Assembly (NCBI GenBank): GCA_022510765.1 | Contig: JAFLSU010000001.1 | Location: 70,551-134,550 of the forward strand | DNA from: Christensenellaceae bacterium | GTDB taxonomy: Bacteria > Bacillota > Clostridia > Christensenellales > CAG-138 | Direction: 5' to 3' | Length of the DNA: 64,000 nt | Shown: one piece after another, positions 1 to 64,000 of the stretch | Layout: the number at the start of each line of letters is the position of its first letter | How positions within the stretch are numbered: position 1 is the stretch's first letter | Made by a program: the position numbers and the translations under genes | The notes under the pieces: generated by a model | Database searches by the model: none | Seen by the model: only the letters and a program-made list of their open reading frames with translations | What the model was told of the DNA's origin: nothing

Positions 1-57
1 TATTATACACTGCATACCTTGGATTGGGCAATAGCAGGTATACAAAAAACAATTTAT

Positions 58-90
58 CCAAAAACGGCTCCCGTTTGCTTGGGAGCCGTG
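58..90 (-). terminator. Rho-independent terminator downstream of rho
   Basis: The 9-bp stem ACGGCTCCC (64-72) pairs with GGGAGCCGT (81-89). On the minus strand it is followed by a T-run (A-run 60-64 on plus), about 20 nt after the rho stop at 113. Confidence 0.6.
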
Positions 91-112
91 CAATTCAATT
101 CATTTGCGGCTG

Positions 113-2329
113 TCATCTGCGCAATGGATTGCGCCCGGAAGGAATATAGCCATCCTTTTCATACATGCCGATGTAATTTTTGAACTTCGCGGTAAATTCC
201 TCGTTGGAATCGGTCTTTTCAAGCATATTGATCACCTGTTCGGTCACCTCTGCGTTGTTTCCGTTGGAAAGTATACGACGCATTGAATCCACGCAGTCGC
301 GCTCATCCTCGGTAAGCAGCAGCTCATCCTTACGGGTACCCGACTTATAGATATCGACCGCTGGGAAGATGCGCTTCTCTGACAGCTTTCTGTCGAGATG
401 TATCTCCATATTGCCCGTTCCCTTGAATTCTTCATAGACCATATCGTCCATGCGTGAACCCGTCTCAACGAGTGCGGTCGCAATGACGGTGAGACTTCCG
501 CCTCCTTCAATGTTTCGCGCAGCACCAAAGAAGCGCTTGGGCTTGTGCAGCGCACCGGGATCCATACCGCCGGAAAGCGTTTTGCCGCTCGAATTGATGG
601 TGAGGTTATATGCCCTTGCAAGCCTTGTGATGGAGTCCATAAGCACTACAACATCCATGCCCATCTCTACAAGACGCATCGAGCGTTCCATTACCATTTC
701 GGCCACCCTGGTATGATGCTCGGGAAGCTCATCGAAGGTGGAATAAACGACCTCTCCCTTGATGGAACGCTGCATATCCGTAACCTCCTCAGGACGCTCG
801 TCGATAAGAAGGACGATGAGATGCACATCGGGGAAATTGTCCGCAATGCCGTTGGCTATGGACTTTAGCAGGGTCGTTTTGCCCGCCTTAGGCTGGGAAA
901 CGATCATTCCGCGCTGCCCTTTACCTATCGGCGCAATTAGGTCGATAAGGCGTATAGCGAGATTCTTCTCCTGCCCAGCGGGTTTCTCAAGGGTAAGCCT
1001 TTCATTGGGGAATATGGGGATAAGCTCCTCAAACGGCTTCCTTGCCGCCGCTTCCTCAGGCGAAACGCCATTTATCGATGTGATATACATGAGCGCAACA
1101 TATCGGTTATTGTCGCGTGTCTGTCTGGTCTTCCCTGCTACGAGATCTCCGGTGCGCAGCCGAAACCTGCGTATCTGAGAATTTGATACGTAAACATCGT
1201 TTGCTCCGGGATAATAGTTATCTATGCGAAGGAAACCGTATCCATCGGGCATGAGCTCGAGAATGCCCTCCGCTTCCTCGCACTCGCCCGATTCGATTAT
1301 CTCGTTGAGCGCAGGATTGATCGAAGGGTTTAGCTGAGGATTAATCGGTGCGTATTCGGAACCGAAATAACCGTCCGGTTTGGTATAATCGCCCGGCTGC
1401 TGAGGGAACCCTGCCTGCTGCGGAAATCCCTGCTGCTGAGGGAAGCCCTGCTGATAACCCGTTTGCTGATAGCCTTGCTGCTGAAGACCGGGCTGTTGAT
1501 ACCCTGGCTGTTGCATACCGACTTGTTGGAATCCCTGTTGCTGGAACCCCTGCGGAAAACCGGCTCTTGGATACCCCGAATTGTTGAAATCGGCAGCCTG
1601 ATTATAAAAATCATTCGGATTATAACTGTTTGTGCCGTTTCCGGAGCCGCTGCGATTCTGATAAGTATCATCACGCCGATTCCTATTGTTATTGCTGCCG
1701 TAGATTTCGCGTCTGCCGCGATTGTTGTTGTTAAAACCCGCGAAACTTTCACGCCTGCCAGCAAAACTATCGCCGCCATAGCTCTTAGGATAATTGTTTT
1801 GCTGCTGATAACCCGTTGTGCGAGCGGGTGCATAGCCCAGAGTGTAGCCACTCCTTACATCCTGCGTTGCCGTCTGCGGATTAATGGTGTTCTGCTGTGA
1901 ATGCATTCCAGACTGCCCGGGAGCAGAATAATCCTGCTTCGTCTCGGTCTGCGAAGACGCGGCGGTCGGAACTGTCTGTGAAGGAATCGAGGATGGAACC
2001 GTTTGCTCAGAAACCGTTTGCGGGAAAGTCTGTTCGGAAGCCTTAGAAGATACAGCCTTCTCGGAAGCCGTCTGCGAGACGGGCTGCGCGTCATCCTTGC
2101 CAGTCTCCCGACTCTGTTGGGAAACGGATTCGGAAGCCGGACTCTCTTTGTAGTAATCGTCATCCGAATATACTGTGAGCTTTATCTGTGCGGGACGCAC
2201 GATCCCGCCGTTCATAATGATGTCCACAAGCTCCGATTTGCGATATTTTGTAATCGACTTGACCCCTTGGGCCTTGGCTATCTCTCGAAGGCTTTCCAAG
2301 CTCTTCTCAAGCAACTGTTCTCTTGTCAT
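113..2329 (-). CDS. rho: Transcription termination factor Rho with a long Q/N/G-rich N-terminal insertion
   Basis: 738-aa ORF. It has a Rho_N-like start (MTREQLLEKSLESLREIAKAQGV..KYRKSELV), an RNA-binding segment (GILELMPDGYGFLR), a Walker A (GKGQRGMIVSQPKAGKTTLL) and a Rho C-terminal region (RIFPAVDIYKSGTRKDELL). Residues about 55-345 are low-complexity S/T/Q/N/G-rich. Confidence 0.95.
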   Translation of the reverse strand: MTREQLLEKSLESLREIAKAQGVKSITKYRKSELVDIIMNGGIVRPAQIKLTVYSDDDYYKESPASESVSQQSRETGKDDAQPVSQTASEKAVSSKASEQTFPQTVSEQTVPSSIPSQTVPTAASSQTETKQDYSAPGQSGMHSQQNTINPQTATQDVRSGYTLGYAPARTTGYQQQNNYPKSYGGDSFAGRRESFAGFNNNNRGRREIYGSNNNRNRRDDTYQNRSGSGNGTNSYNPNDFYNQAADFNNSGYPRAGFPQGFQQQGFQQVGMQQPGYQQPGLQQQGYQQTGYQQGFPQQQGFPQQAGFPQQPGDYTKPDGYFGSEYAPINPQLNPSINPALNEIIESGECEEAEGILELMPDGYGFLRIDNYYPGANDVYVSNSQIRRFRLRTGDLVAGKTRQTRDNNRYVALMYITSINGVSPEEAAARKPFEELIPIFPNERLTLEKPAGQEKNLAIRLIDLIAPIGKGQRGMIVSQPKAGKTTLLKSIANGIADNFPDVHLIVLLIDERPEEVTDMQRSIKGEVVYSTFDELPEHHTRVAEMVMERSMRLVEMGMDVVVLMDSITRLARAYNLTINSSGKTLSGGMDPGALHKPKRFFGAARNIEGGGSLTVIATALVETGSRMDDMVYEEFKGTGNMEIHLDRKLSEKRIFPAVDIYKSGTRKDELLLTEDERDCVDSMRRILSNGNNAEVTEQVINMLEKTDSNEEFTAKFKNYIGMYEKDGYIPSGRNPLRR

Positions 2330-2435
2330 GGCAATCTCCCATTTGACTATTTTTTCTCAATGAACCTGGTTTTGGTGACAGTACATATTCTATATAATAC
2401 AACGGTCCCTGTATTTACCATTATCTCACATGTAA

Positions 2436-2464
2436 ACCATACATCGAAAACACGGTTTTGTCAA
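2436..2464 (-). promoter_or_regulatory. Candidate sigma-A promoter of rho
   Basis: On the minus strand, TTGACA (2464-2459) is followed by a 17-nt spacer and TATGGT (2441-2436), about 100 nt upstream of the rho ATG. Confidence 0.45.
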
Positions 2465-2855
2465 TAGCAATTTTTTAAACTTTTGCGATAGATTGTGTCG
2501 ATTTTCGAAAAGTTTCGAAAATACGGCCTGTTTAGACGCTCAAAAACGCAGTTTTATGGCAAGAGGCACCGGATACTGAGGTCGAAACGTCTTAAATTCA
2601 AAATCCATCAGAATTGTTCGCTCAAGCTTTTCGGGGCATTGACAAATCCATATTATAATTATATCATTCTATTCGTTGGAGTATTCCACTGCCGCCAAAA
2701 ATTGTTTTTTGACAAAATATCGACCGTACCAAACGCTGTTTGACGGTCGATGCCAGCGGTTGCGCATACCAAATGGCGGCTGTTGTTTCGCAGTGCGAAG
2801 ATGAACCGATACGACGGATAAAACCATACAAATACGCAAAGGAGCATTAAATTAA

Positions 2856-3440
2856 ATGCGTTTGATCATTGCTTCAAATAACGCGAATAAGGTTCGCGAA
2901 ATCAAAGAGATCCTCGGTGCCCGATTCGATGAAGTGCTGTCCATGCGCGAAGCGGGTATAGTCCTCGATGTTGACGAGGATGCCGATACTTTCATGGGTA
3001 ATGCCCGCAAAAAGGCTGAGGCGGTAAGGCAGCTCGCGCCTTCCGACGCGGTTCTTGCGGATGATTCGGGTCTGTGCGTTGACGCGCTTAACGGCGCGCC
3101 CGGCGTGTATTCGGCAAGGTATGCGGGCGACGGTCACGATGATGCCGAAAACCGCAAAAAACTGCTTAATGCACTGGCTGATGTTCCGTTTGAAGATCGC
3201 GGGGCACATTTCGCATGCGCGATGGTGCTGCTCGGCGAAAATATCGACGACATTGAAGCATATGGGCGCGTTGATGGCAAGATCATGTTGGAAGAACGCG
3301 GCGAAAACGGCTTTGGTTATGATTCCCTGTTCCTTTACGAACCGTTCGGCCTTAGCTTTGCGGAAATCGATGCCGAGCGTAAAAATGCAGTAAGTCATCG
3401 CCGCAATGCCCTGATGCTGGTGCTTTCCGCGCTTGGATGA
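2856..3440 (+). CDS. rdgB: Non-canonical purine NTP pyrophosphatase (RdgB/HAM1 family)
   Basis: 194 aa. MRLIIASNNANKVREIKEIL, the GFGYDSLF segment and SHRRNAL are typical of the Ham1/RdgB family. An AAAGGAG RBS sits upstream. Confidence 0.9.
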   Translation: MRLIIASNNANKVREIKEILGARFDEVLSMREAGIVLDVDEDADTFMGNARKKAEAVRQLAPSDAVLADDSGLCVDALNGAPGVYSARYAGDGHDDAENRKKLLNALADVPFEDRGAHFACAMVLLGENIDDIEAYGRVDGKIMLEERGENGFGYDSLFLYEPFGLSFAEIDAERKNAVSHRRNALMLVLSALG

Positions 3441-3518
3441 GCCAATATGGCTAAGGTGAGGGGAGTCGAACAGCATCGGTAAACGCAGTGCTTATTAAAA
3501 GCACCAGATTTATTAAAT

Positions 3519-4013
3519 ATGAAGAAGATTGGCGTAATAAGCGATACCCACAGTAACTGTACAGCAATTGATCGCTGCATATTAAAAGCACCCGATGTGG
3601 ATATGTGGCTTCATCTTGGAGATTTCCTGCTCGATGCGGAAGAATTGCAGCTTCGAAGCGGGAAGCCGGTTCACGCAGTAAAGGGAAATTGCGATCTTAT
3701 CTGCCCCGCTTCCTTAAAACCCGTTGATACAGAAATAGTTGTTTCGATTGAAGAGACTAAGCTCCTGCTTGTGCATGGACACATGCATGGAATCGGGGAT
3801 TATCCGAATATGAAAGCTGCCTACAGAGCCGAGGAACTTGGCTGCAACGTGCTTCTTTACGGACATACCCATGTTTCTGAGGTGGATGCGTATGGGAATC
3901 TACTCATAGCAAATCCGGGAAGCCCTTCGAGACCACGCCAAGGGCGAAAACCCTCGTTTGCAATACTCGAAGTAAATGGCGGAAAGGTGAGTGCGCATAT
4001 CGTCACGCTGTAA
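3519..4013 (+). CDS. YfcE/MJ0936-family metallophosphoesterase
   Basis: 164 aa with the calcineurin-like motif series DTH (ISDTHSN), GD (HLGDF), GNCD, VHGH and GHTH. The rdgB-adjacent position matches the ysnA-ysnB arrangement in Bacillus. Confidence 0.85.
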   Translation: MKKIGVISDTHSNCTAIDRCILKAPDVDMWLHLGDFLLDAEELQLRSGKPVHAVKGNCDLICPASLKPVDTEIVVSIEETKLLLVHGHMHGIGDYPNMKAAYRAEELGCNVLLYGHTHVSEVDAYGNLLIANPGSPSRPRQGRKPSFAILEVNGGKVSAHIVTL

Positions 4014-4108
4014 GGCTTAGCGGTCTTCCGCTTTTATGCTCAAACCCACCTTCAAATACGCTCGTTTTTACCATTGCAAACGCCGGACTTATCTGTTATA
4101 ATTTTTAT

Positions 4109-5578
4109 ATGAAAAAGCTGTATACTTCATTTGGTATCGGCAGGCGTAATTTCTTTGCGTGGGCATCGGCATTGTGCATGCTGCTGTCTCTAACGGCAAG
4201 AATCGTTTATTACAGTCTCTCCGTTGAAGGAGCGGAGGGCGTCGGAACGACTTTTTTTGCCTTTTTCTTTTTGATTGTACCAATCATTGCCAACGCATGG
4301 TTCATTTGCGCACTGCTCGTACACGGTGAAAACCGCCTCTACAAAACAATATCCCCCGTCTACCTCGGCGCGGTCTTTTTCACAGCAAGGATCTGCACCC
4401 TGTATGCGAGCCCCGCAAATTACATCGTCACCTCAAGGTGGCATGTCGCGCTCTGCATCATTTTTTACATCGCCGCCTGTGTCATTTACAGGTTGACCGT
4501 CAATGCGGGCGGGATCAAAAACCGCATTCCGGCTTTGCTCATCTTTTTACTTCCGTTTATTTATCACATAGCAATCGAAGATTTCCCGAGATTTGCGGAG
4601 CATCCCGAGATTTCCTATTGGCTTGCTGAGATTTCAATATTGCTGATGATGCTTTCGATCATCCTTGTCGTTATCGGCATGAGAAAGCTCCAAAGCGAAA
4701 TGCCCTTGCCGATGCGAGGCGACCGCTGCGACGGACGTAGGCTTCGTTCGCTCGATCCAATATCCGGCGTTGGCGTATACATTATGCCCGATCGCAACGG
4801 AGCAAGTAATCTGTTTATGGATTGCTTCGAATGCTCCAATGCGGAAAAGTACATAAGGCAGAAGCGCGACGAGGGACTGTCAAGCTTTGGCTACACCCAC
4901 TTGATATTGGCTGCATATGTGCGTACCGTTTCGCAGCGTCCTGCGGTCAACCGATTTATCAGCGGTCAAAAGATATATTCCCGTGGCGATGAGATTGAAG
5001 TCTCGATGGCGATAAAGAAGGAAATGACGACCGATGCCTCCGAAACCATTATCACCATATATTTTTCACCCGAGGATACCGCAAAGGATGTCTACGAAAA
5101 GTTTAATGCGGAACTTGAAAAAGCAAAGGGATCGAGTGAGCTAGACAGCAGCTTCGACAAGCTTGCGGGGCTTCTCAACCTAATCCCGGGCGTGTTTATG
5201 AAGTTCACTGTTTGGCTTTTCAAAACCATGGATTATTTTGGAATGCTCCCCCGCTGGCTGCTGAGGCTCAGTCCGTTCCATGCGTCCTTGTTCATTACAA
5301 GCATGGGTTCGCTCGGCATTCCGCCCATCTATCATCATTTATATGATTTTGGAAATATCCCGATCTTCGTCGCGTTCGGGATCAAGCGCAGGGAGAACGA
5401 GCTTCAAGCGGATGGCTCGATCGTGCAACATAAGTACATCGATTTTTCCGTCGTTACTGACGAACGCATTTGTGATGGCTTCTACTTTGCTTCGTCAATA
5501 AAGCAGATGAAGCGTTTCCTTGCGAATCCCGAAAAGCTCGATGTTCCGCCCGAAACAATTGTTAGGGATGTTGACTGA
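4109..5578 (+). CDS. Polytopic membrane protein with a C-terminal 2-oxoacid dehydrogenase acyltransferase (E2 catalytic, CAT-like) domain and no lipoyl domain
   Basis: 489 aa. The N-terminal roughly 195 aa contain several hydrophobic helices. The C-terminal roughly 285 aa end in ..FSVVTDERICDGFYFASSIKQMKRFLANPEKL, which resembles the E2 motif ..S.DHR.IDG...A.FL..L...LE.P..L. Confidence 0.7.
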   Translation: MKKLYTSFGIGRRNFFAWASALCMLLSLTARIVYYSLSVEGAEGVGTTFFAFFFLIVPIIANAWFICALLVHGENRLYKTISPVYLGAVFFTARICTLYASPANYIVTSRWHVALCIIFYIAACVIYRLTVNAGGIKNRIPALLIFLLPFIYHIAIEDFPRFAEHPEISYWLAEISILLMMLSIILVVIGMRKLQSEMPLPMRGDRCDGRRLRSLDPISGVGVYIMPDRNGASNLFMDCFECSNAEKYIRQKRDEGLSSFGYTHLILAAYVRTVSQRPAVNRFISGQKIYSRGDEIEVSMAIKKEMTTDASETIITIYFSPEDTAKDVYEKFNAELEKAKGSSELDSSFDKLAGLLNLIPGVFMKFTVWLFKTMDYFGMLPRWLLRLSPFHASLFITSMGSLGIPPIYHHLYDFGNIPIFVAFGIKRRENELQADGSIVQHKYIDFSVVTDERICDGFYFASSIKQMKRFLANPEKLDVPPETIVRDVD

Positions 5579-5600
5579 GTTACAAAAACAAATATGTTTC

Positions 5601-5640
5601 AAAAAGGGGTTATGCAAAAAGCCGCATAACCCCCTTTATA
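5601..5640. terminator. Bidirectional intrinsic terminator between convergent genes
   Basis: The 10-bp stem GGGGTTATGC (5606-5615) pairs with GCATAACCCC (5624-5633). An A-run lies 5' and a T-run 3'. Confidence 0.6.
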
Positions 5641-5736
5641 ATCACTGTTAATCTTTATGTATTTGATCTTATTCTACTTTATTATAATGCGGTTTCAATG
5701 TACGCTGATCGGAATTAAGCTGAATCTCGTTCGGTG

Positions 5737-6534
5737 TTAACTTTCGGTTATCTTTCGGGATACGTTCTTAAACATTTTGCTTGCATCGTCTATTCTAAAC
5801 CCGTAAAACTTCACTCGCAGACATGAACCCTCCCCAAGCTGCCAATAGAGAACAAGCGTTCCTTCGCCTTCAAATTCTCCGACCTCGCCAACCTTGAGCT
5901 TGTACGGAGCAGATTCAATAATTGTACATTCAAAATACTTTTCCTCGCCTGAAGAATCGGTGCCTTTGGAAGCAATGCGCTTTGACTCGTTATCTATAAG
6001 TGTACTCATATAGTCGGGAAGTTCCGACGGAAGCAATGTAGAAATTGATGTAAAATCTGCATCATCGGGTATGCCAGCATAGTTGCAGCGCGTATAGAAA
6101 GTCGGAATGGTACTGTAAGATGGTTCCGACGTTTCCTTACTCACATTGCCGGTAATCTGGGGATTGATGTCGCTAGTTGGTAAACCCTGAACTCCCGAAT
6201 TAGTAACCTCACTGGGACGGATGGTGTTCATAGCCTCCTGCGTCTTATGATGACTGAAATTCAAACCAACGCCACCGATTATAGCCGCCGCTCCAAAGCA
6301 TACGAGCAGAGCGGCGGCCGCCATGAGCAGATACTGCTTTATCCTGCTGCGCTTTTGCTCGGAAGCAAGCACTCTTTTCTTGATACCTGAAAAATCAACC
6401 TCGGCATTGATTTGGTCGGCAACGGAATGAAGAACGGCATCGATCTTCGCCAGCTCCTCAGCATCGCACAAATCGAGCATATTCTCAAAAAGCTCGTTGG
6501 TCTGTGTTATGTTTTTGCATCTGTCATCGTTCAT
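5737..6534 (-). CDS. Putative anti-sigma factor (single-pass membrane protein)
   Basis: I call the start at the internal ATG (MNDDRCKN..), which overlaps the sigma-gene stop by 11 nt (ATGAACGATGA). It has one TM helix (YLLMAAAALLVCFGAAAIIGGVGL) and an extracytoplasmic domain of unknown family. The function is inferred from context. Confidence 0.6.
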   Translation of the reverse strand: MNDDRCKNITQTNELFENMLDLCDAEELAKIDAVLHSVADQINAEVDFSGIKKRVLASEQKRSRIKQYLLMAAAALLVCFGAAAIIGGVGLNFSHHKTQEAMNTIRPSEVTNSGVQGLPTSDINPQITGNVSKETSEPSYSTIPTFYTRCNYAGIPDDADFTSISTLLPSELPDYMSTLIDNESKRIASKGTDSSGEEKYFECTIIESAPYKLKVGEVGEFEGEGTLVLYWQLGEGSCLRVKFYGFRIDDASKMFKNVSRKITES

Positions 6535-7135
6535 CGTATACGACCTCCGACCCGAGCAGCCCTGCCAACAGGGTTCTTGCGCGCACAAGGCGCGATTTAA
6601 CGGTACCCTCACTGATACCCGTATTCTGTGAAATTTCACGAACGGTCATTTCGGAGAAGTAGTGCAGCAAAACGACCTCTTTATATATATCATCAAGCTT
6701 GTCTATTGCCTGACGAACGGCCATTCGCTGGAGCTTATCTTCGACCTCGATATCCGGCAGCGCGTCCGAATCTGCAACATCGTCTCCGAGCGGTTCATCT
6801 TTCAAAAGCTCCCGCGTAGATTTTCGCGTCGTGTCGAGCGCAAGGTTTGTGGAAACCTTGTAAAGCCATCCCTTAAGCTGCGCGTCGTTAAGCTCGGACA
6901 GCTTACCCATGTGGCGAATGACCTTCTCAAACACCGATTGGGTAATGTCCTCAGCCGTTTCACAATTGGATACGACCTTATACGCCGCCCAGTAGACGAG
7001 ACGTGAATAATCATTATAGATCATGTCGAAATTGCGCTCAGCCAATTCCCACTCTCCATTAATATAACGCACAACGCCGAACAACGGTTGCATTATTTTT
7101 AAAAAACATTGTATCGCCCGAAATCGCTTCTTCAA
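6524..7135 (-). CDS. ECF-type sigma-70 family RNA polymerase sigma factor
   Basis: It has a region 2 (YNDYSRLVYWAAYKVVSNCETAEDITQSVFEKV) and a region 4 HTH (LLHYFSEMTVREISQNTGISEGTVKSRLVRAR). The start codon is uncertain: TTG at 7135, ATG at 7093, or later. Confidence 0.85.
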   Translation of the reverse strand: MKKRFRAIQCFLKIMQPLFGVVRYINGEWELAERNFDMIYNDYSRLVYWAAYKVVSNCETAEDITQSVFEKVIRHMGKLSELNDAQLKGWLYKVSTNLALDTTRKSTRELLKDEPLGDDVADSDALPDIEVEDKLQRMAVRQAIDKLDDIYKEVVLLHYFSEMTVREISQNTGISEGTVKSRLVRARTLLAGLLGSEVVYDER

Positions 7136-7224
7136 GCGTATTCACGGTATTATACCATGCCCGCACTATGACAGGCAAACTTACGGTTTAATTTTAAAGA
7201 ATCGAAAACGATTCGTTCAATTTT

Positions 7225-8112
7225 TTAGTTCTCTCCACGTTCATGGATTATAAAATCGAAATAGCCTTCCATTCCGTCCTTCGTGCTTACGGTGATCTCG
7301 GCTGCACAGACGCTATCCATCGCGAACGCGAGTATCGCCGCGCCATACAGAATGACGTCATGGCGCTCTACAAGCAGCGGATTTCCCCTGCGCGCCGGCC
7401 CGAGATCGTGCAAATGCCCGATGAGATTCTCAACATCATCGCGGGTCAGAACCGAACCGTCCACGCGAGTCGAATCGAATTTATCAAGCCCGAGCTTGAG
7501 CGCGGCAAGCGTCGTTATGCTACCGCCCACGCCAGCGCACTTTGCGAGAATAAGCTTTGGAACACGCACTATGGAACGAATATACTCAGTAAGGGCTTCG
7601 CGCTGAAAAGACCAGTTATCATCGCAGTCCGCCGAACCCGTGCGCGCAAGCGCAATATCCTTTCCGCGCACACAGCCGATTGGATAGCTTATACCAAATC
7701 CTTCCGACATGATTTGCGTCGATGCTCCGCCTACGTCTATGAGCCCTCCGCCATGGGGCGCGGCGGCACGATAGGCATACTCTGCCTCCCTTTCGCCCGA
7801 AAGCACATCCGGCATCACTCCCGATGCGGCATACACGGCGGCAAGGAATTCATCACGATTGCTCGCATCACGCACCGCGCTCGTTGCATATGCAACGGGA
7901 TAATAGCCTGCATGTCTCGCATTTGCTGCAAGAGCTGCGATCACCGAAACGCTGCGCGCCATACTCTTTTGACTCAATCTGCCGCTGCTCGCAAGTCCGG
8001 AACCGAGGCGCGTGGTGATAACCTTCTTGTCCCCGCCCCCCTGCTCCATATAGCGTATCGAATTGGAGCCGATGTCTATAACCGCATACATGCTATGATT
8101 CACATTGCTCAT
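7225..8112 (-). CDS. Ppx/GppA-family phosphatase (exopolyphosphatase-like)
   Basis: YAVIDIGSNSIRYM is the phosphate-1 motif of the ASKHA fold, and DVGGAST is the second motif. The start is set at the second ATG (MSNVNH), which has GGAGG upstream. Confidence 0.85.
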   Translation of the reverse strand: MSNVNHSMYAVIDIGSNSIRYMEQGGGDKKVITTRLGSGLASSGRLSQKSMARSVSVIAALAANARHAGYYPVAYATSAVRDASNRDEFLAAVYAASGVMPDVLSGEREAEYAYRAAAPHGGGLIDVGGASTQIMSEGFGISYPIGCVRGKDIALARTGSADCDDNWSFQREALTEYIRSIVRVPKLILAKCAGVGGSITTLAALKLGLDKFDSTRVDGSVLTRDDVENLIGHLHDLGPARRGNPLLVERHDVILYGAAILAFAMDSVCAAEITVSTKDGMEGYFDFIIHERGEN

Positions 8113-8263
8113 CTCCGAGGTGTCCTCCCCCATGCTCTAAAAAACAAAATCGGCCGAACCGACCCCTTTTATCGAGATCCGACCGAACTCACATCATTCT
8201 TACGCAAACACCCTATAACGCCATGAAGTAATGCCATGCCTCCATACTGAAAAACGCTTCGGC

Positions 8264-8671
8264 CTATGGTGTCGCACCACCTTCTTGGGGCGTGACACCT
8301 TCCGGAGCCATGCTGCTTTCCGGAGTTTCAGACGGCAAGGTTGTTATGTGCTGCGGAACAATGGTCGGTATGGGAGCATTCGGGTCATCGACATCAACAC
8401 GAATATCGCCCTCAAGCATGAAGCCGAGGTTTTCACGCGCATAACGAAGCAAAAACTCCACGCTGCCCGTGTATTCGAGCATTTCCTCCATGCCATCGTA
8501 TTTTAGGAGCAGCTCGTTAAGCTGAGCGGTTAGCCGCTGCTTTTCTTCCTCCAGCTCACGAAGCTTTTCCCTTTGGGCGGGGATTACGGACAACAGGACG
8601 ACTATGAGCACGATCACCGCAACTGCTGCGGAAACCCATAGCGCAATGCGAATCTTTTTTTTCTTCGTCAT
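8264..8671 (-). CDS. Septum formation initiator family protein (FtsB/DivIC-like)
   Basis: 135 aa. A basic N-terminus is followed by one TM helix, a coiled coil (QREKLRELEEEKQRLTAQLNEL) and the conserved YARENLGF-type segment. Confidence 0.8.
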   Translation of the reverse strand: MTKKKKIRIALWVSAAVAVIVLIVVLLSVIPAQREKLRELEEEKQRLTAQLNELLLKYDGMEEMLEYTGSVEFLLRYARENLGFMLEGDIRVDVDDPNAPIPTIVPQHITTLPSETPESSMAPEGVTPQEGGATP

Positions 8672-8923
8672 GTGCCTACCCCCCTAAATGCTTTGCGGCA
8701 TGGTTCGTGCCGTGTGCTAATATTATGCATCAAATTTTCTGCGATTGCAAGTGATAATGCAAAAATTGCAGAAAAATGGACGTAAAATGCCAAAAAATGG
8801 TTGCAAAAAGCAATAGGAGGCATATGCGATCAAATCGTTGGTATTACGATGGCGTTTTCGCATGTGCTAAATGCATCTAATGAGTACGGACTCACAAACC
8901 CATACACTTCGTATCAGCACTCA

Positions 8924-9481
8924 TCAGGAGTACCAATTGCTACTGTCCTTCAGTTTAATCTTTGCCTTAGGTGCTTTACGCTTGATAAACTCTATGAATT
9001 CCAAAGGAGTGCCCTTTACAAATCCGCCTTTATGCGCAACGAGAAAAAGATTCTGCGGCAGCCAAATTTTAAAAAGATCCTTAGTTTCAGACAGCTTCCG
9101 AATCTGTTCATATTTGAACTTTTCAATGCCTCCGTTATACTGATTGACGAAGATTATGCAATCCTCCGTATAATAAATCCATTTCTCAGGATCTTTTGCA
9201 TTGTATATTACTAAATCCCTTTTGGCTTCCCGGCGTGCAATAAGCATGGACCGGAACACGAACATATGTAGTGCATACAGTATGCATAAAGATAAAAAGA
9301 GCAGAGCAAGAGTGATGTAGCCATAGTAAAGCATACTTATGGATTCGTATAGGATTACTCCGCATAAAAACCCAATAATTATGTCGTCAATAGGTCTGAG
9401 TTTGCCGTACATTTGTCTCTTGACACGCTTGGTCTCCTTAAATCGGTTTTCAAATACCGAAACGCTTGAGTAATCCTCCAT
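8924..9481 (-). CDS. Hypothetical membrane protein (two TM helices plus a C-terminal YcxB-like region, tentative)
   Basis: 185-aa ORF with two adjacent hydrophobic helices (IIIGFLCGVILYESISMLYYGYITLALLFLSLCILYAL). I recognised no catalytic motif. Confidence 0.5.
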   Translation of the reverse strand: MEDYSSVSVFENRFKETKRVKRQMYGKLRPIDDIIIGFLCGVILYESISMLYYGYITLALLFLSLCILYALHMFVFRSMLIARREAKRDLVIYNAKDPEKWIYYTEDCIIFVNQYNGGIEKFKYEQIRKLSETKDLFKIWLPQNLFLVAHKGGFVKGTPLEFIEFIKRKAPKAKIKLKDSSNWYS

Positions 9482-9616
9482 AACTGCCTCCTTGGAGATT
9501 ATTGTTTATAGTATACATCATAATACCACAGTTTTCAACATTGACACAATCAAAATGAAGAACGGTGTAATAACCGTCCTCCATTCAGCTCATGTTATCG
9601 GCTTATATTCTGCGCA

Positions 9617-10591
9617 TTACGGCTCAAACACCGCACCGTTCACCATGAATCGAACCTCGTCGATGCTGCCAAACTGCTGCGCCGTGAGAAGCACAACGCT
9701 GCTGGCAAGGTCGTAAAGCCCCACGGTCTGGGTGATCTGCTCAAAATCTGATGAAAGATTTACGGTCAGTATGCCGTTTTCGATCGTTGCCGCAAGCACC
9801 AAGGTGTTCTCCGGGAAGCAGCTCCTTAGTCCATTGAGCTTCGTTCCCTCCGCAAGTGCTTTGATGCTCGAATACAGATCCACCGCGTTCTCGGTATACC
9901 TCGTCACCGGAACGCACATGCTCCCTGATTCATTTGGAAAATACAGCAGCATGGGCTTCGCGCTTCCCGATGTAGCAAGCTCGGAATTCTCCGGATTTAT
10001 GGCGAAACGCCCCTGATTTTTAGGCAGATTTGAACCGTTTTGTGTTTCCTCATCATTTCCATCAATATAGATCGTAACATCATCCACGGTCGAAAACTCA
10101 ACAAGCGTATTCACTATCGCCATGAACATCGCCTGCTCATCCTCCGCCGATTGGAGCGTTGGCATGTTGATAAGATTTACGACTGCCGTTCCATTGATGA
10201 TATTGAGTTCTATCTCCGTTCCTTCGGGGATGACGGGTCTTAGTCCCTGCTTTTGCAGCTCAAGGCGCATTTCTGGTGTTGACACCAGGCGGCTGAGGCA
10301 GGCTTTAGCTATCCCTTCCTCCATCGGTATTTCCATCGAGACTGGCAGCATATAGCCTTCATCCGTTCTGTAATACAGCGTCGCACGCCTGAAATCGCTC
10401 GGCGTCGGCGAAGCCTGCCCATCCGGCGTAATGGACGGTTCGGGCGTGGTCATTCCCGCAGGGGTATCTGATGCATTTGCCGTTGCATCGGGCGGTTCCA
10501 CCGGGGTAGTACCCTGACCGCAGGCCGTAAGCCCAAACACCAAAGCCAACACTAATGCGAGTGCAATGATCGCTTTATACGAATTAAACAT
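9617..10591 (-). CDS. GerMN-domain lipoprotein (GerM-like, sporulation/germination associated)
   Basis: The start is at MFNSYK, preceded by GGAGG. It has a lipobox (LVFGLTAC). Two GerMN-like halves are suggested by ..ATLYYRTDEGYMLPV.. and ..MLLYFPNESGSMCVPVTRY... Confidence 0.7.
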   Translation of the reverse strand: MFNSYKAIIALALVLALVFGLTACGQGTTPVEPPDATANASDTPAGMTTPEPSITPDGQASPTPSDFRRATLYYRTDEGYMLPVSMEIPMEEGIAKACLSRLVSTPEMRLELQKQGLRPVIPEGTEIELNIINGTAVVNLINMPTLQSAEDEQAMFMAIVNTLVEFSTVDDVTIYIDGNDEETQNGSNLPKNQGRFAINPENSELATSGSAKPMLLYFPNESGSMCVPVTRYTENAVDLYSSIKALAEGTKLNGLRSCFPENTLVLAATIENGILTVNLSSDFEQITQTVGLYDLASSVVLLTAQQFGSIDEVRFMVNGAVFEP

Positions 10592-10710
10592 AGTTTTCCT
10601 CCATATGCTGCGGCAAATCACGCCGCATTCGTTATCTGTCAAAGTATATTTACGAAGCGTTCATTTAATGCTGTCAATTGTGCAAAACATGTGTTATCAT
10701 ACGAACGGCT

Positions 10711-12102
10711 ATGAAAAAATTTGTATCCACAATCAAATCACTGTTCAGCAAGGACTTTCTGAGGGTGATGCTTCCGCTCGCCTTGCCCATCGCCCTGCAA
10801 AACCTTCTCATGAGTTCCTTGCAGCTCGTGGACACGCTCATGGTGGGTCAACTTGGCGAGGACGCGATCTCCGCCGTCGGTTCAGCAGGACGCATTGCAA
10901 ATTTTACGAACGTCATCCTGTTCGGTTTCGCATCAGGTGGAGCCGTGTTCCTTGCTCAGTACTGGGGCAGCGGCGGGCATGATAAAATGCGTCGCACTTA
11001 CGGTCTAATCTTGCTGTGCGATCTTCCAATTGCCATTGTGTTTGCCGTATGCTGTATGCTATATCCCGAGAGCATAATGCGAATACTTACCAACGATGCG
11101 GCTATGATCTCAAACGGCGCGGAATATCTGCGCATCGCCTGCATTTCATACTTCGGGCTTGCTCTCAGTCAAACGTTCAGCACGGTTCTCAGATGCACCG
11201 AGGAGGTCAAACTGCCCCTCATGGCAAGCTGCTGCTCGGTCGCCGCAAATGCGGTTTTGAACTATGTACTGATCTTCGGCAAGCTGGGGCTTCCCGCGCT
11301 CGGCATCAAGGGCGCAGCGATAGCGACCGCAGCTTCCGCGCTGATAAACCCGCTGGTGCTTTTCGCGGCATCCGCATTAAAAAAGAATATCCTTTTAAGC
11401 TCTATAAGGGAAATGCTCAGCTTCGACCTCCGTTTCGTTAAGCAGTTCTTTGTCCGCGCCCTGCCCGTCGTTGCGAACGAAGCCATCTGGATCATCGGAA
11501 CGACCGGATACGATATGGTCTTCGGCAGAATGGGTTCGGATAATTACTCCGCTCTTACGATCTTCCGCACGCTTGAAGGCATTTCATACACCATCTTTAT
11601 CGGAATCTGCAATGCGTGCAACGTTATGGTCGGAAAGGCTATCGGCGAGGGCGACCATAAAAAGGCGGTCGAGTACGCCCATAGATTTATGATTCTCGTA
11701 CCCATACTCGGGCTTGGAGTCGGGCTTATTGCCATTTCACTCAGCGACCCCATCCTCAGTCTATTCGCTCTAACACCCGGGGTGCACAATACGGCGAAGC
11801 TGCTTATCCTGATATTCGGTATCGAAGTCGGGATACGAAATATTCCATACATTTCCGTCGTCGGAATCTTTCGCGCGGGAGGTGACACCAAGACGGGCAT
11901 GCGCTATGACGGACCCATACTGTACTTTTTTGCCCTTCCGCTTACGGCGGTCTGCGGGCTGGTGTTTAAGCTTGATTTCGTACTCGTTTATATCATAATG
12001 ATTCTCAGCGAAGACCTTATCAAAAACTTCCTCTGCATACGCAGGGTTTTGAGCAAGAAATGGATCATGCCCGTTGAAGGGCTTAGGCAAGCCGGGGAGT
12101 AA
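10711..12102 (+). CDS. MATE family efflux transporter
   Basis: About 463 aa and about 12 TM helices. The typical MATE N-terminus is present (LPLALPIALQNLLMSSLQLVDTLMVGQLGEDAISAVG). Confidence 0.9.
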   Translation: MKKFVSTIKSLFSKDFLRVMLPLALPIALQNLLMSSLQLVDTLMVGQLGEDAISAVGSAGRIANFTNVILFGFASGGAVFLAQYWGSGGHDKMRRTYGLILLCDLPIAIVFAVCCMLYPESIMRILTNDAAMISNGAEYLRIACISYFGLALSQTFSTVLRCTEEVKLPLMASCCSVAANAVLNYVLIFGKLGLPALGIKGAAIATAASALINPLVLFAASALKKNILLSSIREMLSFDLRFVKQFFVRALPVVANEAIWIIGTTGYDMVFGRMGSDNYSALTIFRTLEGISYTIFIGICNACNVMVGKAIGEGDHKKAVEYAHRFMILVPILGLGVGLIAISLSDPILSLFALTPGVHNTAKLLILIFGIEVGIRNIPYISVVGIFRAGGDTKTGMRYDGPILYFFALPLTAVCGLVFKLDFVLVYIIMILSEDLIKNFLCIRRVLSKKWIMPVEGLRQAGE

Positions 12103-12135
12103 AACGGGTTTTCCATGCAAGGTTCAATAATGAAG

Positions 12136-12170
12136 AAAGGAGCCATGCCGAAAGCACAGCTCCTTTTTCG
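12136..12170. terminator. Bidirectional terminator between the MATE and DUF1292 genes
   Basis: The stem AAAGGAGC (12136-12143) pairs with GCTCCTTT (12159-12166) and is followed by TTTCG. Confidence 0.55.
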
Positions 12171-12194
12171 TTGAATCACGGTAAATGAAGCGGA

Positions 12195-12563
12195 TTACTC
12201 CTTGTCGCAGCCGCAATCGCATTCTTCGCCGCATTCGCAGCAATCGTCACAATCGCAATCCTCATCGCAGCAGCAGGCATCATCTTCAAGCCTTGCCTGT
12301 ACGATTTCGATGAGTGCGTCCATATCTTCCTCGGCCGGGGATACGAATTCCTCGGTATCCTCTTCCTCGTTCACTACTATCTGCATGATGTAGATGTTTG
12401 CTTCGCAATCGCATTCTTCCTCATCACCGCACTCGCATTCGTCATTGTTATCGATAAGAACGGCGTACTCCTTGCCCTCATAATCGAAATAGTCGATAAC
12501 GTCAAGCTCGAAATCGTTGCCGTCGTCATCGGTGAATACAACAAAATCTCTTTCTTCTTCCAT
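12195..12563 (-). CDS. DUF1292-family protein with Cys/Asp/Glu-rich insert and tail
   Basis: 122 aa. The N-terminus FVVFTDDDGNDFELDVIDYFDYEGKEYAVL fits the DUF1292 pattern. It contains ECECGDEEECDCE and a C-terminal DDACCCDEDCDCDDCCECGEECDCGCDKE. Confidence 0.8.
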   Translation of the reverse strand: MEEERDFVVFTDDDGNDFELDVIDYFDYEGKEYAVLIDNNDECECGDEEECDCEANIYIMQIVVNEEEDTEEFVSPAEEDMDALIEIVQARLEDDACCCDEDCDCDDCCECGEECDCGCDKE

Positions 12564-12605
12564 TTTGGTAACTCCTTTTGTTTATGTTTTAATATTACCG
12601 ATACG

Positions 12606-12634
12606 ATTGTACTTCATTCCCCGAAAGATTGCAA
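12606..12634 (-). promoter_or_regulatory. Candidate promoter of the DUF1292 gene
   Basis: On the minus strand, TTGCAA (12634-12629) is followed by a 17-nt spacer and TACAAT (12611-12606). The -35 element lies inside direct-repeat copy 1. Confidence 0.45.
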
Positions 12635-12657
12635 CCAAAATTTTCTAAATTCCATGT
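12624..12657. repeat. 34-bp direct repeat, copy 1 (AAAGATTGCAACCAAAATTTTCTAAATTCCATGT)
   Basis: It matches 14306-14339 at 33 of 34 positions in the same orientation. Confidence 0.9.
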
Positions 12658-12856
12658 AGAATGGTGTCACCTGACTTATTGACGGCAGCGGCAATACAGT
12701 GGTAGAATGCGCATAGCGAAACAGCAAGCATGTGCTTTGCATATGTCTACTGAGGAAGGCTGAAGAACTTTCATCTTTCGATAACAAGCATAATATATCA
12801 AGCGTTAAAGGCGCTATTTTCGGGAATTGTTCCCTAATTATTAGGAGGTGTCCTAT

Positions 12857-13363
12857 ATGGAGATTTATGTAGCTCGAATTGAAGGGAGCTATCGTGGGTT
12901 TGACCGAGCGGTTGGTCCACTCAAGCTTAATCCGAAAAGAAACCGTAATGTGAAAAAGAACTTGAACCGGCTGATTACAATGTACTTGGACTTTGTTTCT
13001 GCTGAGGTAAAGTTTTGGGAAGACTGCATCATAGAAGATATACTAAATGCTGCAAAGGTGTTTTACGATGCTCTTAAGCGATGTGAATACGACTGCGAGA
13101 TTATTGCTCACGATACAAACCCCATTGATAAGATATGCGATGTAGAGCTTTCTCTTTTGGGGATAGATGTATCGGCAGACGGAGAATCCGCATTAATAAA
13201 GCTGCCAAATTCGTTTCCGAGTAATATTCTCAACGAATTTGGTCTTTTCAACAGTCTTTCAGACTTTGAAAGATCAAAATGCTTTATACCTCTACTCCAA
13301 CAGCAGATACCCATTGAGCTCTGCTATGTATACAGGCTTAATTATAAAGAAGCAGGTTGTTGA
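12857..13363 (+). CDS. Hypothetical protein (cassette gene A)
   Basis: 168 aa from the ATG, 8 nt after AGGAGG. I recognised no domain. Its N-terminal 40 aa are paralogous to the fragment at 14151. Confidence 0.6.
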   Translation: MEIYVARIEGSYRGFDRAVGPLKLNPKRNRNVKKNLNRLITMYLDFVSAEVKFWEDCIIEDILNAAKVFYDALKRCEYDCEIIAHDTNPIDKICDVELSLLGIDVSADGESALIKLPNSFPSNILNEFGLFNSLSDFERSKCFIPLLQQQIPIELCYVYRLNYKEAGC

Positions 13364-13619
13364 TAAATATGAAAGATGAAGTATAATAATAAAGGGTTGA
13401 ATTAAGCTCGAAGTTAATAACATTATCTTTAAGCTTAAATTGTTGGTTTCGCTGTGGGTATAATTAACCTGATTGGCCGATTTGTTGCGCTTGCGCCTGC
13501 TCTGTTGATTTGTGTAGCGGTGTTTGGAGTGGCAGCATCGCTTTTGGGAGTGGGCAGACTTGCAAGATTGCGGGGAGAAACAGTTGATATATAAATTGGT
13601 GACTATGAAAGGATGAAGT

Positions 13620-14096
13620 ATGAGTACATTAGCTTTCAGTGTGGGGATGATTGCGCCCTGTGTTTACATGAATTTTTGTTTTTACGAAAGATATGGCAGT
13701 TCTAAAAAGCATTGCAATATATTTTGCATGGCAAACTATGTTGCCGCAGGCTTAATAGTATTATTGTCTGCCATATTTAAACTGTCGGTCGAATTCGCAG
13801 CGTTGTCTTGCTTGGTTCTGCTTGTATGCTGTTACATTGGTCGATTGTGCTTTCGTAACAAGGACGAACTACCTGATCATTTGAATGCTGTATCTGCATG
13901 GATAGGTCTCATCACTCGCATCTGCATTGTTGTATTGCTATCGTGTATTGGGTTTTTCAGGCAAAAAATGCTTGACACATTATTTGGACAGGGACGGTAC
14001 AGTATCGTTTATTGTGCCATGTGGATTCTTGCCATAGCACTCCCAACGTTTGCAGATGTTAAAGACATTTTGCGCTCAATGCGAAAACAGCAATAG
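13620..14096 (+). CDS. Hypothetical polytopic membrane protein (cassette gene B)
   Basis: 158 aa with 4-5 hydrophobic helices, Cys-rich (LVLLVCCYIGRLCF). An AAAGGA RBS lies upstream. Confidence 0.6.
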   Translation: MSTLAFSVGMIAPCVYMNFCFYERYGSSKKHCNIFCMANYVAAGLIVLLSAIFKLSVEFAALSCLVLLVCCYIGRLCFRNKDELPDHLNAVSAWIGLITRICIVVLLSCIGFFRQKMLDTLFGQGRYSIVYCAMWILAIALPTFADVKDILRSMRKQQ

Positions 14097-14150
14097 TTTT
14101 TGCTTTGGGGTTTATTCACGCTAAGGCAACGCAGAGTAAAGGAGAGTATA

Positions 14151-14279
14151 ATGCGAATTTCAGTTATGCCGGTTGAAGGACTCTACCATGGCGTTGACAG
14201 GGCGATAGCCCCAAAGCACCTTCAAGTAAAAAAGAATTTTAAGCAGATATTAGAGATATCGGATCAACTGTTAACGTAA
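14151..14279 (+). pseudogene. Truncated paralog of cassette gene A (42 codons)
   Basis: MRISVMPVEGLYHGVDRAIAPKHLQVKKNFKQIL aligns with MEIYVARIEGSYRGFDRAVGPLKLNPKRNRNVKKNLNRL of the 12857 gene. It has its own AAAGGAG RBS and stops 27 nt before repeat copy 2. Confidence 0.5.
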
Positions 14280-14305
14280 GCAATGCATTGGTAAGGGCAA
14301 AGCAT

Positions 14306-14339
14306 AAAGATTGCAACCAAAATTTTCTAAATCCCATGT
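14306..14339. repeat. 34-bp direct repeat, copy 2
   Basis: AAAGATTGCAACCAAAATTTTCTAAATCCCATGT has one mismatch against copy 1. Confidence 0.9.
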
Positions 14340-14424
14340 CTATGTTTTGAGCATTATAAAAAACGCAAACATTTCGCAAGGCAAATCGTATTTTTCAAAA
14401 AATTGTATAATATGCATTGATTGC

Positions 14425-14453
14425 TTGAAAACCGTGCAATTTAGCGATACAAT
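14425..14453 (+). promoter_or_regulatory. Candidate typA promoter
   Basis: TTGAAA (14425-14430) is followed by a 17-nt spacer and TACAAT (14448-14453). A 9-bp-stem hairpin, TCGGAAAGC/GCTTTCCGA, follows in the 5' UTR. Confidence 0.4.
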
Positions 14454-14519
14454 GTTCTCTTGTTAATGTTCGGAAAGCGATAGCTTTCCGAGATTTCCGG
14501 GAATGGGAAGATTTGATTT

Positions 14520-16361
14520 ATGAACGATAAAATAAGAAATATTGCAATCATTGCGCATGTAGACCACGGCAAAACCACCCTTGTCGACCAGTTGCTCAGG
14601 CAGAGCGGTGTTTTCCGCGCTAATGAACAGGTTCAAGAGCGCGTTATGGACTCCAACGACCTTGAACGTGAGCGTGGAATAACCATACTTTCAAAGAATA
14701 CCGCTGTAAATTATAAGGATTATAGGATAAATATTGTTGATACGCCGGGTCATGCGGACTTTGGCGGTGAAGTCGAGCGTATACTTAAAATGGTTGACGG
14801 CGTGCTGCTTTTGGTCGATGCGTTCGAAGGCTGTATGCCGCAGACGCGCTTCGTGCTTCGGAAAGCCTTGGAGCTTGGCAAGGTTCCAGTCGTGGTCATC
14901 AATAAGGTCGATAGACCGGGTGCCCGCCCGTACGAGGTCGTTGATGAAACCTTGGGATTGTTCATCGAGCTTGGCGCAAACGATGAGCAGCTTGAATTCC
15001 CCATCGTCTACGCCTCTGCGAGGGACGGCGTATCTGGGTTTGAACCAGATGAGCTAACGCCTAATATGCAGCCCATCTTCGATACGATAATCAAGCATGT
15101 GCCTGCGCCGGGCGGAAATGAGGATGAACCGCTTCAGCTTTTGATTTCAACCATCGATTATGACGATTATGTCGGGCGCATCGGCGTTGGCAGAATAGAG
15201 CGCGGAGTCGCTTCACGCAATCGCACGGTCATAGTCTGCGCCGAAGGCGGTACTCCGAGGGAAGCGAAGCTGTCCCGCCTGTATCGCTTCGAGGGGTTAA
15301 AGCGCGTTGAAGCCGAGCGTGTCAGCGCAGGCGATATCGTTGCCATCGCAGGCATCTCCGGCATCTCAATCGGAGAGACGGTCTGTGATCCAACGAAGGT
15401 TGAGCCGCTGCCCTTCGTCCAGATAGACGAACCGACCGTAAGCATGGAATTCATCGTCAATACTAGTCCATTTGCAGGGCGTGAAGGCAAATACGTTACC
15501 TCACGCAACCTGCGGGATCGCCTGTTTAAGGAGGTCGAAACGAATGTATCCATGCGCGTCGAAGAGACCGACACGCCCGATGCGTTCAAGGTGAGCGGAC
15601 GAGGAGAATTGCACCTTTCCATACTCATCGAAACCATGCGCCGTCAGGATTATGAGTTTGCCGTATCGCGCCCCAAGGTCATTATGAAACGCGACAAGCA
15701 GGGACATCTGCTTGAGCCCATCGAGGAGCTTACCATCGATGTTCCTCAGGAATACATGGGTACGGTAATGGAGGGGCTTGGCGCACGAAGAGCGGTTCTT
15801 GTAAATATGATAAATGAAAACGAAGGCAGCGTCCGTCTCATTTTCGACGTTCCGGCACGAGGAATAATGGGCTACCGCAGCGAATTGCTTACCGATACAA
15901 GGGGCAACGGCGTTATGAGCCATGTCTTCAAAGGCTATGAGCCGTATACTGGTGAGATCGCGGAGCGCACAAGAGGTTCTCTGGTGGCTTCCGAGTCCGG
16001 TGAAGCGAATTCGTATGGTCTTTTTAATACTCAGGAGCGCGGGAGACTTTTTGTAAGCCCGGGCGATCCGATTTATGAAGGTCAGATCGTTGGTGAATGC
16101 TCAAGGAATGAGGATATCGTTGTAAATGTTTGCAAGAAGAAGCATGTAACCAATATGCGCGCATCCGGCTCGGACGAAGCGCTGCGCCTTACGCCTCCGC
16201 TTGAGTTCAGCCTTGAGCAGTGTCTGGAATTTATTCGTGACGATGAGCTTGTGGAGGTGACTCCAAAGAGTATCCGCATGAGGAAGCGCTTGCTTACGAA
16301 GGATCAGAGGATAAAGGATTTCAATCGACGTCAGGCTCGCGGCGTTGACGGAGAAGAATAA
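14520..16361 (+). CDS. typA: Translational GTPase TypA/BipA
   Basis: 613 aa with the G-motifs [18 protein letters not shown] and NKVD. The length and the C-terminal domain are typical of BipA. Confidence 0.95.
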
Positions 16362-16394
16362 TACGCCAATCTAAGTCAGGGGGAAGTTTGAAGG

Positions 16395-17117
16395 GTGGAA
16401 GCGTTGATAAGCAGTCTAGCACAGGCGATCGAGTCAAGCATTTGGCTTGCTCCCGTGATCGCGCTCGTTTCGGGAGTGCTGACCTCTCTCATGCCATGTT
16501 CGCTTTCGACGATTCCCCTTATCATTGGCTATGTCGGCGGTGCGGAAGCTGTCGAAGGCAAATCCGCAAGGGCACTGCGTCTTAGCTTGCTCTTTGCGCT
16601 TGGATCCACTGTTTCGTTTTGCGTTCTTGGTCTGCTTGCTTCAGCGATAGGCGATTGGCTTGAACGTGCCGAGTGGGTTTTGCACCTTATCATGGGCATT
16701 CTGCTCGTTCTGATGGCGCTTCAAATGTGGGACGTGATAGAATTGATACCTTCTTCCAATTCAATTCTGACCCGCAATCGCATTAAAGGCGGTTTCGGCG
16801 CACTGGTTTCCGGCGTAATTGCAGGGCTCTTTGCATCCCATTGCGCACTGCCTGTCGTTATCACATTGATGGCGATAGCCGCAAATCACAGCGGCAGCGG
16901 GACGTGGTTTGGCGCACTGCTTCTGCTGTTGTTCGCCATTGGGCATGGGGTTTTATCGGTCATTGCGGGTACGAGTGTCGGCTTTGTTCAGAAGCTTATC
17001 TCGAGTGCCAAGTATGAGCGAGTCAGTAAAATTGTAAGAATAATTTTAGGCGTAATCATAGCTCTTGTTGCCCTGTACCTTTTCATAGAGGTAGTTTTGG
17101 AAGATCTTATCGTGTGA
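16395..17117 (+). CDS. ccdA: Cytochrome c biogenesis protein CcdA-family thiol-disulfide transporter
   Basis: 240 aa and 6 TM helices, with conserved Cys residues in TM1 (LTSLMPCSL) and TM4 (FASHCALPV). Confidence 0.85.
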   Translation: MEALISSLAQAIESSIWLAPVIALVSGVLTSLMPCSLSTIPLIIGYVGGAEAVEGKSARALRLSLLFALGSTVSFCVLGLLASAIGDWLERAEWVLHLIMGILLVLMALQMWDVIELIPSSNSILTRNRIKGGFGALVSGVIAGLFASHCALPVVITLMAIAANHSGSGTWFGALLLLLFAIGHGVLSVIAGTSVGFVQKLISSAKYERVSKIVRIILGVIIALVALYLFIEVVLEDLIV

Positions 17118-17160
17118 TACCCGATATTAGTAATCTGCATAAGAAAAAGAAGGTAAAGTT

Positions 17161-18285
17161 ATGTATTCCCTTGATGAAACCGCCAGAGCATGGGCAGAGA
17201 TCGACCTCAAAGCGCTCAAACACAACCTCGATTACGCCAAGCAGCGTGTCGGACGCAAGGTAATATGCGTCCTGAAGGCTGACGCTTATGGGCATGGTGC
17301 GGTTGAATGCGGCAGGTATTTGCAGCAAAACGGAGCCGATATGTTCGCGGTTGCCGCCCTGTCGGAAGCGGTCGAGCTAAGAGAAAACGGCATTACGATA
17401 CCTATACTGATTTTGGGCTATACACCCGCAGTGTATGCGGATATACTTGGCTCTCTCGATATTCAGCAGACGGTCATCGATGAAGCCCATGCATACGACC
17501 TCAACGAATCAGCTAAAGAATGCGGCCAAACCGTCAAGGTTCATATCAAGCTGGATACCGGCATGTCGCGTTCTGGCATATATGCTCAGGCAAACCATAA
17601 CCTCGCAATCGATGCCGCCGAGCGCATATACTCTATGAGCAATCTGGATGCCGTCGGAATGTATACACATTTCGCCGCCGCCGATAATCCCGCGGAGCGT
17701 GACTATACAACTTTTCAATATCGGAATTATTCCATAGTTTATAACGGACTTGCGGAGCGCGGCATTCGTATTGAAAACTGTCATGTAAGCAACTCAGCCG
17801 CTATCCTAAATAGTCCCATTCATTTTGATTCTATCCGTGAGGGCATTATGCTTTACGGGATGTATCCCGACAGCCTGCCCGTTGAGGACGGCGTACTAAG
17901 ACCTGTAATGACGCTGAAAGCCCGCGTTGCACAGGTCCGGGACTTTCCCGCTGGAACCACCGTTGGTTATGGCCGCACTTATCGATCGGATACGCCTTTT
18001 ACAAGCGCGGTGATCACCGCAGGCTACGCCGACGGCTACCCAAGAAGACTTTCAAACAAATCATATGTAGTTATAAACGGAAGCCAATATCCGCAGATAG
18101 GCAGAATTTGTATGGATGTCCATATGGCGGACGTGACAGGAGGAAATGTCAAGCAAGGCGATGAGGTCGTTCTTTTTGGCAACGGTGGCATGAGCATCGA
18201 GAGCGTTGCACAGATCGTAGGTACAATAAATTACGAACTAACATGCTTAGTCACTGAAAGGGCGCGTAGGGTTTACATTAAATAG
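17161..18285 (+). CDS. alr: Alanine racemase
   Basis: 374 aa. It has the PLP-lysine motif VLKADAYGHG and the C-terminal GRICMD... typical of Alr. Confidence 0.95.
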   Translation: MYSLDETARAWAEIDLKALKHNLDYAKQRVGRKVICVLKADAYGHGAVECGRYLQQNGADMFAVAALSEAVELRENGITIPILILGYTPAVYADILGSLDIQQTVIDEAHAYDLNESAKECGQTVKVHIKLDTGMSRSGIYAQANHNLAIDAAERIYSMSNLDAVGMYTHFAAADNPAERDYTTFQYRNYSIVYNGLAERGIRIENCHVSNSAAILNSPIHFDSIREGIMLYGMYPDSLPVEDGVLRPVMTLKARVAQVRDFPAGTTVGYGRTYRSDTPFTSAVITAGYADGYPRRLSNKSYVVINGSQYPQIGRICMDVHMADVTGGNVKQGDEVVLFGNGGMSIESVAQIVGTINYELTCLVTERARRVYIK

Positions 18286-18359
18286 GTTAACAAAGCGCAT
18301 GACGTATGAAGTTCAAAGTTATTAACCGAAATCATATATCGTTTCATCTGCATTTGGCA

Positions 18360-18388
18360 TTGCAATTTTAAAGATAATGTTGTATAAT
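18360..18388 (+). promoter_or_regulatory. Candidate promoter of tRNA-Ser
   Basis: TTGCAA (18360-18365) is followed by a 17-nt spacer and TATAAT (18383-18388), about 90 nt upstream of the tRNA. Confidence 0.5.
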
Positions 18389-18479
18389 GCCATGCGCAAG
18401 ACGAAGGATACTAACGTGACTATACTGAGCTATGCTCAATGTCATGCGGCATCCTCTGCCAATTGAATATTGTTTATAC

Positions 18480-18568
18480 GGAGAGGTATCGAAGTGGTCA
18501 TAACGGGGCTGACTCGAAATCAGTTTGCGCGAGAGCGCACATGGGTTCGAATCCCATCCTCTCCGCCA
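18480..18568 (+). tRNA. tRNA-Ser (anticodon CGA), CCA-encoded
   Basis: It folds by hand. The acceptor stem is GGAGAGG/CCTCTCC. The T-arm is ATGGG-TTCGAAT-CCCAT. The anticodon stem is GCTGA/TCAGT with loop CT-CGA-AA. A long variable arm (TTGCGCGAGAGCGCAC) is typical of Ser, and the 3' end is GCCA. Confidence 0.9.
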
Positions 18569-18609
18569 AAACAGCACCGTAATTTTGATACCAAGATTGC
18601 GGTGCTTAT
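18565..18609. repeat. Direct repeat copy 1: tRNA-Ser 3' end plus its terminator
   Basis: GCCAAAACAGCACCGTAATTTTGATACCAAGATTGCGGTGCTTAT recurs at 19397-19440 with about 5 substitutions and 1 indel. Confidence 0.8.
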
Positions 18610-18613
18610 TTTT
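18573..18613 (+). terminator. Intrinsic terminator after tRNA-Ser
   Basis: The stem AGCACCGTAAT pairs with ATTGCGGTGCT (one mismatch) and is followed by TATTTTT. Confidence 0.65.
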
Positions 18614-18639
18614 AACCCCAATTTACGGGAGGCACAGAT

Positions 18640-19314
18640 ATGGGAAGTAAATATTACGAAGCCTATGATAATCGTTTCAGGCAGATCCATGAACAGAATT
18701 TACAATGGTTCAGTGAATCTCCGTCCCCCATCGTAGCGGAAACCATCCGCACCTTTTCCATTTCCCCTCAGAGCAAACTATTAGAGATTGGCTGCGGCGA
18801 GGGGCGCGACGCATATTCGCTCCTCCGGCAGGGATTTGATCTTTTAGCAACCGATGTGTCTGCGGAAGCAATCGCATTTTGCAGGCGGAAGTTCCCCGAT
18901 TTTGCAGCGCATTTTCAAGTCACGGACTGCATCGCCGGAACGCTCGGCAGGACATTTGATTTCCTCTATGCGGTGGCTGTTCTCCATATGCTCGTTTTGG
19001 ACGACGACCGAAATGCATTTTATCGCTTCATCCGTGTGCATTTGGCTCCCACTGGGATCGCCTTGATCTGCACGATGGGCGACGGTACCTTTGAAAGGCA
19101 GACCGACATACACACCGCGTTTGACCTGCACGAGCGAATCCATGAACCGTCCGGAAAAGCCGTGCAAATTGCTGAGACCTCCTGCCGGATCGTCAATTTC
19201 CAGACCTTTGAAGAAGAGCTGATGCGAAACGGTCTAAACATTGTCAAAGAAGGCGTGACCGCTGTCGAGCCGGACTTTCCGCAAATGATGTTCGCTGTAG
19301 TTAAGAGGCATTGA
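18640..19314 (+). CDS. Class I SAM-dependent methyltransferase
   Basis: 224 aa with motif I LLEIGCGEGRD and a post-I acidic residue (LLATDVS). The gene is bracketed by the duplicated tRNA 3' flank. Confidence 0.85.
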   Translation: MGSKYYEAYDNRFRQIHEQNLQWFSESPSPIVAETIRTFSISPQSKLLEIGCGEGRDAYSLLRQGFDLLATDVSAEAIAFCRRKFPDFAAHFQVTDCIAGTLGRTFDFLYAVAVLHMLVLDDDRNAFYRFIRVHLAPTGIALICTMGDGTFERQTDIHTAFDLHERIHEPSGKAVQIAETSCRIVNFQTFEEELMRNGLNIVKEGVTAVEPDFPQMMFAVVKRH

Positions 19315-19396
19315 AACTACCAATTGACCCCCGTTTTTATGAAAGTCAACCCCCTAACGAAAACTGGGAGCCTTTGTATCAAAATTAAAGTCCTTA

Positions 19397-19440
19397 GCCA
19401 AAACGGCACCGTAATTTTGATACAAAGTTACGGTGCTTAT
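19397..19440. repeat. Direct repeat copy 2 (degenerate tRNA-Ser 3' end plus terminator hairpin)
   Basis: The sequence is GCCAAAACGGCACCGTAATTTTGATACAAAGTTACGGTGCTTAT. The hairpin GCACCGTAA/TTACGGTGC is preserved by compensatory changes. Confidence 0.8.
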
Positions 19441-19503
19441 CATTTATAAAGAAAACAATATATCAGAGAGTGCGTCTCGGTGAAAGGAGTTCGCATCACC
19501 ATA

Positions 19504-19764
19504 ATGTTTAGAAACAAGGATATTATTTCCGCACACAAATTCTGTGCAAATAATATGGCTTCACTTCGGAAAGATAAGGTATGTGGTTGCTTTTACTGCA
19601 TGAAGATTTTTTCATCGGATAAAATTGAAAGCTATATCGAGGAAAATTGGGACACTGCAATATGCCCGTACTGCGGCATCGATTCTGTTATCGGTGAAAG
19701 CTCGGGGTACCCTATAACCAATGATTTTTTGCAGCAAATGAAAACATATTGGTTTGAAAGCTAA
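19504..19764 (+). CDS. Small Cys-rich (zinc-ribbon-like) hypothetical protein
   Basis: 86 aa from the ATG (MFRNKD). It contains VCGCFYC ...TAICPYCGIDSVIG, that is two CxxC-like knuckles. The start is uncertain (GTG at 19480 or ATG at 19504). Confidence 0.55.
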   Translation: MFRNKDIISAHKFCANNMASLRKDKVCGCFYCMKIFSSDKIESYIEENWDTAICPYCGIDSVIGESSGYPITNDFLQQMKTYWFES

Positions 19765-19950
19765 GCGATTTTAATTTGTAGGCACAATTTAGAAGCGAGG
19801 CGATTTGATGTTCGGAAAAGGATTTTGGAAAAAGTACTCGGCCTTTGAAACTCTATGACCTCAGATTGCTTTAACCAAAACAATGACAGATAATATTGCT
19901 CATTTGAAAACAAATAATGTTGAATACCATATTGTAGCAGGAGGTTATTT

Positions 19951-20043
19951 ATGTTTTCGGGCAGTGGACATGATAATACTCATCCGATTGTGCTTATAAA
20001 AGTCAAAGCTGCCAGATCGATATCGACCTGGCAGCTTCAATAG
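19951..20043 (+). CDS. Possible 30-aa micro-ORF
   Basis: AGGAGG lies 6 nt before the ATG. The product would be MFSGSGHDNTHPIVLIKVKAARSISTWQLQ. The 3' part overlaps a 10-bp-stem hairpin. There is no other support. Confidence 0.25.
   Translation: MFSGSGHDNTHPIVLIKVKAARSISTWQLQ
19994..20037 (-). terminator. Candidate terminator downstream of the AP2 gene pair
   Basis: The perfect 10-bp stem AAGCTGCCAG (20006-20015) pairs with CTGGCAGCTT (20028-20037). On the minus strand it is followed by TGACTTTTATA. Confidence 0.5.
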
Positions 20044-20156
20044 CTAAAAGTTCTGAAGATGGTATCCCTGTCTCAGGCCCTTTGCATATCTCAAACTTTC
20101 AGTCACTTTATGTATGTTGAAAGCATGTTTACATATGGCATATATATCCTTCGTTT

Positions 20157-20915
20157 CTACACAGAAATCGCTTCATTCATATTCGTTATGACATTAAACT
20201 CTCCATTGACCTTCTCCACCTCATAGAGCAGAGGATTTTTCTCAGCCCATTCTGGGTCGGTTTCGGCCCGTTTCTGCCATTTGCGGTAAGCCGCAGTAAA
20301 GCCGAGATGCAGAACCGCCTCAGCATCCAGTCGGGCTTGCACAGCCTCGTCAAATGTTTTGTACGTGCCAAGATAATAATGCTTTCTCTTAAATCCAATC
20401 TGCGCGGCATAAGTATCATGTTTTGTTTTCACAACACCACGAAATCCGCTGACATTATTTTTACGGTTTTTCGGCACAGCTAATTGTTCCAGGCATGTGC
20501 CGCTAACGTAATGTAAGCGGGAGCGCATTTCCGGCAGAGTTTCTTTCATTTTTAAGCATCCGCAGCTCTCTGTGGAACCATTTTTCAAATTACCGGCGTC
20601 TACCGAATGTAAGTTTCCGCAGTCACATTGGCACAGCCACTGAACATAGCCATTTTTATCTTTCGCTCTTCTCAGGACTGTAAGTTTGCCGAACCGCTGA
20701 CCGGTCAAATCTTCAATGCGCCGATATTTCTTTCGTTTCTCAGAGTCGCAGCCACAATCCATAATTGCACCGGAAGTCAACTGCCTGGTCGTCGCAAGAA
20801 TCTCACCGGCACAGTCGCATCGGCAGAGCCAGAGTTGCCTGCGGTTTTTATCTTTCTTTGCTTCTGCAACCGTCAATTTACCAAATCGTTGTCCGATCAG
20901 ATTTCCGTCACTCAT
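20157..20915 (-). CDS. DNA-binding protein with 2 Cys-rich (Zn-ribbon-like) repeats and a C-terminal AP2 domain
   Basis: 252 aa from the ATG, 8 nt after AGGAGGG. It has two repeats of G-Q-R-F-G-K-L-T-V..W-x-C-x-C-D-C..L..G...C-G-C. The C-terminus, SGFRGVVKTKHDTYAAQIGFKRKHYYLGTYKTFDEAVQARLDAE, matches the AP2/ERF-type pattern (G.rGV......w.A.I......yLG.f.t.eeAa.A). Confidence 0.8.
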   Translation of the reverse strand: MSDGNLIGQRFGKLTVAEAKKDKNRRQLWLCRCDCAGEILATTRQLTSGAIMDCGCDSEKRKKYRRIEDLTGQRFGKLTVLRRAKDKNGYVQWLCQCDCGNLHSVDAGNLKNGSTESCGCLKMKETLPEMRSRLHYVSGTCLEQLAVPKNRKNNVSGFRGVVKTKHDTYAAQIGFKRKHYYLGTYKTFDEAVQARLDAEAVLHLGFTAAYRKWQKRAETDPEWAEKNPLLYEVEKVNGEFNVITNMNEAISV

Positions 20916-20978
20916 CTGCTCAACCCTCCTGATAGTTGCAACAAATCTTCGCACTAAACCTGTGTTCTCAATATCTAT

Positions 20979-22163
20979 CTACTCTTTCTTATTGCCCTCG
21001 GCAACGTCGCCTACATTCGAGTATCCGTTGTAATACCAGTCAAGAAACCGCTCGTACATTTCTTCTCCGCGCTTCCTTGCTTTTACAGCGTCCTGAATGT
21101 CGGAGTATGAACCCAGATAGTAAGTCTTTCCTTTGAAGGTAATCTGAGCCGTCCACATTCCGTTGCCGTTCAGATAGACTCCGTTATGCCCGCTGGTATT
21201 GGATTTGATGGTTGATTCCATCCGCCTTTCAATCAAGCGGACGGATGTTCCGCCTACAAACTGCATATTTTTTTGATAGACTTCCCGCTGTAGACAGCCG
21301 CAGCTCTTTGTATGTCCATAGAGCAGATTTCCGTGTCGAACAGTTGTCTGGTTGCCGCACTCACACTGACATCGCCAATAGCCAATATCATCTTTCCATT
21401 CCGCAAACCCAATAACAGTAAGCCGGCCAAAGATTCTGCCGGTCAAATCAACGAGTTCACGGGGTTTGGAGCGCAAATCACTTTGTGAGACATCTGAGTT
21501 CGTTCCATCGGGTTTGTAATCTTGAATCCCAGCGGAGCTGATAAGCGCTAGACGTCTCTTCTGTTCGCCTGACAACTGCTTTCTGGCGAGATAACGCTTA
21601 CAACCGCAGTTTGTGATCTGACCGGACTGAAGACGAGTTTGCCCCACATCGATTTCCACACCGCACTCACATTTGCAATGCCAGTAGTGCAGACCAGACC
21701 TTTTTCCGGCATACTCCATTACCACAAGGGAGCCAAACTGCTTTCCCACATAATCCTTCAATGGGGGATGACTCAAACAGCCGCAGCTTTTTTTATAGCC
21801 TTGGGTGAGCTGCGTACTGATCGCCAAGCACTCATTTCCACAATCACACCGACATCGCCAGACGGTACCGCCACTTGAACCACGCTCGTTGGTTGGCTCA
21901 AGACAGATCAGTTTTCCGAACCGCTGTCCAGTCAGATCTTTCTGCCCGGACTTGACCTTGATGCCGCTACAGCCGCAGTCCCTGACCGTGGCGCGTTGCA
22001 GTTGTCGTGTATCCAGCAATATCTCGCCGCCGCAGTCACAGCAACATTTCCAGACAGAATAACGATGCCGATATAGCGGAGTCCGTTCCTGCACAGTTAG
22101 TTTCCCAATGCGGTATCCGATCTCGATTTTGGGTCGTTGTATAGTCAGATCTGTTTTATTCAT
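20979..22163 (-). CDS. DNA-binding protein with 4 Cys-rich (Zn-ribbon-like) repeats and a C-terminal AP2 domain
   Basis: 394 aa from the ATG (MNKTDL), preceded by AGAGGG. It has four copies of the same roughly 50-aa repeat (for example LTGQRFGKLICLEP..VWRCRCDCGNE..LTQGYKKSCGC). The AP2 segment is SGHNGVYLNGNGMWTAQITFKGKTYYLGSYSDIQDAVKARKRGEE. It is a paralog of the downstream gene, including the RBS region. Confidence 0.8.
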   Translation of the reverse strand: MNKTDLTIQRPKIEIGYRIGKLTVQERTPLYRHRYSVWKCCCDCGGEILLDTRQLQRATVRDCGCSGIKVKSGQKDLTGQRFGKLICLEPTNERGSSGGTVWRCRCDCGNECLAISTQLTQGYKKSCGCLSHPPLKDYVGKQFGSLVVMEYAGKRSGLHYWHCKCECGVEIDVGQTRLQSGQITNCGCKRYLARKQLSGEQKRRLALISSAGIQDYKPDGTNSDVSQSDLRSKPRELVDLTGRIFGRLTVIGFAEWKDDIGYWRCQCECGNQTTVRHGNLLYGHTKSCGCLQREVYQKNMQFVGGTSVRLIERRMESTIKSNTSGHNGVYLNGNGMWTAQITFKGKTYYLGSYSDIQDAVKARKRGEEMYERFLDWYYNGYSNVGDVAEGNKKE

Positions 22164-22494
22164 TGGTCTCAACCCTCTTTGCTACAACCACAACCCCTCC
22201 ATTCGACGTACCCATCGAACTGATAAAGTTTTTTGCTTTCATCGTGATCGCCCCAAAAGGCAGTGGCTAATGGATATGAGCCTTCCGTCGCCTATGTTCT
22301 CCTCTATTCATACATATATTTCTCACACTATTTCTTCCCAGTGCACCGTACTGTAACACGGGCTTCGCATACTATCGTACAGGTGAACAATTTTAACGCC
22401 CATTCGCCGCTCTGCATTTCTTCTACCACAGTTTTTGAAAGCATCTCTACCTTGGCAAAAGATCAATGCAATCATGGCGGCATTTGCTTTGCAC

Positions 22495-25400
22495 TCAGCT
22501 ATTGGAAATGCGTTTTTTGCGGGAAATACTTCCGAGATTAAGCACGGCACCGGTTAACAGAAGCCCGCCCAAAAGATAGAATGGCAACGTGCCGATTCCA
22601 CCGGCAGCAGGGAGATCATATAAACTGGGTTTATCGCTCAATACCATGCTTTCCAAATTGTTTACATTTAACCATTTAATGTCAGGATATTGTTGCTCAA
22701 ATTCTTCAATCTCCTCATCACTAAAATAGAAATAATACTTGTTAGGATCAAGATAATAACCAGCCGGCGCAGTTAACTCTTGCAGATAATAAACCACATT
22801 CGGGGCCAAAATTATACCTTGATTAAAATTCGTACGGAACTCAAATATTCCCTCATCATTCGTCGTTCCTGTTGTAATTTCGTGACCGTCAGCACTATAT
22901 AAACCATACCTCGCACCAGGAAGCCTGGTCCACTCACTCGATCCGAGTCCCACACCTCTTTCATCAATTTTTTCGATTGTAAGATGTATTCTGTACCATA
23001 CAGAACCACTATCAATGTCCATCTCACCGTTAGTTTCAGATGAAACACCAAAATTAGAAAAGCGTAAGATTGCTATATTACCGTAATAAATTCGCCCAGT
23101 TTCTTCTTCATCGAATTCAATCATTACATCATATTTAATGGTATACTCATGAGCACCCGGTTGCTGCAAATAAATAGTTAGTACCCTTGTATCGTTATCC
23201 CATTCGTAGGTATAATCTTTTTCATAGGCCAGTCGCGTATTATCCTCATCAATAACCAACGACCCCAGAACAAAAAACATATTTTTCATTTCATCCACGA
23301 TTTTAAGCTTTGCTTCCTCGCCTTCGCCTACATACTCGCCCAAATTAACTTTGCCACCCTCATTAATAACGATGGTATAACTACCAAAGCAGCTTTCGTT
23401 ACCAGAAGGCGAGCTCGTCTCAGTCTTTTTAATTAGTTTAGGAATAGGTAGTTTTATCTCAGATCTAGCTGCCGTAGCAGTACCATTACGTAAACGTGCC
23501 TCATTAATATATTCATCTTCTGTACTATCCAAAATTTTAACTTCATCGTATGTACCCAGTCCATATGTATCTGTTGCATACGTTATTATCAAATCAGCAT
23601 CTTCCATTAAACTCCAATGTGTACACCAATCCTCTCCACCTTCGAGATTAAACTGATCCTTTAAACTATATCTACAATTCTCTTCTTTACGGTTTACTAA
23701 ATAAAGCCAACCTACCGAATTGCAATAATAAGCAATCGTATCATCTTCATTAGCATCACTTACCTCCGGTAACACAAAACTTTCCCCATCATATCGAATT
23801 GCAACACTAGCACCATTCAAACGCCAAGTATAAGTCGATTCATCACCCAATTTCTCTTGGTCAACTATATTCCACTGACCATAATTTAGCCCATTATACT
23901 TAGGAATCGACGCTGTAATCATAAAATGATACTTGCCATCGTTCAGGTCAAGCTTCCCTGTTTTCTTTATTTCTGGCTTCGTCAAGCTTTCTCCACCTTC
24001 AGATGGAATCTCAAAGTCAAAATTTAACCAAAATTCTACACCCATAGCATCACTTGAATTTTCTTCAAACGTAATAGCAAGCAGACCATCTTTCTCAACT
24101 ACATAAGTGCCAATAACATCATTGCCAAGCTTAACCTCGCCAGCAACCTTTCCTTTAATTTCAAAAACTTCTTTCGGAAGCTGGCAGGTATAGACGCCCG
24201 ATTGAAATCCGTTATGATCAGTCGAATAAATATACATTGAGAACTTGTACTTCCCGCCAGGATACATGTTATAATGCCCCTCGTCATCTGGGTATATTTC
24301 TACATTGTTTTGTTCGTCTATTTTCCAGATGATTTTGTAGTTAAACTTTCCTCCTATGGAACGAATATATTCTTCCAAATTTCTTCCCTCAACAACATCT
24401 GCCAACACAAACGGTGAAAAGTGGTCTGCTGTAAAAGTTACTTTCGTTACAACTCCATTCTCACCAGTCGCGATTTCTGCTTCCAGATTTTCTGGTGTCT
24501 CTTCATCCTGCAAGTGGAACAACTTCCAGTCACCCGTATTAATAAATTTTTCAACCGGTGTTTGGAACTCCAAGGACACTGTTACATTACCATTTAACTG
24601 CACCTCATCTCCATCTACATTCACGAAGGAAATATCATAAGGATAGATTGCCGCTAACGCGAGCATCATTCCTGGCTGCTCCGGTTGTTGCAAGGCATTT
24701 TGTAAGGCCTGTTTTATCTTATCCAGCTGTTCTTGATGTTCTTGACCCTCGATCTGACTCACTCGCAACGACGCACCCTCGGGCACCGCATTACCATTGT
24801 CATATACAGATACTGTCACATTACCAATATTAACGGTTAAGTCAGTGTCCTCATTAGTAATTGCGGGTACTTCTGAATTCTCATCGGAAGGTTTCGGCTG
24901 CTCCTCAGTAGGTTCATCCAACTCTACCTCACGGAAACAGCCGTCTCCGTGGACATGCTCATAAAGCACTGTTTTCTCGCAGATCAACTGACCATCCAAA
25001 TCGTAACAATTCTCCGGACTATGGGTATGCATCTCCAGCTCACCACAAATCAACATCCCTGTTTCATCGTAGCAGCTTTCCTGATGCTCGTGGGGTGCAA
25101 TTTCAGGCAGTTGGCAGAGCAGACTTCCTTCCTCGTCCCAACAACCTTCGGTATGTACGTGAACCACATAATCTGCTTCTCCGCAGATTAGCTGTTCCTC
25201 TTCGTCGTAACATTCAGTTCCATGCTCATGAACAATGAGAGGGCAGTCCAGCAGCAGATTGCTGCCTACCTCTGCATCGCCGCTTGAATCGATAAGGTTG
25301 TCATCATCATTCGGATCTTCCTCCGCCGCTATCTCCCGGAAACAGCCGTCCCCATGGATATGCTCATAAAGCACTGTTTTTTCACAGATCAACTGACCGT

Positions 25401-26157
25401 CCAGATCGTAGCAATTCTCCGGACTATGGGTATGCATCTCCAGCTTATCGCAAATCAATATCCCCATTTCATCGTAACAGCTCTCTTGATGCTCATGGGG
25501 TGCGATTTCAGGCAGTTGGCAGAGCAGGTTTCCGGTCTCATCCAAACAACCTTCGGTATGTATGTGAACCACATAATCTGCTTCTCCGCAGATCAGATTC
25601 TTCTCTTCGTCGTAACATTCCGGCCCATGCTCATGAACGCTGAGAGGACAGTCCAGCAACAGATTACTGCCTGCCTCTTCCTCTGCCTCATGGAAACATT
25701 CGTCTCCGTGGACGTGCTCAAAAAGTGCTATTTTTCCGCAGGTCAACTGACCGTCCGCGTCGTAACAATTCTCCGAACTATGCGTATGCAGCTCCAGCTC
25801 ACCACAAATCAACATCCCCGTTTCATCGTAACAGCTTTCCTGATGCTCATGGGGCGCGATTTCAGGCAGTTGGCAGACCAGGTTCCCCGCCTCGTCCCAA
25901 CAACCTTCGGCATGCGCGTGAATCACATAATCCGCTTCCCCACATATAAGCTGCTCCTCTTCGTCGTAGCATTCCGGCCCATGCTCATGAACGATGAGAG
26001 GGCAGTCCAGCAACAGGCTATTGCTTGCCGCCGAGAACCTTGGCAAAGTTATTATATAGACCAATGCCAGCATCATCGCCACCACGCGTATCCAAACGGA
26101 GCGCCCCTTGCGCTTTTTGGAGGACGCATTTTGCGCCTGATTTTCAAATTTCATCAT
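22495..26157 (-). CDS. Sortase-anchored cell-surface protein (adhesin-like) with an N-terminal Cys/His-rich tandem repeats and a C-terminal Cna-B/SpaA-type domain
   Basis: The start is at MMKFEN (GAAGGA RBS), giving 1,220 aa. A signal/TM segment (WIRVVAMMLALVYIITL) is followed by three repeats of about 120-135 aa. A Cna-B-like domain is present (LPGARYGLYSADGHEITTGTTNDEGIFEF...YYLQELTAPAGYYLD). The C-terminus has LPAAG, then the hydrophobic stretch GIGTLPFYLLGGLLLTGAVL, then a basic tail RKKR, which reads as an LPXTG-like sorting signal. Confidence 0.85.
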   Translation of the reverse strand: MMKFENQAQNASSKKRKGRSVWIRVVAMMLALVYIITLPRFSAASNSLLLDCPLIVHEHGPECYDEEEQLICGEADYVIHAHAEGCWDEAGNLVCQLPEIAPHEHQESCYDETGMLICGELELHTHSSENCYDADGQLTCGKIALFEHVHGDECFHEAEEEAGSNLLLDCPLSVHEHGPECYDEEKNLICGEADYVVHIHTEGCLDETGNLLCQLPEIAPHEHQESCYDEMGILICDKLEMHTHSPENCYDLDGQLICEKTVLYEHIHGDGCFREIAAEEDPNDDDNLIDSSGDAEVGSNLLLDCPLIVHEHGTECYDEEEQLICGEADYVVHVHTEGCWDEEGSLLCQLPEIAPHEHQESCYDETGMLICGELEMHTHSPENCYDLDGQLICEKTVLYEHVHGDGCFREVELDEPTEEQPKPSDENSEVPAITNEDTDLTVNIGNVTVSVYDNGNAVPEGASLRVSQIEGQEHQEQLDKIKQALQNALQQPEQPGMMLALAAIYPYDISFVNVDGDEVQLNGNVTVSLEFQTPVEKFINTGDWKLFHLQDEETPENLEAEIATGENGVVTKVTFTADHFSPFVLADVVEGRNLEEYIRSIGGKFNYKIIWKIDEQNNVEIYPDDEGHYNMYPGGKYKFSMYIYSTDHNGFQSGVYTCQLPKEVFEIKGKVAGEVKLGNDVIGTYVVEKDGLLAITFEENSSDAMGVEFWLNFDFEIPSEGGESLTKPEIKKTGKLDLNDGKYHFMITASIPKYNGLNYGQWNIVDQEKLGDESTYTWRLNGASVAIRYDGESFVLPEVSDANEDDTIAYYCNSVGWLYLVNRKEENCRYSLKDQFNLEGGEDWCTHWSLMEDADLIITYATDTYGLGTYDEVKILDSTEDEYINEARLRNGTATAARSEIKLPIPKLIKKTETSSPSGNESCFGSYTIVINEGGKVNLGEYVGEGEEAKLKIVDEMKNMFFVLGSLVIDEDNTRLAYEKDYTYEWDNDTRVLTIYLQQPGAHEYTIKYDVMIEFDEEETGRIYYGNIAILRFSNFGVSSETNGEMDIDSGSVWYRIHLTIEKIDERGVGLGSSEWTRLPGARYGLYSADGHEITTGTTNDEGIFEFRTNFNQGIILAPNVVYYLQELTAPAGYYLDPNKYYFYFSDEEIEEFEQQYPDIKWLNVNNLESMVLSDKPSLYDLPAAGGIGTLPFYLLGGLLLTGAVLNLGSISRKKRISNS
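24922..26025 (-). repeat. Three tandem coding repeats (about 357-405 nt units) in the adhesin gene
   Basis: Protein units begin near residues 69, 188 and 323 of the long ORF (SNLLLDCPL..). They are near-identical at the protein level. The mirror ORFs at 24949-25191 and 25354-26190 on the plus strand reflect the DNA repetition. Confidence 0.9.
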
Positions 26158-26304
26158 GACGGTGTTCCTTCTTTCTTTAAAACAATTTAACAAAGCCATA
26201 TCAACGTTCTTCATCCGTATATTTCTCAAAATATATGAGAAAATAATATCGGGTGAGGAAGCGGCGGCTTCGTCTGTCGTCTGCTTTGATGATTGAGGCA
26301 GAAT

Positions 26305-26326
26305 ATTTCGCAGAGTTCTTCACTCT
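26305..26326. repeat. Inverted repeat, left arm (ATTTCGCAGAGTTCTTCACTCT)
   Basis: It is the exact reverse complement of 27743-27764 (22 of 22). Confidence 0.95.
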
Positions 26327-26337
26327 GCACATTCAGC

Positions 26338-26366
26338 ATTATAGCATAAGTGCTTGGCTTTTGCAA
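26338..26366 (-). promoter_or_regulatory. Near-consensus outward-facing promoter inside the IR-bounded segment, directed at the adhesin gene
   Basis: On the minus strand, TTGCAA (26366-26361) is followed by the 17-nt spacer AAGCCAAGCACTTATGC and TATAAT (26343-26338). It lies 11 nt inside IR-L, and transcription would run through IR-L to the ATG at 26157. Confidence 0.55.
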
Positions 26367-26547
26367 GAGGGTTCACAAAAAAGCCACTTATATTTTTGGC
26401 TTTTCTTCATGATGAGATACGAATTATGAGATTTTTCCATTGAGAGACAGCGATTATCGGAGCAATCGCCGTCAAAGCCGCCGTCATACGAGAGTAAATT
26501 CGCACCGCTGAAATAATAGATAAAATCTTCAAAAGGAGGACATTATT

Positions 26548-27666
26548 ATGTCAAGGAAAGGCGAAAACATTTACAAGCGTAAAGACAACCGCTGGGAGGC
26601 ACGGTATATCAAGGGTTACACAGCGGAAGGAATCATTCGTTATGGCTATTGCTATGCAGCAACGTATCGAGAAGTAAAAGAAAAGGTGACGGCCGCAAAG
26701 GCTGCCTTGATGAATAATCTCACTCCGGAACCAGTGAGCATCAGACGTCGGTTCGGTCTTTACTGCGACGAATGGCTCCGATTGAATCGCAGTCGTGTCA
26801 AGGAATCCACTTATGTCAAGTATATAACGAACATAGAAAATCATATTAAACCAAAGCTCGGCGGGTGCTTTGTGCAGGGGCTTTCTTCACTGATTGTTGA
26901 GGAATTCAGCCATGATTTGCTTTATGAAAAGGAATTATCCCCAAAAACAGTTCGGGACATTTTGATGCTTCTTCATGCTATTCTCAAATATACGCAGAAA
27001 CAGGTGCCGAATATGCCTTTGGTAGAAGTGGTCTATCCAAAGGACATAAAAAAGGAAATGAGGGTATTAAGCCGAGACGAACAAACGCGCTTGGTTCAAT
27101 ATCTGCTTTTAGATATGGACGAATGTAAATTTGGCGTATTGCTTGCGCTGCTGACCGGACTGCGGATAGGTGAAGTATGCGCACTGCGCTGGCGGGATGT
27201 CTCTTTGACAGACAAGCTGATGTGCGTTTCTTCTACTATGCAGCGACTTAAAAATCTCGATGAGAATGCACAGCAAAAAACAAAAATTATCATCAGCAAT
27301 CCAAAAAGCAACACATCTGCCCGACAGATCCCATTGACCGATTATACCGTGAAGCTCTGTAAAGTCTGGGAGGTTCGTGATCCCTCTGCGTTTGTTCTTA
27401 CGGGAGAGACTGACCGCTATATTGAGCCTCGCACATTGCAGTATCGCTTAGAGCGCTATACCAAGGATTGCGATCTTTCCGGTGTCCATTTTCATGTGAT
27501 GCGACACACTTTCGCTACCCGATGTGTTGAGGTTGGTTTTGAAATTAAGTCCCTTTCCGAAATCTTAGGTCACACAAGTCCGAAGTTCACGCTAGAGCGG
27601 TACGTTCATTCTTCTTTGGAGTTGAAGCGTGACAACATGAGCAAGCTGGGGGCTATCGGTTACTGA
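26548..27666 (+). CDS. Tyrosine-type site-specific recombinase/integrase with an N-terminal AP2-like arm-binding domain
   Basis: 372 aa with an AAGGAGG RBS. The N-terminus is ENIYKRKDNRWEARYIKGY...YGYCYAATYREV (Tn916-Int-like arm-binding pattern). The catalytic set is TGLRIGEVCALRW (R), HVMRHTFAT (H-x-x-R) and LGHTSPKFTLERYVH (H...Y). Confidence 0.9.
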   Translation: MSRKGENIYKRKDNRWEARYIKGYTAEGIIRYGYCYAATYREVKEKVTAAKAALMNNLTPEPVSIRRRFGLYCDEWLRLNRSRVKESTYVKYITNIENHIKPKLGGCFVQGLSSLIVEEFSHDLLYEKELSPKTVRDILMLLHAILKYTQKQVPNMPLVEVVYPKDIKKEMRVLSRDEQTRLVQYLLLDMDECKFGVLLALLTGLRIGEVCALRWRDVSLTDKLMCVSSTMQRLKNLDENAQQKTKIIISNPKSNTSARQIPLTDYTVKLCKVWEVRDPSAFVLTGETDRYIEPRTLQYRLERYTKDCDLSGVHFHVMRHTFATRCVEVGFEIKSLSEILGHTSPKFTLERYVHSSLELKRDNMSKLGAIGY

Positions 27667-27742
27667 TTTATCGCCGTCAGATTGCTCCGTCAAAAACATC
27701 GAAAAACTCCTGATTTCAGCAATATTTTCCTTTGCAAATAAT

Positions 27743-27764
27743 AGAGTGAAGAACTCTGCGAAAT
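27743..27764. repeat. Inverted repeat, right arm (AGAGTGAAGAACTCTGCGAAAT)
   Basis: It is the exact reverse complement of 26305-26326. Confidence 0.95.
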
Positions 27765-28047
27765 TAGATATTCACAAAGGTTAGTTTTTAACAGAACTAC
27801 TCAAATTGATGAATATCATGAAGTGGAGCAAGCATGTTGATCTCTCTTGAGGGGAACAACGTGTTTTTCTCTTGTGCCACTTTTTATTTTCCTTTTCGTG
27901 GGTGTTCAAAGCCAAGGGGGCTAACTCTGCCAGCGGGGAGAGTTCATGCACAGGTGGCAGCGTCCTTTTGCTACCCATGGCTAAAAACCAAAAAGCAAGG
28001 CTCTCAGCATTCACTGCGCCAAGAGACTTGTTTACATATTCAACACC

Positions 28048-28334
28048 TTAATCCAGCAGATACAGGTGCAGCAAGTCCTCCCGGCTTTCCTCCCGAAGTC
28101 GTTCCACAGCATACCGAAGCCTTCCTCTGGCGTGGGGATTTCTTCGGCACAAGATATCCGGCGCCATTGCGCCTGTTTCTTTGGGTCTGGACCATTTGGT
28201 CAAGCTATGATGCGTTCTGTTATAATCGTTTTCATTTCCTCAACCGTGATGTTCCTTTCACAGGCCAATTTTTCAAAGATAGTTTCTTGATTTTTTATAT
28301 CAATCACCTCCACAAATAATGATAGTACTCCCAT
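28048..28334 (-). pseudogene. Decayed small MGE-type gene (in-frame TGA plus a frameshift)
   Basis: The minus-strand reading is MGVLSLFVEVIDIKNQETIFEKLACERNITVEEMKTIITERIIA-TGA-PNGPDPKKQAQWRRISCAEEIPTPEE. A frame change is then needed to continue ..RYAVERLREESREDLLHLYLLD. The AW.NPDP...W....PTPEE pattern recalls small Spo0A-C-like proteins of clostridial conjugative elements. That family assignment is from memory only. Confidence 0.35.
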
Positions 28335-28498
28335 TAGCTATTCAAGCCATGACTGCGCTGCCTCGTTATATAACGGATTTCGCATTTGACATGAATAACA
28401 TATTCTCTTTTTGGGTATTATAGTATCTACCGATAAATCCTATTATATCACCTTTTTGGGGATTATGATAGATAAAAATGGGTAGGTTGGAGGTTTAC

Positions 28499-28804
28499 AT
28501 GGATGCTCAAAAGCGAATACGTGAATTGATGGAAGAACGTGGCTGGTCAGGATATAAACTTGCAAAGGAAGCGAACCTTTCGCATTCCACCGTTTCAAAT
28601 ATATTTAACCGAAATAACGCACCGACGTTACCGACCATAGAGGCGGTGTGCAGAGCTTTTGGCTTAACACTGGAGCAGTTTTTCTCGGACGGCGATTGCC
28701 CGACAAAGATGACCGAGGAGCAACGCAATCTATTCGCAATGTGGAGTTCGATGACAGACGAGCAGAAAGAGGCTCTGCTCCACTTGATGAATACTATGAA
28801 ATGA
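28499..28804 (+). CDS. XRE-family helix-turn-helix transcriptional regulator
   Basis: The start is at MDAQKR, 5 nt after GGAGG. The HTH is WSGYKLAKEANLSHSTVSNIFNRNNAPTLPTIEAVCRAFGLTLEQFF. Confidence 0.8.
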   Translation: MDAQKRIRELMEERGWSGYKLAKEANLSHSTVSNIFNRNNAPTLPTIEAVCRAFGLTLEQFFSDGDCPTKMTEEQRNLFAMWSSMTDEQKEALLHLMNTMK

Positions 28805-28882
28805 AAAAGCACGTTGGTTCCACCAATGAACACAGCATGCTTTCAATCCTATATTGGGATAAACGAATTCTCTTCTAGCTTT

Positions 28883-29398
28883 TCAGACTACCTTTTTCGC
28901 CCAAGCTGCAACAGTGCTTTCCGATTTTGAGGCATCAGCACCGTGGACAGCCAGCCCCATGCCAAAGGTCGCACCCGCGCAGAGCTTCTTCAAATCACGC
29001 TCACAGCTTCCGAGACCGCTGCCTTCATGGGTCATAACGGCCATTACCTTTTTGCCGGTGAAATCCAGCTTTTCAAGCTGCGTGAAAATCGCCATCGGGA
29101 AAGTTCCCCACCAGCAAGGACCACATACGAACACGTTGTCATATTCAGCAATGTTGTCCAGATACTTTTTCAGTTTCGGCCTTGCCTGTTCACGCAGCTC
29201 TTTTTTCGCCTCGTCAATGCAAACATAATAATCCTCAGCATAGGGCTTTATTGTGTCAATCTCAAACAGATCGCCGCCGACAGCTTTTTGAATGAACTCA
29301 GCAACAATTTCCGTGTTGCCTTTGGCGATGTTCTTGATACCGCCATTCCAGTAATTCTCACCTTTGCGGGAATAGTAGATGATCAGGTTCTTTTCCAT
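28883..29398 (-). CDS. Flavodoxin-family protein
   Basis: 171 aa. LIIYYSRKGENY.. is a flavodoxin-like FMN phosphate-binding start, and the typical W-rich FMN loop is present (CGPCWWGTFP). Confidence 0.8.
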   Translation of the reverse strand: MEKNLIIYYSRKGENYWNGGIKNIAKGNTEIVAEFIQKAVGGDLFEIDTIKPYAEDYYVCIDEAKKELREQARPKLKKYLDNIAEYDNVFVCGPCWWGTFPMAIFTQLEKLDFTGKKVMAVMTHEGSGLGSCERDLKKLCAGATFGMGLAVHGADASKSESTVAAWAKKVV

Positions 29399-29419
29399 AG
29401 TAAATTCCTCCTTAAATAT

Positions 29420-30172
29420 TTATTGGTTTGCGGCGTCATTCACACATCGTAGGGCGTTCAGGCTTCTCGGATAGCCGATATAGGGCAAACATTGAGAGAT
29501 AATCTTAATCAGAAACGCCTTGTCGTTTCCGATCCTCATATTTGCCGCCGCATGGCTCGTTAGCTGCGGCTCGCAGCCTCCCTGTGCGGCAAGAAAACAA
29601 AAAGTGATCACTTCACGCTGCTTGTAATCAAGTTCGGTGCGGGTGTAGTAGTCGCCAAAGCAGTTATCCGCCAGCCAATAATTGATGTGACGGGACTCGA
29701 TCGGGCCGGACTTCCAAAAGTCACGCATTCCCTCACCGAAGATGTCCACCTGCGCCTGTGTCCCAGCTTCACGGCGATTTTCTGTCGTAGTGGTTGCCTG
29801 TCCCGGAAGGGGCAGTTCGATATTCCGCGCTTGAAATACCTCATTGGTAATCTTCAAAAACGGAAATATCCGACCCATGCCAAGATAGGCTGCTGCCTGA
29901 TAGACGATCTCTTTGATCTCCACCGGCGTCACACCGAAGTTCATTGCTGCAGGTAACATGACACGAAATTCATCGCTTCCCTGACACCCGAGCAGCGTTG
30001 CCAAAATAGCCATAAAGCGTGTTCTGTCATCCAGATCGTCCTGATTTACTACCTCGTCAAAGGCGAAGTTATCAAACCGCTCGATAAACTCCGGGTCAGT
30101 GCGAAGAAAGTCTGACACATATTCGGGAAACATTTTTTCGTGATACTCTTTTGAGTTTTGTGTAATACTCAT
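29420..30172 (-). CDS. Carboxymuconolactone decarboxylase (AhpD-like) family protein, two-domain
   Basis: 250 aa with two CMD-like halves (..DLDDRTRFMAILATLLGCQG.. and ..LDYKQREVITFCFLAAQGGCEPQLTSH..). Confidence 0.8.
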   Translation of the reverse strand: MSITQNSKEYHEKMFPEYVSDFLRTDPEFIERFDNFAFDEVVNQDDLDDRTRFMAILATLLGCQGSDEFRVMLPAAMNFGVTPVEIKEIVYQAAAYLGMGRIFPFLKITNEVFQARNIELPLPGQATTTTENRREAGTQAQVDIFGEGMRDFWKSGPIESRHINYWLADNCFGDYYTRTELDYKQREVITFCFLAAQGGCEPQLTSHAAANMRIGNDKAFLIKIISQCLPYIGYPRSLNALRCVNDAANQ

Positions 30173-30188
30173 TGTAAAACCCTCCGTT

Positions 30189-30752
30189 TTATTCTCCTGT
30201 CATGCTTTCCATTTCGGGGGCATAGTCCACATAGTTGAACTGTATCTGAACAACCTCGATCTGCGGGTATTACGTCAGTATCTGCTCCAGCACATCGGCT
30301 GTATCATGGAAGGAAATGCCGAAATGCTTGAATTTGCCCTCTGCTTTTAATTCCAGAGCAGTTTCATAGGCTTTGCAGCGTTTGAAGAAGGCGAAGTTTT
30401 CAGCATTCTGAGCGTGCATGAGGTAGAAATCAAAATAGTCCACACCGCAGGCCGCAAGCTGCTGCTCAAAAAATGGACGAATATCCTCCTGCTTTTTGAA
30501 AAAGAAATTAGTCAACTTGTCGGTTAAAATGTACTTGTCACGGAAGTAACGGCTTGTCAGGCATTCCCGCAGTGCCGTTTCACTCTTGCCGCCGAGGTAT
30601 CCGTGGGCAGTGTCAAAGTAGTTAAAGCCGTTTTCTATAAATGTGTCCACCATAGCGCACATCTGAGTTTGATCGACCTCGCCGTCCAGCATGGGCAAAC
30701 GCATACAGCCGAAACCGAAATTTTTCTTAACGTCTGTAAAATAGCGATTCAT
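30189..30752 (-). pseudogene. Aldo/keto reductase, truncated (nonsense codon plus 3' deletion)
   Basis: The N-terminal 160 aa are AKR-like (FGFGCMRLP..., FDTAHGYLGGKSE, DFYLMHA). An in-frame TAA at 30270-30272 is followed by 25 more AKR-like codons (YPQIEVVQIQFNYVDY..). The gene then ends, and the C-terminal roughly 150 aa expected for an AKR are missing. Confidence 0.7.
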
Positions 30753-30911
30753 TTTGCGGTTCCTCTCTTTCAATGAGTTGCTTTTATTTCCTCACCTTTT
30801 ACATTATATGGATTCGTCCTTTGCGGAACAATTCGAGTTTCGGGGGTTTCGTATAAGTAAAAGCTAATATGAAAAAAGAGCCTGTGCATAGCAAGCTCTT
30901 TCGGCATAAGT

Positions 30912-31802
30912 TTATTCGGCTTTGTCAAACTGCTCTTTCAATATTTCTGCAAATTCTTCGATATAAAAGCCTGAATTATCAGCTTTCCAAAATGCGCAGT
31001 AGTTTCTCTGGATCGGCTTCCCGTTCTTGCAGAGCGACAGGCGGACAATCGTTTCCGCATATAGTGTGGGAGGAGAACCGCCCTCAATGGGCAGATAACC
31101 TTTTCCTCCAACAACCATTAGTCGCGCTTCCTCAAGATTGTCAGCGAATAAAAATTGGCTTGTGATCCCATAAATTTCACGGTAATAGCTCTGTTCATTT
31201 TCCCGCTGTTCTTTAGAAGCAATCAGTATACAAGGGGTGTGTCGCAGATCACCAACATTCACATATCCCATATTAGCGATTGGGTTCCTTACGGAAATCT
31301 CAATGTTGCAGCCGGTAGTTGTTAGAATGGTATTAACATATTCACTGGAAAAAGCTCTCCGCTGATCATTCAGCACCAAATCTACATTATCCGTCCGAAG
31401 CAGCTCGTATAAATCCTCATGGTTTCCGGTTTTCATATCGACCGGAACATCCGGGTGCTTTGCCGTAAACGCAGCCACTGCTTTCTGAAATTCAGTACCG
31501 CCGTAACCTTTCAGATACCCAATGCGTAAGGTGAAATCATCACCGTGGTCGATCTGTGAGGTTTCCCGACATAGCCTTTCAAAGTCTGCTGTTATAAGCA
31601 GGCTTTGCCGATAAAAATGCTCACCCGCCGGCGTCAGTGAGAAGCGTCGGCTTTTCCGCTTTAGCAGTGTGACGCCAAGCTCCCGTTCTAATACTTGCAC
31701 CTGTTGTGAGATGGCGGACTGTGATATGTAACATTCCTCGGCGGCTTCGCTGAAGCTGTTACACCGAACAACAGCCTGAAAATATTTAATCTGCTTTAGC
31801 AT
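30912..31802 (-). CDS. LysR-family transcriptional regulator
   Basis: 296 aa with an N-terminal wHTH (LKQIKYFQAVVRCNSFSEAAEECYISQSAISQQVQVLERELGVTLL) and a LysR substrate-binding domain. Confidence 0.9.
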   Translation of the reverse strand: MLKQIKYFQAVVRCNSFSEAAEECYISQSAISQQVQVLERELGVTLLKRKSRRFSLTPAGEHFYRQSLLITADFERLCRETSQIDHGDDFTLRIGYLKGYGGTEFQKAVAAFTAKHPDVPVDMKTGNHEDLYELLRTDNVDLVLNDQRRAFSSEYVNTILTTTGCNIEISVRNPIANMGYVNVGDLRHTPCILIASKEQRENEQSYYREIYGITSQFLFADNLEEARLMVVGGKGYLPIEGGSPPTLYAETIVRLSLCKNGKPIQRNYCAFWKADNSGFYIEEFAEILKEQFDKAE

Positions 31803-31901
31803 TAAGATTTTCTCCTTGTGACAGCCTTTTATGTCTTAAATCACTTGGTTTCTTTGCATCACTCGGAATCATCCAGGAACGGCCAAAACGCTGCACACCG
31901 T

Positions 31902-32807
31902 CTATACGATTTTCCTCACATAGTTTTTGAACCCATCGCTCCGATACCAAGTCGGTATTGGGTTTTCCATGTGATTATGCCAAATCAGAATCTCTCTTGC
32001 TTGATCGAGCATGGTATTTATTTCGTTTTCTCCAAATGGTATCGCCCAATAAACGGATGAAAGCGTATTGCTTGAAATATAGAGTGCAAGCAGTTTCCAA
32101 AACTCAATCGGAACATTTCCGTCAAAATAGCCATCGACCATGCCCGAAGCAAACAAGTGGGATCTCTGCGCGCACCATACGATACGATTGAACTCCTCCC
32201 ATGGATCACCGTAATCATTGCGATTGAAGTCGATTATTTGAAGATGTCCGTCTGCATCTATCATCATGTTTCCGATATGGTAATCACCATGCTGATAAAC
32301 CTGCGGGCGATTTTTAATTAAATGTCTGTTTGAATCTATATAGTTTATAAAGGCTTCGCCGCCCTCATACTTTATCGGACATTCATTATACCTCTTGATT
32401 TTGTTATCCATCTTGCGATTGAATCGAATTTCCCAATCCTCCTGAGTTTCGGGCGCAGGTATGGAATGTATTTTCTTGAGGATTTGTCCCGCCTCAATTC
32501 CATAGGAATACTGCTGTGCGGCAGGGAGGAATGGAATAAGTTCTTCAGCGTCTACGCCATCTATCCAGCTCTGAATGGAGTATACGCCCTCGTCCGAAAC
32601 TCCGAATTCTATAGGCTTGCACATCGGAACGCCAAGTTTCGCCACCTCTTTCATCATATTAAATTCAAGCAGTTTGGCATCGTACTCCACGGGTGCCGAT
32701 ATGCACAAAAGGTATTTTACTCCCGTACCATCGGTCACGCAGTACTTCTTATCCTTCGACCAGCCTTTGTTGATAGGCTCCTTCTTAGTAAAGCTCAATT
32801 CACTCAT
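31902..32807 (-). CDS. Phosphotransferase enzyme family protein (APH/choline-kinase fold)
   Basis: The start is at MSELSF (GGGAG RBS). It has the catalytic loop YQHGDYHIGNMMID and the DFN metal-binding motif (IIDFNRNDYGDPWEEF). The substrate cannot be told from the sequence. Confidence 0.75.
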   Translation of the reverse strand: MSELSFTKKEPINKGWSKDKKYCVTDGTGVKYLLCISAPVEYDAKLLEFNMMKEVAKLGVPMCKPIEFGVSDEGVYSIQSWIDGVDAEELIPFLPAAQQYSYGIEAGQILKKIHSIPAPETQEDWEIRFNRKMDNKIKRYNECPIKYEGGEAFINYIDSNRHLIKNRPQVYQHGDYHIGNMMIDADGHLQIIDFNRNDYGDPWEEFNRIVWCAQRSHLFASGMVDGYFDGNVPIEFWKLLALYISSNTLSSVYWAIPFGENEINTMLDQAREILIWHNHMENPIPTWYRSDGFKNYVRKIV

Positions 32808-33000
32808 CCGTTGCTCCCACCTAAGGCGCATATTTGTTATAAATGAACAAATTCATTATAACATGATTGGAATAAATCTGTACAGTATGATTTTCCGCTC
32901 GGCTTCACCCATGGGATACATCGGGTTTAGCTCCGCTTGACAAAATCAAGCGTTTGGGATAACGTTATGAAAACTTTTATTGAGAAAGGCGCTGCATCGC

Positions 33001-33492
33001 ATGTTAATAAGAAAGGCACGGCCGGATGACTTACCCCAAGTTCTTCGGATTTACGACCATGCAAGGCGGTTTATGGCGGCAAACGGCAATCCCCGCCAAT
33101 GGGGCGATTCCTATCCTTCTGCGGAGCTGACTGAGCAGGATATTTTGGCAGGACGCTGCTATGTTGGGATCGGCGGAAACGGAACGCCCTGCTGTGCTTT
33201 TGTATTTATAATTGGAAACGATCCTACATATGCACTAATATATAATGGTGAATGGGTCAACGATCTCCCCTACGGTACCATCCACCGCCTTGCAAGCGAT
33301 GGCTCGCAGCGCGGCGTTTTCGCCGAATGTCTTGCCTTCTGTCTGCGGCTCATAAGCAATATCAGAGCCGATACCCATGAGGATAATCGTATTATGCAAA
33401 AGCTACTTGAAAAGCACGGCTTCGTCCGCTGCGGAAACATCATCGTCGCCAACGGAAGCTGTCGCATCGCTTATCAGCTTGTTTCGGGCTGA
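33001..33492 (+). CDS. GNAT-family N-acetyltransferase
   Basis: About 163 aa. MLIRKARPDDLPQVLRIY is followed by a CoA-binding-type segment (HRLASDGSQRGVF) and a C-terminal LEKHGFVRCG. Confidence 0.8.
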   Translation: MLIRKARPDDLPQVLRIYDHARRFMAANGNPRQWGDSYPSAELTEQDILAGRCYVGIGGNGTPCCAFVFIIGNDPTYALIYNGEWVNDLPYGTIHRLASDGSQRGVFAECLAFCLRLISNIRADTHEDNRIMQKLLEKHGFVRCGNIIVANGSCRIAYQLVSG

Positions 33493-33547
33493 ACACAATA
33501 TAATGTGATTATCCCTATTGCATAGACACAGTATGTTGTGGTATAAT
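33493..33547 (+). promoter_or_regulatory. nrdD promoter with two candidate NrdR boxes
   Basis: Box 1 is ACACAATATAATGTGA (33493-33508) and box 2 is ACACAGTATGTTGTGG (33526-33541). Both resemble the 16-bp NrdR palindrome acaCwAtATaTwGtgt, and their centres are 33 bp apart. TTGCAT (33518-33523) is followed by an 18-nt spacer and TATAAT (33542-33547). Box 2 overlaps the spacer. Confidence 0.5.
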
Positions 33548-33633
33548 ATGTTTGCATCCGAATTTGAGCCTGCTCGATCGGGTTCGGAATCGGATATATT
33601 TTAACATTTACACATACCTGCGGAGGAATATAT

Positions 33634-36048
33634 ATGTACCGTGTAGTTAAAAGGGACAATACGATCGTAGATTTCGATCTGTCCAAAATTAAGAACGCCA
33701 TGCTCCTCGCCTTCGAGGCGCAGGAGAAGCCCTGCCATCCCGACATACTCGACCTTCTGGCTCTCAAGGTCACGGCGGATTTTTCCGCCAAGGTCAAGGA
33801 TGAGCTTATCGCCGTTGAGGATATCCAGGACAGCGTGGAGTCCGTCCTCATCCAGGCGGGCTATGCCGACATCGCCAAGGCATACATCCTCTATCGCCGT
33901 CAGCGCGAAAAGCTGCGCAATATGAAAAGCACATTCCTCGACTACCGCGATACCGTTAACAAGTACGTTAACGTTACCGATTGGCGCGTCAAGGAGAATT
34001 CAACCGTCACCTATTCCGTCGGCGGTCTTATCCTTTCCAACAGCGGCGCAATCACCGCTAACTATTGGCTCTCCGAAGTATATGACGACGAGGTCGCCAA
34101 TGCCCACCGCAACTGCGACTTCCATCTGCATGACCTGTCGATGCTGACGGGCTACTGCGCGGGATGGTCGCTCCGTCAGCTCCTCGAGGAGGGTCTGAGC
34201 GGCGTTGCGGGCAAGATCACCTCGTCCCCCGCAAAGCATCTGTCCACACTCTGCAACCAGATGGTCAATTTCCTCGGCATCATGCAGAACGAATGGGCGG
34301 GCGCGCAGGCGTTCAGCTCCTTCGATACCTACCTTGCGCCCTTCGTAAGAACCGATGGGCTTACCTATGATCAGGTAAAGAAGTGCATCGAAAGCTTCAT
34401 TTACGGTGTCAACACCCCGTCCCGTTGGGGCACCCAAGCGCCTTTCTCCAACATCACTCTCGATTGGACGGTTCCCGATGACCTCAGGGATCGCCCCGCC
34501 ATCGTCGGCGGCAAGCCCATGGATTTTACCTACGGCGACTGCAAAAAAGAGATGGATATGATAAACAAGGCGTTCATCGAGACCATGCTCGAGGGCGATG
34601 CCCACGGACGCGGATTCCAATATCCCATCCCCACCTACTCCATAACCAAGGATTTCGATTGGTCCCCCACCGAGAACAATCGTCTGCTCTTTGAAATGAC
34701 AGCAAAGTACGGCACTCCGTATTTTTCCAATTATGTGAACAGCGATATGGAGCCGAGCGATATACGTTCCATGTGCTGCCGTCTCCGTCTTGACCTTCGC
34801 GAGCTGCGCAAAAAGAGCGGCGGTTTCTTCGGCAGCGGCGAAAGCACCGGCAGCGTCGGCGTGGTAACTCTCAACATGCCCAGGCTTGCATATCTTTCCG
34901 AAAACGAGGAAGAATTCTTTACAAGGCTTAACAGGCTGATGGACATTGCGGCGCGCTCCCTTCATGTAAAGCGTACCGTCATCACCCGCCTTCTGGAGGA
35001 GGGTCTGTATCCTTACACCAAGCGCTATCTCGGCTCGTTCGACAATCATTTTTCGACCATCGGGCTTGTCGGCATGAACGAAGCATGCCTGAACGCAAAG
35101 TGGATAGGCAAGAATCTGTCCAACACCGACGCGCAGGAATTTACAAAGAGGGTACTCAACCACATGCGCACTCGCCTTGCCGACTATCAGGAGATCTACG
35201 AGGGCGAACTGTTTAACCTCGAGGCGACCCCTGCGGAATCCACCACCTACCGCTTCGCCAAATACGATGTCGCACACTTCCCGGGCATCATCACGGCGGC
35301 GGAGGCCGGCGGAACGCCGTACTACACCAACAGCTCTCATCTGCCCGTCGGCTACACGGAAGATATTTTCTCCGCACTCGACATTCAGGATGAGCTGCAA
35401 ACGCTTTACACCTCGGGTACGGTATTCCATACCTTCCTCGGGGAGAAGCTGCCCTCCTGGCAGAGCGCGGCGACGCTCGTGCGCAAGATCGCAGAGAATT
35501 ATAAGCTTCCTTATTATACTATGTCCCCCACCTACTCCGTCTGCAAGAACCATGGCTATCTCACAGGAGAACAGCATATTTGCCCGCACTGCGGACGCCA
35601 GACGGAGGTTTACAGCCGCATAACCGGCTACTACCGTCCGATTCAGAACTGGAACGATGGCAAGGTGCAGGAGTTTAAGGAGCGCAAGGTCTACAGCATA
35701 CTCGACTACAAGGAGCATAAGCAGAAGCTCTCCGAAAACAGTGCGTCCGAGAGTGAAAGCGCGGCTGCGGAATCCGTCGCGACTGACTCCACCCCGATTA
35801 CTTCATTGATGCTTTTCACCACGAAGACCTGTCCCAATTGCAGCACGGCGACCAGCATCCTTGATAGGGCCGGGATTCCCTTCGTGAAGATGGACGCTGA
35901 GGAAAATCCCGAACTTGCCATTCGGTATGAACTCCGTCAGGCTCCCACGCTCGTTATAACAAACGGCGACAGCTTCGAAAAGTATGTTGGTGTAGGCTCC
36001 ATCAATAGTTACGTCCAAAGCATAAATAAGGAGACGGTCAACGCATAA
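33634..36048 (+). CDS. nrdD: Anaerobic ribonucleoside-triphosphate reductase (class III, NrdD) with a C-terminal fused thioredoxin/glutaredoxin-like domain
   Basis: 804 aa. It has an N-terminal ATP-cone (YRVVKRDNTIVDFDLSKIKNAM), a C-terminal Zn site and glycyl-radical motif (CPHCGRQTEVYSRITGYYRP), then a 114-aa extension. The extension is a Ser/Glu/Ala linker followed by LMLFTTKTCPNCSTATSILDRAGIPFVKMD...APTLVI (CxxC thioredoxin fold). Confidence 0.9.
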   Translation: MYRVVKRDNTIVDFDLSKIKNAMLLAFEAQEKPCHPDILDLLALKVTADFSAKVKDELIAVEDIQDSVESVLIQAGYADIAKAYILYRRQREKLRNMKSTFLDYRDTVNKYVNVTDWRVKENSTVTYSVGGLILSNSGAITANYWLSEVYDDEVANAHRNCDFHLHDLSMLTGYCAGWSLRQLLEEGLSGVAGKITSSPAKHLSTLCNQMVNFLGIMQNEWAGAQAFSSFDTYLAPFVRTDGLTYDQVKKCIESFIYGVNTPSRWGTQAPFSNITLDWTVPDDLRDRPAIVGGKPMDFTYGDCKKEMDMINKAFIETMLEGDAHGRGFQYPIPTYSITKDFDWSPTENNRLLFEMTAKYGTPYFSNYVNSDMEPSDIRSMCCRLRLDLRELRKKSGGFFGSGESTGSVGVVTLNMPRLAYLSENEEEFFTRLNRLMDIAARSLHVKRTVITRLLEEGLYPYTKRYLGSFDNHFSTIGLVGMNEACLNAKWIGKNLSNTDAQEFTKRVLNHMRTRLADYQEIYEGELFNLEATPAESTTYRFAKYDVAHFPGIITAAEAGGTPYYTNSSHLPVGYTEDIFSALDIQDELQTLYTSGTVFHTFLGEKLPSWQSAATLVRKIAENYKLPYYTMSPTYSVCKNHGYLTGEQHICPHCGRQTEVYSRITGYYRPIQNWNDGKVQEFKERKVYSILDYKEHKQKLSENSASESESAAAESVATDSTPITSLMLFTTKTCPNCSTATSILDRAGIPFVKMDAEENPELAIRYELRQAPTLVITNGDSFEKYVGVGSINSYVQSINKETVNA

Positions 36049-36062
36049 GGTTGACATAAGCT

Positions 36063-36992
36063 ATGGCATTGTATGACATTATAATAGTCGGAGCGGGTCC
36101 TGCGGGACTTACTGCGGCGCTGTACGCGAGGAGGGCCGGCAAAACGGTCCTCCTAATTGAAAAGGAAACCTTCGGAGGACAGATCACGCTGTCCCCCCAC
36201 GTTGAAAATTACCCATTCGCACGCCCAATGAGTGGGAGCGAGCTTGCTCAGGTGCTTGTAGATCAGGCGATGAACCTCGGAGCTGAGGTCGAAGTGGACG
36301 CGGTCAATTCCGTCAGCGAAAACGCAAACGGCACACTGACCATTAAGACCGATTACTCGGAATTCACATGCCGCGCGTTGATAATCGCAACCGGACTCAA
36401 ACATCGCAGGCTCGGAGTCCCCAACGAGGATAGCTTCATCGGCGGAGGGATTTCATTCTGCGCAGTATGCGATGGAGCGTTTTTTAAGGATCGCCCCGTT
36501 GCAGTCATCGGCGGAGGAAATACCGCAGTTCAAGATGCGATCTATCTTTCAAAAACATGCAGCAAGGTCTATCTCATCCACCGCAGGAGCGAATTCCGCG
36601 CGGAAAAGCGGGTTGTAGATGGACTTTCCGCGTGCAGCAACATCGAACTCGTTCTCGACAGCGTCGTCACCGAATGCCTTGGAGAGCATCGGCTCGAAGG
36701 ACTTAGGGTTCAGAATAAATTGAGCGGCGATGTTCGAGATATAGCGATTGACGGAGCGTTCGTCGCCATCGGACAGGAGCCAAACAATGCCGCATTTTCA
36801 GAACTCGTGAAGCTCGACGGAAGCGGCTTCATCATTGCGGGCGAGAGCTGCACGACCGACCGACCGAACATCTTCGTCGCAGGTGATTGCAGAACTAAGG
36901 CCGTCCGTCAGCTCGTTACGGCTGGTGCGGATGGAGGCGTCGCGGCGCTTGCGGCCTGTTCCTATATCGATGCAATGGGGATAACGGCATAG
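36063..36992 (+). CDS. trxB: Thioredoxin-disulfide reductase-like flavoprotein
   Basis: 309 aa with the FAD motif IIVGAGPAGLTAALY, the redox-active CAVCDG and the NADPH motif VIGGGNTAVQDA. It starts 12 nt after nrdD. Confidence 0.9.
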   Translation: MALYDIIIVGAGPAGLTAALYARRAGKTVLLIEKETFGGQITLSPHVENYPFARPMSGSELAQVLVDQAMNLGAEVEVDAVNSVSENANGTLTIKTDYSEFTCRALIIATGLKHRRLGVPNEDSFIGGGISFCAVCDGAFFKDRPVAVIGGGNTAVQDAIYLSKTCSKVYLIHRRSEFRAEKRVVDGLSACSNIELVLDSVVTECLGEHRLEGLRVQNKLSGDVRDIAIDGAFVAIGQEPNNAAFSELVKLDGSGFIIAGESCTTDRPNIFVAGDCRTKAVRQLVTAGADGGVAALAACSYIDAMGITA

Positions 36993-37013
36993 TATTGAGT
37001 ATTCGACAACTTT

Positions 37014-37058
37014 AAGCAATTAAGACTTATTTTCGATAGGTCTTAATTGCTTAATTTG
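37014..37058 (+). terminator. Intrinsic terminator after trxB
   Basis: The perfect 13-bp stem AAGCAATTAAGAC (37014-37026) pairs with GTCTTAATTGCTT (37040-37052) and is followed by AATTTGG. Confidence 0.65.
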
Positions 37059-37114
37059 GACAAGCCGATCCATTAATTCTAAATAGTTTTTGATGATTTA
37101 TTTTGGAGTTTTCT

Positions 37115-37417
37115 ATGTCAAGCGAACTTAAAAACGAAGAGAATTTGCCCAATAATGGGAAGCCGCATTACGCGTATTATTGCAATACAGAATGTGAATT
37201 TTTCCCCTGCCACACCGTATCCGACCCGAAGTTTTTTAACTGCCTTTTCTGTTACTGTCCGCTATATGCGCTTGGCGATAAATGCGGAGGGAATTTCAAG
37301 TACATAGAGGGCGGAATAAAGGATTGCTCAAACTGTACCCTGCCCCACAGCCCCGCAGGGTACGCCTATGTTACAAAGAAATACCCCGAGATCATGGAGA
37401 TAGCGAAGCGGGATTAA
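37115..37417 (+). CDS. Cysteine-rich small domain protein
   Basis: 100 aa from the ATG. The Cys pattern YYCNTECEFFPCH...FNCLFCYCPLY...KCGG...DCSNCTLPH is typical of the 'cysteine-rich small domain' family that is often fused to cobalamin or methyltransferase proteins. Confidence 0.65.
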   Translation: MSSELKNEENLPNNGKPHYAYYCNTECEFFPCHTVSDPKFFNCLFCYCPLYALGDKCGGNFKYIEGGIKDCSNCTLPHSPAGYAYVTKKYPEIMEIAKRD

Positions 37418-37421
37418 GGGG

Positions 37422-38762
37422 TTAATTCCCCCTCCCCGCTCTCGAATTCTTAATAGGCTTCATCGCGGGGTTGCATATCAGATGCCCACTTTCCTCAAAC
37501 CGTGAGCCATGGCAGGAGCAATCCCAGGTATGCTCCCATTTATTCCATTTGAGCGCACAACCAAGGTGCGGGCAGCGTTTCGTCGTTGGCGTTAAAAAGT
37601 TTATGAGCGTTTCACCGAGATTGACGAAGAGCTGTTTTCTAATCATGCTTCTCGATGGATCAAAGACCTCCTCGTATTCGTTATGCCTGCCCAGGATCAT
37701 ATCCCCTATGACCCATGAAGCCACCATGGAGCTTGTCATCCCCCACTCATTAAATCCCGTCGCTACATACAAATTTGGCATGTTCTTACTGTATCGCCCA
37801 ATGTATGGAACCCCGTCCAAGCTCATGCAATCCTGCGTTGCCCATGCATACTTTTCACTTGCCCTTGGGAAGCATTCCTTAGCGAAAGCTCTCACGCGCT
37901 CGAAGCCAAAGTCCTTCTTGTACTTGCCCGTTCGGTGATCTCCTCCTCCTACCAACAGCAGTTTTCCATAGTTGCGTAGATAAATGCCGCCCTCGGCCAT
38001 ATCGACGTATGTCCCTTCAAGCTGCTCCGCGTTCTCGTATGCAATCACAAAGGAACGGTTCTGATACAACTTCATAAAATGCATTCCGTGTGCATTTATA
38101 AACGGAAAATGCGTAGCAATGATGATATTGTCCGCGCGGATCACGGCATCATCCGAATATGCCGTATTGCCCTCCACGGTATGGATGAAGGTATTTTCGT
38201 ATATATTCATCCCCTTTGCAAGCCCATACAGCAGTTTCATAGGATTCATTTGCGCCATCCCATCATATTTTACTGCGCCGGCCATCCGATACGGCAGCTC
38301 CGTACTGTGCTTGAATTTCGCGTCAAACCCAAGCTTTTTTACAAGAGCCGCTTCCTTTTTAAGCTCCTTTGCCTCCGTAGACTCACGGGTCACCATAAAT
38401 GAGGGCTTGTATTCAAAATCGCATGGTATGCGTTCCGAAAGTTCGTGAAACGCTTCCACCGCTTTAAGATTCGCATGCAGATACAGCTTCGCGGTATCAG
38501 TATCGAAACTCTGTTTGATTTCGGTATACAGTGTATCATGCTGCGCGGTCAGAACAGCGGTAGTTCCGACGGTAGTGCCGCTGCCGATCGAGCTTGCCTC
38601 GACAAGCATATAGTTGGCTCCAATTTCCCTTAGACGGTTTGCAATCAGTATCCCAGCCATGCCTCCGCCGATAACGAGCACATCGGTTTTGTATTCTCCT
38701 GATGCTTGCTCAAATTTTAGCCTGCTCTCCGCGCTAACGGACTCATTCCACAAATATTTCAT
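37422..38762 (-). CDS. FAD-dependent oxidoreductase with a C-terminal Rieske [2Fe-2S] domain
   Basis: The start is at MKYLWN. It has the dinucleotide motif DVLVIGGGMAGIL and a C-terminal CPHLGCALKW..WDCSCHGSRF (Rieske CxH...CxxH). Confidence 0.85.
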   Translation of the reverse strand: MKYLWNESVSAESRLKFEQASGEYKTDVLVIGGGMAGILIANRLREIGANYMLVEASSIGSGTTVGTTAVLTAQHDTLYTEIKQSFDTDTAKLYLHANLKAVEAFHELSERIPCDFEYKPSFMVTRESTEAKELKKEAALVKKLGFDAKFKHSTELPYRMAGAVKYDGMAQMNPMKLLYGLAKGMNIYENTFIHTVEGNTAYSDDAVIRADNIIIATHFPFINAHGMHFMKLYQNRSFVIAYENAEQLEGTYVDMAEGGIYLRNYGKLLLVGGGDHRTGKYKKDFGFERVRAFAKECFPRASEKYAWATQDCMSLDGVPYIGRYSKNMPNLYVATGFNEWGMTSSMVASWVIGDMILGRHNEYEEVFDPSRSMIRKQLFVNLGETLINFLTPTTKRCPHLGCALKWNKWEHTWDCSCHGSRFEESGHLICNPAMKPIKNSRAGRGN

Positions 38763-38870
38763 AGCTTTCCCCGAATTCGGTTTTTTCTTTAGTATGCACA
38801 ATTTAGGTCGAGGTAATCGGAATTATGCCCAATTCAAACCGCAGCAAACGGGACGAATCAAAAATAATTG

Positions 38871-39002
38871 CTACCGCTTGATCAAGACGCAAAGGCAGGC
38901 AAGCAGCGCGATAATTATAGCCACGAGCAGCCATTGGGGCGAGAGAAACAGCAGCCCGATGGCCGTCGCTGCTCCGAGCAGGCATACGAGTATCCGCAGC
39001 AT
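38871..39002 (-). CDS. Possible 43-aa small membrane protein
   Basis: AGGAGG lies 9 nt before the ATG. The product, MLRILVCLLGAATAIGLLFLSPQWLLVAIIIALLACLCVLIKR, would form two hydrophobic helices. It is directly upstream of the oxidoreductase gene. Confidence 0.4.
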   Translation of the reverse strand: MLRILVCLLGAATAIGLLFLSPQWLLVAIIIALLACLCVLIKR

Positions 39003-39484
39003 CAAATCAGGCCTCCTGCGTCTCCACCTTGCGCGCCTGTTGCATGGTCTGAAACAAAATATCATAGCTTTCCACCTCCGCATTCCTCTACAGTAATGTA
39101 TTCGCATGAACAGCTCTACTGAACATATTTCCGGCAACAAATTTTTGAATTCGCAAAAATTTTTTGTGTTTCACTATTGTAAATGAGTGGTGAATAATGT
39201 TAAAATAATGATGCATAGGTATATGCAACAGAAATATATGCAACATAAATTTCTGTTTAAAGTATTGCCTTTGTAAAATATTCATCGACTCCGAGAAATC
39301 GGTTTTAATAGGTGATCTTTCCCATGCAAAGCTCCATTGCCTCTTGCACACCAGATGAAGGTGGGCTATGCTTTATCGGAGGTCACTGTCCACACTTTTC
39401 CGCATGGGCGCGGCCATCGCCCCGAGCGGTATCCGTTCATTACCAAGAAAGGAAGCTTCGAACAGCGAAGCAACGGTCAAAAAT

Positions 39485-40525
39485 ATGCATTTGTTTGAAT
39501 TCAACGATGTCGGTATCGATCTGGGTACCTCAAGCGTTTTGGTCTATGTAAAGAATAAGGGTATTGTTCTTCGTGAACCCTCCGTTGTTGCCGTAGAAAA
39601 GTACACCGGTCGTATCTATGCCGTCGGAGAGGAAGCCCGCCGTATGCTCGGCAGAACTCCCAGCAATATCCTTGCCATCCGCCCACTCAGGGACGGCGTT
39701 ATATCCAACTTTGACATAACCGAAAGGCTTTTGCATCACCTCCTTAAAAAGGTTGTTGGAACCAGGCTTTTCTTTAAGCCCCGCGTTGTAGTGTGCGTTC
39801 CCTCCGGAGTTACGGACGTTGAAAGGCGTTCCGTCCTCGATGCTACCGAACGGGCAGGTTCGCGCCATACCTACTTCATTGAGGAACCTCTTGCCGCCGC
39901 CATCGGTGCGGGCATCGACATATCCCAGCCCCGAGGAAATATGGTCGTGGACATCGGCGGCGGTACCACCGATGTCGCCATAATTTCGCTCGACGGCTCG
40001 GTTCTCAGCGAATCCATAAAGGTTGCGGGCGATAAGTTTGACGAGTCCATCGTCCGTTACATGCGCAAAAAGCATAATCTTCTGATCGGTGAACGTACCG
40101 CAGAGGAAATGAAGGTTCGTATCGGTTCCGCATATCCGCGCAAGGAGCAGGTCTTTATCGATGTTAAGGGGCGCAACTTGATTTCAGGTCTGCCCCAAGC
40201 GCTTACCGTCGGTTCCAATGAAATGATCGACGCGCTCGAGGAGCCGCTCCAGACAATAATCGAAACGGTTCGCACGCTCTTTGAAAAGACGCCGCCCGAG
40301 CTTGCAAGCGATATTGCCGAGAACGGCATTTGCCTCACCGGAGGCGGTGCGCTGCTGTACGGCATGGATAAATTCGTATCCGAGCATACCAAGGTGCCGT
40401 GCTACGTTGCGGAGGATCCGATCTCCTGCGTGGCTATCGGAACGGGCAAGTCGCTTGACAGTATCGACAACGTCCATATCAGCCCGCTTTATGACTATAG
40501 GTCGGGCGATTATTTCGAGGCTTAA
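39485..40525 (+). CDS. mreB: Rod shape-determining protein MreB/Mbl
   Basis: The start is at MHLFEFNDVGIDLGTSSVLVY. The actin-fold motifs DLGT, VVCVPSG and DIGGGTTD are present. The ORF upstream of 39485 has no MreB similarity. Confidence 0.9.
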   Translation: MHLFEFNDVGIDLGTSSVLVYVKNKGIVLREPSVVAVEKYTGRIYAVGEEARRMLGRTPSNILAIRPLRDGVISNFDITERLLHHLLKKVVGTRLFFKPRVVVCVPSGVTDVERRSVLDATERAGSRHTYFIEEPLAAAIGAGIDISQPRGNMVVDIGGGTTDVAIISLDGSVLSESIKVAGDKFDESIVRYMRKKHNLLIGERTAEEMKVRIGSAYPRKEQVFIDVKGRNLISGLPQALTVGSNEMIDALEEPLQTIIETVRTLFEKTPPELASDIAENGICLTGGGALLYGMDKFVSEHTKVPCYVAEDPISCVAIGTGKSLDSIDNVHISPLYDYRSGDYFEA

Positions 40526-40617
40526 GGCGAGGGGAGTCGAACCCCAACTTGATATTTTCATAGGGCGGCGCAATCCGCCCATGTTTGTATACTTGAAAGT
40601 ACAAAACGAGGTGTGGA

Positions 40618-42180
40618 ATGATTGATTATAAAAAGCTGCAAAACGGCAGCGACATACGCGGCGTTGCCATAGAGGTTGATGGCGGAAAACCCGTTGATTT
40701 GACGAGCGAAAGCGTTACTCGAATAGGCTCCGCATTCGCGCTCTGGGTCTCCAAAAGGCTTAACAAGCCTATTTCCGAAATACGCATTGCGGTCGGAAGG
40801 GATTCTCGTCTGTCCGGCGAAAAGTTGACCGAATGGTTCATTGACGGCCTTACTTCCGTTGGCGCAAGCGCCTTTGACGGCGGCATGTCAAGCACCCCCG
40901 CCATGTTTATGTGCTGTGTGAATGAGCTTTCGTTCGACGCCGGCGTTATGATAACGGCGAGCCACCTCCCGATGGAACGCAACGGATTAAAGTTTTTTGT
41001 TTCAACTGGCAATGACGAACATTGCGAAAAATCCAATCGCTATGCCACTGGGCTGGAAAAGGCCGATATTGCCTCGATACTGTCATCAGCAGAGACTGGC
41101 GATTTTGCTGGTGAAGCTATGAAGGATAAACGCGTTGTGGACATTATGACTCCATACATCGATGGTCTTAAAAAGAAGATTTTGGATGGGCTGGGCTGTG
41201 TTGACGGCGATACGCCGCTTTCGGGTCTTAGAATCGTTGTTGACGCGGGCAACGGTGCGGGCGGGTTCTTTGCAGAACGTCTGCTTGCTCCGCTCGGCGC
41301 GGATATTACGGGAAGTATTTATCTTGAGCCTGACGGCAATTTCCCGAACCATCAGCCCAATCCCGAGAATGCGCAGGCTATGGAATGTATTTGCGAAGCC
41401 GTGCGCTCGAACAAGGCGGATCTTGGCATCATCTTTGACACCGATGTTGATAGAGCCGGTGCGGTGATCCCGATGGATGGGGACGCTTTCGCGCTTGACC
41501 GCAACAGGCTTATAGCCATGATGAGCGCGATCCTCTCCAAACAATACGGATCCATCACGGTCGTTACCGACTCCATAACCTCGACCGGGCTTACAAAATT
41601 CATTGATTCGCTTGGCTGCCGCCATCATAGGTTCAAGAGAGGCTATCGCAATGTTATAAATGAAGCGCAGAGGCTCATGGCTAATGGTGAAAACGCGATT
41701 TTCGCAATGGAAACGAGCGGCCATGGCGCGCTTGCCGAAAACTATTTCCTTGACGACGGAGCGTATATAATCGTTAAGCTGCTGATAGAGTTGGTTCGTG
41801 CAAAGCGTGCAGATTCATCGTTAAGCGACCTGATCTCGACGCTTAATGAGCCTGTCGAAAGCGCGGAAGCAAGGCTTGCGGTTAATATTGACAATTATTC
41901 CGATTATACCGAAAACGTTCTAGCGCATGTTGAAAAGCATTTTGCCGGTAAGGCGGGCTTTACCATCGTGCAGCCTAACTTCGAGGGCGTGCGCGTAAAT
42001 GCCGACGCGGCGCATGGCGATGGCTGGTTCCTCATCAGGCGCAGTCTGCATGACCCCATCATGCCCTGCAATCTCGAAAGCAATTCCGAGGGTGGGCTGA
42101 AAGCACTTTCAAATGCACTGTACGAGTGCATATCTGCGTTCGATAAACTCAATAAAGAACCTCTATGCAGGCTTATGTAG
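40618..42180 (+). CDS. Phosphohexomutase (phosphomannomutase/phosphoglucomutase family)
   Basis: 520 aa with the active-site loop ITASHLPMERNG, the metal-binding loop FDTDVDRAG and the sugar-binding METSGH. Confidence 0.85.
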   Translation: MIDYKKLQNGSDIRGVAIEVDGGKPVDLTSESVTRIGSAFALWVSKRLNKPISEIRIAVGRDSRLSGEKLTEWFIDGLTSVGASAFDGGMSSTPAMFMCCVNELSFDAGVMITASHLPMERNGLKFFVSTGNDEHCEKSNRYATGLEKADIASILSSAETGDFAGEAMKDKRVVDIMTPYIDGLKKKILDGLGCVDGDTPLSGLRIVVDAGNGAGGFFAERLLAPLGADITGSIYLEPDGNFPNHQPNPENAQAMECICEAVRSNKADLGIIFDTDVDRAGAVIPMDGDAFALDRNRLIAMMSAILSKQYGSITVVTDSITSTGLTKFIDSLGCRHHRFKRGYRNVINEAQRLMANGENAIFAMETSGHGALAENYFLDDGAYIIVKLLIELVRAKRADSSLSDLISTLNEPVESAEARLAVNIDNYSDYTENVLAHVEKHFAGKAGFTIVQPNFEGVRVNADAAHGDGWFLIRRSLHDPIMPCNLESNSEGGLKALSNALYECISAFDKLNKEPLCRLM

Positions 42181-42222
42181 TACCCTAAATTAATTATGAT
42201 GTTTTCACATTGTTAAACGACT

Positions 42223-42990
42223 ATGGAACTTTTTGACACACACGCACACCTTTCGGACGAAGCGTTCGATGTAGACAGGCACGAACTCATCCCAAAGCTG
42301 CCTGAAGCGGGGGTCACCCGCATAATAGACGTTGCCTGCGATGTCCGTACGGCGGATCGCACGGTCGAATTGCTTGACCTCTATCCCTTCATATACGGCA
42401 CCATAGGAATGCACCCGCATGATGTCTCATGCATGGACAACGCGATGATGGACAGGATCGTTAAGTACATAAAACATCCCAAGATGCTTGCAGTCGGGGA
42501 GATCGGGCTTGATTATCATTATGATTACTCTCCGCGTGAGCAGCAGCGCAAATGGTTTGCCGAGCAGCTCGAGCTTGCAAAGCAGCTCGGGTATCCCGTT
42601 GTGCTGCATATCCGTGAGGCTTTTGGGGATTGCATGGACATCCTTAAGGCGCATAGGGATGGACTGCGCGGCGTGATGCACTGCTACTCGGGCAGCGTTG
42701 AAACCGCATATGAATGTCTCGACCTCGGGCTGAAATTCAGCTTCGGCGGTGCCGTGACCTTCAAAAATGCCAGAAAGTCGGTCGAAGTTGTCGAACGGCT
42801 GCCCTTGGACAGCATATTGCTCGAAACCGATTGTCCATACATGACCCCCGTCCCGCACAGGGGAGAGCGGAACGACCCAAGCTTCATTCGCCTGACCGCC
42901 GAACGGATCGCCGAGATACGAGGGCTGTCCGTGGAGGAAATTGCGGACATAACGTACAAGAATGCTAATATGGCATTTGGGCTAAAGTAG
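42223..42990 (+). CDS. TatD-family metal-dependent hydrolase
   Basis: 255 aa with MELFDTHAHL, EIGLDYHY, VLHIREA, MHCYSG and ETDCPYM, which together form the TatD signature series. Confidence 0.9.
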   Translation: MELFDTHAHLSDEAFDVDRHELIPKLPEAGVTRIIDVACDVRTADRTVELLDLYPFIYGTIGMHPHDVSCMDNAMMDRIVKYIKHPKMLAVGEIGLDYHYDYSPREQQRKWFAEQLELAKQLGYPVVLHIREAFGDCMDILKAHRDGLRGVMHCYSGSVETAYECLDLGLKFSFGGAVTFKNARKSVEVVERLPLDSILLETDCPYMTPVPHRGERNDPSFIRLTAERIAEIRGLSVEEIADITYKNANMAFGLK

Positions 42991-43006
42991 GAAAGGCTGA
43001 AATTCA

Positions 43007-43897
43007 ATGAATGATACCGAGCTGAAGTACATATTGGAACGAATCGATCCGAGCATTGAATGTCGCGTCACCTCATTTACAAGATTCAAGCATGAGGAGG
43101 ATGACGAGCTTTACGATGTTTGGAAGGTCGAAACGCCCGACGCAAGCTTCGTGCTGAAATGCGCTAATGAGTGCGAATTTGAAGCCTATAAAAGCTTTTT
43201 TGAGGCGAATCCCTGCTATGCGCCAAAGCTTTTTGGGACTACGGCGTATGATGGTAAAAGCTTTATCCTGATTGAATACATTGATGGCGAAAACCTTGTT
43301 CGCTGCCGTAGGGAATCCCTTCGAGCTGCGCTTGACGCACTCATCAAAATGCAGTCCGATTATTGGGAAAATGCTGAATTTGCATCATGCTGTCAATCCT
43401 TTGACAAGGCACTTGCACATTGCCAAAACCGAGCTAAGTATCTGTTCGATGCCGAATTGGAGAGAGTCTATGCGGAGTTTCTTCGCATCTATCAGGAAAT
43501 TCCCCGAACCCTTTGCCATAATGATCTATTGCCGTTCAACGTGATCGTGGAAAACGAAAAACGCGCTGCGTTCATCGATTGGGAGGTCTGCGGCATACTG
43601 CCCTACCCCGCCTCGCTTGCAAGATTGCTTGCGCACGGAGCGGATGATGGGAGCAGCATGTTCGAGATTGTAGGTTCCGATAGGGAGTTTGCAATCAGGC
43701 ACTACTATGATGGATTATTGGCGGAAAAAGGCATTGGTTATGAAGAATACAGGAGGACGCTTGCCTATTTCATGTTCTACGAATACTGCGAATGGGTGTA
43801 CGTTGGGAATAGGTTCGATGCGACCGATGGCGACAATTACAAACGCTATTTCAAGCTTGCGAAAGCCGCTGCGGAGCTGTTGCTGCAAAAAACTTGA
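43007..43897 (+). CDS. Phosphotransferase family protein (APH/ChoK fold)
   Basis: 296 aa with the catalytic loop LCHNDLLPFNVIV and FIDWEVCG (a DxE/D metal site). Confidence 0.7.
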   Translation: MNDTELKYILERIDPSIECRVTSFTRFKHEEDDELYDVWKVETPDASFVLKCANECEFEAYKSFFEANPCYAPKLFGTTAYDGKSFILIEYIDGENLVRCRRESLRAALDALIKMQSDYWENAEFASCCQSFDKALAHCQNRAKYLFDAELERVYAEFLRIYQEIPRTLCHNDLLPFNVIVENEKRAAFIDWEVCGILPYPASLARLLAHGADDGSSMFEIVGSDREFAIRHYYDGLLAEKGIGYEEYRRTLAYFMFYEYCEWVYVGNRFDATDGDNYKRYFKLAKAAAELLLQKT

Positions 43898-43925
43898 TTA
43901 GAAAAAATGTGCGGAGGAATTGAAA

Positions 43926-44558
43926 ATGGACGGTAAAACCATATGGTCTGTTGCGAGTGCCATTATAGTCAGCCTCGGCGGTGCGGGTGTGATAATAAGC
44001 GCAGTGCTGGGCTTTACGTTTCGCTTTGTCGTAAACCGCATGGAAAAGAATTATCAGCAGCGACAGTCCAAGGAGCTTGAAAAATATCGCTATTTGCTTG
44101 AAAACCACCGATATATCACCAAATCTCAATACGACAGAGAGTTTGAGATCTATCGATTGCTATCCAAGCATTTCTTCATGCTGCTTGTTGTGCTTTACAC
44201 CTTCACATCCGAATACATAGATTGTAAAATACCCGGTACAAGCACCGAACTGGATGAAAAAACTGCGGAATTTCAGCATTTAGCAAAGGTCTTGACCGAT
44301 GCTCAGAGTGTGCTTTATGAAAACGCTCCGTTCATCCCGCAAAACATTTTTACACAATATGTTGATATATATTGGAAATCAAATGAATTGTTCTGGGTCT
44401 ATAATAACCGAATTAAGGACTGGTCGCTTGGCAAAATAGGAAGGGACGACCTTGTGACTGAGGAGGAGCAAAGCAAGTTTTCCGAAATTGAAAAGGAAGC
44501 GGAAGCTTTGACCATCGAGCTCCGAAATTATCTTTCCTCTTTGGCGGTTGCAGAATAG
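43926..44558 (+). CDS. Hypothetical membrane-anchored protein
   Basis: GGAGGA lies 7 nt before the ATG. It has a single N-terminal TM helix (VASAIIVSLGGAGVIISAVLGF) and I recognised no domain. The stretch is locally AT-rich. Confidence 0.5.
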   Translation: MDGKTIWSVASAIIVSLGGAGVIISAVLGFTFRFVVNRMEKNYQQRQSKELEKYRYLLENHRYITKSQYDREFEIYRLLSKHFFMLLVVLYTFTSEYIDCKIPGTSTELDEKTAEFQHLAKVLTDAQSVLYENAPFIPQNIFTQYVDIYWKSNELFWVYNNRIKDWSLGKIGRDDLVTEEEQSKFSEIEKEAEALTIELRNYLSSLAVAE

Positions 44559-44648
44559 GATCTCGTTTTTACAAATAATAAATTTGTTTATCAAGCTCAG
44601 GCAGCGAAGCTGTTAAGCTTAGACCATCAAACGTACCAACGATGCTTT

Positions 44649-45365
44649 TTAATCCAGAATATAGGTATCGTAGGAATCCTCATCGCGGGTACAGAAAAAA
44701 GCCTTTAATTCCATCGCGGACGGGTCACAATCATCGCACTCAAAAGCAATGCTATCATATCGGGTCAACATCCGTGAAAGTAGTGCCTGCGCAAAGCTGT
44801 GAAAATCAGATTGACTGACCGTACCCACATAAGCTATCTCATTCCCCTCGGTGAAAGCAAAGTGAACGATTTCGCCATTCTCCTCTCGAAGCAGTACCGT
44901 GCCAGGCAGAGTGTTGTAGAACTGTTCCTTGCTTGCCGTTAATGGACTGACCGCTTCATGGGTTTTAACATAGCTATTATAAAGTAATTCACAGCATACC
45001 CGGTAGGCTGTATCGCTCGGCAGAATCTCGGTCAATAGAACATCTTCTTTTACAGAAGTTTTAAGTTCCGCAGCCGTTACTTCCATTTCATAGCACCGAC
45101 GCTTGCGCTCAAAGCCGCCGGAAGTCAAAAAAGCACATTTCTCCTCATCCCGCGAATGGAGCATTGCCTGTAATGGACAGGCAAGTTCTCCGCTCAGCAG
45201 CTCAAAAAGCTCCCTTGCGATTGCGGGATCATACTGCTCAAGGTTCAAATCCAAATAACAATTCTGTGCATGAAAGGGATTGCGGCGAACTGAAATGCAG
45301 CCGATCCTTACACCCGAATTAAAAAACTCATAACTGTGGCCAAGCTGACGCACTATGGATACCAT
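44649..45365 (-). CDS. Hypothetical protein, possibly an acyl-CoA N-acyltransferase (GNAT-like) fold
   Basis: 238 aa. The only hints are GNAT-like strand/helix endings (..AFLTSGGFERKRRCYEMEV.. and ..ECDDCDPSAMELKAFF..). It is co-directional with the SDR and AOS genes. Confidence 0.35.
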   Translation of the reverse strand: MVSIVRQLGHSYEFFNSGVRIGCISVRRNPFHAQNCYLDLNLEQYDPAIARELFELLSGELACPLQAMLHSRDEEKCAFLTSGGFERKRRCYEMEVTAAELKTSVKEDVLLTEILPSDTAYRVCCELLYNSYVKTHEAVSPLTASKEQFYNTLPGTVLLREENGEIVHFAFTEGNEIAYVGTVSQSDFHSFAQALLSRMLTRYDSIAFECDDCDPSAMELKAFFCTRDEDSYDTYILD

Positions 45366-45425
45366 CGGAAGTCCTCCGTTATCAAGAAAGCTCCATTGCT
45401 CTCATCAAATCTATTAAGGAAGGCA

Positions 45426-46220
45426 TCAGCCGTTTGCGTACATTTTGCCAACTATCCAGTTGGAAAGCCTGCTTGGAAGGATTTTCCCAAGCAAACAGCA
45501 CGCGCTGTACTGAATTCCAACGGAGCTAACGGGCTTCGGATTCTTTTGCTTTGAAAGGGCGTACATACGTTTAGCGATCGCAATGGGGGGCATTCCGTTT
45601 CGCTCGTCATGCTCCATCGTGGCAACGGATTTTTGGAGTGCGGAATAACTGTCCGCGCCCTGATCGCTCTTTATTCTTGCATCGGTAAAGCCCGTCTTTA
45701 TATCCCCGGGGAGCACGGCGGCAACCTTTACCCCATACGACCGAACCTCGTTCGCAAGCGCAAGCACTAAGGAATTGAGTGCGGCCTTGGTTGCGGAATA
45801 GTAGGCTTGGAACGGTATTGCAAGCGCACCCGCGACGGAGCTTGTGACTATGATGTGCCCCCTTCCCCGCTCACGCATATGCGGCAGCGCAGCCTTTATG
45901 CAGTTCATCGTGCCGAACACGTTGACATCGAATTGCTTTTTAGCGTCGCTCATTTCGGTGAACTCCACCGCGCCGGAGATCCCGAAGCCCGCGTTGCAGA
46001 TGAGCACATCGATTTTGCCTTCTTTGAGCACTATGGAATCGATGGCATTCTGGACGGCGGATTCGCTTGTAATGTCGGCTGTCAGGCTCCTGACACCGCT
46101 TTCGGGACAGGTTCGTCTGCTGATGCCGAAGACGATGTCTCCCTTATCTTTGAAAAATTTTGCGGCAGCAAGTCCAATTCCGCTCGATGCGCCTGTAATG
46201 ACCGTAACCCTTTTATTCAT
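45426..46220 (-). CDS. Short-chain dehydrogenase/reductase (classical SDR)
   Basis: 264 aa with TGASSGIG, NAG and the catalytic S...YSATK. Confidence 0.9.
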   Translation of the reverse strand: MNKRVTVITGASSGIGLAAAKFFKDKGDIVFGISRRTCPESGVRSLTADITSESAVQNAIDSIVLKEGKIDVLICNAGFGISGAVEFTEMSDAKKQFDVNVFGTMNCIKAALPHMRERGRGHIIVTSSVAGALAIPFQAYYSATKAALNSLVLALANEVRSYGVKVAAVLPGDIKTGFTDARIKSDQGADSYSALQKSVATMEHDERNGMPPIAIAKRMYALSKQKNPKPVSSVGIQYSACCLLGKILPSRLSNWIVGKMYANG

Positions 46221-46247
46221 ACGCCTTTTCCGATTTGCTCGACCAAG

Positions 46248-47417
46248 CTATTCTTCCGATACTATTCTCTTTATAATATCCATCGCCTCATCCAAAAGCT
46301 CCGTGGTGAGATTTGCCATATAGCTTGTTCGGAGCAGGCACTCTCCCGGAGGCGTAGCCGGCGGAAGCACCGGGTTTACATATACGCCCGCGTCATAAAG
46401 CTCCTTGGCCTTACGCAGGGTGCGCATTTGATCATATGTGTAGATGGGTATTATAGGGGTGATGCTGTCACGGATCTTTACGCCCCGCGCACGAAGTCCA
46501 TCTCGCATATATGCAGCAAGCGACATCAGCTTTTCGGGCAGCTCTGGATTATCGCGCAGAATATGGAGCGCTTCTATCGCCGTTGCGCAGTTTGCTGGCG
46601 GTATCGAAGCACAGAAAATGAACGGGCGGGAGCTGTGTCGAACATAGTTCACGACCCTTTCATCGCCCGCCATGTAGCCGCCGAGGGAAGCCAGGGATTT
46701 GCTGAAGGTTCCCATGATTATATCGACCTTGTCGGTAAGTCCGAAATAATCCGCAGTTCCCCTGCCGCCTCTTCCGAGTACGCCGAGACCGTGCGCATCG
46801 TCAACCATGACCCTCGCCTTGTACTTTTCCGCTAGCGCAACTATCTCGGGGAGCTTACAAATGTCGCCGCTCATGCTGAAAACGCCGTCGGTAACGATGA
46901 GTTTGCCCGAATCAATGGGGACGCTGGCAAGTGCGGTCTCAAGCTGTTCCATATCGCTGTGGTTATAGCGGATGGTCTTTGCGTAGCTCAGCTTGCAACC
47001 GTCATAGATGCTTGCATGATTTTCCTTATCGCAGAAAATATAATCGCCCCTGCCCGCGATCGCGCTGATGATGCCAAGGTTGCTTTGGAAACCCGTAGAG
47101 AACGTCATAACTGCTTCCTTTTCAAGGAATTCCGCAAGCTCTGCTTCGAGCTGAATATGCATATCGAGCGTTCCGTTCAAGAAGCGGGAACCGGAGCAGC
47201 CCGAGCCGTATTTTTCGATCGCGCGAACGCCAGCTTCAATGACTCTGGGATCGGACGTAAGTCCAAGGTAATTGTTCGAGCCGAGCATGATGCGCCGCAT
47301 ACCCTCCATGACGACCTCAGGCCCCTGCCGTGATTCCAACTGATGAAAATAAGGATAGATGTCCTGCGCCTTCGCCGCTTCGACGAGCTCCACCCTGCAT
47401 TTTTCAAATAAATCCAT
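46248..47417 (-). CDS. Alpha-oxoamine synthase family PLP enzyme, most similar in pattern to serine palmitoyltransferase
   Basis: The start is at MDLFEK (TGGAGA RBS). It contains SNNYLGL, DDAHGLG and the PLP-lysine GTFSKSL. The C-terminal YVNPVLPPATPPGECLLRTSYMANLT resembles the Sphingomonas SPT sequence YVNMARPPATPAGTFLLRCSL more than E. coli Kbl or BioF, from my recollection of those sequences. Confidence 0.85.
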   Translation of the reverse strand: MDLFEKCRVELVEAAKAQDIYPYFHQLESRQGPEVVMEGMRRIMLGSNNYLGLTSDPRVIEAGVRAIEKYGSGCSGSRFLNGTLDMHIQLEAELAEFLEKEAVMTFSTGFQSNLGIISAIAGRGDYIFCDKENHASIYDGCKLSYAKTIRYNHSDMEQLETALASVPIDSGKLIVTDGVFSMSGDICKLPEIVALAEKYKARVMVDDAHGLGVLGRGGRGTADYFGLTDKVDIIMGTFSKSLASLGGYMAGDERVVNYVRHSSRPFIFCASIPPANCATAIEALHILRDNPELPEKLMSLAAYMRDGLRARGVKIRDSITPIIPIYTYDQMRTLRKAKELYDAGVYVNPVLPPATPPGECLLRTSYMANLTTELLDEAMDIIKRIVSEE

Positions 47418-47632
47418 ATAAATCTCCAAATAAACAAACTGTTAACCATGTTAACTGAGTATATAAAAATTTTAATATTTTTTTGCAAAGATGTCAAGCC
47501 ATGGAAGTCGTAATTGGGAATTCACTGCAACTTATATATCACCGAATAACGCCTCATTCACTTGCCACCTTAGGCGCAATATAGTAAAATATGGGATGAA
47601 CGAAGAAAAACTCTTTCGGAGGTAAAAATATT

Positions 47633-48541
47633 ATGGCAATCACTTCCTTTGATGAACTCGTCGCAAAGGTAAAATCCGGCAAAAAGCCCACCGTTGCGCT
47701 CGTATGCGCAAACGACGCTCACGCGCTCGAAGCAGTTATCCACGCTAAGGATTTGGTAAACTCCATCCTTGTTGTTGAAGGCGATAAGGTCGATGAACTC
47801 AACGGTATTCTCACCTCTCTCGGGCAGGATCCCGCAGATTTCGAAATCGAGATCGTTCCCGAGGGGATGCACCCCAGCGTATGCGCCGCACAGCTCATTC
47901 ATGCGGGCAGAGCAAACTTCCTTATGAAGGGCAAGATCATGACCGGCAATCTCCTCAAGGGCGTACTCGCTCCCGAGGCCGAGCTGCGGACGGGCTCGCT
48001 TATGAGCCACGTCATGCTGTTTGAGGTTCCAGGATACCATAAGCTCCTCTGCGTCACCGACGGCGGCATGTGCACCTACCCCGACCTCGAGAAGAAGGCG
48101 GGCATCGTTAGGAATGCTGTTGACTTCTTCCACAAGATCGGTATCGAAAAGCCCAATGTTGCAGCCCTTTGCGCGATAGAGACCATCAACCCCAAGATGC
48201 AGGAAACCGTCGACGCGGCTGAGCTTAAGCGTATGAGCCTTGAAGGTGAACTCGAAGGCTGCTACGTTGAAGGCCCCATAAGCTACGACCTTGCGATGGT
48301 GCCTGAGCTTTCAGCCGTCAAGGGCTATACTGCATGCCCCTGCTGCGGCGATTTTGACATCCTGCTCGTTCCAGAAATTGTTGTTGGCAACGTCCTCGGT
48401 AAATGCCTTACCTACACCTGCGGCGGCCGCATGGCAGGTCTTATCATGGGTTGCAAGGTTCCGATCGTCCTCACCAGCCGTGGCTCCAGCGCCGAAGAAA
48501 AGTATTATAGTCTCGCAATGGGCGCGGGCTTCGTGAGCTAA
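47633..48541 (+). CDS. ptb: Phosphate butyryltransferase
   Basis: 302 aa of the phosphate acetyl/butyryltransferase family, immediately upstream of butyrate kinase, with a GGAGG RBS. Confidence 0.85.
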   Translation: MAITSFDELVAKVKSGKKPTVALVCANDAHALEAVIHAKDLVNSILVVEGDKVDELNGILTSLGQDPADFEIEIVPEGMHPSVCAAQLIHAGRANFLMKGKIMTGNLLKGVLAPEAELRTGSLMSHVMLFEVPGYHKLLCVTDGGMCTYPDLEKKAGIVRNAVDFFHKIGIEKPNVAALCAIETINPKMQETVDAAELKRMSLEGELEGCYVEGPISYDLAMVPELSAVKGYTACPCCGDFDILLVPEIVVGNVLGKCLTYTCGGRMAGLIMGCKVPIVLTSRGSSAEEKYYSLAMGAGFVS

Positions 48542-48577
48542 AACGCACGGCATAAAAATCGATACAGGATAGTATTT

Positions 48578-49651
48578 ATGGAAAGAATTCTTGTTATAAA
48601 CCCAGGCTCGACTTCTACTAAGATCGCCGTGTTTGACGACGATAAGCAGATCATGTCCTTAACCATCCGTCATCCGCTCGATGAGGTGAAAGCTTTCACT
48701 TGGGTCATGGATCAGTTTGATTACCGCATGGGCCATATCGAAAAGGCACTTTCGGATAACGGCATCGATAAATCCAGCCTTACCTGCGTTATGGCGCGCG
48801 GCGGTCTTCTACCCCCCGTTCCGTCGGGTGCATTCACGGTCAATCAGGATATGATAGACTACTTTTATGCGGCCAAGGTCAATGTGCATATATCGAACCT
48901 TGCCTGCGTGCTTGCTGATGCGATTGCAAGACCCCTCGGCATCCCCGCCATGGTTTACGACCCGGTTGCGGTCGATGAACTTGAGGATGTCGCGAGAATC
49001 ACGGGCATGCCCGAAATTCCCAAGGCCAGCCGTGGTCATGTGCTGAACAGCAGAGCCATGGCAAGAAAGTGCGCAGAGGAGATACTCGGAAAGCGTTTGG
49101 AGGACTGCACCATCATCGTGGACCACATCGGCGGGGGCTGCTCGACTTGGCTCGTACACAAAGGGCGCTGCATCGACTGCTACAGCGATGATGACGCGGG
49201 CTTTGCGCCCGAGCGCTGCGGCAGGGTTCAGGCGATGGATTTTGCGATGCTCTGCTACAGCGGTAAGTTCACCAAGGATGAGATGAGCCGCTATATTCGC
49301 GGTAAATCAGGACTGTCCGCCCTGCTCGGCACCAGCGATGCGCTCGAGGTTGAGCGGATGATCGAAAGCGGTGACGAACACGCAAAACTCGTTTATGAAG
49401 CGATGGCTCGCAGCCACGCTAAGGGCATTGCGGATCTCGCAAGCGTCGTATGCGGTAAGGTCGATAGGATCGTTATCACCGGCGGCCTTGCCAACAGCAA
49501 GCTTTTGATGGATCTCATCCGTCCCCATGTGGACTGGATTGCACCCATGGAAGTCATGGCGGGCGAATTCGAGATGGAAGCGCTTGCTGCCGGCGGCCTT
49601 CGCGTTCTAAGAGGCGAAGAGAAGCCGCATGAGTTTCATTGGAATAGATAA
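48578..49651 (+). CDS. buk: Butyrate kinase
   Basis: 357 aa. MERILVINPGSTSTKIAVF is the ASKHA N-terminus typical of Buk, with ..HIGGG.. and ..ITGGLA... Confidence 0.9.
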   Translation: MERILVINPGSTSTKIAVFDDDKQIMSLTIRHPLDEVKAFTWVMDQFDYRMGHIEKALSDNGIDKSSLTCVMARGGLLPPVPSGAFTVNQDMIDYFYAAKVNVHISNLACVLADAIARPLGIPAMVYDPVAVDELEDVARITGMPEIPKASRGHVLNSRAMARKCAEEILGKRLEDCTIIVDHIGGGCSTWLVHKGRCIDCYSDDDAGFAPERCGRVQAMDFAMLCYSGKFTKDEMSRYIRGKSGLSALLGTSDALEVERMIESGDEHAKLVYEAMARSHAKGIADLASVVCGKVDRIVITGGLANSKLLMDLIRPHVDWIAPMEVMAGEFEMEALAAGGLRVLRGEEKPHEFHWNR

Positions 49652-49721
49652 GTAATGATAGTTGTATTGTCTCCGAACACTCGGGAATAATATAATGAAA
49701 ATAGTTTTTTAGGAGATCATT

Positions 49722-50027
49722 ATGGAAATTGAACTGACCAACCAAAATTTCGATACCGAGATAAATAAGGACACTCCCATCCTCGTAGATTTCTGGGCAA
49801 GCTGGTGCGGACCGTGCCGTATGCTTGCGGGAACTATCGAGCAGCTTGCAAACGAAAGCGACGGAAGCTACCGCGTTGGCAAGGTCAATGTGGATGAGCA
49901 GCCCGACTTAGCAAAGCGCTTCGGCGTTATGAGCATTCCGACCCTCATCGTATTTAAAAACGGCAAAGAGATCAACAAATCCGTTGGCGTTAAGCCCAAG
50001 GGTGCTATCCTCCAGATGCTTAAGTGA
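49722..50027 (+). CDS. trxA: Thioredoxin
   Basis: 101 aa with the WCGPC active site. Confidence 0.95.
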   Translation: MEIELTNQNFDTEINKDTPILVDFWASWCGPCRMLAGTIEQLANESDGSYRVGKVNVDEQPDLAKRFGVMSIPTLIVFKNGKEINKSVGVKPKGAILQMLK

Positions 50028-50054
50028 GCCGTCTGAACATTTAATGAGTTAATT

Positions 50055-50095
50055 GGGCGTGAAAAACAGTTTTCGCGCCCTTATTAAGTTTTATT
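50055..50095 (+). terminator. Intrinsic terminator after trxA
   Basis: The hairpin GGGCGTGAAAA-ACAG-TTTTCGCGCCC (50055-50080) is followed by TTATTAAGTTTTATTT. Confidence 0.65.
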
Positions 50096-50391
50096 TAAAT
50101 TCAGGTTTTAATTCGAATCTTCCCATTTCACCTCGCCTTACACACGCTCTGCCTTGTATACTTTCACCGACCGCGCATACGAAAGTAACGAATACATTAT
50201 ACTCTAAATCCGAACCGTTTCATTTTATCGATCAGCATGTTATAATGTAGTCATCTGCCGTGTGTGGAAGTGTCACAATTGACGCTGCGGCATATTATGT
50301 AAGTATACCAATGCCGATTTCATTGACAATCATTGAAATCGGCCGTGTATCCGATGACTATCAACTGCATCGATTTTGAAAGGGCAGGGCT

Positions 50392-51534
50392 ATGAATAAA
50401 AGAATTCTGCTGACGGGCGGCGGCTCGGCCGGGCATGTTACGCCGAACGTTGCATTACTCCCCGACCTTCGCAAGGAGGGCTTTGAGCTACACTATATTG
50501 GCATGGCCGACAGCATAGAGCAGCAGCTGATGGCGGAGCAGAAGGATGTTACTTTCCATACCATCGAATCGGGTAAGTTCCGCCGCTATTTTTCCATTAA
50601 GAATCTGACCGATCCGTTCAAGGTGCTGAAAGGTATTTCTCAGGCAAAGCGCATTATAAACAATGTCAATCCCAACGTGGTATTTTCCAAGGGCGGATTT
50701 GTCAGCGTCCCCGTCGTGATCGCGGCAAAGGGCAAATGCCCCGTCATCTGCCACGAATCCGACTACACTCCGGGGCTTGCGAACAGAATCGCAGGCAGGT
50801 TTGCGGATAAAATATGCGTAACATTTGAGGATACGCTTAAATGCAGCGGAAAAAAGTCCTATGAAGGAACGGATAAAAAGTCCCACAGTAAAACACGCAA
50901 AAAGCCGCACGGCGCACAGATGGTGCACACCGGAACCCCGATACGGCGCGAGCTGTTTAAAGGCGACCGCCGGCGCGGTCTTGACTTTTTGGGCTTTGAC
51001 GGCGAAAAACCCGTCATTCTCGTCATGGGTGGCAGCCTTGGCGCAGTCGCTCTGAACGATGGAATACGCGGCGCACTCGGCAGGCTTACCAAGCAATTTG
51101 ACATCGTACACCTCTGCGGCAAAGGCAAGGTCGATGAGAGCATCAGTATGCAAGGTTATCGGCAGTACGAATACATCGGCAAGGAGCTGCCCGACCTACT
51201 TGCTGCAACCACGCTCGTCGTCAGCAGGGCGGGTGCAAATGCGGTATTCGAGTTTTTGGCACTCGGAAAACCCGCCTTGCTCGTACCCCTTCCCTTGGAG
51301 GCCAGCCGGGGCGACCAGATACTCAATGCGGAATACGTCCGCAAAAAGGGCTATGCGATGGTGCTTCCTCAGGAGGAGATAACCCCCGAGGTGCTTTTCG
51401 ACAGGATAATGGAGCTGTACCTGAATCGGGATGCAATGATTGAAAGGATGCGTCTCGATCCGACGCTGGACGGCACCAAGGAAGTGCTTTCCGTCATACG
51501 CGAGTCCATTAGTGCATCCGAGCAGAACATATAG
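50392..51534 (+). CDS. murG: UDP-N-acetylglucosamine--N-acetylmuramyl-(pentapeptide) pyrophosphoryl-undecaprenol GlcNAc transferase
   Basis: 380 aa with the G-loop LLTGGGSAGHVTPN and the C-terminal donor-binding ..SRAGANAVFEF...P.....QILNA... It contains a Lys-rich insertion of about 25 aa. Confidence 0.9.
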   Translation: MNKRILLTGGGSAGHVTPNVALLPDLRKEGFELHYIGMADSIEQQLMAEQKDVTFHTIESGKFRRYFSIKNLTDPFKVLKGISQAKRIINNVNPNVVFSKGGFVSVPVVIAAKGKCPVICHESDYTPGLANRIAGRFADKICVTFEDTLKCSGKKSYEGTDKKSHSKTRKKPHGAQMVHTGTPIRRELFKGDRRRGLDFLGFDGEKPVILVMGGSLGAVALNDGIRGALGRLTKQFDIVHLCGKGKVDESISMQGYRQYEYIGKELPDLLAATTLVVSRAGANAVFEFLALGKPALLVPLPLEASRGDQILNAEYVRKKGYAMVLPQEEITPEVLFDRIMELYLNRDAMIERMRLDPTLDGTKEVLSVIRESISASEQNI

Positions 51535-51635
51535 GCAGTGGGATCGAGGCTCATCACGGGAGTTAAAGCAATATGCTCATTACGATGCGGATTCATTAAT
51601 GCACGGCTTGAACATATAAATTATGTGGAGTTGCG

Positions 51636-52844
51636 ATGCTGACACTACTGTCCAAAATTTTTATAAGGAATCGAACCGATTATGAAAAACCCGCCGTGAG
51701 GAGCGCGTACGGTGCGCTCTGCGGCGGCTTCGGTATTTTCTTGAATCTGCTGCTTTTTGCGGGAAAGCTTGCAGCGGGCATGTTAGCAAAATCCGTTGCC
51801 ATCACCGCAGATGCGTTCAATAACCTTTCGGACGCGGGGAGCTCCGTGATCACCCTGCTGGGTTTCAAGCTTGCCGGGCAGAAGCCTGATCCAGAGCATC
51901 CGTTCGGCCACGGTAGGATAGAATATATCTCCGGGCTGCTGGTTTCCGCAGCGATAATCCTCATGGGGTTTGAGCTGCTCAAAAGCTCCATAGACAAGAT
52001 ACTGAATCCCGCACAGATAGAATTCTCGCCCACGGTCATCGTGATCCTTGCCGTGTCAGTGTTCATAAAGCTCTACATGGCGGTTTACAACCGAAAGATT
52101 GGGAGAAAGATATCCTCCGCCGCCCTGCTCGCGGCCTCAACCGATTCGCTTTCGGACAGCGTTGCAACAAGCGTGGTGCTTGTTTCCACCGTTGTTTCGC
52201 AAGTCCTGCCCTCGGGCACGCTGGACAAAATCAGCTTTGACGGCTGGTGCGGACTGCTCGTTTCCATGTTCGTGCTGTATTCGGGAATCATGTCCATTAA
52301 GGATACCGTTTCCCCGCTGCTCGGGCAGACGCCGAACGCAGAATTCGTTAAAAGGATCGAACGGATAGTGCTTTCCTATGATGGGATCACTGCGGTTCAT
52401 GATCTTATAGTGCATGATTACGGCCCCGAACGCGTGATCATCTCGCTTCATGCGGAGATGCCTACCACCGAGCATTCCGATATTTTTAAGATGCATGACA
52501 TTGTAAACAGCGCGGAAAATCAGCTTCGCGATGAGCTTGGCTGTGACGCTACGATACATCTCGACCCGATAGTGATAGGCGATACGCATACGGATGAGCT
52601 TAAAGCCCAAACACTCGAATTACTTAATGAAATTGATTCGGAGCTGACTCTGCACGATTTCCGAATCTCCCCCACCCCTACGCATACGAAACTCATATTT
52701 GACGTGGTCGTGCCGTATGATTTCCGCCTTTCCGACGAACAGGTGCGAGCTCGTATCTGCGATGCTGTCAGCTCAATATCCATCCGAAACGATGAAGTCA
52801 AAAAATATAGCGCCACAATCACCATAGACCGTCCATACAGTTGA
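51636..52844 (+). CDS. Cation diffusion facilitator family transporter
   Basis: 402 aa and 6 TM helices. The metal-site motifs are DAFNNLSD (TM2) and STDSLSD (TM5), followed by a C-terminal cytoplasmic domain. Confidence 0.9.
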   Translation: MLTLLSKIFIRNRTDYEKPAVRSAYGALCGGFGIFLNLLLFAGKLAAGMLAKSVAITADAFNNLSDAGSSVITLLGFKLAGQKPDPEHPFGHGRIEYISGLLVSAAIILMGFELLKSSIDKILNPAQIEFSPTVIVILAVSVFIKLYMAVYNRKIGRKISSAALLAASTDSLSDSVATSVVLVSTVVSQVLPSGTLDKISFDGWCGLLVSMFVLYSGIMSIKDTVSPLLGQTPNAEFVKRIERIVLSYDGITAVHDLIVHDYGPERVIISLHAEMPTTEHSDIFKMHDIVNSAENQLRDELGCDATIHLDPIVIGDTHTDELKAQTLELLNEIDSELTLHDFRISPTPTHTKLIFDVVVPYDFRLSDEQVRARICDAVSSISIRNDEVKKYSATITIDRPYS

Positions 52845-52979
52845 TTTCAAATACATATTTAATGGGTTTTCGATCAATTTATGTTATACTGTTAAAATCA
52901 ATGCGCTTATGATATAATTGACAGGTTAAAGATGGGTTTTCTTTAACCTGTTTATGATTAACATGCGAGAGGTGGAATT

Positions 52980-54074
52980 ATGCCTGAAACAAGACCCTAT
53001 ATCACTTGGGAGACCATAGGGAATTTTATGAAGGAAGCGTTCATGGGCTATGGCGTACCCGAGCGGGATGCTGAGATCTGCGCGGACGTACTCATGGAGA
53101 GCGACCGACGGGGCATTGAAAGCCATGGTTGCAACCGTTTTAAGCCCATCTATATCGACCGCTTTGAGCAGGGTATCCTAAAGCCCGTCACCGAGATCGA
53201 GGTTTTGAAGGAAACTCCAACCACCCTCGTGTACGATGCGCATGACGGTCTCGGCATGGTCGCAAGCTATCGGATGATGCAGGAGCTCATTAAGAAATCC
53301 AAGATCTACGGCATGGCGATGGGCGCGATACGCAACTCCAGCCATTATGGGATAGCGGGATACTGGGTCACGATGGCAACCAAGGAAGGCATGATAGGCA
53401 TGACGGGAACCAACGCACGCCCGAGCATTGCGCCGACCTTCGGCGTTGAACCCATGCTTGGCACCAGCCCAATGACCATTGGGCTTCCAACGGATGAGGA
53501 ATTTCCGTTCGTTCTCGACTGTGCAACCGCCATCACTCAGCGCGGAAAGATAGAGTATTACGCGAGGAACGGTCAGCCCACTCCGGAGGGCGAGGTAATC
53601 GGTCGTGACGGAAAATACATGACCGACAGCGATAAGATCCTCGACGCGCTCGTAAATGGCGAAGCTTCGCTCCTGCCCATAGGAGGATACAAGGGCTATG
53701 GCTACGCAACGGTGATCGAGATACTCTCCGCCGCGCTCGCACAAGGCAATTACATGAAGATGCTCACCGGCATAAACGCGGACGGCACTCGAAAACCCTA
53801 TGGTCTTGGTCACTTCTTTATGGTATTCGACCCCTCCGCGATGATGGGCACGGAAGCATTCAAAAAGACCGCAGGCGACATTCTGCGCGCACTTCGTTCT
53901 TCCGAAAGGGCGCCCGGGCATGACCGCATCTATACGGCAGGTGAAATGGAATATCTCGCATGGATGGAGCGCAAGGACAAGGGTGTTCCCATTGGCGAAG
54001 GAATTCAGCGGGAGCTTGCCGCCGTGCGCGATAAACTTAACTTATCAAACTATATTTTTCCATTTGAAGGGTAG
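52980..54074 (+). CDS. Ldh_2-family (malate/L-lactate/sulfolactate dehydrogenase type 2) oxidoreductase
   Basis: 364 aa. SDRRGIESHGCNRF and ..GGYKGYGYA.. are typical of the Ldh_2 family. Confidence 0.8.
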   Translation: MPETRPYITWETIGNFMKEAFMGYGVPERDAEICADVLMESDRRGIESHGCNRFKPIYIDRFEQGILKPVTEIEVLKETPTTLVYDAHDGLGMVASYRMMQELIKKSKIYGMAMGAIRNSSHYGIAGYWVTMATKEGMIGMTGTNARPSIAPTFGVEPMLGTSPMTIGLPTDEEFPFVLDCATAITQRGKIEYYARNGQPTPEGEVIGRDGKYMTDSDKILDALVNGEASLLPIGGYKGYGYATVIEILSAALAQGNYMKMLTGINADGTRKPYGLGHFFMVFDPSAMMGTEAFKKTAGDILRALRSSERAPGHDRIYTAGEMEYLAWMERKDKGVPIGEGIQRELAAVRDKLNLSNYIFPFEG

Positions 54075-54082
54075 AAAAAACT

Positions 54083-55258
54083 ATGGATTACGCAAAAGAA
54101 TCTCTAAAGCTGCATGAGCAATGGAAGGGCAAGATCGAGGTCATAGCGACCGTGCCCGTCAAAACAAAGGAGGATCTCTCCCTCGCCTACACCCCCGGTG
54201 TCGCACAGCCCTGCCTTGAAATTCAGAAGGATATCTCTAAAAGCTATGAACTCACCCGTCGGCACAATCTCTGCCTCGTCGTTACCGACGGCACGGCGGT
54301 GCTCGGCCTTGGTGACATTGGTCCCGAAGCCGCCATGCCCGTAATGGAGGGTAAATGCGTTCTGTTCAAGGCGTTCGGCGGAGTTGACGCATTCCCAATG
54401 TGCCTTAAGACCAAGGATGTGGATGAGATAGTTCATGCAATCCACCTCGTTTCGGGCAGCTTTGGCGGCGTGAACCTCGAGGACATATCCGCACCGCGCT
54501 GCTTTGAGATCGAACGCAAGCTCAAGGAAGTTTGCGATATACCGATCTTTCATGACGATCAGCATGGTACCGCGGTCGTTACGCTCGCGGGTCTTACAAA
54601 CGCTCTTCGCATCGTAAATAAGCGCATGGATGAGATACGCATCGTCATCAACGGCGCGGGCGCGGCAAGCATCTCCATCGCACGGCTGCTGCTTTCGCGC
54701 GGCGCAAAGCATATCACGATCTGCGACCGCAAGGGCATGGTTTATTCCGGAAGACCCGAAGGAATGAACCCTGTCAAGGAGGAGATGGCGCTTCACACAA
54801 ATCTCGAACGCCGCAGCGGAAGTTTGGCGGACGCGCTCGTTGGAGCCGACGTGTTCATCGGCGTTTCCGCACCGAATACCGTCACCGCCGATATGGTGCG
54901 CAGCATGAACCATGATGCGATAGTATTTGCCTGCGCAAACCCGACCCCGGAGATCTTCCCAGACGAAGCTCGCGCGGCTGGCGCGCGCATCATAGCGACC
55001 GGCAGGAGCGATTATCCCAACCAGATAAACAATGTGCTTGCATTCCCGGGCATCTTTAGGGGTACCTTCGATGTCCGCGCAAGCGATATAAATGATCAAA
55101 TGAAGATTGCCGCAGCGGAAGCTATCGCGGGACTTATATCTGATGACGAGCTGAGTGAAGATTACATCATGCCACATGCATTCGATGAGCGTGTTGGAAA
55201 GGCAGTAGCCAAGGCCGTCGCTGAAGCAGCTCGTGAAAGCGGCGTAGCACGGATATAA
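54083..55258 (+). CDS. NAD(P)-dependent malic enzyme (oxaloacetate-decarboxylating)
   Basis: 391 aa with [32 protein letters not shown] and the NAD-binding INGAGAA. Confidence 0.9.
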
Positions 55259-55299
55259 CTAAAGTTGCAAGGTAATCTTTCAAAATAAGTGCATCAAAA

Positions 55300-55334
55300 A
55301 AGGCTCATTTGGGACGAAACTCCAAATGAGCCTT
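55300..55334. terminator. Bidirectional terminator between the malic enzyme and MATE genes
   Basis: The perfect 13-bp stem AAGGCTCATTTGG (55300-55312) pairs with CCAAATGAGCCTT (55322-55334), with an A-run 5' and a T-containing 3' flank. Confidence 0.7.
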
Positions 55335-55345
55335 CTGGTTGTTCA

Positions 55346-56722
55346 TCATGCTTTGCTTTCGATCTGCTGTGCTTCTCGATCCAATTTTGTGATGCGTCTG
55401 TTTAAAATCACCGCAACCGAAAGCGAAAGCGTATCCACTATCGGCTGCACCCACATGCACCCATAGAGCGGCATCAGCGCGTCCATGAGAAAATACAACG
55501 GAATATCCAATACTCCCTTTCGCATAATTGAAACCGTGAGCGATTCCTTAGCCTTGCCCATCGCTTGAAACTTGATTATCATTGGATAGCAGACGGACAT
55601 GAACGGCATCGCAAGCACCATGCGTCTTAGGAACGAAGCAGCGTACTCGACGGTCTGCGTATCGCCTATGAACAGCCCCGCAAGGGTATTTGCAAGCGTT
55701 TCGTACAGCACGACGCAGATGACCGCAAACCCAAGCGAAAGCATACAGCCGAACTTAAATGCGCTCTCGGTGCGCTCATAGTTCTTTGCCGCGTAATTAT
55801 AGCCAATCAGCGGCAGGAGTCCGTTTGCCACACCTATCGAGAAATACAACGGAAGCTGATCAAGCTTTTTCGTGATCCCAAGCCCTGCCACGGCTGCATT
55901 TGAATACTTTGAAACGAAGTTCATTTGAGCCGAAACCGCGACCACCGTCAGCGCATACTGCAATGCCGACGGGAAGCCTATCTTGAAAACCTCCCCCGCA
56001 TGTTCACGCGCATGCGAAAGCTCTCTTGGATGAATGTTAATGACCGTACCATCCCCTTTTCTCGCAATGTACACAAGAAAATATCCCATTCCGATGAGAT
56101 TCGAGATCGCGGTCGCAGCTCCAGCACCCGCCGCCCCCATATTGAATCCCCAAGGAAGAACGAATATCGGGTCAAGAATGATATTTATCACGCACCCAAT
56201 GGTTACACCGATGCTTGCGTTCGCAGCCTCGCCCTCCGCTCGAACGAGGTTGGCAAACATCGTGTTCATAACGGTAGGTACCGCACCGAGAATCAGCGCA
56301 TAGAACGCATAACCCGTCGCATAGGTCAACGTCCGCCCTCTTGCGCCACAAAGATGTAGTATTTGACTATTGAAAATAGCAACGATCCCAGAGAAGACCG
56401 CCGCACTTATGAGTGCGCTCCAGAAGCAGAACGAGGATACCTGCTTTGCCCTATCGTGCCGTTTTATACCCAATGAGCGTGCGATCAAGCTCGCTCCACC
56501 GATTCCAAAGAGGTTGCTCAGCGCCGTCAGCATCAAAAAAGCGGCATTGGACACCGTGACCGCCGCCGTTTGGTCGGGATTGTTCAACATGCCAACGAAG
56601 TAAGTGTCCGCAAGCCCATAGATGAGTGCGACCATCTGGCTCGCAACGGCGGGCAGTATCTGTAGAATTACCGCGCGCTTGACAGGCATATTTGAAAACA
56701 GCTCAGTTTTATCTATCTTCAT
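55346..56722 (-). CDS. MATE family efflux transporter
   Basis: 458 aa and about 12 TM helices, with the N-terminus ILQILPAVASQMVALIYGLADTYFVG. Confidence 0.9.
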   Translation of the reverse strand: MKIDKTELFSNMPVKRAVILQILPAVASQMVALIYGLADTYFVGMLNNPDQTAAVTVSNAAFLMLTALSNLFGIGGASLIARSLGIKRHDRAKQVSSFCFWSALISAAVFSGIVAIFNSQILHLCGARGRTLTYATGYAFYALILGAVPTVMNTMFANLVRAEGEAANASIGVTIGCVINIILDPIFVLPWGFNMGAAGAGAATAISNLIGMGYFLVYIARKGDGTVINIHPRELSHAREHAGEVFKIGFPSALQYALTVVAVSAQMNFVSKYSNAAVAGLGITKKLDQLPLYFSIGVANGLLPLIGYNYAAKNYERTESAFKFGCMLSLGFAVICVVLYETLANTLAGLFIGDTQTVEYAASFLRRMVLAMPFMSVCYPMIIKFQAMGKAKESLTVSIMRKGVLDIPLYFLMDALMPLYGCMWVQPIVDTLSLSVAVILNRRITKLDREAQQIESKA

Positions 56723-56734
56723 ATAGATTACTAT

Positions 56735-56780
56735 GCAAAATCAGGCGGCATTAAGCACCCGATTTCGGGTGCATGCCGCC
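56735..56780 (-). terminator. Compound terminator downstream of the phosphoglucomutase gene
   Basis: The inner perfect hairpin GCACCCG-ATTT-CGGGTGC (56755-56772) is nested in GGCGGCAT/ATGCCGCC (56744-56751 and 56773-56780). On the minus strand it is followed by CTGATTTTG. Confidence 0.6.
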
Positions 56781-56844
56781 CGCATTTGGTATCGCCTCTT
56801 TATGCGCCCGATTTCGGGTGCTGCAACCAATTCCGTATGCGTGC

Positions 56845-58581
56845 CTATCCGAGCAGCTTGGACACGATCGCATCGGCAGCACCCAGCAGGCTCTCCAAAC
56901 GTTCCTCCGTCGCGCTTTCGGAATCCGCCTTGGCTCCAACATAGAGCTTAAGCTTCGGCTCCGTGCCGCTCGGCCGAACGATTATCCACGCGTCCCCGGG
57001 GAGGAAATAGCGCAGCACATTCGATTTCGGAAGACCTATCTCGCTCTCCTCGCCCGTTGATCTGTCGATGCGCCTGTTTTCCGAAAAATCCTCGTAAACA
57101 ATGCATTCCTCTGAGCCAAACAACATCGGAGGCTCGCTTCTTAATCCCTTCATCGCGTTCGCGATGCGCTCCATGCCCTCCTTGCCCTCAAGGGTGTAGG
57201 ACTTGGTCTTTTCAGTAAAGAAGCCATAAATACTGAATATCTCGTCAAGTACGTCAAGCAGGGTCTTGCCCTTGGCTCCGTAGTAAACCGCTGCCTCGGA
57301 AACGAGCATCGCGGCGCATATCGCGTCCTTATCGTGCGCAAAGCCCCCCGCCAAGAAACCATAACTTTCCTCAAAGCCGAACAGGAATGTGCGCTCCCCG
57401 GTCGATTCCGCCAGGTCTATCTGCTCAGCAATGAAGCGGAATCCGGTCAGAACGTGTTTGATCTCAACTCCAAAGCTGCGGCAGATTGCATCAGCAAGAC
57501 CCGTGCTCACAAGCGATTTTACCACAAGCCCATTTTCGGGCAGCTTACCCTTCTCCTTCATGGTCCCCAGCAGATAATAGATGAGTATGCTTCCTATACG
57601 GTTTCCTGTAAGCGTTTGGAACTTTCCGTTCGCGTCCCGTACTGCAACGCCCAAACGGTCGGAATCGGGGTCGGTTCCGATAACGAGTCCTGCGCCAACC
57701 TCATCCGCAAGGCGGAAAGCGAGGGTGAACGCGTTCGGATCCTCTGGATTGGGTGCCTTCACAGTTGGGAAGTCCCCGTTTGGCTGCGCCTGCTCCTGCA
57801 CCACATATACCGAGTTCATGCCTATGCGCTTAAGCACCTCCGTAACCGGTACATAGCCGCTTCCGTGAAGAGGGGTATAAACAAGCTTGATCTCCCCTCC
57901 ATGTTCCCTCACCAGCTCGGGATTAAGCATAAGGCCGATTGTATTTTTATAATAGATTTCGTCAATTTCGCTGCCTATCAGCTTGATTAGTCCACTTTCT
58001 ATCGCTTCATCATAATTCATGTGCTTGGTGGAGAAATAGTCCAATCCGCGAATCTTTGAAAGAATTTCCTCCGCCTGCGCAGGTCCGCATTGACCGCCAT
58101 GCTCCCAATATACCTTATAGCCGTTATACTCTGGCGGGTTATGGCTTGCCGTTACCACGATACCCGCGATGCATTTAAGCTCACGTACCGTAAACGAAAG
58201 CTGGGGAACGCTATGAAGAGTAGAATAAAGATAGCACTTTACCCCGAACGCTGCGAGCGTGCAGGCCGCCTCTCTCGCAAAGCTATCTGAGCGATTTCTC
58301 GAATCGTAGGCTATGGCAACGCCGCGCTCCTTCGCGCCCTCAATATCGGAAAGATACTCGGCAAGTCCCGCACTCGCTCTACGCACCACATAGTCGTTCA
58401 TCCGGTTCGTTCCTGCGCCGATGATGCCTCGCAGTCCTGCGGTGCCGAACTCAAGCTCGGTATAAAAGCGTTCCTCCTGCTCCTTTTCATCGTTTGCTAT
58501 GCTCGTTAGCTCCGCTCTCGTGCTTTCATCAAGTCCCGGATAAGCCAGCCAGCGCTCGTACTCTCGTCTGTAATCCTGCAT
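56845..58581 (-). CDS. Phospho-sugar mutase (phosphoglucomutase, PgcA-like)
   Basis: 578 aa with the active-site TASHNPPEYNGYKVY, the metal loop GTDPDSDRLG and the sugar loop GFEESYG. Confidence 0.9.
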   Translation of the reverse strand: MQDYRREYERWLAYPGLDESTRAELTSIANDEKEQEERFYTELEFGTAGLRGIIGAGTNRMNDYVVRRASAGLAEYLSDIEGAKERGVAIAYDSRNRSDSFAREAACTLAAFGVKCYLYSTLHSVPQLSFTVRELKCIAGIVVTASHNPPEYNGYKVYWEHGGQCGPAQAEEILSKIRGLDYFSTKHMNYDEAIESGLIKLIGSEIDEIYYKNTIGLMLNPELVREHGGEIKLVYTPLHGSGYVPVTEVLKRIGMNSVYVVQEQAQPNGDFPTVKAPNPEDPNAFTLAFRLADEVGAGLVIGTDPDSDRLGVAVRDANGKFQTLTGNRIGSILIYYLLGTMKEKGKLPENGLVVKSLVSTGLADAICRSFGVEIKHVLTGFRFIAEQIDLAESTGERTFLFGFEESYGFLAGGFAHDKDAICAAMLVSEAAVYYGAKGKTLLDVLDEIFSIYGFFTEKTKSYTLEGKEGMERIANAMKGLRSEPPMLFGSEECIVYEDFSENRRIDRSTGEESEIGLPKSNVLRYFLPGDAWIIVRPSGTEPKLKLYVGAKADSESATEERLESLLGAADAIVSKLLG

Positions 58582-58889
58582 GAATTTGTCCCCTCCCTCA
58601 ACGTTTGCGCATTTTGACTGTACTACTCATTCGCGTTTGCGTCGTATTCGTTTTACGTTTTATATTATTCATTCCGTTTTGCGCTTAGCTTGAAAACGTC
58701 TACGCAAACCGCATTATATTTTAAGTCTATGACTTTTTCGATAAAACTATCAGCATACTGCCGTATTTATCTAAGTCCATGCCCAATTTTATCATGTATT
58801 CGTATCATTATCCACATTTAAATTGTGCTTTTTTCAAAAATAAGTATATATTTTAACGTGCTGGTTCTAAATTTCGTTCGTTATGAATT

Positions 58890-58953
58890 CAAACCGAAAG
58901 GGATACCCCGCGGGCTTTGCCAAATTTGGCAATGTCGCCTTTTGGGGTATCCC
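58890..58953 (-). terminator. Candidate terminator downstream of PFOR
   Basis: The 10-bp stem GGGATACCCC (58900-58909) pairs with GGGGTATCCC (58944-58953). The large loop contains the palindrome TTGCCAAATTTGGCAA. On the minus strand it is followed by TTTCGGTTT. Confidence 0.5.
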
Positions 58954-58991
58954 AACAGTATATCAGCTAACGAACAAATCGCTTAATGCTA

Positions 58992-62573
<3,582 letters not shown>

Positions 62574-62656
62574 CTACAGGTTCATAATCCAAACCATATT
62601 ATAGCTCTTGGATGTGGCAATTACAAGCCGAAAATGGCATTTATATGAAGTATATA

Positions 62657-62678
62657 GTGTGAAACTAAGGTTTCACAC
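62657..62678. promoter_or_regulatory. Palindromic candidate operator upstream of PFOR
   Basis: GTGTGAAAC-TAAG-GTTTCACAC has 9-bp arms. An extra half-site, GTTCACAC, lies at 62691-62698 within a 19-nt direct repeat (ACTAAGGTTTCACACCATA / ACTAAAGTTCACACCATA). The site is about 150 bp upstream of the start codon. Confidence 0.3.
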
Positions 62679-62778
62679 CATAAAACTAAAGTTCACACCA
62701 TAGCCGTCTTTTTCAGTGCAACAAGCTCACTAACTGCTTCTTTATTTGGTGTGGAGAAGCAGCGCTAGTCTGAGTTTG

Positions 62779-63522
62779 TTAAAATACTCCAAGTTTCTCT
62801 GCTGCATAGCTGCTATACCAACGTTTAACTGATAGCGCCCCAAGGATGAGTGTCAGAAGAAGAAGGATCGTTGCCGAGATCAGCGGATCACACAGCATGG
62901 GCTGTCCGAAACATCCACCGATTAAAGATGTCACATGCGCAAAGGGGTTAAAGCAATAAGCAAGCTTTGCAGACTGCGAAATGTTATCAAGCTCAGTATA
63001 AAAGGGCGTAATCATAACGATTATCATATACAGCATATTGATCATAGGCGACGCAATATTCGGATTGCGGAAAAGCCCGCCTAAAACCATCGAGGTAACA
63101 GAGAGGAACAGAAAAGCGAGTACCATTGAAGCAATCAGCAGAATCACGTTTATGCCGGTATGCGCAGTTAAATTAATAACAATCAAGACGATTAAGAAGG
63201 GAAGTCCGACCAAAGCATGGTATGCGCATCCGCCTACATGCACAAACAGTGGGCGAACCTTAAATGTTGCATACTGTTCGATGGTAGTAATCGAGTTACT
63301 GTTTGCTATCGTTGATGCCTGCATATTGATAAACAGCGAAAACAGCATCGAAGTGAACAGACCGATGGAATAAACTTCTATCGGCTGTGCGCTGCTCGCC
63401 GAGGCAAGGCTGATCAGTAAATAAGAGCTTGGAAATATGATAACAAGCATCAGATACTGCAACAGAAAGAATCGAAGATTTTTGAAATTGATCCACATGC
63501 TGGTGCTGATTGTATGTAACAT
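62779..63522 (-). CDS. ABC-2-type transporter permease
   Basis: 247 aa and about 6 TM helices. Its start is 1 nt from the stop of the upstream ATPase gene. Confidence 0.7.
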   Translation of the reverse strand: MLHTISTSMWINFKNLRFFLLQYLMLVIIFPSSYLLISLASASSAQPIEVYSIGLFTSMLFSLFINMQASTIANSNSITTIEQYATFKVRPLFVHVGGCAYHALVGLPFLIVLIVINLTAHTGINVILLIASMVLAFLFLSVTSMVLGGLFRNPNIASPMINMLYMIIVMITPFYTELDNISQSAKLAYCFNPFAHVTSLIGGCFGQPMLCDPLISATILLLLTLILGALSVKRWYSSYAAEKLGVF

Positions 63523-63523
63523 G

Positions 63524-64000
63524 TTAATTTATCTCCTGTTTCTTCAGCATAGAGAGCAGCCCGTCATAAAAAGCAGGGTGCTCACAAGTTAAACTGCATA
63601 TGATAACCGATTTTGTGAGATCATAAAGCAGATTTAGCATTTGGGCGATGTCTTGAGTAACGATTGAAAAATCATTACCTTCATTGCTATAGCTGCAATC
63701 GGCTTCATTCAATATGGTTTGCGCCTGTATTGCATTATCTACATTGATTGTGCAATGGCAGTATTCATTCCGAACCTCTTCGGGACGGCCTGAAAAAATT
63801 ACGGAGCCTTTTTGAAGCACGACAAGCTTCGTACAAAGCTTTTTTACCTCAGATATATCGTGCGATGACAAGAGGATTGCACAGCCCCTTTTCTGTTCAT
63901 CGAGTATAAGCTGCCAAATATGTTCTTTTGTCACGACATCAACCATGCTCGTCACTTCATCCATGACGAGGTTCGTTGCGTCCTGTACCAACATGCAGCC
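63524..64000 (-). CDS. ABC transporter ATP-binding protein (5' end outside the window)
   Basis: The ORF is open to the window edge. It has a Walker B/D-loop (LVMDEVTSMVD), an H-loop (LLSSHD) and a roughly 90-aa C-terminal accessory domain. Confidence 0.8.
   Translation of the reverse strand, partial: GCMLVQDATNLVMDEVTSMVDVVTKEHIWQLILDEQKRGCAILLSSHDISEVKKLCTKLVVLQKGSVIFSGRPEEVRNEYCHCTINVDNAIQAQTILNEADCSYSNEGNDFSIVTQDIAQMLNLLYDLTKSVIICSLTCEHPAFYDGLLSMLKKQEIN

Follow-up and report, generated by a model that had tools for sequence, protein, structure and literature searches.

A likely self-contained phase switch carrying its own tyrosine integrase beside a surface adhesin gene of a Christensenellaceae bacterium

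Background

The locus described here raises the question of whether a DNA segment of 1.46 kb, bracketed by inverted repeats (IRs) and enclosing a tyrosine recombinase gene (int), is a switch that turns the adjacent surface adhesin gene on and off. The segment lies in the genome of a Christensenellaceae bacterium, inside what we call the window, i.e. the whole 64-kb stretch of DNA that was analysed. Promoter-inversion phase variation is well mapped in Bacteroides and C. difficile and poorly mapped in gut-dominant Clostridia. Tyrosine integrases of the arm-binding type count as a hallmark of mobile elements (PMC8138268).

We considered as a promoter inverton a segment that is bounded by IRs that are recombination sites (first criterion), that contains an internal promoter reading across one repeat into a neighbour gene (second criterion), that has a cognate recombinase with intact catalytic residues (third criterion) and that occurs in both orientations among cells of the organism (fourth criterion). 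Our reading is that the segment is likely to be a self-contained phase switch, namely an invertible unit with its own tyrosine integrase, sites and outward promoter, which controls the adhesin gene. The promoter inverton as such is known; in the full-text literature that we searched, we found no account of a promoter inverton with the integrase inside in Clostridia, and no prior description of this layout in gut Clostridia.

Results

Inverted repeats and core sites

The positions of all the features are collected in Table 1. The left repeat, ATTTCGCAGAGTTCTTCACTCT, and its exact reverse complement are separated by 1,416 nt. The 22-nt match cannot be extended by one base on either side and, even allowing up to 3 mismatches, only these two copies are present in the window, against 0.00 expected (100 shuffles). 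IR-L reads as a full palindrome (GCAGAGT-TCTTC-ACTCTGC), in which the spacer TCTTC separates the outer half-site, TTTCGCAGAGT, from the inner one, ACTCTGC; IR-R has a degenerate inner half-site, ACTCTAT versus the consensus ACTCTGC. In the arms of related loci the core-type site is formed by TTTCGCAGAGT, a variable spacer and ACTCT, with the family consensus TTTTTCGCAGAGTT..nCACTCTGCGAAA. The spacer varies from locus to locus, whereas the two arms of a given locus agree at 93-95% of its positions. Degenerate inner half-sites are frequent among the family members, demonstrably inverting ones included. Extra core copies were found in 11 of 67 loci, as tandem duplicates on the same side. The first criterion is met, by a unique 22-nt IR with a conserved core structure.

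No direct duplication was found at the element ends (flanks ..GGCAGAAT on the left versus TAGATATT.. on the right), and in 64 relatives there were no target-site duplications beyond chance, their counts being equal to the control expectation. An earlier reading of this stretch, made without database searches (the sequence-only reading), had claimed perfect 22-bp IRs that bracket 1,416 bp and are not due to chance, an integrase gene inside them and no target-site duplication, the last as an argument against a simple IS. All of these claims held, the last in the relatives as well.

Table 1. Features of the putatively invertible segment and its surroundings (positions in the window)
Feature	Position	Strand	Remark
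Target gene, 1,220-aa sortase-anchored surface adhesin	22495-26157	-	
Fixed 147-nt leader, left repeat to adhesin start codon	26158-26304	-	
IR-L, left core site	26305-26328		Perfect IR part 26305-26326
Pout, putative outward promoter	26338-26366	-	TTGCAA-17-TATAAT, extended -10
Left putative arm-type pair, CGCCGTCA twice	26467-26474 and 26479-26486	+	Tandem, direct
Weak promoter-like site for int, TTCGCA-16-TAAAAT	26499-26526	+	9/12 matches
int, 372-aa tyrosine recombinase	26548-27666	+	ORF, Pfam
Right putative arm-type pair	27672-27692	+	CGCCGTCA 27672-27679, CTCCGTCA 27685-27692
IR-R, right core site	27743-27764		Exact reverse complement of IR-L
Right flank, toward which Pout would point after inversion	27765-28804	+	

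The integrase

The int gene is preceded by the RBS AAGGAGG (26533-26539), and its product matches Phage_integrase (4e-25) and Phage_int_SAM_3 (2.5e-9) in Pfam. The protein is full length and intact, with the catalytic residues R206, H316, R319, H342 and Y352 invariant in a 35-sequence alignment, and the third criterion is met.

Three domains are predicted: an N-terminal arm-binding-like domain (aa 7-55), a core-binding SAM-like domain and the catalytic domain. In the AF2 model (pLDDT 80.6 overall) the N-terminus is predicted to form three strands and one helix (E7-10, E16-24, E30-37, H40-55; pLDDT 65-83), and beta strands 224-262 are an insertion within the catalytic domain. The closest structures were Tn1549 Int and full-length lambda Int; precisely, Tn1549 Int was the top match (HMM 2.5e-17; Foldseek 7.7e-14, 6EN0/6EMZ), and Foldseek aligned 362-372 columns of the model to full-length lambda Int. 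The model predicts a three-domain enzyme like those of lambda and Tn916-Tn1549, of a type normally tied to mobile elements. The Tn916-type arm-binding domain that had been proposed for this protein is supported only tentatively, by the AF2 fold and by the Tn1549 and lambda matches; Pfam detected no domain in aa 1-72, and no sequence match of the N-terminus to a solved arm-binding domain was found.

The putative outward promoter and its predicted target

On the minus strand, the hexamers of Pout are TTGCAA at 26366-26361 and TATAAT at 26343-26338, separated by 17 nt, with a TG one base upstream of the -10 (TTGCAA-17-TGnTATAAT). The -10 ends 11 nt inside IR-L, and transcription is predicted to start near 26331. 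This was the best-scoring promoter-like site within 25900-28300. The exact pattern TTGCAA-N17-TATAAT occurs 3 times in the window versus 0.02 expected, and one copy, at 18360-18388, is upstream of tRNA-Ser (18480-18568). In the fixed leader the promoter scan reported no minus-strand promoter-like site. Both the outward promoter with the tRNA-Ser hexamers and the lack of a good promoter in this leader had been claimed before; the former held at the consensus level, the latter within the reach of the scan.

The adhesin start codon (ATG at 26157) has the RBS GAAGGAA upstream of it. The protein bears a membrane anchor at the N-terminus and, at the C-terminus, a sorting signal consisting of LPAAG, a hydrophobic stretch and RKKR, besides three tandem repeats rich in Cys and His and a SpaA prealbumin-like domain. 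Most relatives have a promoter of the form TTGnnn-17-(TG)TATAAT placed 6-37 nt inside IR-L, and a strong outward promoter (score >=10) was found beside IR-L in 47 of 66 loci, versus 6 of 66 on the opposite strand. The second criterion is met at the consensus level only: that Pout is active is inferred from consensus and conservation, without transcription-start data.

Putative arm-type sites and other internal motifs

Two tandem pairs of short motifs flank int. The copies of the left pair are 12 nt apart; the right pair, in the same direct orientation, begins 6 nt past the int stop codon. Across the family, a left tandem C[CA]GTC pair was found on the int strand in 62 of 67 loci (median place, 79 nt upstream of the int ATG), with 0 on the other strand and 0 in shuffles, and a strict right tandem pair in 28 of 67 (median, 7 nt after the int stop). 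We infer that these tandem CCGTCA sites are arm-type sites from consensus and conservation, in the absence of binding data.

A different pair, CGGAGCAATC (26458-26467) with an inverted counterpart at 27680-27689, had been proposed as accessory or arm sites or as an alternative crossover site. Both copies are indeed present in this window; we rejected the pair as a conserved feature, and consider it specific to this window, because no inverted 8-mer is common to the left and right interiors across the family. The conserved sites are the direct tandem CCGTCA ones.

The weak promoter-like site for int lies immediately downstream of the left arm-type sites, and its function is only inferred. No terminator was found after int at this locus, and an Rfam search of the region gave no matches.

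The right flank

Beside IR-R, a 161-aa ORF (27834-28319) was considered as a second regulated gene and rejected as probably spurious, with no family match even at E=10 and an odd composition. The right flank also contains small minus-strand ORFs (28334-28048), ending at a terminator-like hairpin (28025-28001), and an Xre-type HTH_3 gene (28478-28804) that points away from the switch. A two-way toggle is doubtful at this locus, since no convincing gene adjoins IR-R. In relatives a second outward-reading gene is often on the IR-R side, e.g. HTH_3 in locus L063, or, in the pair L060/L064, an SLH protein versus a sigma factor.

A family in gut Clostridia

Of 80 related loci from gut Clostridia, about 65 share the layout and geometry of IRs and int, their units measuring 1.41-1.6 kb. 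The family counts at least 576 loci in species-representative genomes, and in metagenomes it is represented by thousands of protein clusters; the closest int homologue is only 73% identical. Members are also carried by the isolates Blautia celeris NSJ-34 (L038) and Lachnoclostridium sp. MSJ-17 (L073). In phage and plasmid collections the identity to int was at most 46%, and the best match there had the same IR architecture. Most of the neighbouring genes have to do with the cell surface (SpaA/FctA pilin-like, SLH, Listeria-Bacteroides repeat, dockerin, SipW/TasA-like and cpsB-wzz-cpsD). Homologous TetR genes adjoin the switch at its promoter side in 11 loci and at the opposite side in 9.

Evidence for inversion

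Pairs of related loci show that homologous elements invert in nature and that the breakpoints lie in the repeats. In L105 and L106, from one strain, the flanks are 99.96-100% identical and the 1,486-bp int segment is in opposite orientations, with a 19-nt overlap at both junctions that corresponds to the IR. In the species-level pairs L056/L063 and L060/L064, the int segment is collinear and the flanks, 92-96% identical, are swapped and reversed. Homologues thus satisfy the fourth criterion, at the level of one strain and of species. The search of related genomes for the flipped configuration, which the sequence-only reading had suggested as a check, hence returned homologues in both orientations.

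For the copy at 26305-27764, inversion is inferred from these homologues, and that Int is the catalyst is likewise an inference. No second or flipped copy of the exact element was obtained, the exact-protein look-up having found the source contig only; an exact IR search gave one unrelated site each in JGI metagenomes and in IMG/VR, on contigs without int. Two homologues, followed in 6-10 metagenomes each, had a single orientation in all contigs, so that some switches are possibly strongly biased or slow.

Two further candidates were not accepted as proof of mixed orientations. In L011, from a k99 assembly, the contig ends are formed by a 99-nt inverted repeat in which the IR is joined to 77 nt of flank that are the same at both ends; though this fits the presence of both orientations in one sample, it was not counted, because a genuinely long IR would look identical. 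The short contig L083 was discarded as well, as the assembly just breaks at both repeats.

Discussion

Proposed mechanism

In the likely reading as a phase switch, Int would be expressed from within the segment whichever its orientation. Its core-binding and catalytic domains would act on both core sites (outer half-site TTTCGCAGAGT and inner half-site ACTCT, with the 5 nt TCTTC as spacer), and its N-terminal domain would probably occupy the tandem CCGTCA sites that flank int, bridging arms to cores. Strand exchange in the identical, asymmetric spacers would then flip the 1.46-kb segment, the outcome being an inversion because the two core sites are in inverted orientation.

In the assembled orientation, transcripts would start near 26331 and traverse IR-L and the 147-nt leader into the adhesin gene (ON). 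In the flipped one, Pout would face the right flank toward the Xre-type regulator gene, and the adhesin gene would be without its sole recognisable promoter (OFF). The int gene would then be directed toward the adhesin gene and some int read-through would be possible; the OFF state may be leaky, because no terminator follows int. An ON/OFF switch, assembled in the ON state, had been proposed from the sequence alone, and is supported by the family conservation and the inverting homologues, the inversion of this copy remaining inferred. The accompanying claim that int would end up head-on toward the adhesin gene failed, as both genes would be read the same way.

Comparison with known systems

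The systems of fimS with FimB/FimE (E. coli type 1 fimbriae), MrpI and IpuA/B share with this locus a tyrosine recombinase that flips a promoter segment between short IRs, and in the fimS type an adjacent adhesin or fimbrial gene is switched ON or OFF. However, the Fim recombinases are of about 200 aa, have no arm-binding domain and are encoded outside a 314-bp element, whereas here a 372-aa integrase with three predicted domains is inside a 1.46-kb element with its own putative accessory sites. The NCBIfam models of tyrosine-type DNA invertases did not reach their cutoffs with Int (NF007370, 17.8 bits versus 221; NF007371, 14.9 bits versus 222).

Hin/hix of Salmonella, as well as Gin, Cin and Pin, also have the recombinase and an outward promoter inside an IR-bounded segment of about 1 kb. 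Hin belongs to the serine recombinases and depends on a Fis-bound enhancer, in contrast to the tyrosine recombinase found here, with its R..HxxR..H..Y motif and putative arm-type sites. No serine recombinase domain was found in Int, only tyrosine-recombinase domains, and the Hin-like topology with a tyrosine enzyme that had been claimed held.

The best sequence and structure matches were the Tn916/Tn1549 integrases (IntTn916 subgroup, PMC8138268; E about 1e-17, Foldseek about 1e-13), which Int resembles in the extra catalytic beta strands, in the repeated arm-like motifs near the cores and, as far as the model goes, in the N-terminal domain of three strands and one helix. The identity to these integrases is only about 20% and, unlike Tn916/Tn1549, the segment has no Xis gene and no transposon cargo, its flanks being ordinary chromosomal genes. 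We consider the reaction to be inversion, not excision or integration, because the core sites are inverted around int alone.

Among Clostridia, the RecV switches of C. difficile (cwpV, flgB, cmrRST; PMC5903667) are also tyrosine-recombinase inversions that control surface proteins or regulators, but RecV is one remote recombinase for several short switches and is never inside a switch. In hCom2, Clostridia inverton group 139 was linked to tyrosine invertase group 35, with orientation shifts observed experimentally (PMC11892184). Like our family, this group stems from gut Clostridia and couples invertons tightly to an adjacent tyrosine recombinase; its invertons, however, are of about 230-260 bp, with the recombinase nearby and not enclosed, and such a short inverton excluding int was not found in the family loci. 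Finally, the PsrA/CreX hsdS loci (Streptococcus pneumoniae) and the type I R-M/PglX shufflons have the tyrosine recombinase gene inside the inverting locus, but there coding sequences (specificity subunits) are reshuffled and no promoter is flipped.

Alternative explanations

Three alternatives to the proposed adhesin switch were weighed, each of which we consider very unlikely. According to the first, the IR-bounded unit is a small mobile element (IS-like or miniature integrative), with the tyrosine recombinase as transposase and an incidental promoter. The unit is in fact compact, with terminal inverted repeats and one recombinase gene; its relatives occupy diverse genomic contexts; contigs of 1.4-1.6 kb that consist of the unit alone are common, as multi-copy elements would also give; and arm-binding integrases, the group to which the enzyme belongs, are typical of mobile elements (PMC8138268). 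Against this explanation, target-site duplications are absent here and in the 64 relatives, and the unit is in single copy in the window. Among the loci compared, none shared an identical copy with another, each having its own spacer and a 50-73% diverged int; many identical copies with target duplications, which the sequence-only reading had named as refuting a switch, were hence not seen. Moreover, loci with the segment inverted keep the same flanks, excision is impossible between inverted core sites, and the outward promoter and the surface-gene neighbours are conserved.

A second explanation, which we also regard as most improbable, is that of a locked or decaying relic, in which the architecture is inherited, this copy has ceased to invert and the adhesin is constitutive. 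It is favoured by the one orientation in a single assembly, by the degenerate inner half-site of IR-R and by the homologues seen in one orientation across many samples. On the other hand, the arms are identical at 22 of 22 positions, an identity that would be expected to decay in the absence of selection or of continuing recombination. The int gene is full length and retains every catalytic residue, both arm-type pairs and the promoter are intact, and degenerate inner half-sites are common, also in members that demonstrably invert.

It is likewise very unlikely that the segment inverts with a main output other than transcription from Pout into the adhesin gene, e.g. the right-hand Xre-type regulator, or int expression and read-through, the adhesin being driven from elsewhere. 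In favour of this third explanation, the switches of relatives are often between two outward-reading genes, frequently facing a TetR, an ECF sigma factor or an HTH_3 gene, flipped-state read-through from the unterminated int could reach the adhesin gene, and the promoter predictions are consensus matches only. Against it, Pout is the best regional match, has the tRNA-Ser hexamers and reads toward the adhesin gene across a leader in which no promoter was reported; the sequence beside IR-R offers no more than a dubious ORF and one small convergent gene; and large surface proteins recur as direct neighbours across the family.

Significance

In the preferred reading as a phase switch, an arm-binding integrase has apparently been exapted as a resident DNA invertase, and the scale of the family points to a common, self-contained switching of adhesins, S-layer proteins, fibres and capsule regulators. 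Such segments, of about 1.5 kb, break metagenome assemblies at the repeats, and they may go unnoticed when only short intergenic invertons are sought; PhaseFinder is reported to cap the distance between repeats. As a one-gene cassette (integrase, sites and promoter), the unit is a potential compact genetic toggle.

A bolder reading, which we consider unlikely, is that of a major unrecognised class of autonomous flip cassettes of gut Clostridia, in which a domesticated Tn916-type integrase, its core and arm sites and an outward promoter are portable as a unit. Such a class may escape standard inverton finders, its segments being about 1.5 kb long and holding a gene. Portability would account for the near-identical architecture ahead of operons for unrelated surface functions, which include those of pilin-like adhesins, S-layer proteins and TasA-like fibres as well as capsule regulators, sigma factors and TetR regulators.

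Inversion in related loci

Relatives of the window element (26305-27764) do invert. An integrase 69% identical to that of the window is encoded, with no change in protein sequence, by seven contigs of different samples; two of these have the gene order conjugation genes, int, cpsB-wzz-cpsD, and four have swapped and reversed flanks. At the nucleotide level, contigs L106 and L105 have 99.96-100% identical flanks and an inverted int segment of 1,486 bp, and their alignments share, at each junction, 19 nt that correspond to the repeat. Inversion was likewise observed for two pairs of loci from related genomes, L056/L063 (flanks 92-96% identical, breakpoints visibly within the repeat) and L060/L064 (flanks 93% identical). 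Among loci with a homologous TetR-gene neighbour, 11 have it on the promoter side and 9 on the other. That the integrase (Int) catalyses these events is inferred.

As an alternative, the unit could have been recently transposed. The locus-specific spacer of the repeats and the divergence of int at each locus argue against this, and no target-site duplications beyond chance were found in 64 loci.

For the window's own copy inversion was not observed directly and is carried over from the relatives by analogy. The exact look-up of its integrase protein returned one contig only, and exact repeat searches of JGI metagenomes and IMG/VR returned only single unrelated sites. The flipped configuration was found for homologues and not for this copy. 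Two homologues, present in 6-10 metagenomes each, were seen in one orientation only, so the members of the family may have different rates or biases.

The actively inverting switch carrying integrase protein P0050 (contigs L102-L107) is flanked by conjugation genes (Toprim primase, TraG/VirD4 coupling protein, HTH_36) and by the cpsB-wzz-cpsD capsule regulators, and it appears to sit at the margin of a conjugative element.

Architecture of the family

More than 7,900 integrase homologues were retrieved at E<1e-10, all of about 370-374 aa, the closest being 73% identical to the window integrase; many are on contigs of 1.36-1.63 kb, the size of the unit bounded by the inverted repeats (IRs). A profile search of species-representative genomes gave at least 576 loci, and we analysed the best 80, which belong to the Oscillospiraceae, the Lachnospiraceae and further gut Clostridia. 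Int lies inside the unit throughout the family. An IR pair with equal geometry was found in about 65 of the 80 loci (unit 1.41-1.6 kb), typically with the left arm about 240 nt 5' of the int ATG and the right arm about 80-100 nt past the stop.

The motif-aligned arm consensus, TTTTTCGCAGAGTT..nCACTCTGCGAAA, consists of two inverted half-sites of roughly 11 bp separated by a short spacer, which is the least conserved part of the arm across loci (27-48%) and is 93-95% identical between the arms of one locus. A spacer that is locus-specific yet matched between arms is the hallmark of a tyrosine-recombinase core site. These enzymes need overlap regions that agree in both partners, and the asymmetry of the overlap decides the outcome; here the outcome is inversion, since the two core sites stand in inverted orientation.

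Most loci have an outward promoter, TTGnnn-17-(TG)TATAAT, at 6-37 nt inward of the left arm; its score is ≥10 in 47/66 loci, versus 6/66 for the opposite strand of that interval, and no comparable promoter was found in the right interior of related loci. On the strand of int, 62 of the 67 loci have a tandem C(C/A)GTC(A) pair spaced by about one helical turn (median 79 nt upstream of the int ATG), with none on the other strand or in shuffles, and a second pair in equal direct orientation begins a few bases past the int stop. In many relatives a terminator hairpin separates int from the right arm; the window has no such hairpin, none being found after int.

Some loci depart from this plan. In 11 of 67 (L005, L009, L010, L012, L013, L015, L037, L042, L046, L053 and L060) extra tandem core sites lie on one side of the switch, 30-100 nt from the arm; they may be alternative crossover partners altering junction spacing. 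At locus L049 (3668-6133) a distance of 2.46 kb separates the matching core sites, hence the invertible segment comprises int and about 1 kb more. In metagenome assemblies the int unit often comes out as a contig of its own: L083 (1,417 nt) breaks at both repeats, and L011 (1,625 nt, k99) ends in an inverted repeat of 99 nt, composed of the IR and 77 nt of one flank, which fits mixed orientation within the sample and is not proof of it. A fecal contig deposited as 'Bacteriophage sp.' (GenBank MT837341; L095:1063-2502) has the family architecture, with an int 45.6% identical, the IR TTTCGTAAAGT-ATATA-ACTTGAAG, a 1,440-bp unit and a terminator past int; the integrase may cause family members to be mislabelled as viral.

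The element in the window

The source of the window is a Christensenellaceae MAG contig of 232 kb, and the features of the element and its surroundings are listed in the table.

Features of the element and of its flanks (window coordinates)
Feature	Position	Strand	Remarks
IR-L	26305-26326		left arm, 22 nt, ATTTCGCAGAGTTCTTCACTCT
IR-R	27743-27764		right arm, exact reverse complement of ATTTCGCAGAGTTCTTCACTCT
Promoter	26366-26338	minus	TTGCAA-17-TATAAT, extended -10 TG; 11 nt inside left arm
Left tandem motif pair	26467 and 26479		CGCCGTCA twice
Right tandem motif pair	27672 and 27685		CGCCGTCA/CTCCGTCA
int	26548-27666	plus	372 aa; sole long ORF between the repeats; RBS AAGGAGG
Adhesin tandem DNA repeats	25000-26037	minus	three repeats within the adhesin gene
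161-aa ORF	27834-28319	plus	gene call in source record; odd composition, no family match
Two small ORFs	28048-28334	minus	44 and 51 aa
Terminator-like hairpin	28025-28001		

The sequence-only reading had claimed perfect 22-nt IRs enclosing a tyrosine recombinase gene, and this held. The arms are 1,416 nt apart, and allowing ≤3 mismatches ATTTCGCAGAGTTCTTCACTCT occurs in the 64-kb window only as IR-L and IR-R, with no copies in 100 shuffles. The IR-L core site is a full palindrome, GCAGAGT-TCTTC-ACTCTGC; the inner half-site of IR-R is degenerate. The claimed absence of a target-site duplication also held, no direct duplication being found at the flanks (GGCAGAAT versus TAGATATT).

The claim of an outward promoter with the hexamers of the tRNA-Ser promoter, and of none comparable in the fixed interval, held at the level of consensus; activity is inferred. 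This promoter is the top match within 25900-28300, there are three copies of its pattern TTGCAA-N17-TATAAT in the window (0.02 expected), one of them upstream of a tRNA-Ser gene, and no minus-strand promoter-like sites were reported in the fixed 147 nt from IR-L to the adhesin ATG at 26157. An inverted CGGAGCAATC pair, put forward as possible accessory or arm sites or an alternative crossover site, is not common to relatives. The claim that flipped int would run head-on to the adhesin gene failed: it would be co-directional with it and, without a terminator behind int, the OFF state may leak.

The IMG/VR contig L108 (2,384 nt) has the 22-nt repeat of the window exactly, spacer included, at 709-730 and no integrase gene; this copy could be a solitary site or a chance match.

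The integrase

Int is a tyrosine recombinase according to Pfam (Phage_integrase, 4e-25; SAM-like core-binding domain, 2.5e-9), with catalytic residues invariant in an alignment of 35 family members, and the FimB/FimE-type invertase models of NCBIfam did not fit it. The nearest solved structure is the Tn1549 integrase (E about 1e-17 by sequence profile and about 1e-13 by fold), followed by full-length lambda Int (362-372 columns aligned). A Tn916-type arm-binding domain had also been proposed. Pfam did not detect the N-terminal domain; the AlphaFold model (pLDDT 80.6) has at aa 7-55 a three-stranded sheet and a helix, the fold reported for such domains (PMC8138268). The assignment is therefore a prediction, supported by this model and by the repeated candidate arm sites.

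Comparison with known systems

Promoter inversion as a mechanism class is already known: fimS likewise controls an adhesin through a tyrosine recombinase, and Hin has a similar topology, with recombinase and promoter inside the segment. The three-domain enzyme type is that of Tn916 and lambda, otherwise tied to mobile elements (PMC8138268). Reviews state that recombinases may sit 'near or inside' invertible regions, with Hin and shufflon-type loci as examples. In a 2025 survey, short Clostridia invertons of about 230-260 bp ('group 139') were associated with a tyrosine recombinase group encoded nearby, whereas here int is always inside; kinship of the recombinase groups is not established. We found no description of the integrase-inside architecture in the literature searched, whose coverage was incomplete, and a prior description is not excluded. 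What is unfamiliar is the self-contained cassette, the apparently exapted integrase with its predicted arm-binding domain, and how broadly the family is spread among gut Clostridia.

Genes adjacent to the switches

In relatives the outward-reading neighbours include TetR regulators heading operons with either a SipW-like signal peptidase and TasA/camelysin-like proteins or glycosyltransferases; SpaA/FctA pilin-like, SLH S-layer and Listeria-Bacteroides-repeat proteins and a dockerin protein; and capsule regulators, an ECF sigma factor and Xre-type regulators. At several loci outward genes flank both sides (e.g. sigma factor versus SLH protein, L060/L064), so such switches can serve as two-way toggles. 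Two switch-adjacent operons, L085:5362-9122 and L096:2844-5638, resemble the tapA-sipW-tasA fibre operon of Bacillus: they encode a SipW-like S26 signal peptidase and small proteins, preceded in L085 by a TetR gene; in L096 one small protein has a weak Peptidase_M73/TasA-like match, and a large Listeria-Bacteroides-repeat protein is also encoded.

In the window, the promoter faces the gene of a 1,220-aa protein that has a membrane anchor at its N-terminus and contains three Cys/His-rich repeats as well as a SpaA prealbumin-like domain; at its C-terminus an LPAAG sorting signal precedes a hydrophobic stretch and RKKR. Its domains and sorting signal identify it as a sortase-anchored surface protein. 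This adhesin gene occupies 22495-26157 on the minus strand. Its tandem DNA repeats (periods 354 and 405 nt, 81-87% identical) encode N-terminal Cys/His-rich modules of about 118-135 aa (LLLDCPL.VHEHGPECYDEE...), and their number may possibly change through slippage or recombination.

Besides the doubtful 161-aa ORF, which is likely spurious, the right flank contains a small frameshifted gene that is convergent and has a terminator and, 715 nt off, an Xre-type gene. As the promoter faces the adhesin gene and the other side lacks a convincing neighbour, the most economical, and likely, reading is that the switch simply turns the adhesin ON and OFF, with promoter activity inferred. The two small ORFs opposite the 161-aa ORF resemble one frameshifted gene, with its 3' end at the terminator-like hairpin.

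Follow-up and report, generated by a model that had tools for sequence, protein, structure and literature searches.

A serine palmitoyltransferase-type synthase and a KdsR-like reductase form a conserved gene pair predicted to make long-chain bases in uncultured Clostridia

Introduction

Sphingolipid production in the gut is now credited to Bacteroidota (Bacteroides, Prevotella, Porphyromonas and their relatives). The Gram-positive examples in the 2022 distribution study of Stankeviciute et al. are reportedly Actinobacteria. According to reviews, sphingolipids have been detected for the most part only in Bacteroidota and some Alphaproteobacteria (PMC10191378). The literature searched contained no report of serine palmitoyltransferase (SPT)-like genes or of sphingoid lipids from Clostridia, which fits the view of the original prediction that such pathways are not characteristic of this class. 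Firmicutes are also unmentioned in the accessible part of the supplements of a study on the Black Sea (PMC11334938). The in vivo relevance of a bacterial route of the KdsR type is still debated (PMC11087976). In Alistipes, the ketocapnine reductases of the related sulfonolipid route are scattered (PMC11211663).

Here we describe a locus in a Clostridia metagenome-assembled genome (MAG), and thus in a Firmicute as originally proposed, in which an SPT-type alpha-oxoamine synthase (AOS) is followed by a KdsR-like SDR.

Organization of the locus

The 64-kb window (the whole stretch of DNA that was analysed) contains three co-directional minus-strand genes with gaps of 27 bp between the AOS and SDR genes and 60 bp between the SDR gene and the gene for a 238-aa protein (Table 1). 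The open reading frames agree with those of the original prediction, and the C-terminal AOS segment quoted there, YVNPVLPPATPPGECLLRTSYMANLT, is found in the translation. Each gene is preceded by a Shine-Dalgarno sequence (GGAG in front of the ATG of the AOS), and no convincing terminator was seen between the three. An alternative AOS start among the listed ORFs is a TTG at 47429.

Table 1. Features of the locus, with positions counted from the first letter of the window.
Feature	Position	Strand	Size	Remark
SPT-type alpha-oxoamine synthase (AOS)	46248..47417	(-)	389 aa counted from ATG	
KdsR-like classical SDR	45426..46220	(-)	264 aa	Predicted NADPH-dependent 3-ketosphinganine reductase
Tandem-GNAT-fold protein, orphan family	44649..45365	(-)	238 aa	Lineage-specific neighbour
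Sigma-70-like promoter	47469..47497	(-)		TTGACA-17-TAAAAT, 11/12 matches; consensus match only

The promoter-like site lies some 50 bp before the start codon of the AOS and has the top score in the scanned region, where the number of such sites (7) is not above that in shuffled sequences (5.4 expected). The AOS and SDR genes are probably co-transcribed as a two-gene operon, and the 238-aa gene is possibly co-transcribed with them in this organism.

Family placement of the synthase

The AOS belongs to the PLP fold-type-I aminotransferase family (PF00155, 1e-56). Its top NCBIfam model is SerpalmtaseCFB (Bacteroidota SPT) with 520 bits, while the Kbl and BioF models reach about 380–387 bits. Among PDB structures the top match is the SPT of Sphingobacterium multivorum (SmSPT; 417 bits), and lower scores are seen for the Sphingomonas (proteobacterial) SPT (299), Thermus BioF/Kbl (260), Kbl (about 240), the cysteate acyltransferases SulA/CFAT (229–238), BioF (<200), bacterial ALAS (about 172–183) and CqsA (103). 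The sequence is 49.7% identical to SmSPT (PDB 3A2B, 8GUH) in a gap-free alignment over 378 residues, compared with 36.5% for Escherichia coli Kbl and 30.9% for E. coli BioF. A neighbour-joining (NJ) tree took in the AOS family, SmSPT, EcKbl and EcBioF, with SulA, HemA and CqsA sequences left out, and placed the AOS family together with SmSPT and apart from the two E. coli enzymes in 200/200 bootstraps. Bit scores, identities and tree all agree with the original prediction that the AOS is SPT-like rather than Kbl- or BioF-like.

All three curated SPT equivalog models are nevertheless matched below their cut-offs (NF047600, 520/640; NF047599, 397/500; NF047603, 332/670), and the relatives tested against the Bacteroidota SPT model (511–567 bits) also stay below 640. 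Relative to the cut-offs, the bioF and Kbl models (381/426 and 382/460) are missed by no larger shortfall than the SPT model, and automated public annotation labels some AOS homologues as '8-amino-7-oxononanoate synthase'. Both points could speak for a housekeeping Kbl (threonine/glycine) or BioF (biotin) accompanied by an SDR that is unrelated or an accessory dehydrogenase, and a precedent exists in Nostoc, where an SPT-like AOS did not make 3-KDS; that protein clustered with BioF (PMC8895605). For the AOS described here we reject a Kbl or BioF identity on the percentages and the NJ tree, and the structure scores point the same way. Pfam scans of the ORFs of at least 110 aa in the window (except the partial ORF 63524–63994) found neither threonine dehydrogenase (tdh) nor bioA/B/D/W, so that the absence of these genes, originally noted for the adjacent DNA, holds for the scanned ORFs of the whole window. 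Neither tdh nor bio genes appeared as recurrent neighbours in related AOS loci, and the 264-aa classical SDR differs from both the zinc-ADH and the epimerase-like Tdh. We therefore regard the housekeeping reading as very improbable.

Active site of the synthase

With residue roles taken from PMC10196870 and PMC9304779, Lys240 (Schiff base), His134 (stacking), Asp206 and His209 (holding PLP) and Arg363 (carboxylate binding) of the AOS align with Lys244, His138, Asp210, His213 and Arg367 of SmSPT. A check of 17 active-site positions found 16 identical to SmSPT, and none of the 17 varies among 76 relatives. The identical positions include SmSPT Asn52, Gly80, Ser81, Phe83, Leu84, His138, Ser185, Asp210, Ala212, His213, Thr241, Ser243, Lys244, Phe272 and Arg367. 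The sole mismatch is SmSPT Met271, which is Ile throughout the clade and makes its contact through the main chain. The acyl-tunnel motif is PATP at residues 353–356, and across the clade it reads PATP, PAC or PAV, like that of known SPTs (PMC10865984).

The AOS lacks the Lys expected of an enzyme that uses cysteate. Ala270 (Schiff-base Lys + 30) occupies the position of Lys281, the residue that defines SulA (PMC9304779), and Ala is found here in 76/76 relatives. The original prediction had left room for capnoid bases, in which case the pair would be a cysteate acyltransferase (SulA/CapB) and a 3-ketocapnine reductase (CapC) making capnine-type sulfonolipid bases. An AOS followed by an SDR does have the chemistry of capnine synthesis (PMC10191378, PMC11211663), and the SulA/CFAT structures are recognisable homologues. 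The SulA score is, however, far under that of SPT, the window revealed no cysteate synthase, and the sulfonolipid reading of the pair was rejected on the Ala at the Lys281 position. Judged from the sequence, this reading appears already largely refuted, and we give it next to no credence.

Less easily set aside, though still unlikely, is the same chemistry with other substrates (alanine, glycine or another amino acid, a short or unusual acyl group, or both), which would yield a non-canonical amino alcohol, for instance a 1-deoxy-sphingoid base, or else a small metabolite or signal of the amino-alcohol type. SmSPT itself also works inefficiently with Ala and Gly (PMC10196870), and bacterial 1-deoxy-ceramides have been reported from the Black Sea (PMC11334938). 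The clade stands apart from all characterised SPTs, with every tested member below the curated cut-off and with the clade-wide Ile, and the conserved active-site residues are mostly common to AOS enzymes generally and as such do not prove serine specificity. On the other hand, the serine-contacting Asn52, Gly80/Ser81 and Ser243 are unchanged, Met271 makes its contact through the main chain, the acyl tunnel is SPT-like, and the characterised enzyme closest to the AOS, with about 50% identity, is a true SPT.

The reductase

The second gene encodes a classical SDR (PF00106, 2e-42), as originally proposed. The best of its 230 NCBIfam matches is KdsR (NF049977), which is matched end-to-end with 226 bits; the preference over the runner-up, a generic SDR model with 204 bits, is small. 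The score is below the NF049977 cut-off of 400, and so are those of the tested relatives (224–239 bits). Because both the AOS and the SDR fall below the equivalog cut-offs they are not strict members of the characterised families and make up a distinct clade, sister to canonical Bacteroidota SPT.

The TGxxxGIG motif at residues 9–16 and Ser128, Tyr141 and Lys145 do not vary among 48 family members, and Arg35 corresponds to the conserved Arg after beta-2. By this conservation the SDR is predicted to be catalytically intact. The original prediction had mentioned an epimerase-like CerR reductase at this step. The SDR is of the classical KdsR type instead, and reduction would therefore precede any acylation.

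Conservation and distribution of the gene pair

Neighbourhoods of related loci were read within flanks of up to 10 kb. An SDR homologue lies directly downstream of the AOS gene, and co-directional with it, in 56 of the 79 evaluable species-level genomes (median gap about 23 bp), while the adjacent SDR is absent in the other 23. Since the pair is kept in these 56 genomes whereas the remaining flanking genes vary, the adjacency is far beyond chance. On one 2.44-Mb metagenomic chromosome the two genes even overlap by 8 nt. SDRs as a group show promiscuous 3-keto reductase activity (PMC11211663), and it is from the conserved linkage to an SPT-like gene that we infer a conversion of 3-KDS to sphinganine.

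Nearly all carriers are uncultured Clostridia from guts, rumens or digesters, among them CAG-138/Christensenellales-like lineages, Oscillospiraceae, Lachnospiraceae and others; all those found are MAGs or uncultured genomes. The pair also appears to have been transferred from the Clostridia clade into rumen Paludibacteraceae.

The third gene

The faint GNAT-like features originally attributed to the third protein proved correct at the level of the fold. Sequence searches of Pfam, NCBIfam and PDB gave no match, whereas Foldseek with the AlphaFold model (pLDDT 95.5, pTM 0.88) retrieved the tandem GNATs VipF (4e-11), MAB_4324 and the mycothiol synthase MshD. Long-chain N-myristoyltransferases also match (E about 1e-6). 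The GNAT-superfamily fold is also the one expected of a bCerS, a likeness of fold only. No canonical Q/RxxGxG/A CoA-binding motif is visible by eye in either half. The family numbers 384 representatives among 1.84 billion proteins and has its own invariant set of His32, Gln66, Arg89, Cys91, Tyr132, His136, FECDDCD and DTY. Some relatives carry an additional canonical GNAT domain fused to them.

The original prediction combined all three genes into a pathway of condensation, keto-reduction and N-acylation, in which the 238-aa tandem GNAT would be a locally recruited analogue of a ceramide synthase that N-acylates the long-chain base. The close co-directional spacing, the separate Shine-Dalgarno sequences without a convincing terminator in between, and the match to N-myristoyltransferases fit this, and so does the retention of the arrangement in the nearest relative (loci L117/L118), which is the only place outside this organism where it was seen. 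The adjacency does not recur elsewhere. The 238-aa gene is present in 0/80 related AOS loci, and neither AOS nor SDR was found near its more distant homologues (0/37 loci), whose neighbours are peptidase, ribosomal, ABC-F, MarR-MFS and methyltransferase genes. A conserved partnership is thereby excluded from both sides.

A different acyltransferase in the same position was considered and rejected as well, as the genes that follow the SDR elsewhere include no acyltransferase of any type. In half of the related loci the gene after the SDR runs in the other direction; the co-directional ones code for ECF sigma factors, lipoproteins, ABC ATPases, ApbE, GpsA, DegT, PadR or a TonB-dependent receptor. 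At one locus (L116) the pair is followed by a 207-aa gene that is unrelated to the 238-aa protein and has no Pfam match. As the 238-aa gene is not a conserved partner and unrelated genes follow the SDR elsewhere, there is no evidence for an N-acylation step, and we consider a role of the third gene as ceramide synthase analogue quite unlikely. The 238-aa protein is an incidental, lineage-specific neighbour outside the conserved module.

Proposed pathway

Since the third gene is not conserved with the pair, what is conserved is a two-gene module and not a three-step ceramide pathway. The AOS would join L-serine to the acyl group of a long-chain thioester, either acyl-ACP or acyl-CoA, and release CO2, which gives a 3-ketosphinganine-type amino-ketone. 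The SDR would then turn this ketone into a sphinganine-type long-chain base by reducing its 3-keto group. The pathway would follow the reduce-first order of eukaryotes and the Bacteroides KdsR, not the order in Caulobacter, where acylation comes first and CerR acts second. The window showed no gene for a ceramide synthase, an ACP or another sphingolipid function, and neither bCerS nor an epimerase-like CerR is present there or beside the pair in any of the related loci. The product of the module would be the free long-chain base, with N-acylation by an unlinked enzyme as an alternative fate.

The identity of the genes, their family placement, the conserved residues, the synteny and the distribution were shown directly, and from these we suggest substrates, product and co-transcription. 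On balance we think it probable that the two-gene operon of SPT-type AOS and KdsR-like SDR makes a sphinganine-type long-chain base, with the third gene incidental. The broader proposal is more tentative, with a chance slightly short of even: that the monoderm Clostridia of gut and rumen include a large, unrecognised clade in which sphinganine-type long-chain bases are made by a self-contained, mobile spt-kdsR operon that has no ceramide synthase linked to it.

Implications

If this is true, Firmicutes are a second source from which animal guts receive sphingoid lipids, one that has been overlooked, and studies of host-microbe sphingolipids miss a group of producers. This group may include relatives of Christensenellaceae and Oscillospiraceae. 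Lineages related to these families are often linked with host metabolic state. In all members tested the clade lies below the curated NCBI cut-offs for SPT and KdsR, and it is annotated generically. Metagenomic 'spt' is quantified through broad orthologous groups such as COG0156 (PMC12816596), and such counts cannot separate the AOS genes of this clade from Kbl or BioF. The conserved pair would also provide independent genomic support for the reduce-first bacterial route of the KdsR type, and it is a compact two-gene cassette suited to testing in E. coli.

Comparison with known systems

The 238-aa protein has two GNAT-like halves like the tandem GNATs (Legionella VipF, M. abscessus MAB_4324, MshD, Eis-like proteins and N-myristoyltransferase), with Foldseek E-values from 4e-11 to 1e-6, TM scores of about 0.55–0.63 and identities of 10–15%. 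It is shorter than these proteins (290–390 aa), and differs in having no Pfam GNAT match and no obvious CoA-binding glycine motif.

The sulfonolipid route of Bacteroidota (SulA/CapB and CapC) likewise uses an AOS followed by keto-reduction by an SDR. It is set apart by the diagnostic Lys281, by a similarity to the AOS well below that of SPT, and by a cysteate synthase, of which the window showed none. The Caulobacter-type ceramide pathway (Spt, bCerS, CerR) shares with the Clostridia pair the SPT-type first step and, as predicted here, a sphingoid lipid as the aim. In contrast to that pathway, no bCerS, CerR, dedicated ACP or acyl-ACP synthetase lies near the pair, and the KdsR-type reductase in place of CerR implies another order of steps.

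The closest resemblance is to Bacteroidota. Like SmSPT and Bacteroidota SPTs such as BT_0870, the AOS is equally long and predicted to be of the soluble homodimer type, and it shares with SmSPT the PLP- and substrate-contact residues, the Ala at Lys + 30 and the SPT-type acyl-tunnel motif. It differs in the exchange of Met271 for Ile, in the below-cut-off score and in forming a separate clade centred on monoderm Clostridia. KdsR of B. thetaiotaomicron (BT_0972; PMC9278070) is likewise a classical SDR, about 265 aa long, that contains TGxxxGxG and Ser-Tyr-Lys, although the SDR described here scores little more than half of the KdsR cut-off. Finally, spt (BT_0870) and kdsR (BT_0972) of Bacteroides have distant locus tags, whereas the Clostridia pair is adjacent across dozens of species.

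A Candidate Two-Gene Unit for Long-Chain Base Synthesis

The conserved unit at this locus is probably a two-gene operon, in which an alpha-oxoamine synthase (AOS) is followed by a short-chain dehydrogenase (SDR), and which would make a sphinganine-type long-chain base. The AOS would bind L-serine as an external aldimine and join it to the long-chain acyl group of an acyl-ACP or acyl-CoA; CO2 would be released and a 3-ketosphinganine-type product formed. Using NADPH, the SDR would then reduce the 3-keto group to the sphinganine-type base, which could stay free or receive an N-acyl chain from an enzyme encoded elsewhere.

The original prediction had joined these two genes to a third, encoding a 238-aa protein. 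All three minus-strand ORFs are present in the ORF listing of the window, and the C-terminal peptide quoted for the AOS was found in that protein. The intergenic gaps are 27 bp (AOS/SDR) and 60 bp (SDR/238-aa gene), a Shine-Dalgarno sequence precedes each gene, and there is no convincing terminator between the three. Hairpins nearby were found only within the SDR gene, at its 3' end (gene strand, 45512-45496; opposite strand, 45521-45538), and shuffled sequence contains at least as many sites of this kind.

Otherwise the window has the gene content of a typical Clostridia chromosome (Rho, a sporulation/germination protein, MreB, MurG, PFOR, NrdD, and ptb/buk). The absence of biotin genes and threonine dehydrogenase noted beside the trio holds for the whole window, which likewise contains no cysteate synthase or other lipid-pathway genes. 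The region with the 1244-aa surface-protein-like ORF has the lowest GC content of the window (0.41 at 22-24 kb) and the most strongly negative GC skew, and 22495-27666 may be an integrated element.

Features of the AOS locus and of the surrounding window
Feature	Position	Strand	Remarks
AOS	46248-47417	-	
SDR	45426-46220	-	
238-aa ORF	44649-45365	-	
Sigma-70-like promoter	47497-47469	-	TTGACA-17-TAAAAT, 11/12 matches; directly upstream of AOS
Two APH-family (aminoglycoside/choline-kinase-like) phosphotransferases and 212-aa protein	43007-43897 (+), 43920-44558 (+), 31902-32831 (-)		
Surface-protein-like ORF, then tyrosine integrase	22495-27666		1244 aa, SpaA prealbumin-like domain; integrase at 26548-27666
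NrdD, anaerobic ribonucleotide reductase	33634-36048	+	804 aa; ATP-cone plus C-terminal glutaredoxin/thioredoxin-like domain (residues ~725-797)

The AOS Resembles Serine Palmitoyltransferases

Among the NCBI curated models, the AOS is best matched by the Bacteroidota-type serine palmitoyltransferase (SPT) with 520 bits, followed by the beta-proteobacterial SPT (397 bits) and by Kbl and BioF (~380-387 bits). Against solved structures the scores were 417 bits for the SPT of Sphingobacterium multivorum (SmSPT), ~299 for Sphingomonas SPTs, 260 for Thermus BioF/Kbl, ~240 for Kbl, 229-238 for cysteate acyltransferases, and <200 for BioF. Identity of the window AOS is 49.7% with SmSPT, as against 36.5% with Kbl and 30.9% with BioF. 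In a neighbor-joining (NJ) analysis of E. coli Kbl, E. coli BioF, SmSPT, and 21 clade members, all 200 bootstrap replicates placed the AOS clade with SmSPT and apart from Kbl and BioF, and the enzyme therefore does not fall firmly within Kbl or BioF. Model scores, identities, and bootstraps all bear out the original view that it is more SPT-like than either. Public annotation of the clade is generic, or 8-amino-7-oxononanoate synthase by JGI; that the AOS is a housekeeping Kbl or BioF is very improbable.

The AOS lies below the curated SPT cut-off (520 vs. 640 bits), as do all tested relatives (511-567 bits), and belongs to a sister clade of the characterized SPTs and not to the characterized family proper. 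All clade members tested (window, L003, L019, L052, L065-L067, and L071) fell under the NCBI curated cut-offs for both SPT and KdsR, the Bacteroides BT_0972-type 3-ketodihydrosphingosine reductase.

Active-site residues were checked in the window AOS and 76 relatives with the SmSPT numbering of the crystal-structure paper (PMC10196870). Asn52, Gly80, Ser81, Phe83, Leu84, His138, Ser185, Asp210, Ala212, His213, Thr241, Ser243, Lys244, Phe272, and Arg367 are the same in the window AOS as in SmSPT and invariant in the 76 relatives. The sole replaced residue is Met271, which touches the substrate via its main chain and is Ile across the whole clade. Most of the checked residues are common to AOS enzymes in general, and serine would therefore be a compatible substrate and not a proven one. 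An SPT-like AOS from Nostoc makes no 3-KDS (PMC8895605). That the two enzymes act in the same way on a different amino acid or acyl chain is an unlikely but credible alternative. The C-terminal segment singled out in the original prediction includes the acyl-tunnel motif. Human SPTLC2 has PATP there, Bacteroides and Prevotella have PACA (PMC10865984), and the clade has PAT, PAC, or PAV.

A capnoid product had also been proposed. Lys281 of the cysteate acyltransferase SulA (Schiff-base Lys + 30) has been put forward as the residue splitting cysteate acyltransferases from SPTs (PMC9304779). Because this position is Ala in 76 of 76 proteins, the capnine reading was excluded, and capnine synthesis is hardly conceivable here.

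The SDR Is Closest to KdsR

The second gene encodes a classical SDR. Its best curated family is KdsR, matched end-to-end with 226 bits (cut-off 400), a modest lead over generic SDR models (226 vs. 204 bits). The TGxxxGIG motif, Ser128, Tyr141, Lys145, and Arg35 (after beta-2) are invariant in 48 family members; an Arg after beta-2 is typical of NADPH-preferring SDRs. Since SDR keto-reductases are promiscuous (PMC11211663), we infer the predicted function of the SDR mainly from synteny.

Distribution and Synteny of the AOS-SDR Pair

A scan with one genome per GTDB species gave 80 loci with AOS proteins 64-86% identical. Almost all carriers are MAGs or uncultured Clostridia, and their sources are anaerobic digesters and the guts of humans, ruminants, chickens, and horses. 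Among the carriers are Christensenellaceae Phil7, Clostridium sp. CAG:138, Oscillospiraceae, Lachnospiraceae, Acutalibacteraceae, and Butyricicoccaceae, as well as six MAGs of Paludibacteraceae or Bacteroidales and one of Spirochaetales. An SDR homolog lies directly downstream of the AOS and co-directional with it in 56 of the 79 evaluable loci (median gap ~23 bp), and on contig ctg97456c of ERZ21831104, a metagenomic chromosome of 2.44 Mb, the AOS and SDR genes share 8 nt. Clustering of all neighboring ORFs gave no other widely conserved neighbor of the AOS.

The Paludibacteraceae/Bacteroidales loci with the pair (L061, L065, L069, L071, L072, and L076; match at ~6001-7164 in most) encode AOS proteins 64-66% identical to that of the window. 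With 511-514 bits, these too score under the 640-bit cut-off of the curated Bacteroidota SPT model. In an NJ tree with internal nodes without support values, the Paludibacteraceae copies form one group inside the Clostridia radiation, SDR included. One of these loci is flanked by a TonB-dependent receptor and is therefore genuinely Bacteroidales. This flank and the nested position of the group thus suggest that the pair moved from Clostridia into rumen Bacteroidales.

No SDR is adjacent in L019, L021, L024, L025, and L028, where a convergent 467-aa GT4 glycosyltransferase lies downstream of the AOS, or in L052, L054, L058, L059, and L060, which carry a co-directional EamA transporter and a diaminopimelate-dehydrogenase-like gene. 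These SDR-less subclades may represent variant pathways around the same AOS. L024 (contig CAVFGM010000111.1) is labeled Bacteroidaceae and is probably mis-binned, because its AOS and flanking gene order are near-identical to those of the Oscillospiraceae loci L019, L021, L025, and L028.

Nine loci, mostly of Oscillospiraceae type (L015, L022, L030, L034, L036, L038, L044, L045, and L050), have a small MarR-family regulator directly before the AOS and co-directional with it, and a GntR regulator (7048-7845) is divergent from the AOS in L116. Neither type of regulator is next to the AOS in the window.

The 238-aa Protein Lies Outside the Conserved System

No sequence match to the 238-aa protein was found in Pfam, NCBIfam, or PDB. 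Its AlphaFold model, built with 39 homologs, is confident (pLDDT 95.5, pTM 0.88) and matches tandem-GNAT structures, namely VipF (4e-11), MAB_4324, MshD, the clavulanate tandem GNAT, Eis-like proteins, and N-myristoyltransferases. The faint GNAT-like features ascribed to this protein are thus right at the level of the modeled fold. Its gene is found in 0 of the 80 AOS loci. Exact look-ups of homologous proteins (58-61% and 52% identical) gave five loci, which represent four unrelated contexts, and neither AOS nor SDR was near the homologs in any of 30 further metagenomic loci. The three-gene arrangement is shared only with the nearest relative (AOS 98%, 238-aa protein 85% identical), and the slot after the SDR holds no other acyltransferase in related loci. 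The 238-aa gene is outside the conserved system, the trio is not upheld as a pathway, and the three-step route to ceramide originally proposed is improbable.

With 384 representatives in a set of 1.84 billion proteins, the 238-aa protein defines a small orphan family of tandem-GNAT type. Most are standalone; fusions are seen in P0247 and P0270, each with a canonical GNAT domain, and in P0383, with a PRiA4_ORF3 domain. Invariant in the family (window protein, P0001-P0120, and P0241-P0386) are His32, Gln66, Arg89, Cys91, Tyr132, His136, FECDDCD, and a C-terminal DTY. By eye, neither half of the protein has a canonical CoA-binding glycine motif, and its catalytic competence is therefore uncertain. 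Accessory genes of a detoxification type (APH kinases, ABC-F, MarR-MFS, and methyltransferases) are often found next to family members. We would guess that the protein acts as an N-acyltransferase on small molecules, or as a GNAT-like partner of such an enzyme, and has no part in lipid synthesis. One APH-family phosphotransferase of the window, together with the 212-aa protein (no match to any family), is convergent with the 238-aa gene; it is kept beside that gene in the nearest relative (L117) and occurs in none of the 80 AOS loci.

Comparison With Known Sphingolipid Systems

The AOS and SDR are recognizable relatives of known SPT and KdsR. What appears new is the range of hosts, which spans a broad clade of monoderm Clostridia, together with the tight conserved spt-kdsR operon and the absence of any linked ceramide synthase. 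Detected bacterial sphingolipids were described in a 2023 review as largely restricted to Bacteroidota and some Alphaproteobacteria (PMC10191378), and our literature search found no report for Clostridia. A Black Sea survey extended Spt-like genes to 40 phyla, and its text and the supplements consulted do not name Firmicutes (PMC11334938). After such recent metagenomic work, finding Spt-like genes in many groups is already less of a surprise. Counts of "spt" in metagenomes that use COG0156 (as in PMC12816596) would not separate the AOS clade from Kbl or BioF. If true, long-chain base synthesis by these Clostridia would be noteworthy to microbiome-lipid specialists and easy to test.

In Bacteroides, spt and kdsR have distant locus tags, unlike the tight pair seen here. 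The proposed order of steps, with reduction first, would be the same as in the KdsR route of B. thetaiotaomicron (PMC9278070), whereas it would differ from that of Caulobacter, in which Spt is followed by the ceramide synthase bCerS and then by CerR (PMC11087976).
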